This document shows positions 1-64,000 of a DNA stretch of 64,000 nucleotides, one piece after another. Numbering within the stretch: the first letter of the stretch is position 1; every line of letters begins with the position of its first letter. The notes under the pieces are model-generated. The model ran no database searches, was not told the origin of the DNA, and saw only the letters and a program-made list of their open reading frames with translations. The DNA is from an uncultured Solirubrobacterales bacterium (GTDB taxonomy: Bacteria > Actinomycetota > Thermoleophilia > Solirubrobacterales > Solirubrobacteraceae): assembly GCA_963806475.1 (NCBI GenBank), contig CAWDYK010000013.1:211905-275904 (forward strand). The letters are read 5' to 3'. The position numbers were made by a program, and so were the translations under genes.

Positions 1-616
1 CGACGTCGACCTCCTCGAGCAGCTGCTGCTTCTCCTCGGTCCTCAGCCGGAGCGCCCCGGCGATCAGGTGCGTTAGCGTGCTCGGGTCCTCGGTGTTGGC
101 CACCATGATCTGGAGCTCCTCGGGGAGGTACGGCACCTCGCGCACGATGTCCGTGAACGTCTGCTGGACGTTTCGCATCAGGGCGATCAACTCGGGCGTC
201 TGGTTGACGACGTCCGGGCGCTCCGAGATCTGCGCCAAGAGGTATGGCTCGGTCGCCAGCCAGGCGTCGATCCGGACCCGCTGACCACCCTGGATCAGCA
301 CCCGCAGGGTCCCGTCGGGCACACGGATCATGCGCGCCACCACCCCGATCACTCCGACCGGGTAGAGGTCCTCGGGACCCGGGCTCTCCACCTCTGGGTT
401 GCGGCTGGCGACCATCACCACCGAGCGATCGCCGCGCAGCGCGTCGTTGATCAGCTCGATGCTCCGCGGCTGGCCCACGTTCAATGGGATCAGCATCTCG
501 GGGAACGTGACGGTGTCTCGGAGCGGGAGCACTCCGGCGCGCTCGGGCAGCCCGCCGCCGGTCGGGCCGACCGTCAATTCCCTGGGGCCGCCGTCGGGAG
601 CGCCGATGTTGATCAC
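1..616 (-). CDS. lon: Lon protease, N-terminal part (truncated by window start)
   Basis: Manual minus-strand translation gives VLPLRDTVTFPEMLIPLNVGQPRSIELINDAL...HLIAGALRLRTEEKQQLLEEVD (LON N-domain); GTG start overlaps the hsp20 stop. Confidence 0.9.
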   Translation of the reverse strand, partial: MINIGAPDGGPRELTVGPTGGGLPERAGVLPLRDTVTFPEMLIPLNVGQPRSIELINDALRGDRSVVMVASRNPEVESPGPEDLYPVGVIGVVARMIRVPDGTLRVLIQGGQRVRIDAWLATEPYLLAQISERPDVVNQTPELIALMRNVQQTFTDIVREVPYLPEELQIMVANTEDPSTLTHLIAGALRLRTEEKQQLLEEVDV

Positions 617-1065
617 GGCGAGATCTCGCCGCTTTCGATCGGCACCGACCGTGCTCGCGACTCGGCGGGCACCAGCGGCAGCTCGACTCGCAGCATCCCG
701 TCCTCGTAGCGAGCCTTCGCGTCATCGGCGCGGACGTCGGCGCCGAGCTCGATCACGCGCCGGAAACCGCCGCGCTCGATCTCGACCTGTTGATAGACGT
801 CTCCCTCGATCGCCGGCAGGTCCCGGCGGCCCGACAGCAGCAGCTGACGTCCCTGGATCTCGAGTTCGAGTGCGTCCATGTCGACGCCGGGGAGCTCGGC
901 GGTGACGATCGCTCGCGGGGGGTCGGCCGTGTAGGCGATATCAACCGCGGGCACAAACCCCAACTTCCGTCTGGACAGGCCGGTGCGCTCCAGCACGTCG
1001 CCGAACAGTTCGTCCATGTCGCGGCGCATGCGGTCGAAATTCGCGAACAGGTCTCGCTCGGGCAT
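613..1065 (-). CDS. Hsp20/alpha-crystallin small heat shock protein
   Basis: ELPGVD...IERGGFRRVIEL...ARYEDGMLRVELP motifs; coupled to lon. Confidence 0.9.
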   Translation of the reverse strand: MPERDLFANFDRMRRDMDELFGDVLERTGLSRRKLGFVPAVDIAYTADPPRAIVTAELPGVDMDALELEIQGRQLLLSGRRDLPAIEGDVYQQVEIERGGFRRVIELGADVRADDAKARYEDGMLRVELPLVPAESRARSVPIESGEISP

Positions 1066-1321
1066 AACGTCAAGGTTAAGGGTTCGCGACTGAATTGGTG
1101 GCCGGAGCTGACGAGTGGCTGGGCGTGTCTGGCGCCGCCGGTTCGCCGCGATAATACCGGGAGCATTTGACGGCGAGCCGGTGGCGTCAGGCGCGTCCAG
1201 ACGCCCTCAGAGACGTCAGTAATCCAGTCGTGAGCCCTAAGCTAGGTGCGAAGGCCGCGCGGCGGCGGAGGCGGAGCGATGACCCTGACCGGCTCGCCCT
1301 CGGTCCCAGCTTGGGCCGCTC

Positions 1322-2113
1322 CTAGATCGTGTAAACGGCCCCTTCGCGAGCCAGCTCGACAGCCTCTCCGAACGCCCCGGCCGCCTGGGACCGGGCCCAT
1401 TCCGAGTCGAGCTCGTCGGAGAAATGGGTCAGGACGAGCTGCCTCGCGCGCGCCAGGCGGCCCAGCTCGCCGGCCTCGGACGGCGTCAGATGGCCCCGCA
1501 CTCCGGTGCGCTCGGGCCGCGGCAGCGTAGCCTCGATCAGCAGCACGTCGGTGTCTCGTGCGAACGCGACCAGGTCCGCGTTGGGGCTGCAGTCGGCGCT
1601 GTAGGTCAGCCTCCCGCTGCCATTGGTCGCGATCTGCACGGCGTACGTGGGCGTGTAATGAGGGACCTCGCAGAAGCGCACCGAGAACGGTCCGATCTCA
1701 GGCTCGTCGGGCGCGTCGTACTCGCGAAGCGTGAACGCGTTCTCGATCAAGTCCTCGTTGCCCCAGCAGCCCACGACGTGGCGGAAGAACTCGGCTGCGC
1801 CGACGGGCGCATACAGCTCCGGCCGGGCCGGCTGGATCGTCCCTGGCCAGCCCGCGACCGGCACCGGCTGCTGGCGCGGGGCATAGGTAAGCGCGTAGGC
1901 GAACGGGATCAGGTCGAGGAAGTGGTCGGCATGCAGGTGACTGATCAGGACCGCGCCGACGTCGACGTAGTCGCAAACGCCCCGGAGCTTCGAGAACACG
2001 CCGTTGCCACAGTCGATCAGCAGCGTGAAGTCGCCCTCTTGTAGCAGGTACCCGCTACATGCCCCACCAACATCCTGCCACGACGGCGACTTGCCCAGTA
2101 CGGTGATCCGCAC
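1322..2113 (-). CDS. MBL-fold metallo-hydrolase (RNase Z/BN-like)
   Basis: SHLHADHFLD motif, YSAD, GHLT, LTHF; start likely GTG at 2113. Confidence 0.85.
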   Translation of the reverse strand: MRITVLGKSPSWQDVGGACSGYLLQEGDFTLLIDCGNGVFSKLRGVCDYVDVGAVLISHLHADHFLDLIPFAYALTYAPRQQPVPVAGWPGTIQPARPELYAPVGAAEFFRHVVGCWGNEDLIENAFTLREYDAPDEPEIGPFSVRFCEVPHYTPTYAVQIATNGSGRLTYSADCSPNADLVAFARDTDVLLIEATLPRPERTGVRGHLTPSEAGELGRLARARQLVLTHFSDELDSEWARSQAAGAFGEAVELAREGAVYTI

Positions 2114-2149
2114 CCCGCTCCTCTCTTGTGACTCTGACACTCTAACCGT

Positions 2150-3435
2150 GTGGCCACGGCGCACGTGCAGATGCCATTGGTCTTGGTGTCAGGCCTTCAG
2201 ACCTTCCGCGTATCGCTGCTGGTGCTGGGCGGGGTCCCGGTGGTCGGCGCGCTGCTGTCCGGAATCGCGCGACGCAGCTTCCTGTCGTTGGCCGCCCTGT
2301 TCGTGCTCGTCGGGTTCGTGCTGGGGCCGGGCGTGACCGACGCGCTTCATTTCGACGCCCGCTCGGCGTTCGTCGAGGATCTCGCCACCGTTGCCCTGAT
2401 CGTGATCCTGTTTCGAGACGGGCTCGAGGTCGACGGGGAGATGCTCCAGGCGCACTGGCACCTGCCCCTGCGAAAGCTCGCCCTCGCGATGCCGCTGACG
2501 GCCGTGATCGTGGCGCTCGCGGCGCGCGCGCTGATCGGCCTCTCCTGGACCGAGTCGTTCCTACTGGGGGCGCTGCTCTCGCCGACCGATCCGGTGCTGT
2601 CGTCGGGCGTGGTCACCAATCCTCGCGTCCCGCGGATCATCCGCCACTCGCTCAACCTCGAGTCGGGGCTGAACGACGCCCTCGCGCTCCCCGCGGTGCT
2701 CGCGTTCGCGGCCGCGCTGAGCACCGGCGGGGGGAGCTTCGTGTGGTGGCGCTTCGTGTTGCAGGACGTCACCATCGGCCTCGCAACGGGGCTCGTGGTC
2801 GGCTTCGTCGCCGCCTGGCTGATGCCGCGCGACAGGGCCTCGAGCAGGGCATCCCGCCGCATCAGAAGTCGCTCTATGCGCTGGGAACCGGGTTCGCCGC
2901 GTACGGGCTCGCGGTCCTCCCGCCGCACGGGAACGGCTTGATCGCCGTGTTCGTCGCGGCGATCACGCTCGGCATCCGCCGCGTCGACATCCGCGGATAC
3001 TTCGAGCGTCAGGCCGAGGATCTGGTCGAGATCGTGAAGGTCGGCGTATTCGTCGTGTTCGGCTCGCTGCTGACCCTGCATGAGCTGTTCGGCGACGGCT
3101 GGTCCGCCGTCGGGATCGTCCTCATGACGCTGCTGGTGGCGGGGCCGGTGGCGGTGTTCGCAGCCCTCGCGGGCACCAACACCGACATGACAACGCGAGC
3201 GTTCATGTCGTGGTTCGGACCGAAGGGCGTCGGGACGATGACCTTCTCGCTGCTCGTGCTCGGCGAGCAGATCACCGCCGGCCTGGGGATCTTCAACCTC
3301 GCCGCGCTGGTCGTGTTCTGCTCCGTGATCGTCCATGGCCTGAGCGACACGCCGGGTGTCGATTGGATCGCGCGACGCAGCGAGCGCCCGCCACGCACGC
3401 CGGCGGCGATCAGCGGCGGCGCGAGGGGTCCATGA
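2150..3435 (+). CDS. CPA1 cation:proton antiporter (frameshift near 2840)
   Basis: LSPTDPV, ESGLNDAL, WFGPKG motifs split over ORFs 2150-2941 and 2743-3435. Confidence 0.85.
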
Positions 3436-3536
3436 TCCAGCCGAGAAGGATCGCGATGAGCACGAAAGCGATGAATCCGCCGATCAGAGGCCAGAACATG
3501 CCGCGAAACATATAGGGCCGGGGCGGACGCTGCGCC

Positions 3537-3767
3537 TCAGCGATGCAACGCGACCTGCTCGGACGCCGACGGGAACGCCCAGGCGACCTGACGACGCCGC
3601 TCCTGACGGAACACAAACCGCAGCTGGCTGGGCGGGCGCAGCCCGTCGGGGTGCGCCGGCCGGAAGGTGGCACAGGGACCGGCCTCTGAGACTGCACAAA
3701 GAAGGTTCTGGTGAAAGAAGCAATCTTCGCAGCGCGGCTTCGCTGCCCCAGTCCGGCTGGTTCCCAT
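3537..3767 (-). CDS. Small Cys-rich hypothetical protein
   Basis: CEDCFF...LCA...PCATFRP pattern of four Cys, possible metal binding. Confidence 0.55.
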   Translation of the reverse strand: MGTSRTGAAKPRCEDCFFHQNLLCAVSEAGPCATFRPAHPDGLRPPSQLRFVFRQERRRQVAWAFPSASEQVALHR

Positions 3768-3814
3768 ACGCGACTCCATCCCGTTCGTGATCAGCACTCA
3801 GGCGACGACCTAAT

Positions 3815-3976
3815 GGGCCTCGTCGAGACGTTCCGCCTGGTTACCACGAGACCGGGGGCCGACAGGCAGGACCCAGCATCCGACGCGCACTGGAGGTCGC
3901 GAGGATTCGAGGACAAAGCCTGGCGGATCCTTCCCCACCCACCCGTCGTAACCGGTGGCATGTCTCGGCGGGACCC
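3815..3976 (-). ncRNA. Candidate structured RNA (6S-like rod or 5' leader)
   Basis: Ends pair on the minus strand (GGGUC..CGAGAC/GUCUCG..GGCCC; GGUUAC/GUAACC; GACGGGUGGG/CCUGCCUGUC with G-U wobbles); intergenic. Confidence 0.4.
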
Positions 3977-4205
3977 ACAAGCATCAAAGCGAAACCCGCC
4001 CCCCTCGCGCAACGGCGAACTCCGGAAAACGCAGGAAACTCTTGGATCGTCTAAATCCCTGGAAAGAGCGGGAAGTTTCGGGCGCGGCACGAGAACGTTC
4101 CGCATTTTCGTAGCTTTCCTCGCGATTCGCGATGTCGCCCGGCGATTCCGCAGCAGCCACCAAGCCGTCACCGATCTCGCGTGCCGGCTACGAGCGGCGG
4201 GCAGC

Positions 4206-5123
4206 ATGAAGGTGCTGGTGACCGGGGTTACGGGCTACGTCGGCTCGCGGCTCGTGCCGCGCCTGCAGCGAGACGGGCATGAGCTTGTGGGGTTCGTGCG
4301 GTCGCCGCAGCCGCCGGATCTGGGGATCTCGATCGTCCGAGGCGATGCCGTGAGCGGCAGAGGATTGGAGGAGGCCCTTGACGGGGTCGATGTCGCCTAC
4401 TACCTGATCCATTCGATGGAACCGGATGGAGGCAATCGCGCCTTCGATCTGCGCGAGCGCGCGGCGGCGAACAACTTCGCGCGCGCCGCGGAGCGTGCGG
4501 GCGTGAAGCGCGTGATCTATCTGGGGGGGCTGATGCCTTCGGGTGGCCGGGCGTCGCCACACCTCGCCAGCCGGCACGCGGTCGAGGAGGTCCTGCTCGA
4601 CGCGAGCCCGTGCTCGGTCGCGCTACGCGCGTCGATCGTGATCGGCGCGGGGTCCCGCTCGTTTCGGTTCCTCGTGCGATTGGTGGAACGGCTCCCGGTG
4701 CTGGCGCTGCCCGCCTGGAAGGAGCATCGGACGCGCCCCGTCGACGAGCGCGACGTGCTCGAGATACTCGCGCGCTCGATCACGACCGACGGTGCCTGCG
4801 GGCAGTCGCTCGACATCGGGGGGCCAGAGGCCGTCACCTACGAGGAGCTTATCGATCGGATCCGCGACCACTTGCTGATCGCCCGTCCGACGATCGGATT
4901 CAGACGACTGACCCTCACGCCGATCGCCAGCCGGATCGCATCGGTGATCGCCGGCGAGAAGCATGAGCTTATCGGTCCGCTGATGGAAGGCCTCGGTACC
5001 GACCTGCTCCCGCGCGACGAGCGCGCCGTGGAACTGTTCGGGGTGCGGATGCACTCGCTCGACGCAGCGATCGAACGCGCACTGCGCGAGTGGGAAAGCG
5101 AAGCTTCGCTCGCTGCGAGATAG
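4206..5123 (+). CDS. NAD(P)-binding atypical SDR (YbjT-like)
   Basis: MKVLVTGVTGYVG, YYLIHSM, HLASRHAVE. Confidence 0.85.
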   Translation: MKVLVTGVTGYVGSRLVPRLQRDGHELVGFVRSPQPPDLGISIVRGDAVSGRGLEEALDGVDVAYYLIHSMEPDGGNRAFDLRERAAANNFARAAERAGVKRVIYLGGLMPSGGRASPHLASRHAVEEVLLDASPCSVALRASIVIGAGSRSFRFLVRLVERLPVLALPAWKEHRTRPVDERDVLEILARSITTDGACGQSLDIGGPEAVTYEELIDRIRDHLLIARPTIGFRRLTLTPIASRIASVIAGEKHELIGPLMEGLGTDLLPRDERAVELFGVRMHSLDAAIERALREWESEASLAAR

Positions 5124-5149
5124 CAGGCGTTAGTGTCTGCTCGCAAGCC

Positions 5150-5599
5150 ATGAGCATTGTCCATACCAAGATCCGGATCAACGCTCCGATGGAACGGGTC
5201 TGGGAGACAGTGATGGATCCCAATCGTCTCGAGGATTGGGTCACCATTCACCGGTCGGTAAAGGACGTGTCCGAGGACCCGCTCCGGAAGGGCTCGACGA
5301 TGGAGCAGGTCCTGCACATGCGCGGCGTCTCGTTCCGAGTGCACTGGACCGTCGTGGACGTCAGCGCCCCCCACGTCGCCGAGTGGGAGGGCCGGGGCCC
5401 CGCCCACTCGCGTGCCCGCATCCGTTACGAGCTGACGGGAGAAGACGACAGTCAAACCGTGTTCGAATACGTGAACGAATTCACGGTGCCCGGCGGGCGC
5501 CTCGGTGGTGTCGCAAGCAGGGTGATCGTGGGCGGCGCTTCCGAGCGCGAGGCGAACGGTTCACTGCAGCGCTTGAAGGCACTGGTCGAACGCGGGTAA
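5150..5599 (+). CDS. SRPBCC/polyketide cyclase family protein
   Basis: INAPMERVWETVMDPNRLEDW...SLQRLKALVE. Confidence 0.8.
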   Translation: MSIVHTKIRINAPMERVWETVMDPNRLEDWVTIHRSVKDVSEDPLRKGSTMEQVLHMRGVSFRVHWTVVDVSAPHVAEWEGRGPAHSRARIRYELTGEDDSQTVFEYVNEFTVPGGRLGGVASRVIVGGASEREANGSLQRLKALVERG

Positions 5600-5713
5600 C
5601 ACTCCCACGCGCCGCCCGCAACTGCAACGTTGCACCCATAGGCTCCGCCTGTCGCACGCGTGTGTATCGTTTCACTATGTTTTGGGTCAATAACGATGAT
5701 GGAGGAGACCCTA

Positions 5714-6085
5714 TTGGCAGAATTCGTTGACACTACGGTGAAGGACATCGACGCGCGCTTGCGCGAGCTGGGTGAGGAGGTCAACAAGCTCGAGGCCGCG
5801 CGGGCCGCCCTCGTCGGTGGCCGCCGCAGACCGGGTCGTCCACCCGGCTCCGGCGGTGCGACCGAGACAGGGCGCAGCACCGACCGGCCGGCAGAGCGTC
5901 GCGGAGGCAATACCCGCGCGAACCAGGCGCTCGAGCTCGTTCGCAGTCGACCCGGGATCACGATCCCCCAGATCGCCGAGGCACTGAACATCGAGCCGAA
6001 TTACCTGTACCGCGTGATGCCGAAGCTGGTAGCCGACGGGCTGGTCACCAGGGATGGTCAGGGCTGGCGCCCGAGAGGCTCGTAG
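5714..6085 (+). CDS. Small DNA-binding protein (coiled coil, RPGRPP, winged HTH)
   Basis: GGAGGAG RBS before TTG; RRRPGRPP; PGITIPQIAEALNIEPNYLYRV. Confidence 0.7.
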   Translation: MAEFVDTTVKDIDARLRELGEEVNKLEAARAALVGGRRRPGRPPGSGGATETGRSTDRPAERRGGNTRANQALELVRSRPGITIPQIAEALNIEPNYLYRVMPKLVADGLVTRDGQGWRPRGS

Positions 6086-6155
6086 TGCCCGCCGGTGGCG
6101 TGGCGGCGCCCTCCGCGCCGCCGTTTGCCACTAGTGAGGGTTCCGCGCTCCGCGC

Positions 6156-7145
6156 TTAGATCAGGCTGAGCTGCCTTACCGCGTCGCGCTCATCCTTGAG
6201 CTCGCTTACGGTCGCGTCGATGCGTGCCCGGGAGAAATCGTTGATCTCGAGTCCTTGCACGACCTCGTAGGTGCCGTTGGAGGTAGTCACCGGGAAGCTC
6301 GAGATCACTCCCTCCTCGACGCCGTAGGAGCCATCAGAGGGAATCGCCATCGAGACCCAGTCACCGGCCGCCGTGCCGAGCACCCAATCGTGTACGTGGC
6401 CGATCGCCGCGTTCGCCGCGGAGGCAGCGCTCGAGGCGCCACGCGCCTCGATGACCGCCGCGCCGCGCTTCTGCACGGTTGGAATGAACTCGTTCTCGAG
6501 CCACGATTGGTCAGCGACCGCCTCGGCGGCGTTCTGGCCGCCAACCTTGGCGTGGAAGATGTCCGGGTACTGGGTTGCCGAATGGTTGCCCCAGATCGTC
6601 ATGTTGGTGATGTCCTCCACGGCCGCACCGGTCTTCCCGGCGAGTTGCGCGATCGCTCGGTTGTGGTCGAGGCGCGTCATCGCGGTGAAGCGCTCGCCCG
6701 GGATGTCGGGCGCGTTGCTCTGCGCGATCAGGCAGTTGGTGTTGGCGGGGTTGCCGACGACCAGCACCTTGATGTCGGAGGCAGCATGCACGCCCAGCGC
6801 CTCGCCCTGAGGCTTGAAGATCCCGCCGTTGGCCTCGAGTAGGTCGCTTCGCTCCATCCCCTTCGTGCGGGGGCGCGCACCGACCAGCAACGCGATATTC
6901 GCGCCGTCGAACGCCTTGTTGGGGTCATCGAAGATGTCGACGTCCGCCAGCAGCGGAAAGGCACAGTCGGTGAGCTCCATCGCCGTGCCCTCCGCCGCCC
7001 TGATTGCGTCTGGGATCTCGAGCAGCGACAAATGAACCGCCGTGTCGGGGCCGAGCAGCTGACCACTCGCGATGCGGAACAGGATCGCGTAGCCGATCTG
7101 ACCGGCGGCGCCGGTTATCGCCACTCGCACTGGGGAATCGCTCAC
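6156..7145 (-). CDS. mdh: Malate dehydrogenase
   Basis: [33 protein letters not shown]. Confidence 0.97.
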
Positions 7146-7298
7146 TGTCTGTTCATCTCCTTCGCAGCTGGACTGTCACACCCGATGTATATCGCGCACA
7201 GGCGTGGCGGCGCGGTTCGGTGCCCGGGCTCGCTCGAGCGCGTCCCGGGCCGGACGATGGCGTCGGGCGCGGCGCCTGGACGCTAGGGTGCTGCCGGC

Positions 7299-9518
7299 AT
7301 GCACATCGTCTACACCCACACGGATGAGGCGCCAGCGCTCGCCACGCAGTCGCTGCTGCCTGTGATCCGTGCCTACGCGGCCGCGGCCGACATCGAGATC
7401 GAGCTTCGAGACATCTCCCTGGCCGGGCGCATCCTCGCGCAGTTCCCGGAGCGCCTTAGCGACGAACAGCGGGTCGCCGACGCGCTCGACGAGCTCGGCC
7501 AGCTGGCCCGAACGCCCGATGCGAACATCATCAAGCTGCCGAACGTCAGCGCGTCGGTGCCGCAGCTGAAGGCGGCCATCTGCGAGCTGCAGAATCAGGG
7601 TTACGACATCCCCGATTACCCCGAGGAGCCCGCGGACGACGAGCAGCGGGAGGTCCGTACGCGCTACGACAAGGTCCAGGGAAGCGCGGTCAACCCGGTG
7701 CTCCGGGAGGGCAACTCGGACCGCCGCGCTCCTCAGTCGGTGAAGGAGTACGCGCGCCGCCACCCGCATTCGGTGGGTGCGTGGTCGCGCGACTCGCGCT
7801 CCCACGTCGCGACCATGCGCGAGGGGGACTTCCGCTCGACCGAGAAGTCGGTGACGGTGGCGAGCGGAGGGACGTTCCGGATCGAGCACGTGGCGGCGGA
7901 CGGGTCGGTCACCGTGCTGAGAGATGACGCGCCCGTGGTCGAGGGCGAGGTGCTCGATGCGGCGGTGATGCGCCGCATCGCGCTCGAGAAGTTCCTCGCG
8001 CGGCAGGTGGCCGACGCCAAGGAGCAGGGCGTCCTGTTCTCGGTGCACCTCAAGGCGACGATGATGAAGGTGTCCGACCCGATCATCTTCGGCCATGCGG
8101 TCAGGGCGTACTTCGCTGCGCTGTTTGCCTCCCACGGCGACGCGCTGAAGTCGGTCGGGGCGAACCCCAACGACGGCCTCGGCGCGCTGCTGAAGGCGAT
8201 CGAGGATCTGCCTGCGGCCGAGCGCGACGCAATCCGCGAGGCGATCGACGCCACCTACGAGGACGGCCCGCCGCTGGCGATGGTCGACTCCGACCGTGGC
8301 ATCACGAACCTCCATGTGCCGAGCGACGTGATCGTCGACGCCTCGATGCCCGCTGCGATCCGCTCTTCGGGACAGATGTGGAATGCCAACGGCGAGCACC
8401 AGGACGCGAAGTTCGTGATCCCCGACCACTCATACGCGGCACTGTACGCTGAGACTGTCGATCACTGCCGCGAGCACGGGGCGTTCGATCCCGCGACGAT
8501 GGGCACGACGCCGAACGTGGGGCTGATGGCGCAGGCGGCCGAGGAGTACGGCTCCCACGACAAGACGTTCGAGATCGCCGCTCCGGGCGTGGTCCGCGTG
8601 GTCGGCGAGTCAGGCCAGACGCTGCTCGAGCACGAGGTCGCGGCCGGCGACATCTGGCGGTTGTGCCAGACCAAGGACGCGGCGATCCAGAACTGGGTGC
8701 GCCTAGCGGTGGCGCGGGCTCGGGAGACCGGATGGCCCACGGTCTTCTGGCTCGACGAGCACCGCGCTCACGACGCCGAGCTGCTCGAAAAGACACTGCC
8801 CGCGCTCGAGCAGCTCGACACGGACGGCCTGCAGATCGAGATTCGCGATGTCGCTTCGGCGGCGCGGTTTACGCTCGAACGGGCCCGGCGCAGCGAGAAC
8901 ACGATCTCGGTTACCGGAAACGTTCTCCGCGATTACCTGACCGACCTGTTCCCGATCCTCGAGCTCGGGACGAGCGCGAAGATGCTCTCGATCGTCCCGC
9001 TGATGAATGGGGGCGGCCTGTTCGAGACCGGCGCCGGTGGCTCGGCCCCCAGGCATGTCCAGCAGTTCCTAAACGAGAACCATCTGCGCTGGGATTCGCT
9101 CGGCGAGTTCCTGGCGCTGGCGCCGTCGCTCGAGCTGCTCGCCGACAGGGACGACCAGCCGCGCGCGCGGATCCTCGCACGGACGCTCGACCGGGCGACC
9201 GGGCGGCTGCTCGAGGAGGACCGCTCTCCGTCCCGCACGACCGGCGAGCTCGATAACCGCGGAAGTCACTTCTATCTGGCGCTCTACTGGGCTCAGGAGC
9301 TGGCGTCCCAGGACGATGACTCAGGCCTCGCGGATCGGTTCACCGCGCTCGCGGAAAGGCTCGCTCATGATGAGAAGCAGATCGTCGCCGAGCTGAACGA
9401 GGTTCAGGGCTCTCCCGTGGACATCGGCGGCTACTACCACCCCGACCCCGACCTGATGGCTGCGGCGATGCGCCCGAGCGAGACGTTCAACCACGCGCTC
9501 GAGGGTCTGAAGGTCTGA
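7299..9518 (+). CDS. icd: Monomeric NADP-dependent isocitrate dehydrogenase
   Basis: [42 protein letters not shown]; 739 aa. Confidence 0.97.
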
Positions 9519-9583
9519 CGCAACCGGCGCCTGCGCCCGGCGCGCCTGCGCCCGGCTCGCGCGGCTAGCCTCGCGCGGTTAGG

Positions 9584-11086
9584 TTAGAGGTCGACCCCAT
9601 AGACCTCGGATAACTTCGACTTCAGGTAGGCGACGAACGGACCAACCGCGATCGGGGCGCCGACCACGCGCTGGAGCAGTTCCTGGGTGGTGAACTTCGC
9701 TCCATGTCGGTGGACGTGCTCGCGCAGCCAGTTGCTCAGCGGCGCGAGCTCCGCGGCCGCGATCCGCTGCTCGAGGCTCGGGGTGTCGTTGTGCACTCGC
9801 TCCCACAGCTGTCCGGCGATCAGGTTGCCTAGCGCGTACGTGGGGAAGTAGCCGATCGAGACCGACGACCAGTGCACATCCTGGAGCACGCCGTGGGCGT
9901 CATCGGGGACGTCGAGTCCGAAGTACTCCTTGAAGCGGCTGTTCCACGCCTCGGGCAGATCTTGGGCCGCGAGGCTCCCCTCGATCAGCTCCTGCTCGAT
10001 CTCGAACCGCAGCACGATGTGCAGCCCGTAGGTTGCCTCATCGGCCTCGACGCGGATGAACGACGGGGTCGTCTTGTTGACCGCGCGGAACAGCGCGTCG
10101 GACTCGACCTCGACCCCGAAGCGGCTCGAGACCATCGGCGCCAGCACTTCGCAGAATGCGCGCCCGCGACCGACCATGTTCTCCCACATGCGGCTCTGGG
10201 ACTCGTGCAGGCTGAGCGATTCTGCGTGCCCGAGCGGAGTGCGCTGAAGCCCGTCGGCGATCCCCTCCTCGTAGAGCCCGTGACCGGTTTCGTGCATCGC
10301 TCCGTACAGGCCCGATGCGAAGAAATGCGGATCCCAACGCGTGGTGATCCGCACGTCGCCCGATCCGAACCCGATCGCGAACGGATGCACGGCATCGTCG
10401 ATCCGCCACCCCTGCCGGTTGAACCCCATCAGCTTGACCACGTCCTCGACGAGCAGGCGTTGCTCGCCCACCGGGAAGTCGCCATGCAGACATGAGTCAT
10501 CGACCTTCTCCTGATGGGCGCCCAGCGTCGCGATCATGGGCACGAGCTCGCGCTTGAGCTCCTCGAACAGCCGCTTGGTCGCAGCTGTCGTCATTCCCAG
10601 GTCGTAGTCGTCGAGCAGCGCGTCGTACGCGCACTCGAACTCGTCGAAGCACTCGACATAGCGTCTGGCGAGCTCAAGGTTGTGTTCGAGGTACGGGGCG
10701 AACGCGCCGAAGTCGGAGTTTCTCCGGGCCTCGATCCAAGCCTCCTGCCCGATCGAGCCGGCGCGCGCGATCTCGGCCGCCAGCTCGCTCGGAACCTTCC
10801 TGGCCTTCTCCCAGTTGCGCTGGGTGACACGGACGAGGCGGCTGTCGTCGGAGTCCTCGGAGGCGCCGTTCAGTTCCGCCGCGGCCGCCTCGAGCAGCCG
10901 GCCGGTGTGGGCCGAGACGAACATCTCGTGGCTGATCCGGCCGAGTGTCGCGAGCGAGTCGGCCCGCGCGGGACCGCCGCGCGGGGGCATCATCGTCTGC
11001 TGATCCCAGCCGAGGAGATGGCTCGCGTTGCGCAGGTCAACGAGCTCGGCAAGGTGTGCGTGGAGTTCACCTAGATGGTCGGTCAC
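9584..11086 (-). CDS. Carboxypeptidase M32 (Taq-type)
   Basis: HPF, HETGH, HESQSR, IRVEADE, QDVHW, GYFPTY. Confidence 0.95.
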   Translation of the reverse strand: MTDHLGELHAHLAELVDLRNASHLLGWDQQTMMPPRGGPARADSLATLGRISHEMFVSAHTGRLLEAAAAELNGASEDSDDSRLVRVTQRNWEKARKVPSELAAEIARAGSIGQEAWIEARRNSDFGAFAPYLEHNLELARRYVECFDEFECAYDALLDDYDLGMTTAATKRLFEELKRELVPMIATLGAHQEKVDDSCLHGDFPVGEQRLLVEDVVKLMGFNRQGWRIDDAVHPFAIGFGSGDVRITTRWDPHFFASGLYGAMHETGHGLYEEGIADGLQRTPLGHAESLSLHESQSRMWENMVGRGRAFCEVLAPMVSSRFGVEVESDALFRAVNKTTPSFIRVEADEATYGLHIVLRFEIEQELIEGSLAAQDLPEAWNSRFKEYFGLDVPDDAHGVLQDVHWSSVSIGYFPTYALGNLIAGQLWERVHNDTPSLEQRIAAAELAPLSNWLREHVHRHGAKFTTQELLQRVVGAPIAVGPFVAYLKSKLSEVYGVDL

Positions 11087-11153
11087 TTGTCGCCTCCTTG
11101 TGTGACGGATGATGCCCTACAACGTGGCGCGGCAGCTATGAGACCATTGCAGG

Positions 11154-12329
11154 ATGTTGCGCCGTCCTGGCTCGATAAAGCTGATGGACGTGTTCGGGAT
11201 CCGGATCGGGGTGGACGCGGGATGGTTCCTGACCCTGTTCCTGGTGATCCTGTGGCTGTCCCCGTCGTTCCGCTCGGCGCTCGGGAGCTCTGACGGTGTC
11301 GCTTACCTCACGACCGTGATCAGCGCGTTGCTGTTCTTCGGCTCGCTGATCGCGCACGAGCTCGGCCACGCGATCGCCGCCCGCCGGCACGGCGTCGAGG
11401 TCAAGAGCATCCAACTGTTCCTGTTCGGCGGATTGACCCAGATGTCCCGAGACGCCCGCTCGCCCGGCGAGGAGTTCAAGATCGCAGCCGCGGGACCCCT
11501 CGCGACGTTCCTGATGGTGATGGTGTTCCTCGCGATCGACCTCGCGATCGTAGGCCCGAGCCTGCTGTGGGACGCCGTGCGGCTGACCCCGAACATCAAG
11601 CTGACGCCGGTGCTGCTCTCGCTCAGCTGGCTGCTGCTGATGAACGTGGTGGTGCTCGTGTTCAACCTCGTTCCGGCATTCCCGCTCGACGGCGGCCGGA
11701 TCGCCCGCGCGATCGTTTGGCGCCTAACCGGCGACAAGCGCCGGGGGACCCGTTTCGCGGCGCAGCTGGGGCAGGGGTTCGCAGTGATCCTCGCCGGCAT
11801 CGGGATCTGGCTGATCATCTCCGGCGGCGGCCTCGGCGGACTGTGGCTCATGATCCTGGCGTTCCTCCTCGGCCAGTCGGCGCGGGGGGCGCTGATCCAG
11901 TCCGCACTCTCCGAGCGGATCGAAGGCGTGCGTGTCGCCGACATCATGGACCGCCATCCGGTCGCGATCCCGTCGACGACCGCCGTCGGCGAGGCGCTCG
12001 ACAGCTACTTCCTCCGCTACGGATGGCCGTGGTTCCCGGTCGTCGACGAGGAGGGGCGCTTCGTGGGCATCTCCCGCCAGGACCGCCTCCAGGTCGCTGT
12101 CGACGCGGGCGAGGGCTGGCTGACGATCGGGGCCGTGGTCGAGACCGAGAACGCCGGTAACTGGCGGGTCGACGAGGACAGGCCGATCAGCGAGGTGCTG
12201 TCGTCCGAGTCGCTGGGCCGCCTCGGCGCGTTGATGGCGGTCGACCGTGAGGGCGTGCTGCAGGGTGTGGTGACGGTCGAGCAGGTCCGCCGTGCGCTTC
12301 AGGCGGCGCTAGGTCCGCACGCGGCCTGA
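11154..12329 (+). CDS. Site-2 protease (M50) with CBS domains
   Basis: HELGH, FNLVPAFPLDGGR, C-terminal CBS pair. Confidence 0.92.
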   Translation: MLRRPGSIKLMDVFGIRIGVDAGWFLTLFLVILWLSPSFRSALGSSDGVAYLTTVISALLFFGSLIAHELGHAIAARRHGVEVKSIQLFLFGGLTQMSRDARSPGEEFKIAAAGPLATFLMVMVFLAIDLAIVGPSLLWDAVRLTPNIKLTPVLLSLSWLLLMNVVVLVFNLVPAFPLDGGRIARAIVWRLTGDKRRGTRFAAQLGQGFAVILAGIGIWLIISGGGLGGLWLMILAFLLGQSARGALIQSALSERIEGVRVADIMDRHPVAIPSTTAVGEALDSYFLRYGWPWFPVVDEEGRFVGISRQDRLQVAVDAGEGWLTIGAVVETENAGNWRVDEDRPISEVLSSESLGRLGALMAVDREGVLQGVVTVEQVRRALQAALGPHAA

Positions 12330-12576
12330 CGCAGTCTGCCGAGTCGGCGCCGTCCCATTCGTCAAACGTAAACGACGTGTCGAGGGCCCGGGTTCCAGGA
12401 GCTCTGGGATACCAGTGCCCCTATCGAGGGGGCGACTTTGGGGCTCTGGGGGCTTCGGGTCATATGACAACCGAAATCTCCCACGACACCGCGACGGCCC
12501 CGCCGAGGAGGCGGCGCGATTCCGTCAGATGCCACCGGCAAGTCGAAAAACGGCGGCCTCAAATAGAATAACGGTG

Positions 12577-14262
12577 ATGCCCTCCCACGACGTTCTGATC
12601 ATCGGCGCCGGCCTCGCCGGCCAGCGCGCGGCGCTCGCGGCGGCTCAATCAGGGGCCACGGTCGCAATCATCTCTAAGGTCCACCCCGTCCGCTCGCACT
12701 CGGTTGCGGCCGCGGGCGGCATCAACGCGGCCCTGAATCCCGAGGACAGCTGGGAGTCGCACGCGTTCGACACGGTCAAGGGGTCGGACTACCTCGGCGA
12801 CCAGGACGCGATCGAGATCATGTGTCGCGAGGCCCCCGACGAGCTCCTGTGGCTCGAGCACGCCGGGGTCACGTTCCACCGCAGCGAGACCGGCACGCTA
12901 GGTACGCGGGCGTTCGGAGGAGCCAGCGCCGCGCGGACCTACTACGTTGCCGACATCACCGGCCACGCGATCCTGCACGTCCTCTACGAGCAGCTGATGA
13001 AGCACGGCACACAGGTGGACCGCTATGAGGAGTGGTTCACCACCGACCTGCTCCAGGATGACGAGGGCCGCTGCGTCGGCGCGATCTCCCGCAACCTCCG
13101 CGACGGCCACCTCGAGGTGTTCAACGCGAAGGCCACGATCCTCGCGACCGGCGGCGCCGGCCAGGCCTACAAGCCGACGACCAACGGCCTGATCGTCACC
13201 GGCGATGCGATCGCCCAGGCCTACCGGATCGGCGCGAAGCTGATGGACATGGAGATGGTCCAGTACCACCCGACCACGCTCGCGGGCAACGGGATCCTGA
13301 TCACGGAGGGCGCCCGCGGCGAGGGCGCCTGGCTGCTCAACGCCGAGGGCGAGCGGTTCATGGAGCGCTACGCGCCGAACAAGCTCGAGCTCGCCTCGCG
13401 CGACGTGGTCTCGCGCGCGGAGCAAACCGAGATCAACGAGGGCCGCGGCTTTTCCGACGGCACCGTCGCGCTCGACGTGACAAAGGTCCCGCGCCGGCGA
13501 ACGCTCGAGGCCTTGAGAGAGATCGTCAACATCGGCCGCGACTTCGCTGGCACCGACATCACGCGTGAGCCGATCCGCATCCGGCCGGGCCAGCACTACA
13601 TCATGGGCGGCGTCAAGACCGACATCAACGGCGAGACCCCGATCCCGGGGCTGTATGCGGCCGGCGAGGTCGCGTGCGTTTCGGTCCACGGCGGCAACCG
13701 CCTGGGCGCCAACTCGCTGCTCGACACGCTGATCTTCGGCCGGCGCTCGGGCGAGCACGCGGCGGGCCGCGCGGTGCACATGCCGATGCCGACGACGCCC
13801 CCCTCGAAGCTCGCCGACACGGAGCGCAACATCGAAGCGATCATCAACCGCGACACCGGTGGCCGGCGCGTCGCCGCGATCAAGAACGAGCTCGGCGAGA
13901 CGATGAACGAGTACGTGGCGGTGTTCCGTGAGGCCGACGGACTCGAGAAGGCGCACGAGATCGTCCGCCGGCTGAAGGAGGAGGCACCGAGGGCGGCGAT
14001 CGACGATCGCGGCACGATCTTCAACCAGGACGTGATCGGCGCGATCGAGCTCGGCTACATGCTCGACTGCGCCGAGGCGATCGTGGTCGCGGCAAAGGAA
14101 CGCAAGGAGTCGAGAGGTGCTCAGTTCCGCACCGACTTCCCGCAGCGCAACGACGACAAATGGCTCAAGCACATCGACATCTCGGTCAACGGAGCCGAGC
14201 CGGAGATCAGCTATTCGGAGGTCACGATCACGCGCTGGCAGCCTGAAGAAAGGACCTATTGA
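12577..14262 (+). CDS. sdhA: Succinate dehydrogenase/fumarate reductase flavoprotein
   Basis: GAGLAG, RSHSVAAAGG, QYHPT, ITEGARGEG, SVHGGNRLGANSL. Confidence 0.93.
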   Translation: MPSHDVLIIGAGLAGQRAALAAAQSGATVAIISKVHPVRSHSVAAAGGINAALNPEDSWESHAFDTVKGSDYLGDQDAIEIMCREAPDELLWLEHAGVTFHRSETGTLGTRAFGGASAARTYYVADITGHAILHVLYEQLMKHGTQVDRYEEWFTTDLLQDDEGRCVGAISRNLRDGHLEVFNAKATILATGGAGQAYKPTTNGLIVTGDAIAQAYRIGAKLMDMEMVQYHPTTLAGNGILITEGARGEGAWLLNAEGERFMERYAPNKLELASRDVVSRAEQTEINEGRGFSDGTVALDVTKVPRRRTLEALREIVNIGRDFAGTDITREPIRIRPGQHYIMGGVKTDINGETPIPGLYAAGEVACVSVHGGNRLGANSLLDTLIFGRRSGEHAAGRAVHMPMPTTPPSKLADTERNIEAIINRDTGGRRVAAIKNELGETMNEYVAVFREADGLEKAHEIVRRLKEEAPRAAIDDRGTIFNQDVIGAIELGYMLDCAEAIVVAAKERKESRGAQFRTDFPQRNDDKWLKHIDISVNGAEPEISYSEVTITRWQPEERTY

Positions 14263-14267
14263 TCGCC

Positions 14268-15425
14268 ATGCCCGAGTACACGTTGAAGATCCGCCGCTTC
14301 GACCCGCAGTCGGGCGAGGCCGCGTATTGGGACGAGCACAGAGTCGAGATGCCCGAGACCCAGTCGGTGCTCGACGCGATCCTGCAGGTCCGCGACGAGA
14401 AGGATGGCTCGATCGGGGTCCGCTGCTCCTGCCAGCAGGCGATCTGCGGCTCGTGCGGCGTGCGGATGAACGGCAAGCCCGGGCTCGCGTGCAACACGCA
14501 CCTCGGGGAGGCGGCCAGGCGCGGCCACGGCACGGGTTGGAACCCGCCCGACGAGGGCCAGCAGGCGCCGGTGATCACGGTCGAGCCGATGGGCAACATG
14601 CCCGTGATCCGCGATCTGATCGTCGACATGGACGCGGTCCATTGGAAGAAGATCCAGCGGGTGACGCCGTGGCTGATCAACAAGCAGCCGGTCCCCGAGC
14701 GCGAGTACATCGTACCCCACGAGAACATGGTCGACGTGACCCAGACGATGGCCTGCATCCAGTGCGGCGCGTGCGTGTCGGATTGCCTGGCGATGGAGGT
14801 CGACCCGCTGTTCGTCGGCCCGGCTGCGCTCGCCAAGGCCTACCGGTTCGTCGGCGACCCCCGCGACGCCGAGCAGTACGAGCGGCTGAAGGACCTGAGC
14901 GAGGACGAGCACGGGATCTACGACTGCACCCACTGCTTCAACTGCATCGACGCGTGCCCGAAGGGCGTCGATCCGATGAGCCAGATCATGCGCCTGCGGC
15001 GGAAGGCGGGCTCCGATCACCACATCAACGACCGCAACAACGGCTATCGCCACGAGCACGCGTTCGTCAACAACATCCGTAGGAACGGCATCCTCCACGA
15101 GTCCGACCTGCTGGCGGACTCCTACGGCGGCAAGCTCAACCCGAACGCGGGCCGCGAGCTGGTCAGCGGCCTGCCGATGGCGGTCAAGGGACTCAGCCGC
15201 GGCAAGATGACGCCGAAGACCATGCTGCTTCACCCCCACAAGGCGCCAAAGGAAGTTAAGCGGCTGTTCGACGAGATCGAGGGACGCCAGGAGCGAGTGG
15301 AGCTGAACCTGTACGTCACCGGCTACGAGGACGAGCCCGAGCCGGCGGCGGCCGCCGAGCGCGAGCCGGCGGCCGAGCGATCGGCTCCGCAGCCGGATCA
15401 GCCCACTGAAAGAGAGAAGTCATGA
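14268..15425 (+). CDS. sdhB: Succinate dehydrogenase Fe-S subunit with C-terminal extension
   Basis: [34 protein letters not shown]. Confidence 0.92.
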
Positions 15426-16327
15426 AGGTCGCCTACTGGCCCGGGTGCGTGAGCCGCGGGTTCACCCCGGAGCTGCACGGATCGATGGCGAAGGTAGCGC
15501 CGCTGCTCGACATCGAGCTGATCGAGCTCGACCGCGCCGCCTGCTGCGGCGCCGGCGTCATCGCAGAGCACAACCAGGAGCTCGCGGACACGCTCAACGC
15601 GCGGACGTTCGCGCTCGCGCAGCGGACCGACGGCGCACTGATGATGAACATTTGCTCGACCTGCCAGGGCGCCCAGTCGGAGTGCCAGGAGCGCCTGGAC
15701 GCGAACAGCGAGTATCGCGAGCGGATCAACCACAACCTGTCTCAAGAGGGGCTCAGCTACGAGAAAGGCTTGACCAACAAGAACTTCCTATGGCTGCTCG
15801 TCGAGGAGCTCGGACTCGACGCGCTGAAGGCGAAGGTCAAGCGGCCGCTCACCGACCTGCGCGTCGGGCCGTTCTACGGCTGCTATATCGTCCGCCCCGT
15901 CGATCGGCTCCATATCGACGAGGAGCACCCGCGCGACCGCTACCTGCACATGGTGATCGAGGCCCTAGGCGGCACCGTGATCGACTACGCCGGCGTCTAC
16001 AAGTGCTGCGGTTTCCCGATCATCACGATGAACAAGCAGGCATCGCTCACCCAGGCGGGACGCCACCTCGGTGACGCGATCGACGCCGAGGCGGACTGCC
16101 TCGTCGTCCCCTGCCCCTTGTGCCACCTGAATCTCGACCTGCAGCAGCCGCCCGCGGCGAAGGTCGTGGGCCGCGAGCTCGGGATGCCCGTGCTCCACCT
16201 GCCCCAGCTAGTGGGACTTGCGCTCGGCCTCGAGCCCAAGGAGCTCGGGATGACCAAGCACATAATTCGCCCGACGTCGGTGATCGACTGGTCAACGTCG
16301 GTGGTAGCGGGCGCCGCGGCCGCTTGA
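15422..16327 (+). CDS. CCG-domain (HdrB-like) succinate dehydrogenase anchor subunit
   Basis: YWPGC, ACCGAG, FYGC, KCCG, PCPLC; overlaps the sdhB stop. Confidence 0.88.
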
Positions 16328-16497
16328 TCGGCAGGCTGCGCCGGATGCTGTCCTCAGCGTTCGGCCGGCACGAGCCGTCCGGTGAGCTCGCGACCGCCGG
16401 CGGTCCGCAGGCACGGCGGCGGCGCGAGGACTCCGAGCCGCGAATCGACGCCGCTCGGCGAAGGCTGAAGGCGACGATCCCGCCGCCGGAGGACTGA
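16324..16497 (+). CDS. Small hypothetical protein (57 aa) coupled to the sdh operon
   Basis: TTG overlaps the preceding TGA; MIGRLRRML...[18 protein letters not shown]. Confidence 0.4.
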
Positions 16498-16564
16498 CCC
16501 GACGCCACCATAAGCTACCGCGAGACTGCTGGGGATCGCGGCCGAGGAGTTTCGCGACGTCCGC

Positions 16565-17074
16565 GTGAGCGTCGAGCATGTGTGGCACGCCGACGGCGCC
16601 CGGTTGACGGAGATGTTCGACGCGCACACCGACCCGCTGCGGCCGCTCAGGGCGTGGATCGCGGAACGCGCTCGGCAGGCAGATCGGCCGGACGCCGTCG
16701 TGCGCGCGGCGGTGCAGCGGCTCCGGAGCCAGGCGCGCACGGGCACCGACCTCTCGATCGGACGGCTCGCCGATCAGCTCGCGGTCAGCGAGCGGCAGCT
16801 CCGGCGGCGGGTCGTCAGCGCGGTCGGCTACGGCCCCAAGCGGCTGGCGCGGGTGTTCCGGCTCTACGAGGCGCTCGAGGCGGCTCGCACAGACGACCTT
16901 GCGCGCGCCGCTCACGACGCGGGCTACGTCGACCAGGCGCACTTCGCGAACGAGTGCCGGGAGCTCGGGGGCGCCCCCGCCACCGTCATCCTGAGCGGCT
17001 GGACCGAGCGTGACCGTTTTCTACAAGACACGCCCGCCCACGGGCGCAACGATATCCGCCATGAACGCTCCTGA
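16565..17074 (+). CDS. AraC-family regulator (probably 5'-truncated)
   Basis: SERQLRRR...GYGPKRLARV...AGYVDQAHFANEC. Confidence 0.8.
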   Translation: MSVEHVWHADGARLTEMFDAHTDPLRPLRAWIAERARQADRPDAVVRAAVQRLRSQARTGTDLSIGRLADQLAVSERQLRRRVVSAVGYGPKRLARVFRLYEALEAARTDDLARAAHDAGYVDQAHFANECRELGGAPATVILSGWTERDRFLQDTPAHGRNDIRHERS

Positions 17075-17471
17075 CATCCACATGACGCTCGGCTGGGTCA
17101 TCGCCTACGTCGACGACCCGCCGGCCACGAGCACCTTCTATCAGCAGACGTTCGGCCTCCGCAATGATTTTGCCGCGCCCGACGGCTCATACGCTCAGCT
17201 CGGTACGGGCGCCACGAAGCTGGCGTTCGCCTCCTACGCCCTCGGCGAGAAGAACTTCGAGAACGGCGTGCGCCGGGCCGACACGAACGGCCAGCCTCCT
17301 CCGAACGTCGAGATCGTGCTCGTCCACGATGACGTCGACTCCGCGTACGGAACGGCGCTCGACGCCGGGTGCGCGGCGCTCGCACCGCCCGAGGACAAGC
17401 CCCACGGCCAGCGCGTCGCGTGGGTCCGCGACCCGTTCGGGAACCTCCTCGAGCTCGCGACCCCGCTGTAA
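17061..17471 (+). CDS. VOC/glyoxalase family protein
   Basis: FYQQTFGL, PPEDKPHGQRVAWVRDPFGNLLEL. Confidence 0.9.
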   Translation: MNAPDIHMTLGWVIAYVDDPPATSTFYQQTFGLRNDFAAPDGSYAQLGTGATKLAFASYALGEKNFENGVRRADTNGQPPPNVEIVLVHDDVDSAYGTALDAGCAALAPPEDKPHGQRVAWVRDPFGNLLELATPL

Positions 17472-17588
17472 CGGCCGGGGAGTGGCGCGAGGCGAACCTG
17501 TCTGCGCGGGGTGATCCGCACTCCCTACTCAGCGACGACCGCCACGCGCGAGCGCTTTCCGTCGGGCCGTGCCCGTAGCCTTCGCACT

Positions 17589-18173
17589 ATGGGATCACGC
17601 AACGGAAGAACCTCCAGAGTGCTCCAGGTGAAGGTGGTCCTCCTCGGCGTCTCAAAGCCTCCTGTCTGGCGGCGGCTGCTGGTACCCGCCAGCATCCATC
17701 TCGACGACTTCCATGACGTCATCCAGGCGTCGATGGGCTGGACGGACATGCATCTGCACTCGTTCACCGCCGGCCGAGACGAGTTCGGCCCCTCGGATCC
17801 GATGAGCGACGCCGAGGACGAGAGCCGGGTGACGCTCAAGCGCCTGCTCCGCGAGATCGGCGACCGGATCCGGTACACGTACGACTTTGGCGACAACTGG
17901 GAGCACGAGATCACGCTCGAGGCGGTCGTACCGGCCCAGCCGACCGGGCTGCGCCCGGCCTGCATCGCCGGCAGAGGCTCGTGTCCGCCGGAGGACTGCG
18001 GCGGACCCTGGGGCTATGCGGACCTGCGCGAGGCACTGGCCGACCCGGCTCACGAACTGCACGCTGACTCGCTCGAGTGGCTAGGGCTCGATCACGCATC
18101 TGAGTTCGAGCCCGCCCGGTTCGATCTCGACGAGGCCAACCACGCGCTGGGCGTTCTCGGCGCCGTGCGGTAG
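17589..18173 (+). CDS. pRiA4b ORF-3 family protein
   Basis: PPVWRRLLVP, HLHSF, YTYDFGDNWEH, CPPEDCGG. Confidence 0.92.
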   Translation: MGSRNGRTSRVLQVKVVLLGVSKPPVWRRLLVPASIHLDDFHDVIQASMGWTDMHLHSFTAGRDEFGPSDPMSDAEDESRVTLKRLLREIGDRIRYTYDFGDNWEHEITLEAVVPAQPTGLRPACIAGRGSCPPEDCGGPWGYADLREALADPAHELHADSLEWLGLDHASEFEPARFDLDEANHALGVLGAVR

Positions 18174-18183
18174 CCTCGTCTGC

Positions 18184-18734
18184 ATGCCGATCGGAGCGGC
18201 GCAGGTCACGGCCGAGGAGCTATGGATGCTGCCGGATGACGGGATGCGGCGCGAGCTGGTCCGTGGGCGCTTGCGAGTGATGACGCCGGCGGGATTCGAG
18301 CACGGTCGTATTGCGGCTACCGTCGGCATTCTGCTCGGCATGCACGTCCGTGGGACGGGATGCGGGTGACGCTCGGCGCCGAGACGGGATTCGTGCTCGC
18401 GCGGGACCCCGATACCGTGCGCGCACCCGATGCCGCGTTCGTCTCCCTGGAGCGAGCCGCGGCGGTTGGCCGCACCGTGAAGTACTGGCCGGGCGCCCCC
18501 GACCTGGCGGTGGAGGTCGTCTCACCGGACGACAGCTTCCGGGAGGTCGAGGAGAAGGCGCGCGACTGGCTGCCGGCCGGCACCGTGGCCGTGCTCGTGC
18601 TCGACCCCGAGCGACGGACTGCGACGGTCTACCGCAGCTCGGGCGATGCTCGCGTCCATACGCAGGCCGAAACGCTCGACCTGCGCGACGCGGTTGCCGG
18701 CTGGAGCGTCGCGGTGAGTGAGCTGTTCGCCTGA
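18184..18734 (+). CDS. Uma2 family endonuclease (frameshift near 18355)
   Basis: RELVRG..MTPAGFEHG then VRAPDAAFV..APDLAVEVVSP. Confidence 0.85.
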
Positions 18735-18736
18735 AC

Positions 18737-19195
18737 ATGGCTTTGACCGAGGTCGAGCTGTGGACCGACGGGGCGTGCTCGGGCAATCCAGGGCCGGGCG
18801 GGTGGGCGGCGCTCCTGCGTACCGGCACACACGAGCGCGTCCTCTCCGGTGGCGAGCCCGAGACGACCAGCAACCGCATGGAGCTGACCAGCGTCATCCA
18901 CGGTTTGAGGGCGCTCAAACGGCCCTGCCGAGTACGGGTGCACGTTGACTCGAGCTACGTCAAGAACGCGTTCACGAACGGCTGGCTGACTCGGTGGCAG
19001 CGCAACGGGTGGGTGAGCTCCGAAAAGCAGCCGGTCAAGAATCGAGAACTGTGGCAGGAGCTGCTGGTGGCGGTCGCGCGCCATGAGATCGAGTGGGTGA
19101 AGGTCCTCGGCCATAATGGCGTGGAGCTCAACGAGCGCGTCGACTGCCTCGCGTGCGCCGAGCGCGATCGCCACGCTCAGCGCGCGAGCGTGTAG
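18737..19195 (+). CDS. rnhA: Ribonuclease HI
   Basis: WTDGACSGNPGPGGW, NRMEL, DSSYV, VKNRELW. Confidence 0.95.
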   Translation: MALTEVELWTDGACSGNPGPGGWAALLRTGTHERVLSGGEPETTSNRMELTSVIHGLRALKRPCRVRVHVDSSYVKNAFTNGWLTRWQRNGWVSSEKQPVKNRELWQELLVAVARHEIEWVKVLGHNGVELNERVDCLACAERDRHAQRASV

Positions 19196-19275
19196 GGACC
19201 GCGTTGGGACGGGGTACCAAGCCCGTGGCCCCGTGAGGCGGCCCTGGCGTCCGACCCAACCTGCATGCTGCCGGG

Positions 19276-19500
19276 ATGGAGCAGCCGGGCCTGAGCCGCT
19301 ACAGGACCTGGCAGGCGCGGCTCGAGGATCTGTGGGACCGCGCCGTCCAGTTCCTTGACACATTCGGGTTCGCCGAGGACGTGCGTACGCCGTGGGTCGC
19401 GCTCCACCACGCGTACGTGTTCGACGATCGAGCGCCGCACGACAGCAAGCACTGCGGGCTGTGCCTGGCAAGGCCCGACGCCGCGGGCGCTTTCACCTGA
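19276..19500 (+). CDS. Small hypothetical protein
   Basis: 74-aa ORF with HH...HCGLC, possible metal site. Confidence 0.4.
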   Translation: MEQPGLSRYRTWQARLEDLWDRAVQFLDTFGFAEDVRTPWVALHHAYVFDDRAPHDSKHCGLCLARPDAAGAFT

Positions 19501-20576
19501 CGCGGTTGCGCCCGAGCGAGTTCGGTTCGGCCCGGTGCCGCCAGCGTGCGGGAGACCGTTCCGGCGTCCGTCGCTCAATCGATGGCCGGGCATCCAGCCC
19601 GTCCTTTGCGAGCAGCTCGGCGATCTGGACCGCGTTGGTCCCAGCGCCCTTCCGCAGGTTGTCGCTCACGATCCACATGCTGAGGGCACGTGGGTGCGAC
19701 TCGTCCCGCCGCAGCCGGCCTACGAACACTTCGTCCCGGCCGGCCGCACGCAACGGCGTCGGCACGTCCTCCATCGCGATACCCGGCGCTGCGCCGAGCA
19801 GCTCACGAGCGCGCTCGACCGACAGCGGTGCGCGCGTCTGCACGTTGACCGCCTCCGAGTGCGAGATCCGTACGGGTACGCGAACACACGTGACGGCCAC
19901 GCCGATCGACTGGTCCTCAAGGATCTTGTGCGTCTCGAACATCATCTTGCGCTCCTCATCGGTGTGATCGTCGCCGTCTGCGAACGATCCGGCCGCCCCG
20001 ATCACGTTGAAGCCGATCGGCTCGGGGTACACCTCGGGCGCAGGCATCTCCATCCCGTGCAGCGACGCATAGGCCTGCGCCTCGAGCTCGTCCACAGCCT
20101 TCTTGCCGGTGCCGGACACCGATTGGTAGGTCGCGACGACCAGCCGCTCGATCCCCACCGCGCGGTGAATCGGCGCGAGCGCCACGACCATCTGCATCGT
20201 CGAGCAGTTGGGGTTCGCGATCAGGCCGTGATGGTTCTGCAGGCGCCTGCGGGTTGACCTCGGAGACCACGAGCGGGACGTCCGGATCGCGACGGAACGC
20301 CGAGGAGTTGTCGATCACCGTCGCACCGGCGTCGACGAACCGATGCGCCCACGCTTGCGAGGTCGATGCGCCCGCCGAGAACAGCGCAATGTCAAAGCCG
20401 CCGATGTCGGCGTCGCCGGTGAGCGCCTGGACCGTGAGCCCGCCCACCCTGAGCCCGGCTGAGCGCTCGGAGGCGAATGGCACGATCTCATCGGCCGGGA
20501 AGCCGCGCTCACGGAGGAGCCCCAGCATGATCCTGCCGACGGCCCCCGTGGCGCCCACGACAGCAATCCGGGTCAT
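19493..20576 (-). CDS. asd: Aspartate-semialdehyde dehydrogenase (frameshift near 20240)
   Basis: VVGATGAVG, DNSSAFR, ANPNCSTMQ, YQSVSG, DNLRKGA. Confidence 0.93.
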
Positions 20577-21844
20577 CGCGCCTCCTCTCCGAACGGGCGC
20601 TCGGGTTGGATCCCGCCCGCGCCGAGCTCGAACGCATCGTGCAGCGCCCGGGTTGCCGCCGGCACGGCGTCGGCCCGGATCACGCACGAGATCTTGATCG
20701 GCGAGGTCGAGATCATCTCGATGTTGATGCCGTGGTACGCCAGCGTGTCGAACACCTTCGCGGCGACGCCTGGGTGCGAGCGCATCCCGGCCCCGATGAT
20801 CGATACCTTGCCGATCTCTGGGTCCTTATCGAGCTGCGCGACTCCCAGCTCCGCCACCACCGGCTCGAGCGCCTGGTCCACAGCGCGCAGGTCGTCGCTC
20901 GAGATCGTGAACGACACCTCCGCGTCGCGGCCGCCGCCGAGCGGCTTGTTCTGGATGATCGTGTCGACGTTGCAGCCGGCGTCCGAGAGCGCCCCAAAGA
21001 TCGCCGCCGCGGCGCCCGGCCGGTCGGGCACGCCCAGCAGCGTGATCCGCGCTTCCTCGGTCGAATGCGTGACCGCCGTGATCAGAGGGTGTTCCATCGT
21101 TTCGTCCTCTCCTAGGACAACGGTACCGGGGCCATCATCGAAGCTCGAGCGGCAGTGGATCCGCACGCCGTGGGTGCGGGCGTATTCGACCGACCGCAGC
21201 TGCAGGACCTTCGCGCCGGACGCTGCCATCTCGAGCATCTCCTCGAAGCTCACGTACGGCAGCTTGCGCGCGCCGGGTACGATCCGCGGGTCGGCGGTGA
21301 ACACACCGGCGACATCGGTGTAGATCTCACACACGTCCGCCTCGATCGCGGCCGCCACCGCCACCGCGGTCGTGTCCGATCCGCCCCGGCCGAGCGTCGT
21401 GACGTCGCGACTCGTCGAGACTCCCTGAAAGCCCGCTACCAGCACGACCAGGTCCTCGCTCAGGGCCTGCCGGATCCGCTCGGCGCGCACGTCCAGGATC
21501 CGGGCCTTCGTGTGCGACGTATCGGTGACGATGCCAGCCTGCGATCCCGTCAGGGAGATCGCGCGGTGACCGAGGTCATTGATTGCCATCGCGCACAGCG
21601 CGCACGAGATCCGCTCGCCGGTCGAGAGCAGCATGTCCATCTCACGCGGATCGGGCGTGGACGAGACCTCTTCCGCCATCGCAGTCAATTCATCAGTCGT
21701 CTGACCACGTGCCGAGAGTACCGCCACGATCCGCCGGCCCGCCTCGTGCTGGGCGACGATCCGGCGGGCGGCGCGCTTGATCCGCTCGGCGTCGGCGACC
21801 GACGTGCCGCCGAACTTCATCACAACCGTCCCGGAGAAGGGCAT
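20573..21844 (-). CDS. lysC: Aspartate kinase
   Basis: VMKFGGTSV, TTLGRGGSDTTA, two ACT domains. Confidence 0.96.
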   Translation of the reverse strand: MPFSGTVVMKFGGTSVADAERIKRAARRIVAQHEAGRRIVAVLSARGQTTDELTAMAEEVSSTPDPREMDMLLSTGERISCALCAMAINDLGHRAISLTGSQAGIVTDTSHTKARILDVRAERIRQALSEDLVVLVAGFQGVSTSRDVTTLGRGGSDTTAVAVAAAIEADVCEIYTDVAGVFTADPRIVPGARKLPYVSFEEMLEMAASGAKVLQLRSVEYARTHGVRIHCRSSFDDGPGTVVLGEDETMEHPLITAVTHSTEEARITLLGVPDRPGAAAAIFGALSDAGCNVDTIIQNKPLGGGRDAEVSFTISSDDLRAVDQALEPVVAELGVAQLDKDPEIGKVSIIGAGMRSHPGVAAKVFDTLAYHGINIEMISTSPIKISCVIRADAVPAATRALHDAFELGAGGIQPERPFGEEAR

Positions 21845-21949
21845 CGCGCACGCAGGTTACGCAAGAGCTCGCGCCGGCGTAGCGGCGCCCCCGATAGCGG
21901 CATAGCCGTGCGGCTGGGCCCGCCGGCGGACCCCGGCGCCGCGACGCGG

Positions 21950-22702
21950 CTACTCCCCGCCGACCGCCACCTGCCCCGTCCGTGGCAAATGTCGCCAGCC
22001 CGAGCGCACACCCTGCAGCGCGCTCACCGACGACTCGATGATCACGAGATACATCAACTGGCGGTAGACGAACTGCTGCACCGGCAGGGCCCACAACGGC
22101 CGCAGCGGCTCGCGATCGAGCTTGAACCCGTACACGGCGATCAGCAGCTGCACGAAGTTGAACGCACCCCACACAATCAGCGTCCTGACAGCCCCGGTGA
22201 ACACGAGGCTGTAAACGGCGAACAGGTCGATCAGCGGCGCCACCGCGGGCAGCGCAATCTGGAACATCAGCATGTACGGCAGCGCCCGGCGGCCGAGCCG
22301 GCGCTGGCGGCGGTCGCGGGAGACGACCGCACCGCGGTGCTTGAACACGGCTTGCATCGTCCCGAACGACCACCGATAGCGCTGGCGCCACAACGCCCTC
22401 AGGCTCGCCGGCGCCTCCGTCCATGCCCGTGCGTCCTCGGCATAGACGACGCGCCGTCCGGTCCGTCCAATCGCAAGCGTCAGGTCCGTGTCCTCCGCCA
22501 GCGTGTCGCCGGGCACTCCACCCACGTCGGCGAGCACATCGCGGCGGAATGCGCCGACCGCCCCCGGCACAGTCGGCGTGCACTGAAGGACGTCGTACAT
22601 ACGTCGGTCGAGGTTGAAGCCGATCACGTACTCGATGTGCTGCCAGCGACCGAGCAGCCCGCGCCGGTTGCCGACCTTCGTGTTGCCTGAGACAGCGGCC
22701 AC
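21950..22702 (-). pseudogene. GT2 glycosyltransferase (PgaC/IcaA-like), C-terminal half only
   Basis: AVSGNTKVGNR, TLAEDTD, WRQRYRW present; N-terminal DxD half missing. Confidence 0.75.
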
Positions 22703-23253
22703 GGAATCGTCGACGCCCGCTGCCGGCGCCGGCGGAGCTCGCCGCGGGTGCCGGGCGTGGGGGGCTCCCGGTCCGCAGTGCGGGCGCGCCGGGGCTCGAG
22801 GCGCCGCCGTGGCGATGATGCGACACCGCGCGCGTGCGCGGGGCGTTCGCGCCGTCTGAGCCCGTAACGACCCTGGCGGCGGCCACCCGTCGCCCGACCG
22901 CGAACGCGGCGCTCAGCGGCGCCGCCGCGCTCGCCGCGGCCGCGTGAGCCGCGGCGGTCGAGGCAGCCGGTAGCGCCGCAGCGAGATCTGCGCGGCTGGG
23001 CCCTTCGGGAATCGGAACCCGGCCGAAACGCGGCGGCGACGACCCCGCGACCACCGGCCCGAGCGGAACATCGCCGGCAGGCAGGATGCCGAGGCCGGCC
23101 AGAACGAGCCCAGCGAGCCAGGACAACGAACACGATCGCGATGATCCGTCCGCCACGGGCGAGCATCCGCGCCCGGCGACCCGATGGGTCGGCGAGGACA
23201 GGAGCCGCGGCAGGAGCGGGCTGCCGGCCGCGGAGATCGATGATCTCGGCCAT
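22703..23253 (-). pseudogene. Membrane-anchored hypothetical protein, frameshifted and joined to the GT2 remnant
   Basis: VLADPSGRRARMLA..TM..WLAGLVLAGLGILP then low-complexity sequence. Confidence 0.4.
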
Positions 23254-23311
23254 CGGGAGGCGTTAACAGGCTAACCGGGACCAGTGTTGCGGGCGCTGCT
23301 CGGCGGCCCGC

Positions 23312-23911
23312 CTACACCGCCCGGCGCCCCGTCAGCGCCCGCCCGAGCGTCAGCTCGTCGGCGTACTCGAGGTCAGCGCCGACCGGCAGGCCGCTGGCCA
23401 GACGCGTCACCGAGACTTCGGGGGCGACCGAGCGAATCCCCTCCGCGATGTGCAGCGCGGTCGCCTCGCCGGTCGTCGTCGGATTGGTCGCGACCACCAC
23501 CTCGCGCACGGCGCCGCCCCGGACTCGCTGATAGAGCTCTGCGATCTTCAGGTCCTCCGGGTCGACCCCATCGATCGGCGACAGCGCGCCGCCGAGGACG
23601 TGGTAGCGGCCGCTGAACTCGTGCGTGCGCTCGATCGAGATCACGTCGGAGGGCTCCTCGACCACACAGATCAGCTCCGGGTCGCGGCGCCCGTCGGCGC
23701 AGATCCGGCACCTCGGCTCGTCCGCGAGGTTGAAGCATTCCGTACACAGCCCGATCCGCTGCTTGACCTCCCGGATCGCGTCCGCGAGCGACAGCGCGTC
23801 GTCCTCACTCGCCCGGAGCAGGTGGAACGCAAGGCGCTGCGCCGTGCGGCCCCCGACCCCCGGCAGCTTCGAGAGCTCGGTGATCAGGCGCTGGACCGGT
23901 GGGGCATACAC
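23312..23911 (-). CDS. recR: Recombination mediator RecR
   Basis: LPGVGGRTAQRLAF, C4 Zn finger, YHVLGGALSP, TGEATA. Confidence 0.97.
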   Translation of the reverse strand: MYAPPVQRLITELSKLPGVGGRTAQRLAFHLLRASEDDALSLADAIREVKQRIGLCTECFNLADEPRCRICADGRRDPELICVVEEPSDVISIERTHEFSGRYHVLGGALSPIDGVDPEDLKIAELYQRVRGGAVREVVVATNPTTTGEATALHIAEGIRSVAPEVSVTRLASGLPVGADLEYADELTLGRALTGRRAV

Positions 23912-23917
23912 GCTTGG

Positions 23918-24250
23918 CTACAGGCCCGGCAGCCCCAGCCCGCCCAGGCCGCCGAGGTCGCCGGCGATTCCGCCGAGCTTCGAGCTGGCCAGCTCCTGGG
24001 CCGCGCGCAGCCCCTCGTTGACGGCCGCCAGCACCATATCCTGGAGCAGCTCGACGTCGTCGGGGTCGACCGCCTGCGGATCGATCGTGATCGACTTCAC
24101 GTGCAGGTCGCCCGTCACTTGGACCGTGACCATCCCGCCGCCGGCCGAGGCGTCGACCACCTCGTCCTTGAGCGATTCCTGCGCGGCCATCATGTCCTGC
24201 TGCATCTTCTGGACCTGCTTGAGCATCTGCTGCATGTTCGGTTGTGGCAT
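23918..24250 (-). CDS. ybaB: YbaB/EbfC nucleoid-associated protein
   Basis: ASAGGGMVTV, DPDDVELLQDMVLAAVN; lies between dnaX and recR. Confidence 0.95.
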   Translation of the reverse strand: MPQPNMQQMLKQVQKMQQDMMAAQESLKDEVVDASAGGGMVTVQVTGDLHVKSITIDPQAVDPDDVELLQDMVLAAVNEGLRAAQELASSKLGGIAGDLGGLGGLGLPGL

Positions 24251-25903
24251 CTATCTCGCCTCACGTTCGTCGTCGTCTAGGAGCTCCTCCGCGTCGAACT
24301 CCTCGAGAAAGCGTCGCACGAGCTCCTCACCGGAGAGGGTCGGCGCGCCCTGCGGCCCATCGTCGGGCTCGTCGAGATCGCGCAGCTCATAGCGCAACGC
24401 GAGCGATCGCCCGGTCACCTTCCGAAACGCGCCCGCGGCCACGCGGCGGTGGTCGTCCTGCTCGGCCTTGCGTTTGAGGAAGGCGGCACCGGAGGGAAAC
24501 GCAAGTGTCAGCTCGCGCTCCGAGACCGCAACCGGCCGGGCGTCGGAGAGCAGCGCCGCGAGCATCGCGTTGCTCTCCTTGACGTTCGCGATCACGGCCG
24601 GCCACGAGTCGGCGACGCTGTCGAGAGCCACGGTTGCAGGGGGCTCTGGATCGGGTGCGGGCACGGGCACGGGCACGGCGCGTTCCCCGTTCGACTGCGG
24701 CGCCGGCGCCTGCATCTGCGCCCGGCGCAACGACGGCTCAGCGCCCATCCCCGCCTCGAGCCGCTCGATCCGGGCAAGCAGGGCCGAGGTCGACGGATCG
24801 ACCTCGGGCGCCGCCGCCTTGATCAGCACGAGCTCGAGCTGAATCCGCGCCTGCGCGCCGTTCGCGGTCGCCTCCAGCGCAGCGGAGACGAGGTCGAGCA
24901 GCCGCACGGCGTCGGTCTCGGCGAGCGATTGCGCCTGCTCGACGAGCCGGCGGTCGCGCTCGGGCGTTACCCGCAGCTCGGGCGGCACTTCACCGAGCAC
25001 CTGCACGCTCAGGAGCTCCCGGCCGTGTACCTCGAGGTCGCGCAACACCTGTCCCGGGTCGCGCCCCGACTCGGCGAGCCGCGCCGCCGCGCGAAGCGCC
25101 TCGGCCGGGTCGCGCGCGATGATCGCGTCGACCGCGGCGAACAGCTGCTCGGCGTCGGCCACACCGAGCACCGCGAGCACGTCGGCCGGCTGGATGCGCT
25201 CCTCGCCGGCATACGTGACCAGTTGCTCGAGCGTGCCCAGCGCGTCGCGGAAGCTCCCGGTCGCGTGGCGGGCGATCAGCGCCAGCGCGCCCTCGTCGAT
25301 GTCGATCTGCTCCTCGGCGGCGACGCGGGCGAGCACCTTCGCGACCTGCTCGACCGACGGACGACCGAAGTCGAAGCGGTGGCAGCGGTCGACGACGGTC
25401 GGCAGCACCTTCTGCGCCTCGGTCGTGGCGAGCACGAAGATCGTCCGCGGCGGCGGCTCCTCAAGCGTTTTCAGAAACGCATTCCAGGCCTGCTGGCTCA
25501 GCATGTGGGCCTCGTCAAGGATGTACACCTTGTGCCGGCCCGAAACCGGCGCATAGGCCACTTTCTCCCGGAGGTCGCGGATGTCGTCGACCGAGTTGTT
25601 GGACGCGGCGTCCATCTCGATCACGTCGAGCGAGGTCGCGTTCTGGATTGCGACGCACGACTCACAGTGGCCGCACGGGGTGACCGTCGGGTGGGTGGGA
25701 CTGGCATCACAGTTCAGGCAAGCCGCCAGGATCTTGGCCATGCTCGTCTTCCCGGTCCCGCGCGAGCCGACGAACAGGTACGCATGGTGGACCTTGCCGC
25801 GCTCGACTGCGTTCGAGAGCGTCCGCACGACGTGCTCCTGGCCGACGACGTCCGCGAACGTCCGCGGCCGGTGGCGGCGGTAGAGCGAGGGGCCGATGGA
25901 CAC
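24251..25903 (-). CDS. dnaX: DNA polymerase III subunit gamma/tau
   Basis: LYRRHRP, GSRGTGKTS, DEAHML, FLKTLEEPP. Confidence 0.96.
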   Translation of the reverse strand: MSIGPSLYRRHRPRTFADVVGQEHVVRTLSNAVERGKVHHAYLFVGSRGTGKTSMAKILAACLNCDASPTHPTVTPCGHCESCVAIQNATSLDVIEMDAASNNSVDDIRDLREKVAYAPVSGRHKVYILDEAHMLSQQAWNAFLKTLEEPPPRTIFVLATTEAQKVLPTVVDRCHRFDFGRPSVEQVAKVLARVAAEEQIDIDEGALALIARHATGSFRDALGTLEQLVTYAGEERIQPADVLAVLGVADAEQLFAAVDAIIARDPAEALRAAARLAESGRDPGQVLRDLEVHGRELLSVQVLGEVPPELRVTPERDRRLVEQAQSLAETDAVRLLDLVSAALEATANGAQARIQLELVLIKAAAPEVDPSTSALLARIERLEAGMGAEPSLRRAQMQAPAPQSNGERAVPVPVPAPDPEPPATVALDSVADSWPAVIANVKESNAMLAALLSDARPVAVSERELTLAFPSGAAFLKRKAEQDDHRRVAAGAFRKVTGRSLALRYELRDLDEPDDGPQGAPTLSGEELVRRFLEEFDAEELLDDDEREAR

Positions 25904-25965
25904 GAAGTCCGAGTCTAGTGATGGCAGGGGCGCATGCGCGCCCCCCGGGACAACGCTGATAAAGC

Positions 25966-26238
25966 GGACCGTGCACCCTCTGTCGAGGCGGGGACCCGGG
26001 GCGCGGCCGTCGCTTGTGACTCCGGTTCGGCACCCCCGCTGCGCCTGGAGGTGGCCGCTTAAGGCTGCTTCCTTCCGGACCTGACCTGGTTCACGGGTCT
26101 CCATCGCTGCGGGACCGGACCATCGACGCCACTGACGAGGCGCTGACCTCGGGCCTCCAGCCCCTCGAGAGGGAATTCAGCCCCGCTAGAGCGGATTGCG
26201 GGTACAGGGCACCGCTAGCGCCCCGCCTAGCACGGTCC
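25966..26238 (-). ncRNA. ffs: Signal recognition particle RNA, large (Alu-containing) type
   Basis: Helix-8 GUCAGGUCCGGAAGGAAGCAGC; 5' Alu GCGGUGCCCUGUACCCGCAAUCCGC; terminal GGACCGUGC/GCACGGUCC pairing; upstream of dnaX. Confidence 0.93.
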
Positions 26239-26353
26239 ACTGTTGATCGTAGTCGCTTTTCGCCCGTTCGTGGCGCGTCTCCCGTATTGACTACGTATCG
26301 TGATGCGGCGTGGGGCCGATGACGCCCGGTGCCGGCATCGCTACGGTTCGGCG

Positions 26354-27685
26354 ATGAGCGCGCTGGCCTGCAATCCGTGGGTGGCTGTGGATGTGGCCAC
26401 CGACCCACTGGCCCGCGCACGGGATCTGCAGCGCGCGCACGAGCGCGTCATCGGCGGCGGCGCGGTCACGTCCCGGGACGTGCGCGGGTTGGTGGCGGCG
26501 AGCTGGCGGCGGAGCCTCGCGGCCGGCGTCGCACCGGACGCGCCGGGCGCGCCGGTGCGACTTGTCGGCGATGCGCTCGTTGCCGCTCGCGAGCGCTCCG
26601 GGCTGGCGCCGGCCATCGAGACGATCCTCCAGACGGTCTCGATCGTCGGCGGCTCGGCGCACCACGTGGTCGCAATCGGCGATGCCGAGGCCAACCTCCT
26701 GTGGATCGCAGGCGACCCCCGTACGGTGGACCGCGCCGGTGAGATGCGCTTCAGCGAGGGAGCGTCCTGGTCAGAGTCGGCGACCGGCACGAACGCGGTC
26801 GGCACGGCGGTCGCGCTCGACCATGCGGTGCAGATCTTCTCCGCCGAGCACGTGGTGACGGCGGTCCACCAATGGACGTGCTCGGCCGCCCCGATCCACG
26901 ATCCCGCGACGGGCGCGCTGATCGGGGTGGTCGACCTCACCGCCGACCTGCGGACGGCGCATCCGCACACGCTGTCGCTTGCAGCGCTCGCCGCTGGGGC
27001 GGCGGAGGCCAAGCTGCGCGCCGATGCGCTCGCGCGGGCCGCGCGCCAGGGCGATCGGACAGACCCGGCGCTGCGGCGCCCGCGCGCCCGCACCCGCACG
27101 CGCGCCCCTCGTCTCCGTCTGCGTCTTCTCGGCCGCGACGTCGCGGCGCGTCTGGGGAACGCGCCGCCCGAGCGCGCGCTGCGCTCGCTCGAGCTGCTTG
27201 CTGTGCTCGCGATGCGTCGCGAGGGCCTGAGCAGCGAGCAGCTGGCGCTGGCCCTGTACGGGGAGCGGGGCAAGACCGTCACGATCCGAACCCAGGTCCA
27301 CCGGGTGCGCGCCCGCGTAGGCGAGCAGATGCTCCGCACCACCCCGTATCGGCTTGCCGGGTCGATCGAGGCGGACTGGCTCGAGGTCGGCCGCCTCATC
27401 GCCGCTGGCCGTCCGGATGCCGCGATCCGCGCATACCGCGGCGCACTGCTGCCCGAGTCCGAGGCGCCGGCGATCGTCGAGGCCCGGAACCTGCTGGAGG
27501 AATCGCTGCCGCGCAGCATCCTCACCACCGCGGACCCGGAACTGCTGTCGTGCTGGCTCGCGCACCCCGCTGGCGCCGATGACCTCGCAGCAGCGCGGAC
27601 GCTGGTGGCCGTGCTGACGGCGGGCGATCCGAGGCGCGCGGCCGCGACGGCGACCGCAGCTGCAATCGCGCGCCGCATGTCCTAG
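26354..27685 (+). CDS. GAF-domain transcriptional regulator (AcoR-like N-terminus)
   Basis: SWRRS, WSESATGTNAVGTA, WTCSAAPIHDP; next to the ALDH remnant. Confidence 0.88.
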   Translation: MSALACNPWVAVDVATDPLARARDLQRAHERVIGGGAVTSRDVRGLVAASWRRSLAAGVAPDAPGAPVRLVGDALVAARERSGLAPAIETILQTVSIVGGSAHHVVAIGDAEANLLWIAGDPRTVDRAGEMRFSEGASWSESATGTNAVGTAVALDHAVQIFSAEHVVTAVHQWTCSAAPIHDPATGALIGVVDLTADLRTAHPHTLSLAALAAGAAEAKLRADALARAARQGDRTDPALRRPRARTRTRAPRLRLRLLGRDVAARLGNAPPERALRSLELLAVLAMRREGLSSEQLALALYGERGKTVTIRTQVHRVRARVGEQMLRTTPYRLAGSIEADWLEVGRLIAAGRPDAAIRAYRGALLPESEAPAIVEARNLLEESLPRSILTTADPELLSCWLAHPAGADDLAAARTLVAVLTAGDPRRAAATATAAAIARRMS

Positions 27686-27762
27686 TGGCGCAACGCGCTT
27701 GCAACCCTCCCGGCCGTAGCTTGCCCGCCCTCGCAAGCTGATCCCTACGAGGAGGAGAGACA

Positions 27763-28590
27763 ATGGCAACGACCGTCGAGACGAGCATCCCTGCTTCGAG
27801 CTTCTTGACCCAGCCAAAGAGCCGGTCCGGGCAGATCATCCCGTGGAACTTCCCGCTTCTGATGGCGGCGTGGAAGCTCGGTCCGGCGCTCGCGACCGGC
27901 TGCACGGTCGTGCTCAAGCCCGCCGAGCAAACGCCGCTGAGCGCTCTGCGACTGGCGGAGCCGATGCTCGAAGCCGGCCTGTTCGCCGGTGTCGTCAACG
28001 TCGTCACCGGTGCTGCTGCGCCGGCTCGCGTCTGTACATCGAGCACAAGGTCTACGACGACGTCCTCTCCGGCGTCGCCGACCGCGCACGAAAGATCAAG
28101 GTCGGGCGCGGGCTCGATTCCGATACGGAGATGGGCCGCTTGTGTCGGCGGAGCAGCTCGAGCGGGTGACGGACTACCTCGACTCCGGGCAGCGCGAGGG
28201 CGTCCGCGCGGTCTGCGGCGGCGCGCAGGCCGGCCAGCTACTTCGTCGCGCCGACCGTGCTCGACGGCGCCGGCCCGGGTAACAAGGTCTTCGACGAGGA
28301 GATCTTCGGGCCGGTCGTGACCGCGATCCCGTTCAAGGACGTCGACCAGTCGCGCCCGCCGCAAACGAGACCGTCTACGGCCTGGCGGCCGGGATCTGGA
28401 CCAACGACCTGACGAAGGCGCACCGCCTGATCCCGCAGCTACGGGCCGGGACGGTGTGGGTCAACACCTACAACATCTTCGACGCCGCGCTCCCGTTCGG
28501 CGGCTACAAGCGTCGGGTTGGGATCGCGAGATGAGCGAAGAGGTGATCCACGAGTACACCGAGACCAAATCAGTCTGCATCGGGCTGTAA
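27763..28590 (+). pseudogene. Aldehyde dehydrogenase remnant with internal deletions
   Basis: [39 protein letters not shown] in ~830 bp versus ~1.5 kb expected. Confidence 0.85.
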
Positions 28591-28740
28591 ACGGGCCACA
28601 GCCCGGCAGTGATCGCCCGCGGGGTCGCGCATCGACGGCGAGGCCTCGCGGGCATCTTCATTTGCGGCCGCGCGTGTGCGACGTCAACGGCGGGCAGGAC
28701 ATGTAGCGACCCGCCTCCGCCCCGTAGAATGCGCGGTCCC

Positions 28741-28812
28741 GGGCGCGTAGCTCAGTGGGAGAGCGCTCGCTTCACACGCGAGAGGTCGCTGGTTCAAGCC
28801 CAGCCGTGCCCA
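28741..28812 (+). tRNA. tRNA-Val(CAC); probable island integration site
   Basis: Cloverleaf GGGCGCG..CGTGCCCA, anticodon arm CTCGC-TTCACAC-GCGAG, GGTTCAA T-loop. Confidence 0.95.
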
Positions 28813-29031
28813 TTACAAAGTCCCTGTAAATCGTCATGTTTCTTGCAGGCTCTCAGGCTGATCGCGGACCGCGAGGGACGCAATTCGGGCCAGGGGACTA
28901 TTCACGGGACTAAACCCGCCCGGCTCGCGCCGCGGCGCACGGGAGAATTCCCGGTGTGAGTAGAGACGCCTCGCTCTTTGTGGTGGTGAGGGACCGGATC
29001 GGCCGGTCTCCGATCCAACGAGGAGGCTCAC

Positions 29032-30164
29032 ATGAGCGCTGGTGACAACACACGCGACGATCGCTGGCGGCCCGGGTTCGCGTCAAGCGAGCGGCGGGTG
29101 CGCGAGGAGCTGGCTGACGCGGCCGACGAGACGGAGCGGCGTGTCTTCAGCCGGGAGCTGTCGTTCGTCCCGTCGCAGACCGTGCCGAGGTTCGAGGCGC
29201 ACGACGCGCAGACGCGCGCGCTGATCGCCGAGCAGAAGCGTCTCGAGGCGCTGCGGTATGGAGCCGAGATCGCGAAGCGGCTCGACGAGTGGAAGTGGAT
29301 CGACACGATGTACGACGCCGCGCAGAAGCAGGCGCATCTCGAGCCGCTGATCTTCACCGTCCAGCGCGACCCCGTTCGCCACGAGGACATCCTGCTGTTC
29401 CTCCTGATCGTCCTGGAGCCGATCCGTCGAGGCGTGAGCGCGCGCTTCGTCCATGCTCACGGCGGGGTCAGCCGGCAGCAGTCGGTGGACTGGCGCGATC
29501 GCGCGCAAGCGCGGATGATCCGCGAGATCGAGCGCGAGACGCTCTACGACGTCACTCGCGAGGCGGTGATGGAAGCGATCTTCCGCTATCCGGCCGAGGG
29601 CGCGCGAGCACTGTTTCCGTGGTTCCGCGACGTCGTTGCGCGCCACGCGCTGTTCGAGCTGCGCAAGGACCTCACGGACGACAAGACGTCGCTCAGCGGC
29701 GCCGAAGCCGAGGCGCTGCAGCTCGCGCTGACTGATCTCGACAGCCGTTGAACCGCCGGTGATGCGCGAGCGCACAGGACTCGTGTGGTGGCGGCGGCAG
29801 CTGCCCGTCCGCGACCTGTACGGGACCGTGGAGGACTTCCATCGCCACGGGACGGTCCGGCGGGTGTGCAACGAGGCGATCGGCCGGCTGCCGAAGGTGC
29901 AGGCGCGAGGTGATCGACGGCCTCTTCTTCCAGGAGCGCACGCCCGAGGATCTTGCTCAACTGCGCGGCTGTACCAGGAGCACGACCTACAACAACAAGG
30001 CGAAGGCTGCGCGCAACATGGAGCAGGACGACTGCTTCTACGCCGCGCTGTTCCGCCTCGGGATCCTCCGCGACCAAGCACGCGCCGCCGAGATCAAGCG
30101 CCGCTACCCCGACGGGCGCCACCCGAGCGGCCGGCGGATCGTTCTGATCGACGAGGCGGCGTAG
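29032..30164 (+). CDS. Sigma-70/ECF-like protein with long N-terminal extension (two frameshifts)
   Basis: Region-2-like LFPWFRDVVARHALFELRK; region-4-like AIGRLPKVQ..IDGLFFQERTPEDLAQLRGCTRSTTYNNKAKA. Confidence 0.6.
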
Positions 30165-30356
30165 CGATGGTCGTGCTCTCCGAGGTCGCGCTGGCCGCAT
30201 CCACGGCCAGCAGCGCCGCGGCGTTCGCGCTCACGATCCTGAGGATCGCCGATCGCCAGCCTCGTCGACGAAGGCCACGGCGTCGCCGACGGCCGGCGAA
30301 GCGACGGGTCCGTCTGAGCTCCCCCGGGCGTAGCCGCTCGACGAGGACCCGGTGGC

Positions 30357-31821
30357 TCAGTCGTCCGGCGCTCGATTCGGATCGTCGGCCAGCCGTTCAA
30401 CCGCCCGGTCGAACTCGCCCTTCTCGACGGTCGCGGAGCGAGTACCGCTTCGGGTGACCTGCCGGCTGGGCTGACGCTCCGCGGGCTCGTCGGCGAACCG
30501 CATCAGCGCCCAGACCGCCTGCTCGTCCACGTAGCGTCTTGTCGCGACCTGCTGGTAGACGGAGAACGTGAACGCCGGGCTGACGTGCCCGATCTGCGCG
30601 GCGATCCACTTGGGGTCGCGACCGATCATCGCGGCGAACGTCGCCCACGTGCGCCGCAGCGAGTGCGGGGTGATGTCCGGCAATGGCGGAGCGCCGGTCT
30701 CGGTGCGGTTCGACGTGGCGCGCTCGACCGCCCGAGCGAGGATCCGGTCACGAAAGCGGTCGGGATCGCGACGGCGACCGGTGTTCGTGCCGAAGAAGTG
30801 GTCGGCCGGATCGTGCGGCAGCCCGCGAGCGCGACGGTCCATCGACGTACTCAAGCAGCTCGTCACGCAGGTAGAGCGTGATCTCGACCTCGCGCACGCC
30901 GGCCTCGGTCTTCGCGTCGGCGAGCTTGAACCGCCCCCGGGTGAGGTCGACTTGCGCGACCTTGAGATCGATCAGCTCGCTGATCCGCAGCCCGGCGAGT
31001 CCGAGCGTCGCAACCATCGCGCGGCGTCCGAGACCTTGGAAGTCGCTGCGCGCCTCGGCCTCGAGCTCGCCTGCGGCGTCCAGCAGCGAGTGGAACTCGT
31101 CGACCTCGAGGAACGTTCGCCGCGGGCGCGTTCGCTTGAGGAACCGAGCGGACCTCCCGCCGACGCGGACGGGGTTGCGGTCGATCAGCTCGTAGTCCAC
31201 CGCCTGCTGCAGGATCTGACCGAGCAGCGTGATCATCGAGTTGATCGACGTGTTCGAGAGCGGCCGGCGCCGGCGCTCGTAGGTCCGGCCGTGCTTGTCG
31301 GTGACAGTCTCCATCAGCGGTCGCCGGCCCTTCTCGATGCGTGCGCGCTCCTGAGCGCGGCGGATCGTCTCGGCCTGCTCATGCAGCTCGTCACGGAACC
31401 GATCGACGAGCTGCGGCGAGATCTCGCCGACCCGGAAGCGACCGAAGAACCGGTCCAGATACCCCAGGCGCCACTCGTAGTCGTTGATCGTGTCCTCGTC
31501 AAGGCCGAGCTGCTTCGAGCGCCACCACCGCTTGGCGAACACTCGGAAGCTCTCGTCGAGCCGGACGCCGATCGCCGCCATCGACTCCTCGAGGCGGTCC
31601 TCGCGCGGCTGGAGCCTGGGCGGCACCCAGGTGCCTCGCTCGATCTGCTGGACGATCCGCTCGGTCTCGAGCTCCGCTCTCGTCCGGTTCCATCCCTGCT
31701 TGTTGGTGCCGAACGTGACCTTCTCGTATCGGCCGTAAGCCCGGACCTTCGCGCCGAAGCTGACCGTCGCGCCATCCGCCCACGGCCGCTCGACGACGTG
31801 TCCCGCCGTTGGGCGCGGCAT
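30357..31821 (-). CDS. Tyrosine recombinase/integrase (frameshift near 30840)
   Basis: AGLRISEL, AKTEAG, TPHSLRRT, QIGH, VY catalytic motifs. Confidence 0.92.
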
Positions 31822-32023
31822 CAGACTGCGTTCCTGAAACTCTTGCGCTGCATCGACGATGATCCTGCGTTCGCGGGTCTTCCCGCGCTCGACGGCGAAG
31901 GAGCCGCCTGCTCGAGGTGTCATCGTCGCACACGAACTGTCGCGTGCCGCTGACCGACCGGGCACGTTGGAGCGTTTCTCGCGCGAGGGGGCCGGGCGTC
32001 AGCGGTCGCGCCGCGGTGAGACA

Positions 32024-32242
32024 TCACGACCGTGCGCGGCCGTTTCGCAAGCGCCGGCGGCTCGTGTCGCCCGACGTGCCCTCAAGCAACCGCCTGGCAC
32101 GGTCGAGATCGAAGCGAATGCGGGCCCTCGGCCCGGAGCCGAGGCGCATGGCCCCAAGCTCTCCAGCATGGCTATAGACGAAGTCCAACGAGACCCCCAG
32201 TTCCTGCGCGAGCTGCCGGGCGTCGACGAGCCCGAAGGTCAT
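32024..32242 (-). CDS. Excisionase-like HTH protein
   Basis: LVDARQLAQELGVSLDFVY...RIRFD, upstream of the integrase. Confidence 0.75.
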   Translation of the reverse strand: MTFGLVDARQLAQELGVSLDFVYSHAGELGAMRLGSGPRARIRFDLDRARRLLEGTSGDTSRRRLRNGRARS

Positions 32243-32404
32243 AGCGCTGGAGCCAACGATTTCGGACAATCGGGCGGCGGTTGCTTCCGCGATCGCTTCG
32301 ATGTCGCCTGGGCGTAAGGTCGTGGTCGGGTCGCCGGGTCGGGTTGCTGCCTCATGTCGCAGAGTTCAGGTATGCCGCCCGCGACCGCCGGTCCCGGAGT
32401 GGTC

Positions 32405-32774
32405 TTAGGTTTCAGCCTCGCTCCCGGCCGCCATGCGAGCGGCTGACCAGGTCTCGAACAGCGTGCTCACGACGCTCGGCGACGGCCAGTGGCCCCGCGC
32501 CAGCCGCCGCTGAGACTCCCCTCCTCTGGCTCGCGCGTGTGTGCGCGACCAGTCGTACGACGACGGCAACCGGCCGTACCGCTCGACGCCAGTCGAGCAT
32601 CGCCTCGACCACGAGCTCCCGGGTCCAGCGGCGCTCGATTGCGCCGGGATGGCAGGACTTGCAGTACGCGTACGCGTCGCCCTTGCCGTTGCGCGGCTGG
32701 GTGTAGGCGCCGCAGCCGCGGCACACGCCGACGTACCGGGCCTTGACCGCGCGCGCCTTCTCTCCGGTCGGGTC
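32405..32774 (-). pseudogene. 3' half of HTH/Zn-finger gene A (split by the serine-recombinase element)
   Basis: DPTGEKARAVKARYVGVCRGCG..YCKSCHPG..WTRELVVEAM..PSSYDW; no start; homologous to 53461-53824. Confidence 0.85.
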
Positions 32775-32790
32775 TGATGCATCTAAAGGG
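32755..32790. other. Hybrid att site, left junction of the LSR element
   Basis: Gene half CCGGTC-GGG joined to the element arm TCTGATGCATCTAAAG. Confidence 0.75.
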
Positions 32791-32824
32791 CGTAGCGTGC
32801 CCGAGGTACCGAGAGGAGCCCGCT

Positions 32825-34224
32825 GTGACCAGCAAGCCCCGTGCCGTCGCCGTCGTCCGTGTCAGCGCTCAGGGCGACCGCGCAGAGGAGCACTTCCACT
32901 CTCCCGAAGTGCAGCTCGACAGCGCCAAGCGGTGGGCGCGCAAGCGCCGCGAGCGGTTCGTCGCGCACTTCCCCGAGATCGACGTCTCGGGCAAGCGCCC
33001 GCTCGTCAAGCGCCCCGGCCTGCTCAGGGCCGTCGAGATGATCGAGGCCCGTCAGGCTGACCACATCGTCGTCGCCTATTTCGACCGGCTGGTGCGGTCG
33101 CTGAAGGTGCAGCTGGAGGTGATCGAGCGGGTCGAGAGGGCTGGTGGCGAGATCTTCGCGCTGGACCACGGCAAGCTGACGAACGGGACCGCCGCCACTC
33201 GCCTGTCGACGAACATGATGGGTGCGGTGTTCCAGTACTTCGCCGAGGTGACGGGCGAGAAGGTGACGGCCGCGCAGGCGCGCGCGGTGGCGCGCGGGGT
33301 GCTGCCGAACTCGCGGATCGTGCCCGGATACATGCGCGGCGAGGACGGTGTGCTGGTGGTCGTGCCTGAGCTGGCGCCAGCCGTGCGCGAGGTATTCCAG
33401 CGCCGCGACCGGGGCGCCACGATCGTCGAGCTGCAGGCGTTCCTGCTCGAGCGCGGGATCGAGCGGTCGGTCGCAGGTGTGGCATCGATGTTGCGCTCGC
33501 GGATGTACCTCGGCGAGATCCATTTCGGCGAGCTGCACAACCCGAGCGCTCATGAGCCGATCATCACCGATCGCGGCCTATTCGAGCGCGTGCAGCGGCG
33601 GACGGTCATGCGCGGGCGCCAAGCCAAGTCCGAGCGGCTGTTGGCGCGTCTCGGTGTGTTGCGCTGCGGGACGTGCGGGTCGCGGATGGTGATCAACAGC
33701 TACAGCGGCAACTACCGCTGCGGTGACACGAGCGCGAACCCGTGCCGGGGACGAGCGGCGGTCAAGGCCGACCGCGTCGAGGAGATCGTGCTGGACGCGC
33801 TCCGGGCGTACTCGGCTGTGGCCGACGCGCACGGACGGGCGTCGCGCAAGCAGCAGATCCGCGAGGCGGACGAGGCGATCGAACGCGCCAACGCAGATCT
33901 CGATGACACGATCCGCCAACTCGGCGAGCTTGGATTGTTGGGCCGGCCCGCTAGCCAGCAGACCCTGGAGAAGCTGACCAAGACGCTCGACGACGCCCAC
34001 AGCGCCCGGGCCCGACTCGGCGATGAGGGCGAGAGCGATGTCATCGGCCCTGACGAGATCGACAAGCTGCGCGACCCCGCAAAGCGCTTAGCGGCTTGGC
34101 GACGGCTGATCACACACCGATCGAGTCGGTTACGGTCGCGCCGGCGATGACGGCGGATGGGCGACCCAGTCGCCTCTGGGACCCTCGCCGAATCGACATC
34201 AGGTTCCGGGGCCAGCATCCATAA
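32825..34224 (+). CDS. Large serine recombinase (frameshift near 34112)
   Basis: VRVS catalytic Ser, DVSGK..RPGL, FDRLVRS, recombinase domain, Zn ribbon LRCGTCG..YRC. Confidence 0.93.
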
Positions 34225-35332
34225 GGAAGCCGCCAGCAGCCGACTTCTCGCGCTTCCGTCAACACATCCTCCGGTCGCACGACTCGCACACTCTGCCGAC
34301 CGTCGCCGAGTCCGCCGTCGTCGTCGGGCACAACTTCCCCGACCGCAAGAAGCAACGAAGCGACACCGGCGATCGCCGGTGTTGTGAAATTCGTCCCTTC
34401 CCGCAGCGACGTTGGAGTCGCTGCGGGTGGCTGCTTCGCCGCGCGAGTGACAGTTACGTGCGCTTGCAAGTCAGCGCGGACCGGGCTCCCAGCAAGCACA
34501 TCCGCGGCTCCCGCAACCGCGGCAAAGCGGGCGCTCACGTCGGCCGGTCACGCCGCCGGGCCACCGAGGACGCGGCCAGTCGCGCCAGTGGCGAGATGCG
34601 AGACGGACGTCGTCGACGGTGCCAGACCTGCTTTCGTGTTCGCCCGGGCCTACGGCGTTCGCGTGGCTCCCTCTGTCCGATTCCGGCAGTTAGCGCGCTG
34701 GCGGCGTCGATGCTGCTTTCCTGCTTGCAACCTTCCGGCGATCAGCAAGCACCGGCTCATCGAGCTCGGCCGCAACGAACTTCGAGGCTCGTGTGTCCTT
34801 TCCGCGCATAGCTGGTCCGCGCCGGTCAAGCTCGTGATGCTCGTGACGGACAGAGAGCAGGTGTCTCGCGACGAATCCCACGCTTTCCAGCACGAGGAAC
34901 CGCTGCTGCGTCAACGCCTAATCGGTCAGCGGGAGTGGTGGCCGCTTCCTTCTGACATCGGCAGTCTCGTTCCCGCCCCGACAAGGTGCCGACGTCCGCG
35001 ACTACATGTGGCGAGCAGCCGAACTGCGTCGTGGCTAGCACTTCGGGCCGGTCGCGCTGTGGCGTGGAGCAGCGCGACGTGCCGCGACTGCGCCGTCCCT
35101 CTTTTGCCGTCAACGTGGAACGTCTCGGCTCGCGACGTTGCCGCGGGATAGGTTCCACCCGGGGCGTGTTAGTCGATTGAGAGGTTGCCGCTGTCCGTGG
35201 GAGCGTCGAGCGTCGCCCGTTGACCGAGCGCAGCACTCGTCTTCTGGTCCGGCTTGCGGCAGGTGGCGAGCTTTGCCGGGGTGTTGCAGGCAGCGGGTTT
35301 CGGCGCTTGCGGGCGGCGATCCGATGAAGTGC

Positions 35333-36108
35333 TTATCGCGCCGGTGGTTTGCGTGCGCGGATGATGGCGGCGGCGGCGTGCTCGTGGACGCGGTGGGTCT
35401 CGCGGATCTCGATCTCATCGAATCCGCCGCTTTGCAGAGCGCCGCCGGAACTCGGTCTCGGTGAGCGCGCCGGCGACGCAGCCGGTCCAGGCGGCCATGT
35501 CCGCTCGCGTGTCTGCTGCGTCCATGTCGGGGTCGGCGATCACGTCGGAGACCGCGAACCGTCCGCCGGGTCGCAGGACGCGGGCGGCCTCGCGGATCAC
35601 TTGCGGCTTGTCGCCGGAGAGGTTGATCACGCAGTTGGAGATGACGACGTCCACGGTCGCGTCCTTGAGCGGCATGTCCTCGAGGTAGCCCTTGAGGAAC
35701 TCGACGTTCTCGACGCCGGCCTCGGCGGCGTTGGCGCGGGCGAGTTCGAGCATCTCGTCGGTCATGTCGAGGCCGATCGCCTTCCCGGTTGGTCCGACCC
35801 TGCGCGCTGAGATCAGCACGTCGGCGCCGGCGCCCGAGCCGAGGTCCAGGACGGTCTCGCCCTCCCGCAGTTCTGCGACGGCGGTCGGGACGCCGCAGCC
35901 CAGTGACGCGTTGACTGCGCTGCATGGGGAGTTCCTCGGCTGTATCGGCGTCGTACAGGGTTGCTCCGAATACGCCTTCGGCGTCGGCCGGGCTGCAGCT
36001 CAGGACCTCGGAGCCGCAACAGCCCGATCCGGTCGATTCGCTCGCGGCCTTGGCGGCCGCGGCGTACTTCTCGCGGACGGTCTCGCGGATGTCGGTCAGC
36101 TCAGCCAT
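35333..36108 (-). CDS. arsM: Arsenite S-adenosylmethionine methyltransferase (frameshifted)
   Basis: [42 protein letters not shown]. Confidence 0.88.
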
Positions 36109-36449
36109 GCGGACAGCTCCTTCAGCGCGTCGGGGATCACGTAGTAATAGGCCCACAGCCCCTCGCGCTCGGAGCCGACGATTCCGGCCTGGCGCAGCAC
36201 CTTGAGGTGATGGGACACGGTGGGCTGGGAGAGGTCGAACAGCGGCACCAGCTCGCACACGCACACCTTGCCGGCGTGCTTGCGCAGCACGTCGACCAGC
36301 TGCAGGCGGACGGGGTCGCCGAGCGCCTTGGCGATCGCGGCCATCCGGGCAGCGTGGTCGCGCTCGACGTCGGGATAGACGACCGGCTCGCAGCAGCGCT
36401 CGCCGGCGGGGCGCTTGGTCTTGGGGGTCAGTTCCAGATCGACAGCCAT
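36096..36449 (-). CDS. arsR: ArsR/SmtB regulator #1
   Basis: [30 protein letters not shown]. Confidence 0.92.
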
Positions 36450-36500
36450 CTATGTACTGTATATCGATTGAACTCATGATTGTCAATAGATAGACTGGCG
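36450..36500. promoter_or_regulatory. Divergent promoter with putative ArsR operator
   Basis: AT-rich, imperfect inverted repeat ATCGATTGA..TCAATAGAT between the divergent ars genes. Confidence 0.55.
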
Positions 36501-36523
36501 GCGCGTTGCTCGGGAGGTCAGTC

Positions 36524-37202
36524 ATGCATGTTCAGATGAGCCCGTTGATGCGTCAATGCCTGGACGCGACGACGCGGGAGCTCTCGGAGGAGTTCCGCGG
36601 CGTGTTCTCGCGCGAGACGGTCGCCCGTTGCGTCGTGGAGTCCTTTGAGCGGATCGGCGATCGGCCGACGGTCGGCCCGAATTTCCTGCCGGTGATCATC
36701 GAGCGGTTCGCCCGCGAGCGGCTGTGGGCGGTCGCGCAGGCGGACGGGCGGGTCGAGAAGCCGCTGCGGGAGGTGCTGTTCGTGTGCGAGCGCAACGCCG
36801 GGCGAAGCCAGATGGCCGCCGCGTTCGCGCACCCTCTCTCAAACGGCTGGGTCGCCGTTCGCTCGGCTGGCTCGCACCCGGATGAGCAGATCGATCCGGT
36901 CGTCGTGCAGGCGATGAGGCGAGCTCGGCGTCGATGTGGCGTGCGAGTTCCCGAAGCCGCTGACGGACGAGGTCGTGCGCGCCGCCGATGTCGTCGTCAC
37001 CTTAGGGTGCGGGGACGCGTGCGCGGTGTATCCGGGCAAGCGATATCAGGACTGGCCGGTCGCCGATCCCGCCGGCGAGCCGATCGAGGTCGTGCGGCGG
37101 ATTCGCTACGAGCTCTATCACCGCGTGTGGGAGCTGCTCGAGACGCTCGTTCCCGCCGGGAATCTGATCGACATCCACCGACCCATAGGGGGCCAGCGTT
37201 GA
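36524..37202 (+). CDS. arsC: LMW-PTP-type arsenate reductase with N-terminal helical domain (frameshift)
   Basis: [29 protein letters not shown]. Confidence 0.85.
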
Positions 37203-37925
37203 ATCGCGTCGCGGTCATCACCGACATCCACGGCAACCTGCCGGCGCTCGAGGCGAGTCTGCAGGCGATCGGCGCGATCGGGGTCGACGCCGTGTATTGC
37301 GGCGGGGATCTCGTTGGCTACGGCCCGCATCCCGAACGAGGTGTGCCGGCTGATCGAGGAGCGCGGGATCCCGACGATCTACGGCAACTACGACTACGCG
37401 ATCGGCCGCGAGCTCGACGACTGCGGCTGCGCGTACGTCACCCCGCATGACCGCGAGCTCGGCCAGCAGTCGGTGGCGCTGGACGCTCGCGCACACCGAC
37501 CAGCGCTCGAAGGACTTCATGCGCGCGCTGCCGTTCGATCTGCGTTTCGAGCTGGGCGGTCACAAGGTCCACCTGGTGCACGGCTCGCCGCGGAAGGTCA
37601 ACGAGTACCTGTTCGAGGACAAGCCCGCGAGTCTGTATGAGCGGCTCGCGGCCGCCGAGACCGACGACGTGCTCGTGTTCGGGCACACCCACAAGCCGTG
37701 GATCCACGAGTACGGCGGGCGTGCTGTTCGTCAACTGCGGGTCGGTCGGCAAGCCCAAGGACGGGGATCCGCGCGGCGCGTTCGCGATCCTCGAGCTCGA
37801 CGAGACAGGTCGAGGTGCGGGCGTCGATCGAGCGCGTTCCCTACGACGCGGAGGCGGTCGCGCGCGAGGTCGCCGCTGCGGGCCTGCCCGAGGAGTACGC
37901 GACGAAGCTGGTCGCAGCCGCGTAA
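37199..37925 (+). CDS. Metallophosphoesterase (frameshifted)
   Basis: [34 protein letters not shown]. Confidence 0.88.
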
Positions 37926-37952
37926 CACGAGAGAGACGAGAGGGGAGAGAAG

Positions 37953-38561
37953 ATGAAGTACGTGCTGTTCGTGTGCACTCACAACGCGGGGCGCTCGCAG
38001 ATGGCCCAGGCATTGTTCGAGCGATCGTGCCCGAGCGACTGCCGGGCAGAGTCCGCGGGGTCTGATCCGGCTCGGCAGGTCTGGCCCGAGGTGGTCGAGG
38101 TGATGCGCGAGGTCGGGGTCGATCTCTCGCCGAACAAGCCCAAGCGGCTGACGGTCGAGATGCAGCTGCACGCCGACTGGGCGGTGACGATGGGCTGCGG
38201 CGACGTTTGCCCATACGTCCCGACGCGTGTCGATGATTGGGACATCCCTGACCCGGCCGGTGCGTTCGATCGACGAGGTCGGGAGATCCGCGACATGATC
38301 GACGAGCGCGTAAAGGACCTGGTCGATCACAAGATCCACGAGATCCGCCTCGACGCGACCTCGCATCGCTGGCGGCTCGCGAAGCTGCTGCCGGCGCTGA
38401 TCGAGGAGTTCGGCGACACGCGCTCGGCGGAGGTGATCCGCGGTTGCGCCGACCGGATCCTCGACGACTACGACGACGTTCCGGTCCGCAGCCACATCCT
38501 CACGCTCGCGCACAAGCGCACCCGTGAGTGCCTGCGCCACGAGCACTGCGAGATGCTCTAA
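37953..38561 (+). CDS. arsC: LMW-PTP-type arsenate reductase with C-terminal helical domain
   Basis: [29 protein letters not shown]. Confidence 0.85.
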   Translation: MKYVLFVCTHNAGRSQMAQALFERSCPSDCRAESAGSDPARQVWPEVVEVMREVGVDLSPNKPKRLTVEMQLHADWAVTMGCGDVCPYVPTRVDDWDIPDPAGAFDRRGREIRDMIDERVKDLVDHKIHEIRLDATSHRWRLAKLLPALIEEFGDTRSAEVIRGCADRILDDYDDVPVRSHILTLAHKRTRECLRHEHCEML

Positions 38562-38564
38562 CTG

Positions 38565-39323
38565 ATGAACCGGGCTATGGGACGGCGGCTGTTTGCGGAG
38601 TTCCTGGGTTCGGCGTTTCTCGCGGCGCTCGTGATCGGGTCGGGGATCGCCGCGCAGAACCTCTCCGCCGGCGATGTCGGCCTGCAGCTGTTTGAGAACT
38701 CCGCGGCGACCGCAGCGGGGCTGTTCGCGATCATCCTGATGTTCGGCCCGGTCTCGGGCGGGCATTTCAATCCGGTCGTCTCGCTCGTCGACGCCAGCTT
38801 CGGCGGGCCTGCGCTGGCGCGATGCGCTCGCGTACGTGCCTGCCCAGGTCGGCGGCTGCATCCTCGGCGCGATCACCGCCAATGCGATGTTCGCGCTGGC
38901 GGCGATCAGCATCTCGACCAAGCACCGTGCCACTCCCGCGCACCTGTTCGCCGAGGTGATCGCGACGCTCGGGCTGTTGCTGGTGATCTTCTCGCTGGCG
39001 CGGACGAGGCGCGGGAACATGGCGCCGGCGGCGGTCGGCGCGTACATCGGCGCGGCCTACTGGTTCACGAGCTCGACGAGCTTCGCGAATCCCGCGATCA
39101 GCGTCGGGCGGATGTTCTCTGACACGTTCGCCGGCATCGCCCCGGCCTCGGTCCCGGGATTCGTGGTCGCGCAGCTGGTCGGCGGCGCGGTCGCGATCGC
39201 CGTGCTCCGGGTGCTCTATCCCGACGTCACACCGGACGAGGCGGCGGAGGTCGTGCTGCCCCACGGATCGAAGCTCGCGCGCCGACGGCGCGGGCGGCTG
39301 TCCCGGCCAGCGCGGAGGCGTAG
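38565..39323 (+). CDS. MIP/aquaporin family channel (frameshifted; 3' end uncertain)
   Basis: AEFLGS, SGGHFNPVV, SSTSFANPA. Confidence 0.88.
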
Positions 39324-39334
39324 GCCGCGTGGTG

Positions 39335-40760
39335 ATGCGCCTGGTCGCGATCGGCGGGAGCGACGCAGGCATCAGCGCCGCGCTCGCGCGCGCGGGAGCT
39401 CGACCCGAGCGCGGAGGTGACGGTCGTGCTCGCCGACGCCTACCCCAACTTCTCGATCTGCGGCATCCCCTACTACGTCTCGGGCGAAGTCGGGCACTGG
39501 CGAAACCTCGCGCACCGAACCGTCGCGGACCTCGAGGCGACCGGCATGACGCTGAGGCTCGACACGCGCGCGCAGCGCATCGACCCGAGCGCCCACCAGC
39601 GTGCTGGTCGCCGACAACAGACGGTCGTTGAGGAATGGATCGACTACGACGCGCTGATCGTGGGAACCGGGCGCGGTGCCGGTCCGCCCGCCGATCGCGG
39701 GCTCGATCGCCTCGGCGCCGGCGACGGCGTGCATCTGCTGCACTCGATGGGCGACACCTTCGCGCTGATGCGCAGCCTCGAGCAGCGCCACGTCGAGCGT
39801 GCGGTAATCGTCGGCGCCGGCTACATCGGACTCGAGATGGCCGAAGCGCTGATCATGCGCGGGCTGTCGGTCACGCAGCTCGAGCAGCTGCCCGAGGTGC
39901 TGCCGACCGTCGACCCCGAGCTCGGCGCGCTCGTCCGCGCAGAGCTCGAACGCCACGACGTCAGCGTCTCATGCAACACGCGCGTCGAGGAGATCGCCAC
40001 GGCGCCGGACGGCTCGCGCGCCCGGCTCGAGGTTCGCGCACGCGGCCCCGAGGGCGCGCCGCTCCGCTTCCCGGCAGACGTCGTGCTCGTCGTCGTCGGC
40101 GTGCGACCCGGACACGCAGCTCGCCGCCGTCTGCCGGAGCGGAGCTCGGCGTCAAGGGGGCGATCGTGGTCGACCGGCAGATGCGCACCAACCTGCCCGA
40201 CGTGTTCGCGGCGGGCGACTGTGTCATCACCCACCACCGGCTGCTCGGCGCCGGCTACCTGCCGCTCGGAACGACCGCGCACAAGCAAGGCCGGATCGCC
40301 GGCGAGAACGCGCTCGGCGGCCGGCCGCGAGTTCGCCGGCAGCCTCGGCACACAGGTCGTCAAGGTGTTCGACCTCGTCGCCGCGCGCACCGGCCTTCGC
40401 GACCACGAAGCCACCACCGCCGGGTTCGACCCCGTCACGGTCGGCTCGACGGCTGACGATCACAAGGCCTACTACCCGGGCAGCCACCCGATCACGATGC
40501 GCTACACCGGCGACCGGCGCACCGGCCGGCTGCTCGGCGTCCAGCTCGTCGGCCACCGCAACGCGGAGATCGCCAAGCGCATCGACATCCCCGCGACCGC
40601 CATCTTCAACGAGCTCACGGTCGAGCCAGCTCTCGGAGCTCGATCTCTCCTACACCCCGCCGCTCGGCTCGCCGTGGGACGCCATCCAGATCGGCGCCCA
40701 GGAGTGGAGCCGGCATGCGCTTCGAAGCAGTCACGGTCCGGGCTTCCACGCGCTCCTTGA
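39335..40760 (+). CDS. CoA-disulfide reductase-like FAD oxidoreductase (frameshifted)
   Basis: IGGSDAG, SICGIPY, GAGYIGLE, AAGDC, LSYTPP. Confidence 0.85.
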
Positions 40761-41071
40761 GCTCTGAGTCGCGTTGCTCGCGTGACCCGGACCGCACGCG
40801 AGCTTCCGCCCGCCGATGCCCGGTCCCGGGATGAATTTGGGGTTTGCGGAGAAACCCGGATTGGGGCCGCGCGGGGCTACGGTTGACGGACGGCCGTGGA
40901 TAGCCGATCCTTCGATTAGTTTCGATTCAATCGACAAATCGCAATATAAGCATCGGCCTCGGCAGGTGCACCTGTTGACGTGAGGTGACTTCCAGCCGCG
41001 TCGGCGCGGTTGCGATCAGCTTTACCGGGTCTTGTTTGACCTCTTCCGATGAGTAGGAGGGACGCTGTCCC

Positions 41072-41314
41072 ATGACCATTCAAGTTCTCGGTCCCGGCTG
41101 CAGGCGCTGTCATGCGCTTCATCAGACCACCCTGGCTGCGGTTGAGCAGCTCGGCTGGGACACGCCGGTTGAGAAGTGCCACGACTATCTCGAGATGGCG
41201 CGCCTGGGGGTGATGAGCACGCCGGCGCTGGCGCTCGATGGGCGGGTGGTGATGTCGGGGAGCGTGCCGTCGGTCGATCAGGTTCGCGAGCTGCTCGCGG
41301 CGGAAGTCCGATGA
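41072..41314 (+). CDS. Small thioredoxin-family redox-active disulfide protein
   Basis: IQVLGPGCRRC, GVMSTPAL. Confidence 0.88.
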   Translation: MTIQVLGPGCRRCHALHQTTLAAVEQLGWDTPVEKCHDYLEMARLGVMSTPALALDGRVVMSGSVPSVDQVRELLAAEVR

Positions 41315-41695
41315 GTGCGATGGACACGATCCTCGTCCCGAAGCGCAAGCGCGCCGCCGGGGCGCCTCCGGTTGTGAGTCCGGCGCGCCCGTCGGTCGAT
41401 GTCGAGCGTGCGACGCGGCTGGCCGCTTACGCGAAGGCGCTGGCGGATCCGATCCGCGTGCAGCTGGTCGACGTGCTCGCCGAGCACCCGGGCGAGTTGT
41501 GCGCGTGTGAGCTGCTGCCGTTGTTCGATGTCGCGCAGTCGACGCTCTCGCATCACCTCAAGACGCTCGCTGACGCCGGCATCCTCGAGACCAGGCGCCA
41601 GGGGCTGTTCGCGTATTACCTCGTCCGCCCGCAAGCGCTCGTCGACCTCTCGAGTTGGCTGGAGGGCGCGGCGTCCGCGGAGGCTCAGCTCGTGA
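41311..41695 (+). CDS. ArsR/SmtB regulator #2 (reads in frame into the next gene as assembled)
   Basis: KALADPIRV, ELCACEL, QSTLSHHLK. Confidence 0.85.
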
Positions 41696-42780
41696 GCACG
41701 ACCACCACCGATGGCACCTACGCACGGCTCGCTGAGCTGCCGGTGGTGATCGACGGCTACGCGCTGGAGGTCCTCTCTCGCCGGGTGTCGAGCGGGTTTC
41801 GCCGGTTCACGACGGTGTTCTGCGCTGGCCGGCGCTGGACACGACGGCGTCGGCGAGGATGTGACCTACGAGGCGGCCGAGCATCGTCAGGCTCACCGTG
41901 CAGGGTCCGGTGCTGCCGCTCGCGGGCGCCTGGACGATCGAGAGCTTCTCCCGGCACCTCGATCAGCTCGACACATTCCCAGGCGGTCGGCCGGCGCAGG
42001 AGGTCTCGCGGACGTATCGTCGCTGGGCGCTTGAGAGCGCGGCGCTGGATCTGGCGCTGCGCCAGGCCGGCCTGCCGCTGCACGCGGTGCTCGGACGCAT
42101 ACCGCGCGCCGGTGCGGTTCGTCGTCTCGCTGAACCTCGGACCGGCGCCGAGCTGCGCGTCGCTGTTGAGCCGGCGGGCGGCCTGCTCGCAGGTGCGCTT
42201 CAAGCTCGATGCGACCTCCGAGTGGGGGGATGAGCTGCTGCGAGTGCCTGGCCGCGAGCGGGTGTGTGGAGGCGATCGACTTCAAGGGCGTCTATCAGGG
42301 CGCGCTGTCGGCGGTCCGCACCGACCCGGAGCTGTATCGCCGCGTCGTGCGGGCGTTGCCTGAGGTGTGGCTGGAGGATCCCGACCTCTCGCACCCCGTT
42401 GCGCGGATGGCGCTGGATGGCCATCGCGAGCGGGTGACGTGGGATGCGCCGATCCACAGCGCCGCGGACATCGCCGCGCAGCCGTGGGCGCCGCGGACGG
42501 TGAACATCAAGCCGTCGCGGTTCGGGACGCTGCGGGCGCTGTTTGACACCTATGACTATTGCGCCGCGCACGGGATCGGCGCGTATGGCGGCGGCCAGTA
42601 CGAGCTCGGGCCCGGGCGCGGGCAGGCGCAGTACCTCGCGGCGCTGTTTCACCCCGACGCGCCCAACGATCTCGCCCCCGCAGGGTTCGACGATCCGGCC
42701 CCGCCACCCGACGTGCCGTGCCCGCCGATGCAGCTCACGACCGCGCCGATCGGCTTCGCCGCGCAACCGGAGCCGCGTAA
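41692..42780 (+). CDS. Enolase-superfamily-like hypothetical protein (frameshifted)
   Basis: GVGEDVTY, RWALESAALDLAL, FKLD, WLEDP, WDAP, NIKPSRFG. Confidence 0.6.
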
Positions 42781-42856
42781 TAGCACGGTCTTGACCAGCC
42801 GCGCGAGCCGCCGCGGCCGCGTTTCCGTCTTCAGCTCACAACCCGAAGGACTGACC

Positions 42857-43240
42857 ATGAAAATCGAAGTGTTTGACCCCCCGATGTGCTGCTCGACCGG
42901 CGTGTGCGGCCCGAGCGTGCCGCCGGCGCTGAGCCGGTTCGCCGGCGACCTGGAGTGGCTCGCCGCCAAGGGCGTCGAGGTGACCCGCCACAACCTCGCC
43001 CACGAGCCGCAAGCGTTCATTGCCAGCGAGCAGGCACGCCAGGCACTGACCGAGCAGGGCAACGAGGCGCTGCCGCTGATCCTCGTCGACGGTGAGCCGG
43101 TCTCGAGCGGGCGCTACCCGTACCGCTCAGAGCTGGCCGGATGGACCGGCCTGCCGATCCCCAAGACCCGGGTGCGACTGACGATGGCGCCGCCGGTGTC
43201 CGGCTTTGGAGGCTGCTGCGGCGGCGCAGGGGGCTGCTGA
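42857..43240 (+). CDS. arsD: Arsenic metallochaperone ArsD
   Basis: FDPPMCCSTGVCG, LPLILVDG, C-terminal CC..C. Confidence 0.95.
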   Translation: MKIEVFDPPMCCSTGVCGPSVPPALSRFAGDLEWLAAKGVEVTRHNLAHEPQAFIASEQARQALTEQGNEALPLILVDGEPVSSGRYPYRSELAGWTGLPIPKTRVRLTMAPPVSGFGGCCGGAGGC

Positions 43241-45001
43241 TGAGCGACCTATCGACACTGCTTGAGGACCCCACCCGCGTTCTGTTCTTCACCGGCAAGG
43301 GCGGGATGGGCAAGACCACGCTCGCGTGCTCGACGGCGGTTGCGCTGGTCGGCGCCGGGCGGCGGGTGCTGCTCGTCTCCACCGATCCGGCTTCGAATCT
43401 CGACGAGGTGCTCGGCACGGAGCTCGCCGAGCAGCCCCGTCCGGTGGCGGGGATCGTCGGGCTTGACGCGGCGAACATCGATCCCGAGGCGGCGGCGCGC
43501 GACTATCGCGAGCGGATGGTCGGCCCGTACCGCGGGCTGCTCCCGGACAGCGCCCTGTCCAGCATGGAGGAAACGCTGTCCGGCGCGTGCACGGTGGAGA
43601 TCGCCGCGTTTGACGCGTTCGTGGGGCTGCTCGGCGATCCTGCGGGCACGGCGGGCTATGACCATGTGATCTTCGACACCGCGCCGACCGGGCATACGTT
43701 GCGGCTGCTGTCGCTGCCCGCGGCATGGACGGGGTTTATCGATACCAACACGACCGGGGTGTCGTGCCTGGGTCCGCTGGCCGGGTTGCAGGAGCAGCGC
43801 GAGCTGTACGCCGCGAGCGTGCGCGCGCTCGGGGACCCGGAGATGACGACGCTGGTGCTGGTCAGCCGCCCCGAGCAGACGGCGCTGGCGGAGGCCGAGC
43901 GCACGCGCGGCGAGCTCGCCGGCGCGGGGATGCGCCGCCAGGTGCTCGCGCTCAACGGCGTCTTTGAGGCCAACGGCAGCACCGATCGCACCGCCCGAGC
44001 GCTGAGCGAGCGCCACCGTGAGGCGCTGGCGGCGATCCCGGCCGGGCTCGCAAGCCTCCCCCGGGTGAAGGTCCCGCTGCTCGACTTCGCGCCGATCGGC
44101 GTCGACGCGCTCGCACGTGTGCTTCACCGCAACGGCTTTGTCCGCCCGCACGAGCAGCCTCCCGACGCCGAGCTGCCCGGTGAGCCACTCTCGCAGCTGA
44201 TCGATGAGCTCGAGTCCGGCGGCCGTGGGGTGATCATGACGATGGGCAAGGGTGGCGTCGGTAAGACGACGCTGGCCGCTGCGATCGCCTCAGAGCTCGC
44301 GCGTCGCGGGCATCACGTCCACTTGTCCACGACCGATCCCGCCGCGCACGTCCACGACGCCGTCGGCGAGGGGATCGCGGGGCTGTCGGTGTCGCGGATC
44401 GATCCTGCCGAGCAGACCCGCGTCTACTCCGAGCAGGTAATGGCGGCCGCCGGCGCCGATCTCGACGAGCAGGGCCGCGCGCTCTTGGAGGAAGACCTGC
44501 GCTCGCCGTGCACCGAGGAGATCGCCGTGTTCCGCGCGTTCGCCGACATCGTCGCCGACGGGCGAAGACGGCTTCGTGGTACTCGACACGGCCCCCACCG
44601 GCCACAGCCTGTTGCTGCTCGACGCGACCCAGTCCTACCATCGCGACATCGCCCGCGGCCTCTCGGAGGTGCCCGACGCGGTCGCGCACTTGCTGCCGCG
44701 CCTCCGGGATCCCGACTACACGCGGGTGCTGATCGTGACGCTTCCGGAGGCAACCCCGGTCCACGAGGCAGCGCGGCTCAGCGAGGACCTCGAACGCGCC
44801 GGAATCTCCCCATACGCGTGGATCGTCAACCAGAGCCTCGCCGCCGCCGGCGCGACGCACCCCACGCTCGCCGCCCGCGCGCGTGACGAGCACCCCTACC
44901 TCGCCGAGGCCGCGGGGCTCGCCGAGCGACTGGCGCTCGTCGCGTGGCAGCCGTACACGCCCGCCGGCGATCAGGGACTACGAGCGCTGGTCGCCGCATG
45001 A
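43240..45001 (+). CDS. arsA: Arsenical pump ATPase ArsA #1 (frameshift near 44560)
   Basis: Two Walker A motifs, STDPASNL, SGACTVE, DTAPTGH twice, SCLGP, SPCTEE. Confidence 0.93.
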
Positions 45002-45261
45002 GAGAGCTCACGCTCCTTGCCGTGCCGGATTGCCCGCTGAGCGATCACGCCCGCCAGGTGCTCGACACGCTCGCCGCGGAGAAGCTGCTGGTCTGGCGCG
45101 AGCTCACCACCGGAGCGCCCGGGACCGAGCACCTGGTCGATGGCGCGCCGGAGCTGCTGCCGGCGCTGTTGAACGAGTCCGATCAGATGATCGCGCACGG
45201 ACGGCTCTCCGAGCGCGCCCTGCGCCGGACCCTCGCGCCTGACCAACCGGGGGCGGCCTAG
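44998..45261 (+). CDS. Glutaredoxin-like small protein (CPLS)
   Basis: LLAVPDCPLSDHA..GRLSERALRR; ATG overlaps the arsA stop. Confidence 0.6.
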   Translation: MRELTLLAVPDCPLSDHARQVLDTLAAEKLLVWRELTTGAPGTEHLVDGAPELLPALLNESDQMIAHGRLSERALRRTLAPDQPGAA

Positions 45262-45286
45262 CCGTCTATCCAACACCGTCATTGCT

Positions 45287-45628
45287 ATGGCCTCTCCGCT
45301 CCCCAACATTCCCGCAAGCCCCGTCGCCGCGTGCTGTGCTCCCTCCGCCGGCATCGATCCGACGCTCGATGCCGAGCGGATCGCAGCGGTGGCGAAGGCG
45401 CTCGGCGAGCCATTGCGCGTGCAGATCGTTGACGTGCTGCGCCGCAGCGAGCAGGACATCTGCCAGTGCGCGCTGATCGCCGTGTTCGGCGTGCACCAGT
45501 CGCGTTTCGCCTACCACATGAAGAAGCTGATCGACGCGGGCCTCGTACGCGTCGAGCGTCGGCACAAGTGGGCCTACTACGCCATCCGCACCGACGCCGC
45601 ACAGGAGCTCAGCGCATGGCTGAGCTGA
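45287..45628 (+). CDS. ArsR/SmtB regulator #3
   Basis: ACCAP, KALGEPLRV, ICQC, YHMKKL. Confidence 0.85.
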   Translation: MASPLPNIPASPVAACCAPSAGIDPTLDAERIAAVAKALGEPLRVQIVDVLRRSEQDICQCALIAVFGVHQSRFAYHMKKLIDAGLVRVERRHKWAYYAIRTDAAQELSAWLS

Positions 45629-45975
45629 CCACCGACCGGCGCCAGCCTCGGTCCGCTCCGAGCAGCACGCGCGCGCGCAACCGGCACAGCGATCCCGGGC
45701 GTCCGGCGCCCGTCCCACCCGAGATGACCGAGACCGGTCCGGACGGTTCAGACGATGCTCCACGCGAGCAGGCGCATCGGCGTGCGTTCGCGCCGGCCGC
45801 TCTGAGTGAAGGTCTCAGGCTGCGCTGTGAACAGCGCGCCGAGTCGTGGCGATTACATCGATGACCATCGATACGTAGTTTCCGCGTTGGAAGTTTCGGG
45901 GCTTGCCCCGATGTTCATCGGGCAGCCCGGCGCGACAATACCCCTTGGGGGTATCGCTACGAAGGAAGGTTGACC

Positions 45976-47111
45976 ATGTGGGCGCAAATCGAACACAGAT
46001 CGGATGCCATCCGGTGTTTCCATCCGGCGTGGTTCGCGTCGGTGATGGGTACGGGCATCATCGCTGTCGCAACGCATCACGCCGATAAGGTTCTTCCCGG
46101 ACTTGAGGGATTTGCCGTCGTCCTGTGGGTGCTGAGCGCGGTGTTTTTCGTGGCTCTGATTGTGCCGTGGACGATCCGCTGGATCCGCTATCCGAGGGAG
46201 GCGTGGGCCGACACCGCGCATCCCACACGCGGCCCGTTCTACTCAACGATGCCGATCGCGCTGTTGGTCTTGGCCGTGGACTTCGCCGCGATCGGATCGA
46301 CGCACATGAACGCCGATACTGCGTTGAGCATTGCCAAGGGACTGTGGATCGTCGGGACACTGCTGGCGTTCTTCTTCGGCGTACTCGTGCCATCGCGGTG
46401 GCTGACCGGTTCAGCCTCGCTCGAGCACATCAACGGCGGGATGGTTCATCCCTCCGGTTGCCGACATCGTCGTTCCCGCCGCTGCCGCGCCGCTGATCTC
46501 CTCGTGGGGATCGCACGGCATGTCCGAGTTCGTCTGCGTTGTCGCATTCGCGTTCTTCGGGATCGGGATCATGCTGTTCATCATGCTCGGCGCGCTGCTG
46601 ATCGGCCGACTGATCCAGAACGGGCTTCCCGAAGCGCACCTCGCCCCAACGCTGTGGATCGGCCTCGGGCCGATCGGCGTCGGGAGCCTCGCGCTCGCGC
46701 GGCTGGCGACCACGGCAACGCCGCTGTTCGGCGCATACGCACCAGAGGCGCGGACGCTGCTGCTGCCTCGCTGCCGTCGCCATCTGGGGATTTGGGCTGT
46801 GGTGGCTCTCGACCGCGATCGTGCTCACGCTCCGCTACCTACGCGCACCATTCCCGTTCGCGATGAGCTGGTGGGCGTTCACATTCCCGCTCGGCGCCTA
46901 CACCGTCGCCACATTCGTTCTCGGTGACGCCTACAACGCCGACTACCTCACGGGATTCGGCTTCGCGCTGTGGGTGCTGCTGATCGGCTTCTGGGTCGTC
47001 GTTCTCGTTCGGACAGTCGCCGGCGCATTCACCGGAGCGCTGCTGAAGCCTCCACCCAGCTGCCCGCCCCGTGACCGCGCGCGAACGCCAGGCCATGCAA
47101 TCGCCGCCTGA
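45976..47111 (+). CDS. TDT/SLAC1 (tellurite-dicarboxylate) family transporter (frameshifted)
   Basis: PAWFASVMGTG, LWIGLGP, SWWAFTFPLGA. Confidence 0.88.
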
Positions 47112-47373
47112 CCCGAAGGCTCTCGTCTCAACAGAGATGAGATCCAAACGATGCACGCCACCGATTCTTTCGGGCTTGCTCGTGTTAGCGGTTAGGGAAA
47201 GCCCGGATCACGTTGGCGTCGGCGCCTCGGTCGACGGACGCCCGCGGCCGACAGCAGCTCGGTCGGTCATCGGTTCACGTGACGATTGGTTCTGTCTCTC
47301 TGGTGGCCCGTCGTGTGGCGTTGGCATTGGCTGGTGCGCCTGCGTGCGGACGGCCGGTAATGGTGGAGCGGAT

Positions 47374-47799
47374 GTGAGCGCCATGAACACGGTCTCAACC
47401 TCGAAGCCTAAGAGCGTGCCCGGTGCACCGCCACTCCTCGGCCCAGCGCCCCAGCCGGCTGACCTTGCGGGCACGGTCCGCCTCGCACGGTACGCGAAGG
47501 CGCTGGGCGAACCGATCCGCATCCGGCTCGTCGAGGTGCTTGCGCAGCATCCCGGCGAGCCGTGCGCGGGCGAGTTGCTGCCGCTGTTCGGTGTCGCTAA
47601 GTCGACCCTGTCTCATCACCTCAAGACGCTCGCCGACGCGGGCATCATCGAGACCAGGCATCAGGGCACGCTCGCCTACTGCCTCGTCCATCCACAAGCA
47701 TTGGCCGACCTGGCCGGCTGGCTCGGTCAGACCGCTCAGGACGGAACGCGGCGCGCCGGCGCCGAGCACCCGCCGCAGGCTGGCCGCGACGTAGCGTGA
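47374..47799 (+). CDS. ArsR/SmtB regulator #4 (paralog of #2)
   Basis: KALGEPIRI, KSTLSHHLKTLADAGI; near-collinear with #2. Confidence 0.85.
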   Translation: MSAMNTVSTSKPKSVPGAPPLLGPAPQPADLAGTVRLARYAKALGEPIRIRLVEVLAQHPGEPCAGELLPLFGVAKSTLSHHLKTLADAGIIETRHQGTLAYCLVHPQALADLAGWLGQTAQDGTRRAGAEHPPQAGRDVA

Positions 47800-47844
47800 T
47801 GGCCCGGAGCTGATCACGGACGAGCGGGGAGGGCGGTCAATCTG

Positions 47845-49624
47845 ATGGCGTCGCGCTCGCTGAACCGTCTGGACTGGGTGTCGTGGAGCACGCCGTTTCT
47901 GTTCTTCACGGGCAAGGGCGGGGTCGGGAAGACGACGGTCGCGAGCGCGGCGGCCATTGCGCTGGGTGATGCGGGCCGGCGTGTGCTGGTCGTCAGCACC
48001 GACCCGGCGTCGAACCTCGCGGACGTCTTCGGGGTCGCGGTCGGTTCGACGGTCACGACGGTGCCCGGAGCGCCTGGCGTGTCGGTGATGAACCTGGACC
48101 CTGACGCGGCAGCGGCTGCCTATCGCGAGCGTGTGATCGGCCCCTACCGTGGCGTGGTCTCCGAACGGGAGATCGGCGAGATCGAGGAGCAGCTGGCCGG
48201 CGAGTGCACGGTCGAGGTGGCCGCGTTTGATCAGTTCACGCAGCTGATCGTCCATCCGGAGCTGACCGGCCGCTATGACCACGTGATCTTCGACACCGCG
48301 CCTGACCGGTCACACGCTGCGGTTGATGGACCTGCCAAGCGCGTGGGCTGACTACATCGAGACCAGCCGGGAGGGCGCGAGCTGCCTGGGGCCCCGATCC
48401 GGGCTCGAGGCGCAACGCGAGCAGTATCAGGCCGCGGTCGCGCAGCTCGCCGACCCGCACCGCACCACGCTCGTGCTCGTCAGCCGCCCTGACCCAAGCG
48501 CGCTGCGCGAGGCCGCCCGCGCCGGCGGCGAGCTGGCCGACGAAGGCATCCGCAACCAGCGACTGGTGATCAACGGCCTGTTCGATCAGCCGCTGAGCGG
48601 CGACCGCGTCGCCGAGGCGCTCGCCGCGCGCCAGCGCCAAGCGCTCGAGTCAATACCCGCGTCCCTTCACGAGATCCCGATGGCAGGCGTTCCGCTGGTC
48701 GCCCTCGATCTCACCGGCGTCGCAGCGCTCCGCGCCCTGGCATCGGGCCGCACCACTCCTGCCCGGCCGTCAACGATCGCGCCCAACGATCAGCCTGCGT
48801 TGCCGGACCTGAACGCGCTCGTCGACGAGCTCGAGCGCGGCGGTCCGGGAGCAGTCCTGGTGATGGGCAAGGGCGGCGTCGGCAAGACCACGATCGCCGC
48901 CGCCCTCGCCGTCGCCCTCGCGCACCGCGGCCACGACGTGCACCTCTCGACGACCGATCCGGCAGGACGGATCAGCGACGTCCTCGCCGATGCCGCGCCC
49001 GACCATCTGACCGTCAGTCGAATCGACCCCGCCGCCGAGCTCGCGAACTACACCGCCGAGCGGTTGCGGGCGGCCGAGCGTTTTGACCCGGAACGGCGAG
49101 CGCTGCTGGTGGAGGATCTGCGCTCGCCGTGCACCGAGGAGCTCGCCGTGTTCCGCGCGTTCTCCGGCCTGCTCTCCGAAGCCCGCCGGCGATACGTGAT
49201 CATCGACACCGCCCCCAGCGGGCACACCCTGCGGCTGCTCGACCTGACCGGCTCCTATCACCGCCAGATCGTGCGCGACGCGGCCAGGCCAGCGGGGCGC
49301 TTCACGACCCCGCTGATGCGACTCCAAGACCCTGCATACACGCGGGTCCTGGTCGTCACGCTCGCAGAGCTGACTCCCGTCTCGGAGGCCGCCGCGCTGC
49401 AGGACGATCTCCGACGCGCCGGCATCGAACCATTCGGCTGGGTGATCAACGCAAGCCTCACCGGGAGCGGCACCCACGACCCGCTGCTGCTCGCCCGCGC
49501 CAACCTCGAACGTCCCCACCTGCACCGCGTCCGCGATCAACTCGCCGACCGAGCGTGGATCGTCCCATGGCAGATCCACACCCTGATCGGCGAACAACGA
49601 CTCGCCGAGCTCGCGAAGGCATAG
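47845..49624 (+). CDS. arsA: Arsenical pump ATPase ArsA #2 (frameshift near 48302)
   Basis: GKGGVGKT twice, AGECTVE, SCLGP, SPCTEE, DTAPSGH. Confidence 0.92.
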
Positions 49625-50497
49625 ACAGCTCTTGCTGCTGCCAGGCCTTGAGCTTGCGCGAGCCTTGGCCACGGCTCACAGTCCTATCCCGATCGACGAT
49701 CAGCTGCTCGATACCGGGTAGTGCGCGGACCCGGGTGCGCCTGCCCTCTTGCGCGTTTGAGCGCGGCGCCATGGGGTGCGACTGAGACCGATCATGCCTG
49801 CGCGAACACGAAGGCAGGGGCACGACCGTCCCGCGAGCAACAGACCCGGGTACTCGCCAGAAGCGCGCACGCCGCTCGCCGCCGAAGGTGGTCCCGCTGA
49901 TCTTCGGCGCGCTAGCTGAAGTTTGGGGAGATGCAAGCACCAATGCAGTCACGACGGCTTCGGCACTGACACCGCCGCGATAGGCGTGAAGCAGCGACGC
50001 GCGTGACATTGGCAAGCTGATCGGCCAGCCCTGCATTCGCGGTCGCACGGGCATCCTCAAGCCGGCGCCGACAGTTTCGGAATGCGCGGCCTGCAGGGGA
50101 CTGCGGTCGGCTTGGGCGTTGCGGTCGGCTCGCGGTCCGCGAGCGCCTCGCTGACCGCGCAGAGCGTGTCTGGGTCGCGGGGCGCGCGCGGACCTGCTCT
50201 CGGAAATTCGCGGGTCTCTCGGGTCGGTCGGCGGAGTCCGCGACCGCGCGCCCTGCTGTGGTGAAACACCCTACGCCGGCTTGACCGGACGCGGGCCGTG
50301 GAGGGTGGACGACAGCGCCGGTTGGGCTGCTGGTGATGATCGGGGGATGCGCCGCATGGGCCGGACTCACCCGCTGGCGCTGGCGCGGAGTGCCGACTTC
50401 CCGGGGCGGGCTGTGATCGGGTCGAAGCCGAGCGCGGACGGTCTTGAGCCGGGTGCCCGGCGGCTGGGTGCGGCTGCGAGTAGTAGCCTCGGCGGGG

Positions 50498-52097
50498 ATG
50501 GTCGGGGTGTCGGATCGCGCGGACGTCCGTTTGGCGGAGCTGGTGGCGGCGCTGTCGCTGGGGGTGGATCTCGGGTTCGGGCAGCCGATGGAGCACGTAC
50601 TGCGCCAGACGCTGATCGCGCTGCGGCTGGCGGAGTGCGCTGGGCTGGATGAGCGAGCGCGCGCGGCGATGTCTACTACACGGCGTTGCTCGTCACGGTC
50701 GGCTGCCACGCGGACGCGTATGAGCAGGCGAAGTGGTTCGGCGACGACATCGCGCTGAAGGCGACGAAGTACGGCCCGCACGACGCGCGCAGCGTGCGCG
50801 CGGTGGTCGAGAACATGCGGCGGATCGGCGCCGGGAACCCTCCCCTGCACCGCTTGCGGGTCGGGCTCGCGTTCGCGCTGTCGGGCCATCGCGAGGTGGA
50901 GGCGATGATCATGACCCACTCGGGGCTGGCCAGGGGGCTGGCCGAGCAGCTGGGGCTGGCGCAGTCGGTGCGCGACGCGGTCGGCCGCCGCGTATGAGCG
51001 CTGGGACGGCCGAGGGTGGCCGGGCGACCTGGAGGGCGAGCGACGATCCCGATCGCCGCGCGGCTCGCGCAGCTCGCCGAGTACGCCGAGGTGGCCCAGC
51101 GGGTGGGGGGACGCGAGGCCGCCGATCGCGCTGGCCCGCGGCCGTGCCGGCAAGCAGTTCGACCCGGGCTGTCCGAGCTGCTCGCTGGCGAGCGCGGACG
51201 TCGTGTTCGGCGGACTGGATGAGGTCGGAAACTGGCAGGCGGTGATCGACGCTGAGCCGGCGCTGGCGGTGGTGCTGTCGGGCCGAGCACTTCGACCAGG
51301 CGCTGCGCGCGGTCGCGAACTTCATCGATCTGAAGTCGCCGTATACGCTCGGCCACGCGTCGGCGCCGTAGCCGAGCTGGCGCGGCGCGGCCGCGACCGG
51401 CTCGGGCTGCTCGGCCGCCGAGGTGCGCAACGCTGCGTCGTGCCGGGCTGGTGCACGACTTCGGCCGTCTGGGCGTCTCCAACGCGATCTGGGACAAGCG
51501 CGGCCCGCTCGGCGCCGGCGAGTGGGAGCGGATCCGCATGTTCCCCTACCTGACCGAGCGGATGCTGCGCTTCTCCGATGCGCTCGCGCCGCTCGGCGCG
51601 ATCGCCGTGCAGCATCGTGAGCGGCTCGACGGATCGGGCTATCCGCGCAGGTCTGGCTGGCGCCTCCATCTCCCGGTCGGCGCGGATCCTCGGCGCCGCG
51701 GACGCCTACCAGGCGATGCGCGAGCCCCGCCCGTACCGGCGTGCCGCTCGCCGCTGAGGAGGCCGCCGCGAAGCTGCGCGCCGAGGTGAAGGCCGGCCGG
51801 TTCGACGACGACGCGGTCGGACGCGGTGCTGGCGCCGCCGGCCACCGCGTGCCGCGCCGGCGCGAGGGCCCGGCCGGGCTTACCGAGCGTGAGGTGGAGG
51901 TACTGAAGCTGCTCGCGCTCGGCCTCTCGAACAAGGAGATCGCCGCCCGGCTGGTCATCTCGCCCAAGACCGTCGGCACCCACATCGAGCACATCTACGC
52001 GAAGATCGACGCGTCCAGCCGCGCGACCGCGAGCCTGTTCGCCGTCCAGCACGGCCTGCTGCCCGACGGCGAGCTGATCGCGGCGACGGCGGTCTGA
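50498..52097 (+). CDS. HD-domain + LuxR-HTH regulator (multiple frameshifts)
   Basis: DLGFGQPMEH, VHDFGRLG, HRERLDGSGYP, LTEREVEVL..SNKEIA. Confidence 0.82.
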
Positions 52098-52179
52098 AGA
52101 TCGGGCGAACGCCCGATGTGGGCGCGCGCGGCGCGGTGCCTAGGCTCGGCCGTCAGTCCAGCCAGAGGAAAGGAGCGCG

Positions 52180-52553
52180 ATGCCGAAGGTATCCAAGGAC
52201 ACAGCGCAGTCAGGTCGACGACTTCGGGCTCGCCGAGGACCGCCACGAGGACCTCGACGGCTACACCGTCAACTTCGTGATCATCCGCCAGACCCACGAC
52301 CTCGCGCCCCATGCTCAAGGGGCTTCCCGGCGGTAACTGCCCATGCCCGCACTGGGGCTACCTGGTCAAGGGCCGGATGATCGTCCGCTACGACGACCAC
52401 GAGGAGGTGATCGAGGCCGGCGACGCGTTCTACATGCCGCCTGGCCACGCCCCCGAGGCCGAAGCAGGCACCGAGATCGTCCAGTTCAGCCCCGCTGAGA
52501 AGCTCGCCGCCGTCGTCGACGCGCTGAAGGCGGGCCTTCAAAGCGGAGTCTGA
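52180..52553 (+). CDS. Cupin-domain protein (frameshifted)
   Basis: CPCPHWGY, AGDAFYMPPGH. Confidence 0.78.
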
Positions 52554-52603
52554 CCGAGCGGTCGCAGCCCAGCAACCCCGATGCTTAACGCGGAGGATGA
52601 TCT

Positions 52604-53400
52604 GATGAGCGATCGCGTCGTCTTGGAGCGCCGCTTCCAGGGTTCACGGACGGCGCGCTCGTTGGGTACGCAGCCGGTGTCGCGGCGGGATGAATCAACG
52701 GGCCGACGGAGGCGAACCTGCGGGCGCTTCCGCCGCTCGATCGCGAGCTCAGCATCGAGGCCGACGGCGAGCGGGCGGTGCTTCGTGACGGCGAGACCGT
52801 TGTGATCGAACTCACAGCGAGTGGGTTCGAGCTCGAGATCCCGCCGCCACCGACGCTGGCGGAGGCCGAGGCGGCGAGCCGCAACCTGATCATGCAGGAG
52901 CACGAGCACCTCCACCCGGAGTGCTTCACCTGCGGTCCTCGCCGGACCGCAGGTGACGGCCTGCACCTGTTCATGGGGCGAGCACCCGGCTCCGCGTTTC
53001 GCCAGCCGCACAACTCGCCGCGCCGTCGGGCCTCGGATGCCGTCGCTGATCGGTCTGACGTCCCTGCCTTCGCGTGTCTTCGCGTACGCGCAACCCGTCG
53101 GCGCGGGACCGACCCGCGGCCTCGCTTTCGCTCGGCGAGAGGTCTGCCGGCCGTAAGCGCAACGGACACGCTCCTCGCCAAACTCGGGCATCGCGATGTC
53201 GACGACCGTGGGGCCGTCTGGCGGGATCTGCGCGCGGGCCTGCTTTGCCGAGGTAACGAGAGTCGTCGATGTGCTTGCTGGCGGGCCCCACTCCGCGGCG
53301 GCTTGCAAGCACACCTGACTGTCCCTCGCGTGGCGGGCACCGCGGCCCCTACGCCGGGGTCGCTGCTGGCGCGGACGAATGCGGCGACCGTCGGCGCCCG
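52604..53400 (+). pseudogene. Degenerate hot-dog/thioesterase-like gene
   Basis: LERRFQG, HPECFTCGP..GDGLHLF fragments in different frames. Confidence 0.5.
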
Positions 53401-53460
53401 TCACAGATGGCCAAGCTCAAGCACGGGTCCGTATATCAACGGCATTGACGCCCCGGGCGT

Positions 53461-56400
53461 TCAGCTGCCGCCGAAGGCGTCGGCGCGGGCCGCCGCCCAG
53501 GCTCCGTACAGCTCGGTGACGGTCGACGGTGCGGGCCATTCTCCGGCCTGTAGTCGCTTGAGCGCTTCGCCGCCGCGCCGGCATGCGTGGGTGCGCGACC
53601 AGTCATAGGAGGAGGGCGCAGCGCCGTAGCGCGCTCGCCATGCGCGCATCGCTTCGCGAACCCGCTCCCGTGTCCATTGCGGCGCAATCGCGCCGGGATG
53701 ACAGCGTTTGCAATACGCGTAAGCGTCGCCCTTGCCGTTCCGTGGCGCGGTGGGCGCCCCGCAGCCACGGCACATGCCCCGGTAGCGCGCCTTCACCGCG
53801 CGTGCCTTATCGCCGGTCGGATCGGCTGAGGTAGGGCCTCGGCGAGGTGCCTTGTGGTCCTTTTCCGAGACCCCCCTCCCGAACCCGGCGTGACCATTTC
53901 TGATCACCGGGCTCTCCAGTGACTACTCCGTGTTTGTTCACGGAGGACACTCAATACCGTTTCGGCGTTCTGCATTACGCATACCTCCCGGTTCTCGGAT
54001 GTCCAGTCACCTGTGCTCCTTCGCCCTGTGGACGGCTTTCCCGTCCTCCTTGGTGCGGCGTGAATCGCACGACTACTATGGGCACTCCGTCACCCTGGGA
54101 CTCGCGCCCCGAGGGTTGATCCCGCGTTCGTCCCTGTCGTACGTCCGAGCGTGACTTAGGCGTCCGACTCATCTCCTTAATTGCCCTCACTGGGCAACGC
54201 TCCACGCTCCAAAGGTTGCAGCGACCTTTCTACGATGCCGCCGCAGAGCATGGCGCCGGTCTCGGGTGCCTTTCCGACGGACGGGCCTTTGCGTCTTCTG
54301 GAGATTCGGCTTCAGGCAATCCAGCTTTCGCCATATCACGCGGGTCCCACGACACCCCGGCCCTGACACCTGGGCCGACCGCCGTTTTGCTGGCATGCGC
54401 TTGTTCCGTTCACCTCTCGGATCCGGGTAAGCCATCAGACCCACGAACCTTCCTTCGAGTTCGTCCCGGCTGCGCCGGGGATACAACAGGGCGCCTCGCG
54501 GCGCATTAGAGATAGGGTGCGGCTCCCGTGGAGGGACGTCATTCTGCCTGGGGTAGACCGGGGATGATCCCGCCGGCGTAGCGGGCTTCGTGGACTCGTT
54601 TGCGTTCTTGTGTGAGGTGGAAGCGCCAGTAACTGTCGAAGTCGTTGTTGCTCTTCAGGGCGCGTAGCTTCAGCACGGCCTCGGCGCCTTCGAGTCCCCA
54701 GCGCGCCCCGGTGATGTCCATCCGGTCCTTCACCAAATGGCGACAGGCACCCTCGATCACGCCCGTGGCGATCGGCCACCCGTTCGCGAGCGCGGTCGGG
54801 TAGTCGAGGTAGGGGCGCTTGTTGAGCAGGTAGTCGGCGGCGTTGTCGGCGTTCTTGCGCTTGTCCGCGCCGAGCTGGCGGCTGGTGGCCTTGCGGCGGA
54901 TCGCGGCGGCGACCGTGCTGGCCTGACCGTCGAGAACCGCGCGCATCTTCTCGGCCACCCAGCGCTCGGCGGCCGGGTCGCCTTCTTCGAAGAAGCACCA
55001 CGCTGCGTCCCACAGGTACTCCATTACGTGAACACAATCGACAAGGATTGTGACCTTCACACCGCGCTTCTTGGCCTCCTTCTTGACCCTGTCGATCTGG
55101 TGGTTGTTGCCATCGACGAGCACGACCCAGCTGCGCTGATGATCGCCATCGCGGCGCTCGGCTTGGTCGAACATCCGCGCGATCACCCGGGCTGCGTCGT
55201 CGGTCACGCTCGCGCACACCCACTTGTTCTTCGCCTCGGGTCCGGCGCGGGCGTCCTCGCGCTCCTGATCGGTGGCGGGCAGGATGTCGGCCGGCGCTCT
55301 GACCTTGGGCGCGACCTCGTAGACCGCGGCGACCTCCGCCATCCGCTTGCGATTGCGCTTCTCACCCCGCGACAGGCGCGTTTTGAGCTTGTGCTCGGAG
55401 CTGGCGGCCTGCCTCTTGGTCTGCTCCCGCAGCGCCTCAGGGCGCATCACTACCCCCTTGGCGTCGCACGAGAGCACCAGCACATCGTCCTGATCGACGG
55501 CGTCGTGCTCGCGGTGCTCATAGAACGCCTCGAAGTCGACCGCGGCCCGGAGCGCCATCTCTTCGACCTGGCGTTTGCCGATCTGCACGCCGATGCTGCG
55601 GCGGATCGCGTCGGTGGCATCCTCGAACGATCCCCTCGGGGCCTCCAGCGCGACCAGCCGCCTGACGCCGTGCGAGTGCTTCTCCTCGGGCAGATTCAGC
55701 GTCGCATCGGCGACATACAGGTTCTCCTCCCCCCGCCGCCGGTACGCCAGCCTCCCGACCCTGACGTCGCCAAACACGCTCGCAAGCGGCCGGCTGTGAT
55801 CGCGCTCGACCGCCCGGCGCTCCACGCCGGCCGCGTCCACCACCTGATCCACACGCGGCTCGCGGAGCGCGCGCAGCTCGAGCTTGTCTTCCAACAGCGA
55901 TCGCAACAGCTCGCGGCCCTCGCTCTGCAGTAGATCCTCCAGCTCGGAGTGCTCAAGCCCGTCGGTCTCCACGCTCTCAAGCGAGCCCACGACCGCGTCA
56001 AACCGCCCCCGCGAGCGAGCAAAGGCATCCCCGCCGGACGGCGCGCCGCTCACGCGAGCGCGATCGCGCTCAAGATCCGTTGCATCATCGCCACCAGGCG
56101 CTGCGCCGGGCAGGAGTTCATCCGCCGGCGCGTAACCTTCGCCAGAACGGGTGCCAAGGTCGACGGTCATTGCGGCCACCTTTCGTGGTCGACGTTGATA
56201 GCTCAACGCCGACCTTCGGCACCCTCCTTATCGACTCCTGCCCGCCCCGCTCGGCGCCGCTAACCCCCTCAAACCAGGGGAAAGCCACGCCCAGCCGCCC
56301 AACCCACCGGGATCAACACCAGCCACGGCTCCCAGCAGCCCCAGCCGCCCAACCCAAAACCCCCCAATTTCCAGGGTGGTTCACCATCCTGGCACGACCC

Positions 56401-56554
56401 TCCACGAGAGCCGCACCCTTTAGAGATACGCCTTGACGGTCGCTTCTGCGCGTCCCAGCCGACGAGCGATCTCCGCGATCGACAGACCCTCCCCGTCGCG
56501 GTAGTAGCGGGCGAGTTGCGCCGCGCGGCGTCGTTCCACGACACGGTCGAGCAT
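53461..56554 (-). CDS. HTH/Zn-finger gene B (exon 1 56554-56421; exon 2 53824-53461), interrupted by an IS and a group II intron
   Basis: Joined exons read MLDRVVERRR..GLSIAEIARRLGRAEATVKAYL-Y-DPTGDKARAVKARYRGMCRGCG..YCKRC.. in frame. Confidence 0.88.
53825..54506 (-). mobile_element. ORF-less group II intron (IIA-like), copy 1
   Basis: DV GAGAGCCCGGUGAUCAGAAAUGGUCACGCCGGGUUCGG, DVI with bulged A, J2/3 GGA, residual ORF start MQNAETVLSVLRE, EBS loop. Confidence 0.9.
54514..56419 (-). mobile_element. ISKra4-family insertion sequence
   Basis: Terminal inverted repeats AGGGTGCGGCTC(C/T)C(C)GTGGAGGG; 8-bp TSD TTAGAGAT at 54506-54513 and 56420-56427. Confidence 0.9.
54539..56170 (-). CDS. ISKra4-family transposase
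   Basis: DAKGVVMR, LVDG, DCVHVMEYLW, GWPIATGVIEGACRHLVKDRMDITGARW; intact. Confidence 0.9.
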   Translation of the reverse strand: MTVDLGTRSGEGYAPADELLPGAAPGGDDATDLERDRARVSGAPSGGDAFARSRGRFDAVVGSLESVETDGLEHSELEDLLQSEGRELLRSLLEDKLELRALREPRVDQVVDAAGVERRAVERDHSRPLASVFGDVRVGRLAYRRRGEENLYVADATLNLPEEKHSHGVRRLVALEAPRGSFEDATDAIRRSIGVQIGKRQVEEMALRAAVDFEAFYEHREHDAVDQDDVLVLSCDAKGVVMRPEALREQTKRQAASSEHKLKTRLSRGEKRNRKRMAEVAAVYEVAPKVRAPADILPATDQEREDARAGPEAKNKWVCASVTDDAARVIARMFDQAERRDGDHQRSWVVLVDGNNHQIDRVKKEAKKRGVKVTILVDCVHVMEYLWDAAWCFFEEGDPAAERWVAEKMRAVLDGQASTVAAAIRRKATSRQLGADKRKNADNAADYLLNKRPYLDYPTALANGWPIATGVIEGACRHLVKDRMDITGARWGLEGAEAVLKLRALKSNNDFDSYWRFHLTQERKRVHEARYAGGIIPGLPQAE

Positions 56555-56619
56555 CAGACCCCAAGCCCACCGGAGGTGCTGGACGGCCCGCTCAAGTGCA
56601 GTCAGCGCGCGGGGCCATC

Positions 56620-56650
56620 TGAAGGTCTTTTGTTATCATCAGAGGGGCCG
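56620..56650. other. Hybrid att site, right junction of the LSR element (split by intron copy 2)
   Basis: Element arm CTTTTGTTATCATCAGA-GGGG; the gene A half continues after 57332. Confidence 0.75.
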
Positions 56651-57332
56651 GCTGAGGTAGGGCCTCGGCGAGGTGCCTTGTGGTCCTTTTCCGAGACCCC
56701 CCTCCCGAACCCGGCGTGACCATTTCTGATCACCGGGCTCTCCAGTGACTACTCCGTGTTTGTTCACGGAAGACACTCAATACCGTTTCGGCGTTCTGCA
56801 TTACGCATACCTCCCGGTTCTCGGATGTCCAGTCACCTGTGCTCCTTCGCCCTGTGGACGGCTTTCCCGTCCTCCTTGGTGCGGCGTGAATCGCACGACT
56901 ACTATGGGCACTCCGTCACCCTGGGACTCGCGCCCCGAGGGTTGATCCCGCGTTCGTCCCTGTCGTACGTCCGAGCGTGACTTAGGCGTCCGACTCATCT
57001 CCTTAATTGCCCTCACTGGGCAACGCTCCACGCTCCAAAGGTTGCAGCGACCTTTCTACGATGCCGCCGCAGAGCATGGCGCCGGTCTCGGGTGCCTTTC
57101 CGACGGACGGGCCTTTGCGTCTTCTGGAGATTCGGCTTCAGGCAATCCAGCTTTCGCCATATCACGCGGGTCCCACGACACCCCGGCCCTGACACCTGGG
57201 CCGACCGCCGTTTTGCTGGCATGCGCTTGTTCCGTTCACCTCTCGGATCCGGGTAAGCCATCAGACCCACGAACCTTCCTTCGAGTTCGTCCCGGCTGCG
57301 CCGGGGATACAACAGGGCGCCTCGCGGCGCAT
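56651..57332 (-). mobile_element. ORF-less group II intron, copy 2
   Basis: 682 nt; only one substitution versus copy 1 noticed by eye (GGAGGAC vs GGAAGAC). Confidence 0.9.
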
Positions 57333-57490
57333 TAGAAGTACGCCTTGATCGTCGCCGGGGAGCGACCGAGCCGGTCAGCGATCTGTCGGATCGAGAGGCC
57401 CTCGAACTCGCGGTAGTGCTGCGCCAGGGCGACCGCCCGGCGCCGCTCAAGAACCCGATCGGGAACTGCGGCTAGCGCCTTGCTGGTCAC
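57333..57490 (-). pseudogene. 5' half (HTH) of gene A
   Basis: GTG MTSKALAAVPDRVLERRRAVALAQHYREFEGLSIRQIADRLGRSPATIKAYF(Y). Confidence 0.85.
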
Positions 57491-57697
57491 GCCCGATCAC
57501 GCTACCTCGGCAGCTTGGTGTTTTCGCCAAGGTCAGCGAGCTCCCGCGTGCGCGGGGCCTGGACCTCCTACTCGCACAGAGGAGGCATTGGTCGCTTGCC
57601 GACCTCAGATCTGCGCCCTGATCTTTGCGAGCTTCTGGGTCCGTCGTGGGCGCGCGGATGCCGCTGTCGCGGATGTGTAGAACGCTGCGGCCGTGAG

Positions 57698-57961
57698 TCA
57701 TGGAGAAGGACAGGTCGAGGTTTGCGGAGGTTTCGCGGCTGAGACGGGCGCGTCGGTGGTGCGGAGTTCGGTGATGACGGCGCCGATGTCGCGCAGCCCG
57801 GCGAACAGACCGTGGAGCTGTGCTTGGTCGGCGATCTGAGTGGTGATGGTGGTCGTGCCGTCGTGGTTGCGGGTCATTTCGAGCTCGCCGAGCCAGGCCG
57901 ACCAGTGGTCGTCAAGGTGGCCGTCGACGCGGATCGCGTATGTCTTGGGGGCGGTGTTCAT
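57698..57961 (-). CDS. Small conserved-looking hypothetical protein
   Basis: YAIRVDGHLDDHWSAWL...DQAQLHGL..LRDIG. Confidence 0.75.
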   Translation of the reverse strand: MNTAPKTYAIRVDGHLDDHWSAWLGELEMTRNHDGTTTITTQIADQAQLHGLFAGLRDIGAVITELRTTDAPVSAAKPPQTSTCPSP

Positions 57962-58099
57962 GGGAGTGCTTGGGCGGTTGAGGATTTGTGGGAGTGCGGG
58001 GCGGTGACGGTGGCGAGGTCGTGAACCGCGACCGGCACCCGGCCCGCACGGTGGTGCCAGGCCGGGTGCCGGGGAACGGCACGGATGGGAGGAGGTCGC

Positions 58100-58786
58100 C
58101 TACCGGGTCGCCGCCTGCGCGACTCGGATGGTGGCGGGAGCCGCGACGGTGTCGGCTTGGCGGTGCTGATCGCGCCACAGCGAGACGCCGAGGCCGATCA
58201 GCGCGACGCCGGTGGGCACCGCGAACGGGCGGCTGAAGGACAGCGGCAGCGCGGCCAGCGCGAGCGCGGAAACGGTGCCGTAGGCGAACAGGGCGGAGGC
58301 CCAGCGGGACAGGATGCCGGCGCGGAACAGCGCGATCCCGAACAGCACACCGCCGACGGAGTAACCGATGCCGGCGAGGAACAGGCCCTGCCACGCTCCG
58401 ATGCCGCTGCTGTCGCCGTGAGCCATCGCCCCGTTGAGGACGTGCTGGACGTACATGGGCTTCGCGTGGGCGAGGGTCGGGAGGTAGTAGCCGATGAGGC
58501 ATTCCTGGACGAGCATGGCGAGGAAGCCGACGCTCACCAGCGCGTAGCCGGCGCGCCCGAGGCGGCCGAGGTGGCCGCGATGACGGAGGAACATGCCGGC
58601 GAAGCCGACAAGCGTGAGGGCGCAAAACAGAGCCTTCGCGGTCTGGCGGATCGTCATCTCGGTCGTGACGAGGTGAGCGACGTCGGCCGGCGGGTGGTTG
58701 ATCTGGACGCCGGCGAAGATCGCGCCGCCGATCGCGGCACACGGGCCGGCGATGGCGATGAGGCGGTGGGTGGTGGTGGTGCTCAC
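58100..58786 (-). CDS. Multi-pass membrane protein
   Basis: 228 aa, several hydrophobic segments, AAAGGAG RBS. Confidence 0.75.
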   Translation of the reverse strand: MSTTTTHRLIAIAGPCAAIGGAIFAGVQINHPPADVAHLVTTEMTIRQTAKALFCALTLVGFAGMFLRHRGHLGRLGRAGYALVSVGFLAMLVQECLIGYYLPTLAHAKPMYVQHVLNGAMAHGDSSGIGAWQGLFLAGIGYSVGGVLFGIALFRAGILSRWASALFAYGTVSALALAALPLSFSRPFAVPTGVALIGLGVSLWRDQHRQADTVAAPATIRVAQAATR

Positions 58787-58908
58787 GTCGGCTCCTTTGT
58801 CTCTGTGCCGGGCGGGGTGTCCGGCGATGTCGACAACTTAGGAATCGATGTGGTGAGCGCACATCACACGATGATGTGATTGAGGGTTGTGATTCGGCGG
58901 CGCAGCGG

Positions 58909-59370
58909 TCAGAGAACGCCCAGGTCCGTGGCCCGACGTACCGCGGCTCGGCGGGTGTTGACGTCGAGCTTTTGGAAGATGTGCTTGGTGTGGGTGCGCA
59001 GCGTGTTCAGCGAGATGTACAGGTGTCCCGCGATCTCGGGCCCGCTGAGCTCGGTCGCCAGCAGGCGCAGCACGTCGCGCTCGCGCCCGCTGAGCTCATC
59101 GTCGGTTGCGCGTCCGGTGGGTGCGCGTGCGGGCGTTCGCTGCGCGGCAGCCAAAAGCTGCTGGGCGTGCGCCTGTGCGTCGTGCGGCCCGGCCCGGGCG
59201 ACCTGCCCGAGCAAGTCCAGCATCGGCTGTCCCTCGTCGAGGAACAGCCGCCGGTAGCCGCCCGGCATCCCGTCGGTGAGAGCGCGGGACAGGTCGGTCG
59301 CGGCCGACTCGGCGTCGCTGTTCGAGTGGTGTGCGAGCGCCCGCAGCATGCGCGCCTCGATCAGGCGCCT
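58909..59370 (-). pseudogene. C-terminal fragment of a MalT-like LuxR regulator
   Basis: RLFLDEG, LSGRERDVL..SGPEIA..SLNTLRTH; N-terminus absent. Confidence 0.8.
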
Positions 59371-59541
59371 GATGCGTCGCCCGTCACATCCGGCACGCTA
59401 CCTCGCTCAATTGGCGTTTCCCGACGAGGTCGGCACGCAAGTGCGGAGCGCCGGCTTGCGTAGACTGGTCCGCCTCGCGACTCTCGCCCCCCCGCGGAGT
59501 TCCCGGTACGGAAGCGGGCGACCGAGTGGATGGGCTCTCGG

Positions 59542-59775
59542 TCAGGACAGGCGGGAATCTTCGAGGTCGAGTTCGTGCTCGATGCGCCGCATTGACTCTG
59601 CTGAGACCTCACTGCGCCGGCGAAGGTCGGCTAGGCGTCTGCGTTCCACCGAGATCAATTCCCGTCGGAGTTCGCGGAGCTGTCGCGCGGTGGCGGCGTC
59701 GTCGCCGTCGGCGGCGCCCCCGTCGACCTCGGGCGGCGCGTGGCCGGGACCTCGACAGCTCAGTGGGCGTGACAA
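59542..59775 (-). pseudogene. C-terminal fragment of an Na+/H+ antiporter
   Basis: LRRELISVERRRL..RRIEHELDLEDSRL tail. Confidence 0.6.
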
Positions 59776-59834
59776 TTGACCTCGGGCCGCGCCGCAACGT
59801 GTTGCGATGTCGCTGCGCTCAGCAGCGAGCTGCG

Positions 59835-60592
59835 TCAGGGCTCACGCGGGAACAGATTCGAGGCTCCGGTTGAAGTGACGGTGCGCGCTGATCGCCTCGG
59901 CAAGCGCAGCGCGAACTGCTCGAGGTCGCCGGTCCCGGGCGAGGTGAGCGTGATGACCCCGGCCTCGGCGACCAGGCCGTTGTCGGAGAGCTCGACGTCG
60001 TTCAGTGGCGCCTCGCGCAGCAGCTCGACCCCGTCGCCGATCGCGGCCACTGGCTTGGCGTGCTTGAACGCCTCGCGAGGTAGCGCATCGCGCCACCGTT
60101 CTGCCGGAGCGTCCTCACGCTTTGCCCGCCACCGGCAACCAGCACCGCGTCGTAGAGCACGGACGCCATCGTCTGGACGGGCCGGTCGACGTGCACGCCG
60201 CCCTCAAGCTCGCCGGCGTGAGGAGCGAGGATGTCGCAGACCGCGCCTGCTCGCGCAGCCGGTCGAGCACCGGCCGCAGCGACCCAGCGTCCACTCCGTC
60301 GGCGGCGAGCACGGCGACCTTCCGGGTGGCCGCGCTCCCCGGCTGCACGGCTGTGATAGCGCTGGTGAGCTTCGCCCGTGATTCGGCTCGGCCTCGCCCG
60401 GGGGCAGGCCCAGCCCTTCGGCGACGTCGGATGCGAGCTGGTGGTCGACGTGCGCGAGGTTCTTCACGACGCGCACGCGGAGCCCGGTGCGCTCGACCTT
60501 CCCCTGCTCGAACTGGAACGCCTCGGTGACGTGCGTCTTCTCCCAGTCGGTCATCGAGTTCCAGAACAGCGTCGCCTGGCTGTAGAAGTCCT
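59835..60592 (-). pseudogene. katE: Catalase HPII C-terminal fragment
   Basis: DFYSQATLFWNSMTDWEK, SPALS, RKVAVLAADG, SVLYDAV, EAFKHAK. Confidence 0.8.
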
Positions 60593-61296
60593 TGAGAGGC
60601 TCCGAGCACTTGCGGATTTTGTGCCCGTCGCAACCCGCACACCAAATCGCCGCGGCGATCGCGATCGCCGCGTTCGCCGGTTACTCCTGGATCCTCCAGT
60701 GGCGCTGGCCGCTCAAGGAGCGCGACGAAGCGCACACCGTCGGGTCGGTCTGGGCTGCGCTGACCGTCTCGTTCGATTTCGCATTCGGGCGGCTCGTCGC
60801 CACGAAGCCATGGTCCCACTCACGTCTGATCCGGCATACCTCGCCGTATGTCATGGCACTGACAACAACCGCAGGCAGTGGATGGTCGGCGCGCTACGTT
60901 TAGAAGGTGCAGGCCTCAGGTGTCAATGAGGCAGGGGACAGTTGCACGAACGATCGCCGTCGCGCGTCGGAGCGCGCTCGTGCGGGCCGCGAATCTCGAG
61001 GCGTGCTCTCTGCCGGAGCGGGTCGGACCCTCCCGTTGGTCGGATTGGGCCCCTTCGCGACGCAGCCGACATGGTGAGTTGGCGGGGGCACAGCCCGCGC
61101 TCCGCTCGTGCGGTCTCGCGTTTGAACGGGCCCCGCTTGCTGCCTCTCGTCGGCGTGCACCGTGGTTCCCGATCGCCATTAGCGGTCACGCAACTGGAGC
61201 TCGTCGCTCAGCGCGCCAGCCCCACGATCAGCAGACCCTGGGCCGGACTGAGCCGGTGCCGGCGGCCTGCGCCAGCATCCCGACCAGGAGGTCAAT

Positions 61297-62007
61297 ATGA
61301 AGACGACTCCCGTAACTGAGAACCTGATCGCGCTGACGCGTTTGCGGTTCGTGAACGCCTATCTCGTTCGCGAGGACGACGGATCTACGCTGGCTGACAC
61401 GACAACGGGCGGTGGCGCGGAGGTGATCATCGCCGCGGCTGAGCGCGAGGGTGCAGCGATCCGGCGGATCGCGCTCACCCACGGCCATGGCGACCACGTG
61501 GGATCGCTCGATGCGCTCAAGGACCGGCTGTCGGATTCGGTGCAGGTGCTGATGCCCGAGCTTGATGCGCGCATCCATGCGGGCGAGAGGGTGGTCGACG
61601 GCAAGCTTCCGGGCGCGTGGCCGAGGCTGCGAACCGTGCCGGACGTGCGGCTCGCCGCGGGGGACCGCGTGGGCAGCCTGGAGGTCGTGCCGACCCCCGG
61701 CCACACCCCCGGGCATGTCGCCTTCCTGGACACTCGCGATGGCGCGCTGGTCGCCGGGGACACGTTCACCTCCTACGGTCGGCTGGCGGTCGCGAGCCAC
61801 TTCTACCCGCGTTTTCCGCTGGCTGCGATGGCCACATGGAACAAAGTGAAGGTCCTCGAGTCCGCCCGGCGCCTGCGCTCGCTCGATCCGAGCGTGCTCG
61901 TCGTCGGACATGGCCCTGGGGTCCGCAATCCTGCTGCGGCGATGGATCGAGCGATCGTCCGTGCAGGGGGGGCGCCCGCACCAGTGCTGGTGCAACGGCG
62001 GGCTTGA
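61297..62007 (+). CDS. MBL-fold hydrolase
   Basis: THGHGDHVG, TPGHTPGH, AGD, VGHG; AGGAGG RBS. Confidence 0.9.
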   Translation: MKTTPVTENLIALTRLRFVNAYLVREDDGSTLADTTTGGGAEVIIAAAEREGAAIRRIALTHGHGDHVGSLDALKDRLSDSVQVLMPELDARIHAGERVVDGKLPGAWPRLRTVPDVRLAAGDRVGSLEVVPTPGHTPGHVAFLDTRDGALVAGDTFTSYGRLAVASHFYPRFPLAAMATWNKVKVLESARRLRSLDPSVLVVGHGPGVRNPAAAMDRAIVRAGGAPAPVLVQRRA

Positions 62008-62027
62008 GGGGACGGAAAGGAGCGAGC

Positions 62028-62354
62028 ATGTACGTGGTCCGGCTGGTCTGTCGACCGCTTGGCTACCTCGCGTTCGTGTGCGCGCTGTGCGCGCTGTCCG
62101 CGGCCGCGCGGTTGCTCGGCGAGACGCACGAGCTCGGCTACTTCTGCGGCCGGCTCTCACAAGCGGTGTGGCGCTATCCGGAGATCACCCGGCGCGGCGT
62201 CCAGCTGGCATGGGTGACCTGGGCCGTCCTGTTCGGCGTTGCCGCGAGCCCGATCGATCCGCTGGCTACGCGGTGGGACGCGGTCGCGCTTGCGGCGCTG
62301 GCCGCGGCCGTGCTCTGGCGCCGGCTCTTCGACGGGCGCCGAGCCGGGCGTTGA
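62028..62354 (+). CDS. Small membrane protein
   Basis: AAGGAG RBS, hydrophobic segments. Confidence 0.55.
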   Translation: MYVVRLVCRPLGYLAFVCALCALSAAARLLGETHELGYFCGRLSQAVWRYPEITRRGVQLAWVTWAVLFGVAASPIDPLATRWDAVALAALAAAVLWRRLFDGRRAGR

Positions 62355-62649
62355 GGTTCTCGAGCGCGTGCTCGAGGCCGACGACCTCGGGATCGAGTTC
62401 GCGCATGGCCGCGGCGAGGCGGTACTCGGCGAAATGCTCGGGCTCCATCTCGCACGCCCGGGCGATCAGCTCCATCGCCCGCAGGGAGGGCTTCTCGCGG
62501 CCGTTGACGAGCATGTTGATGTGGGCGTGGGTGAGCCCACGGGCGTCCTGCTCACGCGTCGCCTGGGCAAGGGCGCGATAGGTCATCCCGCGCGCCTGCA
62601 TGAGTGCGCGCACCGTGTCACCGAATGGCTTGTTACTCGGGGGGGTCAT
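62266..62649 (-). CDS. XRE-family HTH regulator
   Basis: ARGMTYRALA..HINMLVNGREKPS. Confidence 0.8.
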   Translation of the reverse strand: MTPPSNKPFGDTVRALMQARGMTYRALAQATREQDARGLTHAHINMLVNGREKPSLRAMELIARACEMEPEHFAEYRLAAAMRELDPEVVGLEHALENLNARLGARRRAGARARPRPAPQARPRPTA

Positions 62650-62894
62650 GCGTTTCTCGCGGTTGGTCAGCCTCTCGGCTTTCGCACTTTTGAGGTTGTG
62701 AGCGGGATGCGGACGCGGCCGGGATGGGGCCATGTTGGGGGCGGTCGTTGTGAGCGGTCTGGGCGGCTGAGTGGGCGCGCCGCGGAGGTGCGGGGAAGGA
62801 GCATCGGCGGCTTCCTCGAAGCGGTGGGTTGTTCAAGACCATTTCCGCGTCGGGTGGGAGGCCCGTTCGCGGCCGCCCATGGGGGTTGCCGCCG

Positions 62895-64000
62895 ATGCTC
62901 TGCGTCCCATCTTCGCTGGATGAGCTTCTGCTCCTGTTCGCGCCATGTTTTTCTCGCCCGACGTTTCAGACGTTCAGGGCGATGGTTGTTGGCCAGATCT
63001 CGCAGACGTCGCTGCGTACCGTCTGCGGGATGCTGGTCGGTTCGAGGCTCTCCGGGGTCTGGCATCACGCCCGCGCGCACCGGTTCTTCAGTTGGGCGGC
63101 CTGGTCGGTCGATGAGCTTGGGTGCAGGGTCGCGGAGCTGATCGTCGAGCGGCTGCTCGGGCCGCAGGAGCCGCTCGTAGTGCCGGTCGATGACACGTTG
63201 ACCAAGCGACGGGGGCGCAAGGTGTTCGGCTGCTTCTGGCATCACGACGCGACCGCTAACAGCCACAAGGGATCGGTCGCGTGGGGCAACAACTGGGTCA
63301 CCGCCGGGATCAACGTCAAGCTGCCGTTCCTGAAGCGGACCGTCTGTCTGTTGGTGCTGTCGCGCCTCTGGCTCCCGCGCCGCAAGGAGATCCCGAAGGG
63401 CAAGAGCGACCCGGAACGCCCCTCAAAGCCCCAGCTGGCAAGCGAGATGCTGTGCCTGCTCGCCAAGCAGTTCCCGGCTCGCAAGATCCACGGCGTCGGC
63501 GACGCCGCCTACGCCTCGGGCACGTTCGCGGGCCTGCCGGAGAACGTGACCATCACCTCCCGACTGCGCTCAGACGCTGCTCTGAATCAGCTGGCCCCGC
63601 CCCGACCGCCCAAAGGGCAGCGCAAGCAGGGCCGGCCGCCGGAGAAGGGACCACAGCTACCGAAGCTTGATCAGATCGCGACCGACCCAGCCACCCAATG
63701 GGTCAAGACGACCGTCTGCCGCTACGGCAAGACCGAGCAAGTGATGGCCCACGCGTTCCAATGCCTGTGGTACAAGGCGTTCGGCTCCCAGCCCGTCCAG
63801 GTGGTGCTGATCCAGGACATCACCAAGCCCTCCGGCTACGAGCTGGCGCTGATCTCAACCGACCTGCAGGCGAGCGCTGCGCAACTGATCGAACGCTACG
63901 CCGAGCGTTGGCCGACTGAGGTCGCCTACGAGGAAGGCAAGGAGCTGGCAGGCGTCGGCGAGGCCCGCAACCGTACCGAGAAAGCCGTCCAGCGAACCGT
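62895..64000 (+). mobile_element. IS701-like DDE transposase (frameshifted, truncated by window end)
   Basis: PVDDTL.KRRGRKV, WGNNWV, VGDAAY, RYAERWPTEVAYEEGK. Confidence 0.82.

Follow-up and report, generated by a model that had tools for sequence, protein, structure and literature searches.

Twin ORF-less group II introns beside an attachment site of a large serine recombinase

A 64,000-nt stretch of DNA from an uncultured Solirubrobacterales bacterium, referred to here as the window, contains two near-identical group II introns that lie beside the crossover region of a large serine recombinase (LSR). Does this intron seek the recombinase attachment (att) site as such, or a gene sequence that the recombinase also uses? 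We consider it probable that the twins result from retrohoming, with a borrowed RT, to a short stretch of an HTH gene that is present in several copies, and that a block to the LSR would be a side effect. The identity and fold of the introns, the covariation of EBS1, EBS2 and delta, the RT-bearing parents, the att layout and the census of targets are established by sequence comparison. Blocking of recombination by the intron is a plausible prediction.

Identity, fold and ORF loss of the twin introns

An earlier note on the window had described two near-identical 682-nt introns, and this was confirmed. Both lie on the minus strand (copy 1, 53825..54506; copy 2, 56651..57332), split one Tyr codon (TA/C, the slash marking the insertion point) and differ by a single base, at intron nt 562. 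The Rfam group II search that the earlier note proposed gave a match of domains V and VI (53825..53916 in copy 1 and 56651..56742 in copy 2, minus strand) to RF00029 at 53.9 bits for both copies, against a gathering threshold of 40. Both have the catalytic triad and a bulged A at -8 relative to the 3' end. With the Rfam models of D1-D4 the match was weak (E=3). A six-domain consensus fold from eight short copies fits the window introns; two-sided changes occur at 32 of its 209 pairs, counted on the same eight-copy alignment from which the fold was derived. Single-sequence folding gave z=-5.0.

The intron begins with AUGCG and ends with AGC. It thus departs from the group II ends GUGYG and AY, the first base being A, not G, and the penultimate base G. 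These ends vary among relatives, and a transposase-targeting variant has G...AC. The branch A of IIA introns typically lies 7 nt from the 3' end, which has the form YAY. The window introns have neither feature: their branch A is at -8, as in most variants; one ORF-less variant has it at -7. No sigma-70-like promoter was found upstream. An intron-less join was present in one sequencing run of doubtful RNA, probably DNA, type; the join is uninformative on splicing because a DNA run contains it too.

The RT ORF has been deleted except for a remnant, as the earlier note stated. Thirteen codons are left in copy 1, in domain IV and adjoining the deletion junction (53937..53975, minus strand; MQNAETVLSVLRE), and a 13-codon remnant is left in copy 2 (56763..56801, minus strand; MQNAETVLSVFRE). 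Comparison of ORF-less copies revealed nine different deletion junction sequences at the base of one stem, and this repeated ORF loss at one stem is new.

We searched for an RT-bearing parent starting MQNAETVL, as had been suggested. The proposed derivation is supported, and such a parent was found in another species (L200, 98.7–99.1% identity over nt 189–682). None was found by blastn, motif search or tblastn in the window's own genome, an 86%-complete assembly, where these searches turned up RTs of other types only (on C23, C29 and C14). The intact ORF of L200 encodes a 594-aa RT/maturase/HNH protein with RVT_1, Intron_maturas2 and AI2M-like_HNH domains, and its best PDB match is LtrA (563 residues, E=3e-115; next structure, 3e-37). 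This architecture, closest to LtrA, identifies an ML-class protein on the basis of a structure-database match. A second parent (L033) scored 250 against TIGR04416, below the cut-off of 300, and a further genome (G355) contains ORF-less copies alongside intact RT-bearing parents. With a domain IV ORF deletion that leaves remnants, and a related RT-bearing intron, the twins are ORF-less and non-autonomous. Their recent spread, also claimed earlier, is supported; the intron would be mobilised in trans by the borrowed RT and would splice from transcripts.

Host gene, recombinase element and order of insertion

The LSR element is 23.9 kb long and is arranged as attL, spare gene, cargo, LSR and attR, with arsenic-resistance genes among the cargo. 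Intron copy 2 lies inside attL. It is preceded by the 5' half of an LSR-split HTH/Cys-rich gene (57333..57493, minus strand; Pfam HTH_23 and Sigma70_r4_2), which is the bacterial arm of attL and the source of IBS1 and IBS2 for this copy, and is followed by the crossover region and the phage-side (P') arm (56620..56650, minus strand). The motif of this arm also follows 5' half-genes in relatives and forms an inverted repeat with the attR arm. In attR (32770..32800, minus strand), the P arm and crossover region run into the remaining, 3' half of this gene (32435..32774, minus strand; located by tblastn, with one frameshift). One gene is split between attL and attR. The LSR (32825..34150, plus strand) has Pfam Resolvase, Recombinase and Zn_ribbon_recom domains and lies at one end of the element, and such an LSR starts within 200 nt of 12 of 18 attR junctions. 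A frameshift may be present close to the C-terminus of the window LSR.

In the rejoined attP an inverted repeat surrounds the crossover, and the intron insertion point is 4 nt from the CC at its centre. A distance of 3–4 nt from the crossover core had been proposed. The site does adjoin the LSR crossover, but the exact dinucleotide can only be placed somewhere in the shared GACCC overlap, 1–4 nt from the intron.

Intron copy 1 lies inside the spare gene, a second copy of the target carried by the element (exon 1, 56421..56554; exon 2, 53461..53824, with a four-Cys motif and a weak HNH_repeat-like lead; both minus strand). This gene is also interrupted, 7 nt to the 5' side of the splice site, by a 1.9-kb ISKra4-family insertion sequence (54514..56419, minus strand). 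The family assignment rests on a transposase scoring 325 bits against NF033572 (cut-off 205), terminal inverted repeats and an 8-bp target duplication (54506-54513 and 56420-56427), which includes intron nt 1. For the host protein Pfam shows HTH only, and the Atlas HNH_repeat lead scores below 0.9. Around 40 intact target genes that were compared, the neighbours had no shared context, and neither an LSR nor an intron lay within 3 kb. Within this 500-nt gene, the intron and LSR sites are at most 4 nt apart.

Hence the twins do share their TA/C position, as the earlier note held, but their hosts are a half-gene and an ISKra4-bearing gene, not two intact paralogs. Since one host is half a gene and the other carries ISKra4, splicing could not restore a full protein here, and the earlier suggestion that it could restore the mRNA applies to neither window copy.

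We propose that integration of the LSR element came first and split the resident gene. Homing of the intron would have followed, at attL and at the spare copy, the two places where the 5' half is kept, and ISKra4 would have been the last to arrive. The reverse order, with the LSR integrating into an intron-bearing gene so that the intron end replaced the bacterial arm and no block arose, would account for the many attL sites that bear introns and for the likeness between the intron 3' end and the bacterial arm (AGG..TACCTC), which is out of register. We regard it as very unlikely, given that a single genome has identical introns before P' arms of several kinds, which fits later invasion, and that only 3 of 14 bases agree by eye in the crossover register. 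The idea that the intron end mimics the bacterial arm in that register was rejected. Least probable of all, and to our minds scarcely credible, is an origin of the pair through gene conversion, local duplication or an assembly error instead of two homings. The single base difference over copies 2.8 kb apart, and frameshifts elsewhere in the assembly, would suit this origin, but identity ends at both intron boundaries and the 5' exons are only ~69% alike; moreover, G355 (L061) has an independent instance of this twin layout, and single-occupied versions of both kinds exist.

Exon recognition and choice of target

We scanned 57 intron copies, in 18 loop groups, for covariation between intron and exons. 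The best 5-nt helix joined intron nt 275 with exon positions -1..-5, and the second-best joined nt 219 with -8..-12. These correspond to the delta and EBS1 loop (54226..54236 in copy 1, 57052..57062 in copy 2) and to EBS2 (intron nt 219–223; 54284..54288 in copy 1, 57110..57114 in copy 2), all on the minus strand. The delta/+1 pair, read by eye, is G-C, C-G or U-A depending on the variant. EBS1 sub-variants follow the target alleles, with 6/6 pairing at 24 of 33 distinct sites, a wobble at six and a mismatch at three. The window junctions are CTC TA/C GAT (copy 1) and TTC TA/C GGC (copy 2), with one EBS1 mismatch each. The EBS1 loop had been read as the reverse complement of a TTC TAC GAT junction; the loop and stem positions were right, while neither junction is literally TTC TAC GAT. 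The IIA-type delta and EBS1 pairing proposed with it is borne out by covariation across family members. In the definition of IIA exon recognition that we took from PMC4424553, delta beside EBS1 reads the 3' exon, and this was found here together with an EBS2-IBS2 pairing. Judged from these pairings and the parent protein, the window introns are ML-class introns with IIA-type exon recognition.

Every base that the intron pairs with (-13 to +4) falls to the bacterial side of the crossover, and the targets are therefore intact genes and attL, not attR or attP. As the LSR family appears to cross over 1–4 nt beyond, the intron is predicted to block the site. An intron at attL would abolish excision of the element, and one at attB would abolish LSR integration.

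This raises the possibility that the intron variant was selected for its place beside the crossover, where it would lock integrated LSR elements and shield the host gene, either as an att-site parasite or as a host-tolerated brake. A GTDB census of copies with this EBS, in which two genomes contribute 24 of 34 matches, placed 24 of 27 placeable copies at this codon and three at unrelated look-alikes without att context, one of them in an LMWPc-like gene, with a near-perfect match to IBS. The earlier note had regarded copies at unrelated targets as evidence against its reading; the three look-alikes are of this kind, and the other 24 are not. In two intron-rich genomes 10 of 13 attL sites are filled, which favours selection, as does the closeness of insertion to crossover, but the preference over intact genes (13 of 23) is not significant (Fisher p=0.29) and none of the 13 attR sites is occupied. 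Among adjacent pairs of attL and spare copy, introns occupy attL only in five, the spare only in two and both in two. This slight lean to attL is again in favour; on the other hand, spare copies are invaded even though the spare allele is rare among attL junctions.

A sister EBS variant thrives at a codon outside att, 117 nt farther downstream within this gene, and other sister variants target different genes, transposases and other introns. Conservation ranks, computed on 53 intact genes with attR and intron-bearing sites excluded, placed the insertion site 82nd of 442 windows and the sister site 124th. The idea that intron and LSR both chose the most conserved motif was thus not borne out, and the modest rank leaves room for selection. 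So does RmInt1, which is argued to restrain its host IS in the part of PMC4238363 drawn on here. A locked element, however, would strand the intron copy that it carries itself. We consider selection for the lock unlikely. The same doubt attaches to its fullest form, a three-way conflict over one codon, in which the LSR carries a recoded, avoided spare and an intron lineage is selected to act as a lock, guided by RNA and effective in DNA, by which elements are frozen and empty sites closed. If true, this would add a fourth natural target niche for group II introns, after ordinary homing sites, terminators and attC.

The proposal that the intron exploits att sites as such is therefore not supported: intact genes are used about as often as attL, attR is never used, and look-alikes and non-att sister sites are targets too. 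Homing to the gene sequence remains our preferred reading. The window pair branches apart from the main clade at an unresolved node, and thus the codon-targeting lineage is not established as monophyletic. An 11-base pattern searched over 346 genomes was too short to inform.

Comparison with known introns and recombinases

ORF-less group II families with diverged EBS have a precedent in Thermosynechococcus elongatus (PMC2882425, Mohr et al. 2010). In the portion of that account used here, the TeI3/TeI4 introns resemble ours in their DIVb deletions with ORF remnants, in EBS and targets that diverged within families, in insertions into IS elements and other introns, and in an RT supplied in trans. 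The TeI introns are IIB and share one deletion among all 17 ORF-less copies, whereas here they are ML/IIA-type with nine junctions, with an LSR crossover region as the target of one family. The LtrA-like parent protein, delta beside EBS1 and the presence of EBS2 recall Ll.LtrB/LtrA (ML, IIA). The target of Ll.LtrB is a relaxase gene, mobile like the target here. Unlike Ll.LtrB, the window introns have lost the ORF, have A as first base, a penultimate G and a bulged A at -8, and reside in a high-GC actinobacterial host.

The earlier note had drawn an analogy with class C (IIC)-attC introns, which also insert at a site-specific recombination site. In the passages of PMC4424553 consulted, IIC introns have motif-based specificity instead of a 20–35-bp homing site. 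The analogy fails on mechanism, because the window intron uses homing-site recognition through EBS1, EBS2 and delta; its parent is ML-type, its target is the bacterial half-site only, and the enzyme is a serine recombinase, not an integron integrase. A class C protein, a IIC RNA and motif-based attC targeting are all lacking.

RmInt1 in ISRm2011-2 is likewise an intron within another mobile element, as PMC4238363 outlines, but it interrupts a transposase mRNA, whereas the predicted brake here is at a DNA recombination site, beyond repair by splicing. On the recombinase side, the excerpted account of Durrant et al. (PMC10083194) describes gene-targeting LSRs, with a family at one conserved site in one gene cluster, as here. 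In contrast to those, our target is multicopy, and the element carries an entire second target copy with a different junction allele. The LSR or target may already be among the entries of the supplements to that paper.

A literature search at overview depth found no earlier group II intron homing site over an LSR crossover, and this overlap is new. An insertion at such a site is repairable in RNA and not in DNA; it is therefore predicted to freeze or exclude the recombinase element, here one with arsenic-resistance genes. Few group II introns are said to occur in this high-GC actinobacterial group, according to the part of PMC8919778 drawn on, and the family provides a natural retargeting series in such hosts. 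Repeated ORF loss yields a compact candidate ribozyme of ~680 nt with a non-canonical A...GC boundary.

Two short introns and their full-length relatives

The window carries two minus-strand introns of 682 nt, copy 1 at 53825-54506 and copy 2 at 56651-57332, which differ by a single base. Both contain group II domains V-VI (RF00029, 53.9 bits) and each interrupts a Tyr codon after TA, confirming the twin group II introns at a split Tyr codon proposed in the earlier note. The stem-loop assigned there to target recognition was correctly located, but neither exon junction reads exactly TTC TAC GAT, as the note had it: the junctions are CTC TA|C GAT for copy 1 and TTC TA|C GGC for copy 2, with one EBS1 mismatch apiece. 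An alignment of eight short family members yields a six-domain fold, with two-sided changes at 32 of 209 pairs, counted on a structure derived from that same alignment. The intron ends, AUGCG...AGC with a bulged A at -8, do not match the canonical GUGYG...AY. The A/G end pair may represent a compensated swap, since an interaction between the first and penultimate bases is described in PMC4238363. Across the family the first base is G, A, C or U, with non-G starts mostly paired with a penultimate G, and the branch A lies at -8 or -7, by lineage.

Intron matches (E<=1e-10, two candidates scored per genome) occur in 58 of the 346 genomes searched within the genus, including unpublished G194, G030 and G126, on which no conclusion depends. 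In its full-length members the ORF specifies an RT/maturase/HNH protein of ~594 aa. LtrA is the closest match to this protein among solved structures, placing the family in the ML class, which goes with IIA RNA (PMC4424553, section 6). No RT-bearing parent, as sought by the earlier note, was found in the 86%-complete window genome; the nearest one, L200, is in another species (98.7% identity over nt 189-571 and 99.1% over 571-682), and genome G355 has both intact parents and short copies. Short copies are also present in G334, G330 and G371. All short copies retain the ORF start and the basal DIVb stem, and their nine different junction sequences, spread over several EBS lineages, suggest that the ORF was lost repeatedly at the same place in the structure, although a single event followed by later editing may account for some of the junctions. 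Whereas the ORF-less introns of T. elongatus have a single origin (PMC2882425, section 9), loss in this family was apparently repeated. A review calls ORF-less introns rare (PMC4424553).

The window genome holds two further group II introns of another family, ~790 nt, 87% alike and apparently ORF-less (C30:23334-24120, C27:172978-173760), and, at C23:1-2600, an RT-bearing group II intron that belongs to another class and has a second RT, oppositely oriented, after it. Other elements have inserted into many members of the window introns' family at intron nt 624-625, within the 3' strand of domain V (L031, L035, L036, L038, L214, L236); the one in L035 is itself a group II intron.

Target recognition and occupancy

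Covariation was scored over 57 copies, which fall into 18 loop groups. The top-ranked helix pairs intron nt 275 with exon positions -1..-5 (EBS1), and the runner-up pairs nt 219 with positions -8..-12 (EBS2). By eye, the base preceding EBS1 pairs with +1 as G-C, C-G or U-A by variant; this is the IIA delta pairing, and the proposed delta plus EBS1 recognition holds. Sister EBS variants, mostly in clades of their own, insert at several other places: a YCK codon of this gene, 117 nt further downstream (12 rows from 6 genomes, attR 3' halves included), an EAAWHY motif (9 rows; putatively IS110), an AIETK motif (13 rows, of which 2 are misclassified), and RT ORFs and intron RNA. In L075, L079, L081, L083, L088 and L096, the EBS variants of ORF-less relatives point to the RT ORF and RNA domains of the family itself, and the result is nested twintrons up to three deep.

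PMC4424553 names three bacterial group II target specificities: homing sites, terminators and attC. Within the literature searched, judged by titles and abstract openings, we found no report of a group II intron in an att site of a large serine recombinase (LSR). When GTDB was scanned for the exact pattern, 34 matches emerged, and two genomes account for 24 of these. The 5' exon was in view for 27: 24 lie at the window Tyr codon (intact genes, 12; attL, 7; without a visible 3' end, 5) and 3 at unrelated look-alikes, one a near-perfect IBS match within an LMWPc-like gene. Three of the other seven look like chance matches. Among loci fetched from G355 and G334 (30/46 and 30/31 protein matches, plus extra regions), the intron occupies 10 of 13 attL sites, 13 of 23 intact genes (p=0.29) and 0 of 13 attR sites. 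Thus, the intron tracks the 5'-half sequence of the gene rather than att structure, and the suggestion that it exploits att sites as such is not sustained. Two observations speak against coincidence alone: the target site ranks only 82 of 442 in conservation, and where attL and the element-borne spare gene are adjacent, occupancy leans to attL (attL by itself in 5 pairs, the spare by itself in 2, both in 2).

The split gene and its recombinase element

The host gene encodes 165 aa, with an N-terminal HTH (Pfam Sigma70_r4_2/HTH_23) and a four-Cys motif, and was found in 171 of the 346 genomes searched within the genus (including unpublished G042, G128 and G126, again without bearing on the conclusions); its homologues carry the label Solirubrobacteraceae. 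In the window one copy of it is split: the 5' half (57333-57493) lies 23.9 kb from the 3' half (32435-32774), and an LSR gene (Resolvase, Recombinase, Zn_ribbon_recom) begins 50 nt inside the 3'-half junction. Rejoining the inner arms of the element gives an inverted repeat around CC. This arrangement recurs: a related LSR starts within 200 nt at 12 of 18 attR junctions, and a second copy of the gene, the spare, follows within 420 nt at 30 of 38 attL junctions, a figure biased by the many loci chosen on such copies. Of the window introns, copy 2 occupies attL, and the spare gene hosts copy 1.

At +4, 28 of 30 spare copies have T. Empty attL sites mostly have C there (28 of 30, although some 3 of the attL rows appear to be spurious), as do 32 of 53 other intact genes (one locus, L189, is from unpublished G042 and alters no conclusion). 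This distinct allele fits either an LSR that avoids the spare or a crossover left of +4, so the distance between crossover and intron is put at 1-4 nt. Just inside attL (56421-56650 in the window; L172-L199 among relatives), the LSR element carries a whole copy of the gene that it splits, with a junction allele rare among attL sites, which may reflect self-avoidance. In-frame fusion between the attL half-gene and the spare may explain some homologues that are 244-280 aa long (P0001-P0008).

Within the element, 35000-49700 holds arsenic-resistance cargo (two ArsA-like ATPases, ArsD, ArsR-type regulators, a MIP channel and a SLAC1-family transporter), where many frameshifts suggest assembly errors. 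A tRNA-Val and then a tyrosine-integrase-like gene (28741-31965) lie 0.5 kb from the 3' half, and the LSR target may itself sit within a tRNA-anchored island. Elsewhere in the genome (C25:3679-5373, C12:115343-116413, C3:10085-10134) are two additional paralogs of the LSR (95% and 83%), as well as other 3' half-genes from the target family.

Proposed order of events and predicted consequences

The sequences show what the introns are, how they fold and pair with their targets, which parent they have and how the locus is laid out. The probable order of events is that the LSR element would have integrated first, the intron would then have homed twice with an RT supplied in trans, and an insertion sequence would have followed. 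An ISKra4 element lies 7 nt upstream of copy 1 and its 8-bp duplication takes in the intron's first base; therefore ISKra4 was likely the last arrival at this locus. From the established behaviour of LSRs, an insert of 682 nt lying 1-4 nt away from the crossover would part the binding arm from the cut site, so that excision at attL and integration at attB are both predicted to be blocked. Such a DNA-level block cannot be reversed by splicing, and it is unlikely to have been selected for.

The earlier note supposed that splicing could restore the mRNA. Since copy 2 lies in attL and the spare gene of copy 1 carries ISKra4, which has removed its IBS2, splicing cannot give full-length protein from either copy; no empty intact copy of the host gene was found in the assembly. 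At a second locus, L053, as at 54514 in the window, an insertion sequence lies a few bases upstream of the intron 5' end; the two insertion sequences differ, and the intron 5' junction may attract insertions.

Follow-up and report, generated by a model that had tools for sequence, protein, structure and literature searches.

Two copies of an ORF-less group IIA1 intron of the ML lineage were identified in the 64,000-nucleotide stretch of DNA analysed here (the window), both on the minus strand. Copy A (53825..54506) and copy B (56651..57332) are each 682 nt long and are mismatched at 1 of 682 positions, intron nucleotide 562; a search of the source genome beyond these two found no third full-length copy. 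Both copies read AUGCG...CUACCUCAGC, corresponding to DNA that starts with ATGCGCC and ends with CCTACCTCAGC. In copy A, the 5' end, AUGCGC, lies at 54501..54506, with A1 at 54506 (57332 in copy B), and the 3-nt tail, AGC, lies at 53825..53827, with G(n-1) at 53826 and a spacer of 7 nt from the branch point to the splice site. The Rfam family Intron_gpII (RF00029, cut-off 40 bits) matched the 3' end of each copy, comprising domains V-VI, with 53.9 bits.

Each copy splits a small gene of the helix-turn-helix type at the same Y-[FL]-Y codon, TA|C. Host gene B consists of a 5' exon (57333..57490, minus strand) that encodes a helix-turn-helix and ends in ...KAYFY, and of a short 3' exon (56602..56650, minus strand); it could be restored, provided that copy B splices. 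In host gene A, the 5' exon (56421..56554, minus strand) is helix-turn-helix-like by similarity to gene B, ends in ...KAYLY and gave no Pfam match on its own, and the 3' exon (53461..53824, minus strand; DPTGDK...) carries two CxxC motifs and belongs to no significant Pfam or NCBIfam family. Gene A is disrupted by a 1.9-kb insertion sequence (IS) of the ISKra4 family (54514..56419, minus strand; transposase at 54539-56206), beyond which its 5' exon is separated from the intron. The IS is flanked by an 8-bp target duplication, ATCTCTAA (54506-54513 and 56420-56427), which contains A1; given that the duplication copied A1, A1 is older than the IS. The insertion point of the element coincides exactly with the 5' splice site of copy A; IBS1 was rebuilt by the target duplication, and IBS2 was altered. 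Elsewhere in the window, an intron-less homolog of the 3' part of gene A, apparently 5'-truncated and frameshifted, was observed at 32.4-32.8 kb, beside an apparent serine recombinase gene at 32.8-33.6 kb (by eye). The region 43141-49624, in which two ArsA-like ATPase genes with ArsR-like regulators upstream were recognized by eye in the ORF list, is likely an arsenic-resistance region.

With regard to the structure of the intron, the hallmarks of group II introns are present: domain V (53881..53914, minus strand), which is part of the Rfam match, shows the catalytic triad AGC, and domain VI (53828..53878, minus strand) has a basal stem of 4 bp and a bulged A at 53832. The delta G (54233) is followed directly by EBS1 (UAGAAA; together 54227..54233, minus strand), which is the IIA layout, and the position of the delta-delta' pair immediately 5' of EBS1 is a mark of IIA1/ML introns. 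A likely EBS2 (AGGCC, 54284..54288, minus strand) was read by eye and varies with the target among relatives, and the J2/3 GGA (54086..54088, minus strand) contains the gamma G, whose predicted partner is the last C. Domain IV holds a remnant of an RT/maturase ORF (53917..53975, minus strand), in which, by comparison with the homolog L065, the first 13 codons are joined to the last few. The mark of an ML-class protein is taken from the proteins of homologs rather than from the ORF-less copies: that of L046 has LtrA as its best PDB match (E 6e-110) and contains RT, maturase and HNH domains (PF00078, PF01348, PF21368). On the basis of this LtrA-like homolog protein and of the delta adjoining EBS1, sequence comparison assigns the intron to subgroup IIA1 and the ML class, two categories that correspond to each other (PMC4424553). 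Marks of subgroup IIB were not found, as the 3' exon base follows delta and the homolog protein is ML-like. The 6-nt spacer between branch point and 3' end that marks IIA1 is also absent, the spacer being 7 nt in the window copies. A refolding of domain VI by a strand shift with a 2-nt bulge gave no pairing by eye and cannot account for the 7-nt spacer.

The initial annotation had proposed that both copies carry A1 in place of G1 and a final GC in place of AY, and that these ends are fixed by the reading frame together with the EBS. The boundaries A1...GC are established by the EBS1, delta and gamma pairings, by empty alleles and by the IS duplication that includes A1. EBS1 (nt 275-280) pairs with five of the last six exon bases in each copy, and this falls to 3/6 and 4/6 in the two copies when A1 is counted as exonic. 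Delta G274 pairs with the C at exon position +1 in both copies, and gamma G419 within the J2/3 GGA is predicted to pair with the last C, C682; this pairing, which had also been proposed initially, is further backed by EBS1/gamma covariation over 100 homolog sites. In contigs from four of four soil runs, 53824 is fused to 56421, giving the empty allele TATCTCTA|CGATCC; these contigs come from one study, probably represent DNA, and were taken as empty alleles only, never as evidence of splicing. Eight more empty sites in homolog loci, with the pattern TA[CT]GA[CT]CC, show the same junction. The ends are set by the EBS1/delta pairing and the empty alleles. The reading frame alone cannot set them, since sliding both ends together by 1-2 nt still preserves it. 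The copies, reading AUGCG...GC, do not follow the boundary consensus GUGYG...AY; given that published exceptions to this consensus exist (PMC4238363, PMC4424553), the mismatch does not disqualify them as introns of group II.

The bulged A at position -8, which had been noted as unexpected for an IIA-like EBS layout, was confirmed at 53832 in copy A, as was the layout itself. In passages of PMC9294222, the spacer is 6 nt in bacterial IIA1 introns and 7 nt in several IIB and IIC groups. Among the 57 intron types of the clade described below, 40 have a 7-nt spacer and the other 17 a 6-nt spacer. As 15 of the 25 G1 types have a branch A at -8 and a 7-nt spacer, this position is not linked to A1. 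Among introns that share an EBS1, AC alternates with AGC, AAC or ACC (L159/L195; L152/L154; L275 and L100, the latter with its 3' end only). The tail of 2-3 nt that follows domain VI has repeatedly gained or lost a base (AC, AGC, AAC, ACC, GAC, GGC, GUC), and this accounts for the -8 branch A without reference to A1. It is a labile-tail trait of the lineage that is unrelated to A1.

Within the same genus, 73 of 346 genomes contain some match to the intron, ORF-bearing homologs included. ORF-bearing homologs also occur in other, mostly actinobacterial, genomes, and the closest named records are Solirubrobacterales MAGs; a phage sequence collection gave no match to the intron. The family to which the window copies belong (A1...AGC, target TCTA|C) was found with both ends at 22 distinct sites, spread over 5 genomes; 18 of these sites hold an ORF-less copy, and the within-genome medians are 0.99-0.999 for intron identity against 0.45-0.58 for flank identity. 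All 23 of the 23 5' ends carrying the EBS1 of the window begin with A. Two loci, L065 and L066, encode intact 594-aa YADD proteins, lie in different gene copies and are 1/2408 nt apart. The genome G355 contains at least 46 matches to the window intron; both G355 and G334, two genomes with 8-9% contamination, contain ORF-bearing relatives, and paired copies on a single contig (L130; the window) are independent of binning. From precise insertion at many sites we infer splicing and reverse splicing, and the A1...AGC type has likely retrohomed. The source assembly, G000, which is 86% complete, yielded no ML-class protein, and its RTs belong only to other lineages (32-34% identity). The marks of a trans-mobilised ORF-less intron, namely an ORF deleted with remnants left behind and multiple copies at EBS-matched sites, are present. 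In the clade, the ORF was deleted several times with differing breakpoints, and short N- and C-terminal remnants persist in every case (L063, L067, L152, L156, L159, L274, L322, L014). Twintrons are also numerous, with clade members targeting other group II introns, the RNA domains of their own family and RT ORFs (L152-L155, L044, L072, L080, L082, L169, L054, L091).

Both ends were called at 100 distinct sites. EBS1 was paired at 5 or 6 of 6 positions at 94 of these, and at 34 of 36 A1 sites, over 10 EBS1 sequences; gamma and delta together led to one 3' end at 82 of the 100 sites, to two at 4 and to none at 14. Seven sites were dropped, being nested or hybrid (L231, L232, L178), unclear in domain VI (L246, L252), devoid of a boundary call (L230) or ambiguous by one base at each end (L081), which left 93 sites, 12 of them called by hand; at 95% identity these form 57 types. 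No claim made here draws on the unpublished genomes G030, G126 and G194. In this mostly actinobacterial clade, of which several hundred more members are estimated to exist, the first base can be G, C, A or U, and 10 of the 16 possible end combinations are present. Given as first/penultimate base, the 57 types comprise G/A 19, G/G 5 and G/U 1; A/G 8, A/A 3 and A/U 1; C/G 15, C/A 1 and C/C 1; and U/G 3. G(n-1) occurs in 26 of 32 non-G1 types, against 5 of 25 G1 types, and 19 of 25 G1 types have A(n-1). The corresponding counts (G1/A 19, G1/G 5, non-G1/A 4, non-G1/G 26) give a Fisher p of 1.2e-6, uncorrected and with kinship ignored; kin are not independent. Of 632 columns, only one, an EBS2 column, has higher mutual information with G1 status than n-1. 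No link was seen between nucleotide 1 and the first 3' exon base. At L081 (G231) and L096 (G333), the 5' junction is one base short, as is the 3' junction of L081, which may reflect either a true intron without nucleotide 1 or homopolymer miscalls.

On the tree, G1 status changes 7 times, with at least 4 changes forced by starred branches, and there are 14 changes at nucleotide 1, 11 at n-1 and 9 in the spacer. The well-supported (starred) independent pairs number 3, of which 2.5-2.6 are concordant and 0 opposite (p 0.25). The homolog alignment that had been suggested as a check for covariation thus gave a raw association, whereas the relatedness-aware pairs were non-significant; we regard an association between nucleotide 1 and n-1 as plausible. 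A later tree, which is midpoint-rooted, omits L021, L054, L165 and L052 and adds 8 plasmid introns read by eye. Among 12 actinobacterial plasmid records, 9 have both ends readable, 8 of which are G1...AC and 1 C1...GU (by eye); A1 was not found among the 9 cultured-isolate plasmid introns and was seen only in MAG and metagenome contigs. Eight ML introns of other phyla were also read by eye: 7/8 start with GUGCG and 7/8 end in AC six bases after the branch A. G1...AC is likely the ancestral state. Another departure at n-1 was noticed in the Nostoc member of these other-phyla introns, L407, an ML-class intron of a plasmid, which apparently has G1...CU ends with a gamma A.

The reading that we favour, with a probability of about 0.65, is that the window contains an ORF-deleted IIA1/ML intron with true A1...GC ends, which splices by branching and retrohomes in trans, and for which A1-G(n-1) is among the tolerated pairs. 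It builds on what is observed: where the intron begins and ends, its IIA layout for exon recognition, what is left of the ORF, precise insertion at many sites, and the range of end states across the clade. The protein of a related intron, supplied in trans, would enable splicing by branching and retrohoming. A675 would attack A1, yielding a 2'-5' A-A branch, and the 3' splice site would be docked by the gamma G419-C682 and delta G274-C(+1) pairs. The contact between the first and penultimate nucleotides, whose original source is reportedly Chanfreau and Jacquier (1993), would be retained while accepting other partners, A1 being predicted to pair with G(n-1). The likely route would lead from G1/A to G1/G, after which drift could turn nucleotide 1 into C, A or U, and G1/A would now and then be regained. 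The interaction as such is documented for group II introns (PMC4238363, PMC3669008, PMC4424553). Nevertheless, some observations speak against this explanation. Ten of the 57 types lie outside the proposed compatible pairs (G/G 5, A/A 3, C/A 1, C/C 1). As G at n-1 opposite G1 is among the changes most damaging to step 2 in RmInt1 (PMC4238363), an easy G1/G intermediate is disfavoured. In a IIC structure, O6 of G1 touches domain VI before branching (PMC10733145); A1 has no O6, so this contact is not possible for it.

It is possible, though on balance doubtful, that in this mobile IIA1 clade an exchangeable base pair has replaced the near-invariant G1-A(n-1) contact. The common end combinations are able to pair on their Watson-Crick edges. 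The pairs G.A, A.G, C-G, U.G, G.U and A-U account for 47 of the 57 types, whereas shuffling, with relatedness ignored, gives a mean of 30; this would be in keeping with pairing through the Watson-Crick edge, as opposed to a contact specific for G. The first/penultimate pair is described as non-Watson-Crick in passages of the literature.

Other explanations have to be weighed against the favoured one. The contact may simply have been relaxed, with both ends drifting, perhaps via junction errors during retrohoming, docking left to the protein and to gamma/delta, and the association due to shared ancestry. The many changes on the tree at nucleotide 1, n-1 and the spacer, the variety of end combinations and the non-significant independent pairs are consistent with this view, as are sister types that are unlike at one end only (L050 G1/GUC and L086 A1/GUC; L159 A1/AC and L063 A1/GGC). 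We nevertheless consider it rather unlikely: none of the independent pairs was opposite in 200 pairings, C1/G is seen again in different starred branches and in L399, from a finished Streptomyces plasmid, and ends are constant inside families, as in the 23/23 A1 ends mentioned above. A more specific proposal, that of the initial annotation, is a reciprocal swap of G1/A(n-1) to A1/G(n-1). One part of it holds, namely that the loss of G1 goes along with G(n-1). A1/G is, moreover, the commonest A1 state (8/12 types, 30/35 sites), and the sister of the window's family is a G1...GAC family (support 99/91). The specificity for A does not hold: G(n-1) is found with C1 (15), A1 (8), G1 (5) and U1 (3), so that the C1/G and U1/G types jointly exceed A1/G, and A1 is likewise combined with A (3) and U (1). 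Furthermore, the earliest branches of the subclade are A1/GGC, U1/GGC and C1/AGU on the midpoint-rooted tree, in which case the G1...GAC sister may be a reversion, and the independent pairs are the same three. A strict swap, in the sense of a specific isosteric exchange, is accordingly improbable, and G(n-1) looks like a permissive partner rather than half of an A-specific swap.

Finally, the copies could be dead, mis-assembled or spliced elsewhere, which would make the odd ends functionally meaningless. The missing cognate protein in an 86% complete genome points in this direction, together with the loss of the IBS2 context of copy A to the IS and the single-base losses at the junctions of L068, L081, L148 and L157, which resemble homopolymer miscalls. 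Canonical homologs, which the initial annotation had named along with inactive copies as a possible counter-argument, do exist. However, the type is multi-copy, its ends being the same at 22 sites across 5 genomes, and some of its members carry an intact ORF; A1 was copied in the IS duplication, and the empty alleles agree with the predicted junction. We therefore attach very little weight to this explanation.

Compared with known systems, the intron most resembles the Ll.LtrB type of IIA1 (ML, LtrA) in having delta beside EBS1, a GGA J2/3, a similar domain V and an LtrA-like homolog protein, and the Lactococcus relaxase-gene intron L406, which is of this type, shows the same layout. In contrast to this type, with its G1 and A(n-1), the window intron has A1 and G(n-1), a spacer of 7 nt instead of 6 (PMC9294222) and a deleted ORF. 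RmInt1 of Sinorhizobium meliloti is likewise a natural, mobile intron whose penultimate base departs from AY, as it ends in CC (PMC4238363); its described departure is at n-1 alone, and it uses EBS3 (IIB-like), whereas the window intron is of the IIA type and is changed at both ends. The ORF-less TeI3 of Thermosynechococcus elongatus also combines ORF deletion leaving N- and C-terminal remnants with many sites, retargeting via EBS change and mobilisation in trans (PMC2882425), but its lineage is IIB1/CL1 (PMC8643678, on T.el4h). Known departures from GUGYG...AY include fungal rRNA IIB1 introns, C.te.I1 and class B introns with domain VII (PMC4424553); in these, splice sites are shifted by 1-70 nt, whereas the window intron keeps the site in place and has other bases at its termini. 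The intron class and the mobilisation of ORF-less copies in trans (PMC2882425) are thus already known, and the published departures that we found either affect only n-1, as in RmInt1, or shift the splice site (PMC4424553). The literature searched yielded no description of introns with natural A1/G(n-1) ends or of this clade, and an earlier description of non-G1 introns may exist; the available passages of PMC3552965, PMC3753933, PMC8919778, PMC3245105, PMC11751092 and PMC4615759 make no mention of substituted terminal bases.

A single clade thus offers ten natural end combinations in ribozymes that are about 85-90% identical, several of them multi-copy. These variants are ready substrates for studying the geometry of the pair and the need for G1 in branching and reverse splicing. 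Boundary finders built on GUGYG...AY may miss or miscall the introns of the clade, which also adds a prolific case of ORF-less introns, described in reviews as rare in bacteria. Group II and spliceosomal introns have been likened to each other partly on account of the first/penultimate interaction (PMC4424553). If the exchangeable pair were true, A1...GC would represent a natural, retrohoming group II counterpart of the AT-AC spliceosomal introns. The first base of T.el4h may be U.

Further group II introns of other lineages were observed in the source assembly on contigs C23, C27, C29 and C30, and the ORF-less-looking introns of C27 and C30 carry the target sequence of a GCGAA-specific A1...AGC family. 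Variation in J2/3 was also noted. In the C1...GU sub-lineage comprising L218, L219, L235, L264, L314, L318, L331 and L343, J2/3 is ACA rather than RGA, and domain V still opens with the AGC triad. Elsewhere, J2/3 reads GGT in L241, GTA in L329 and L336, and GGG in L067.
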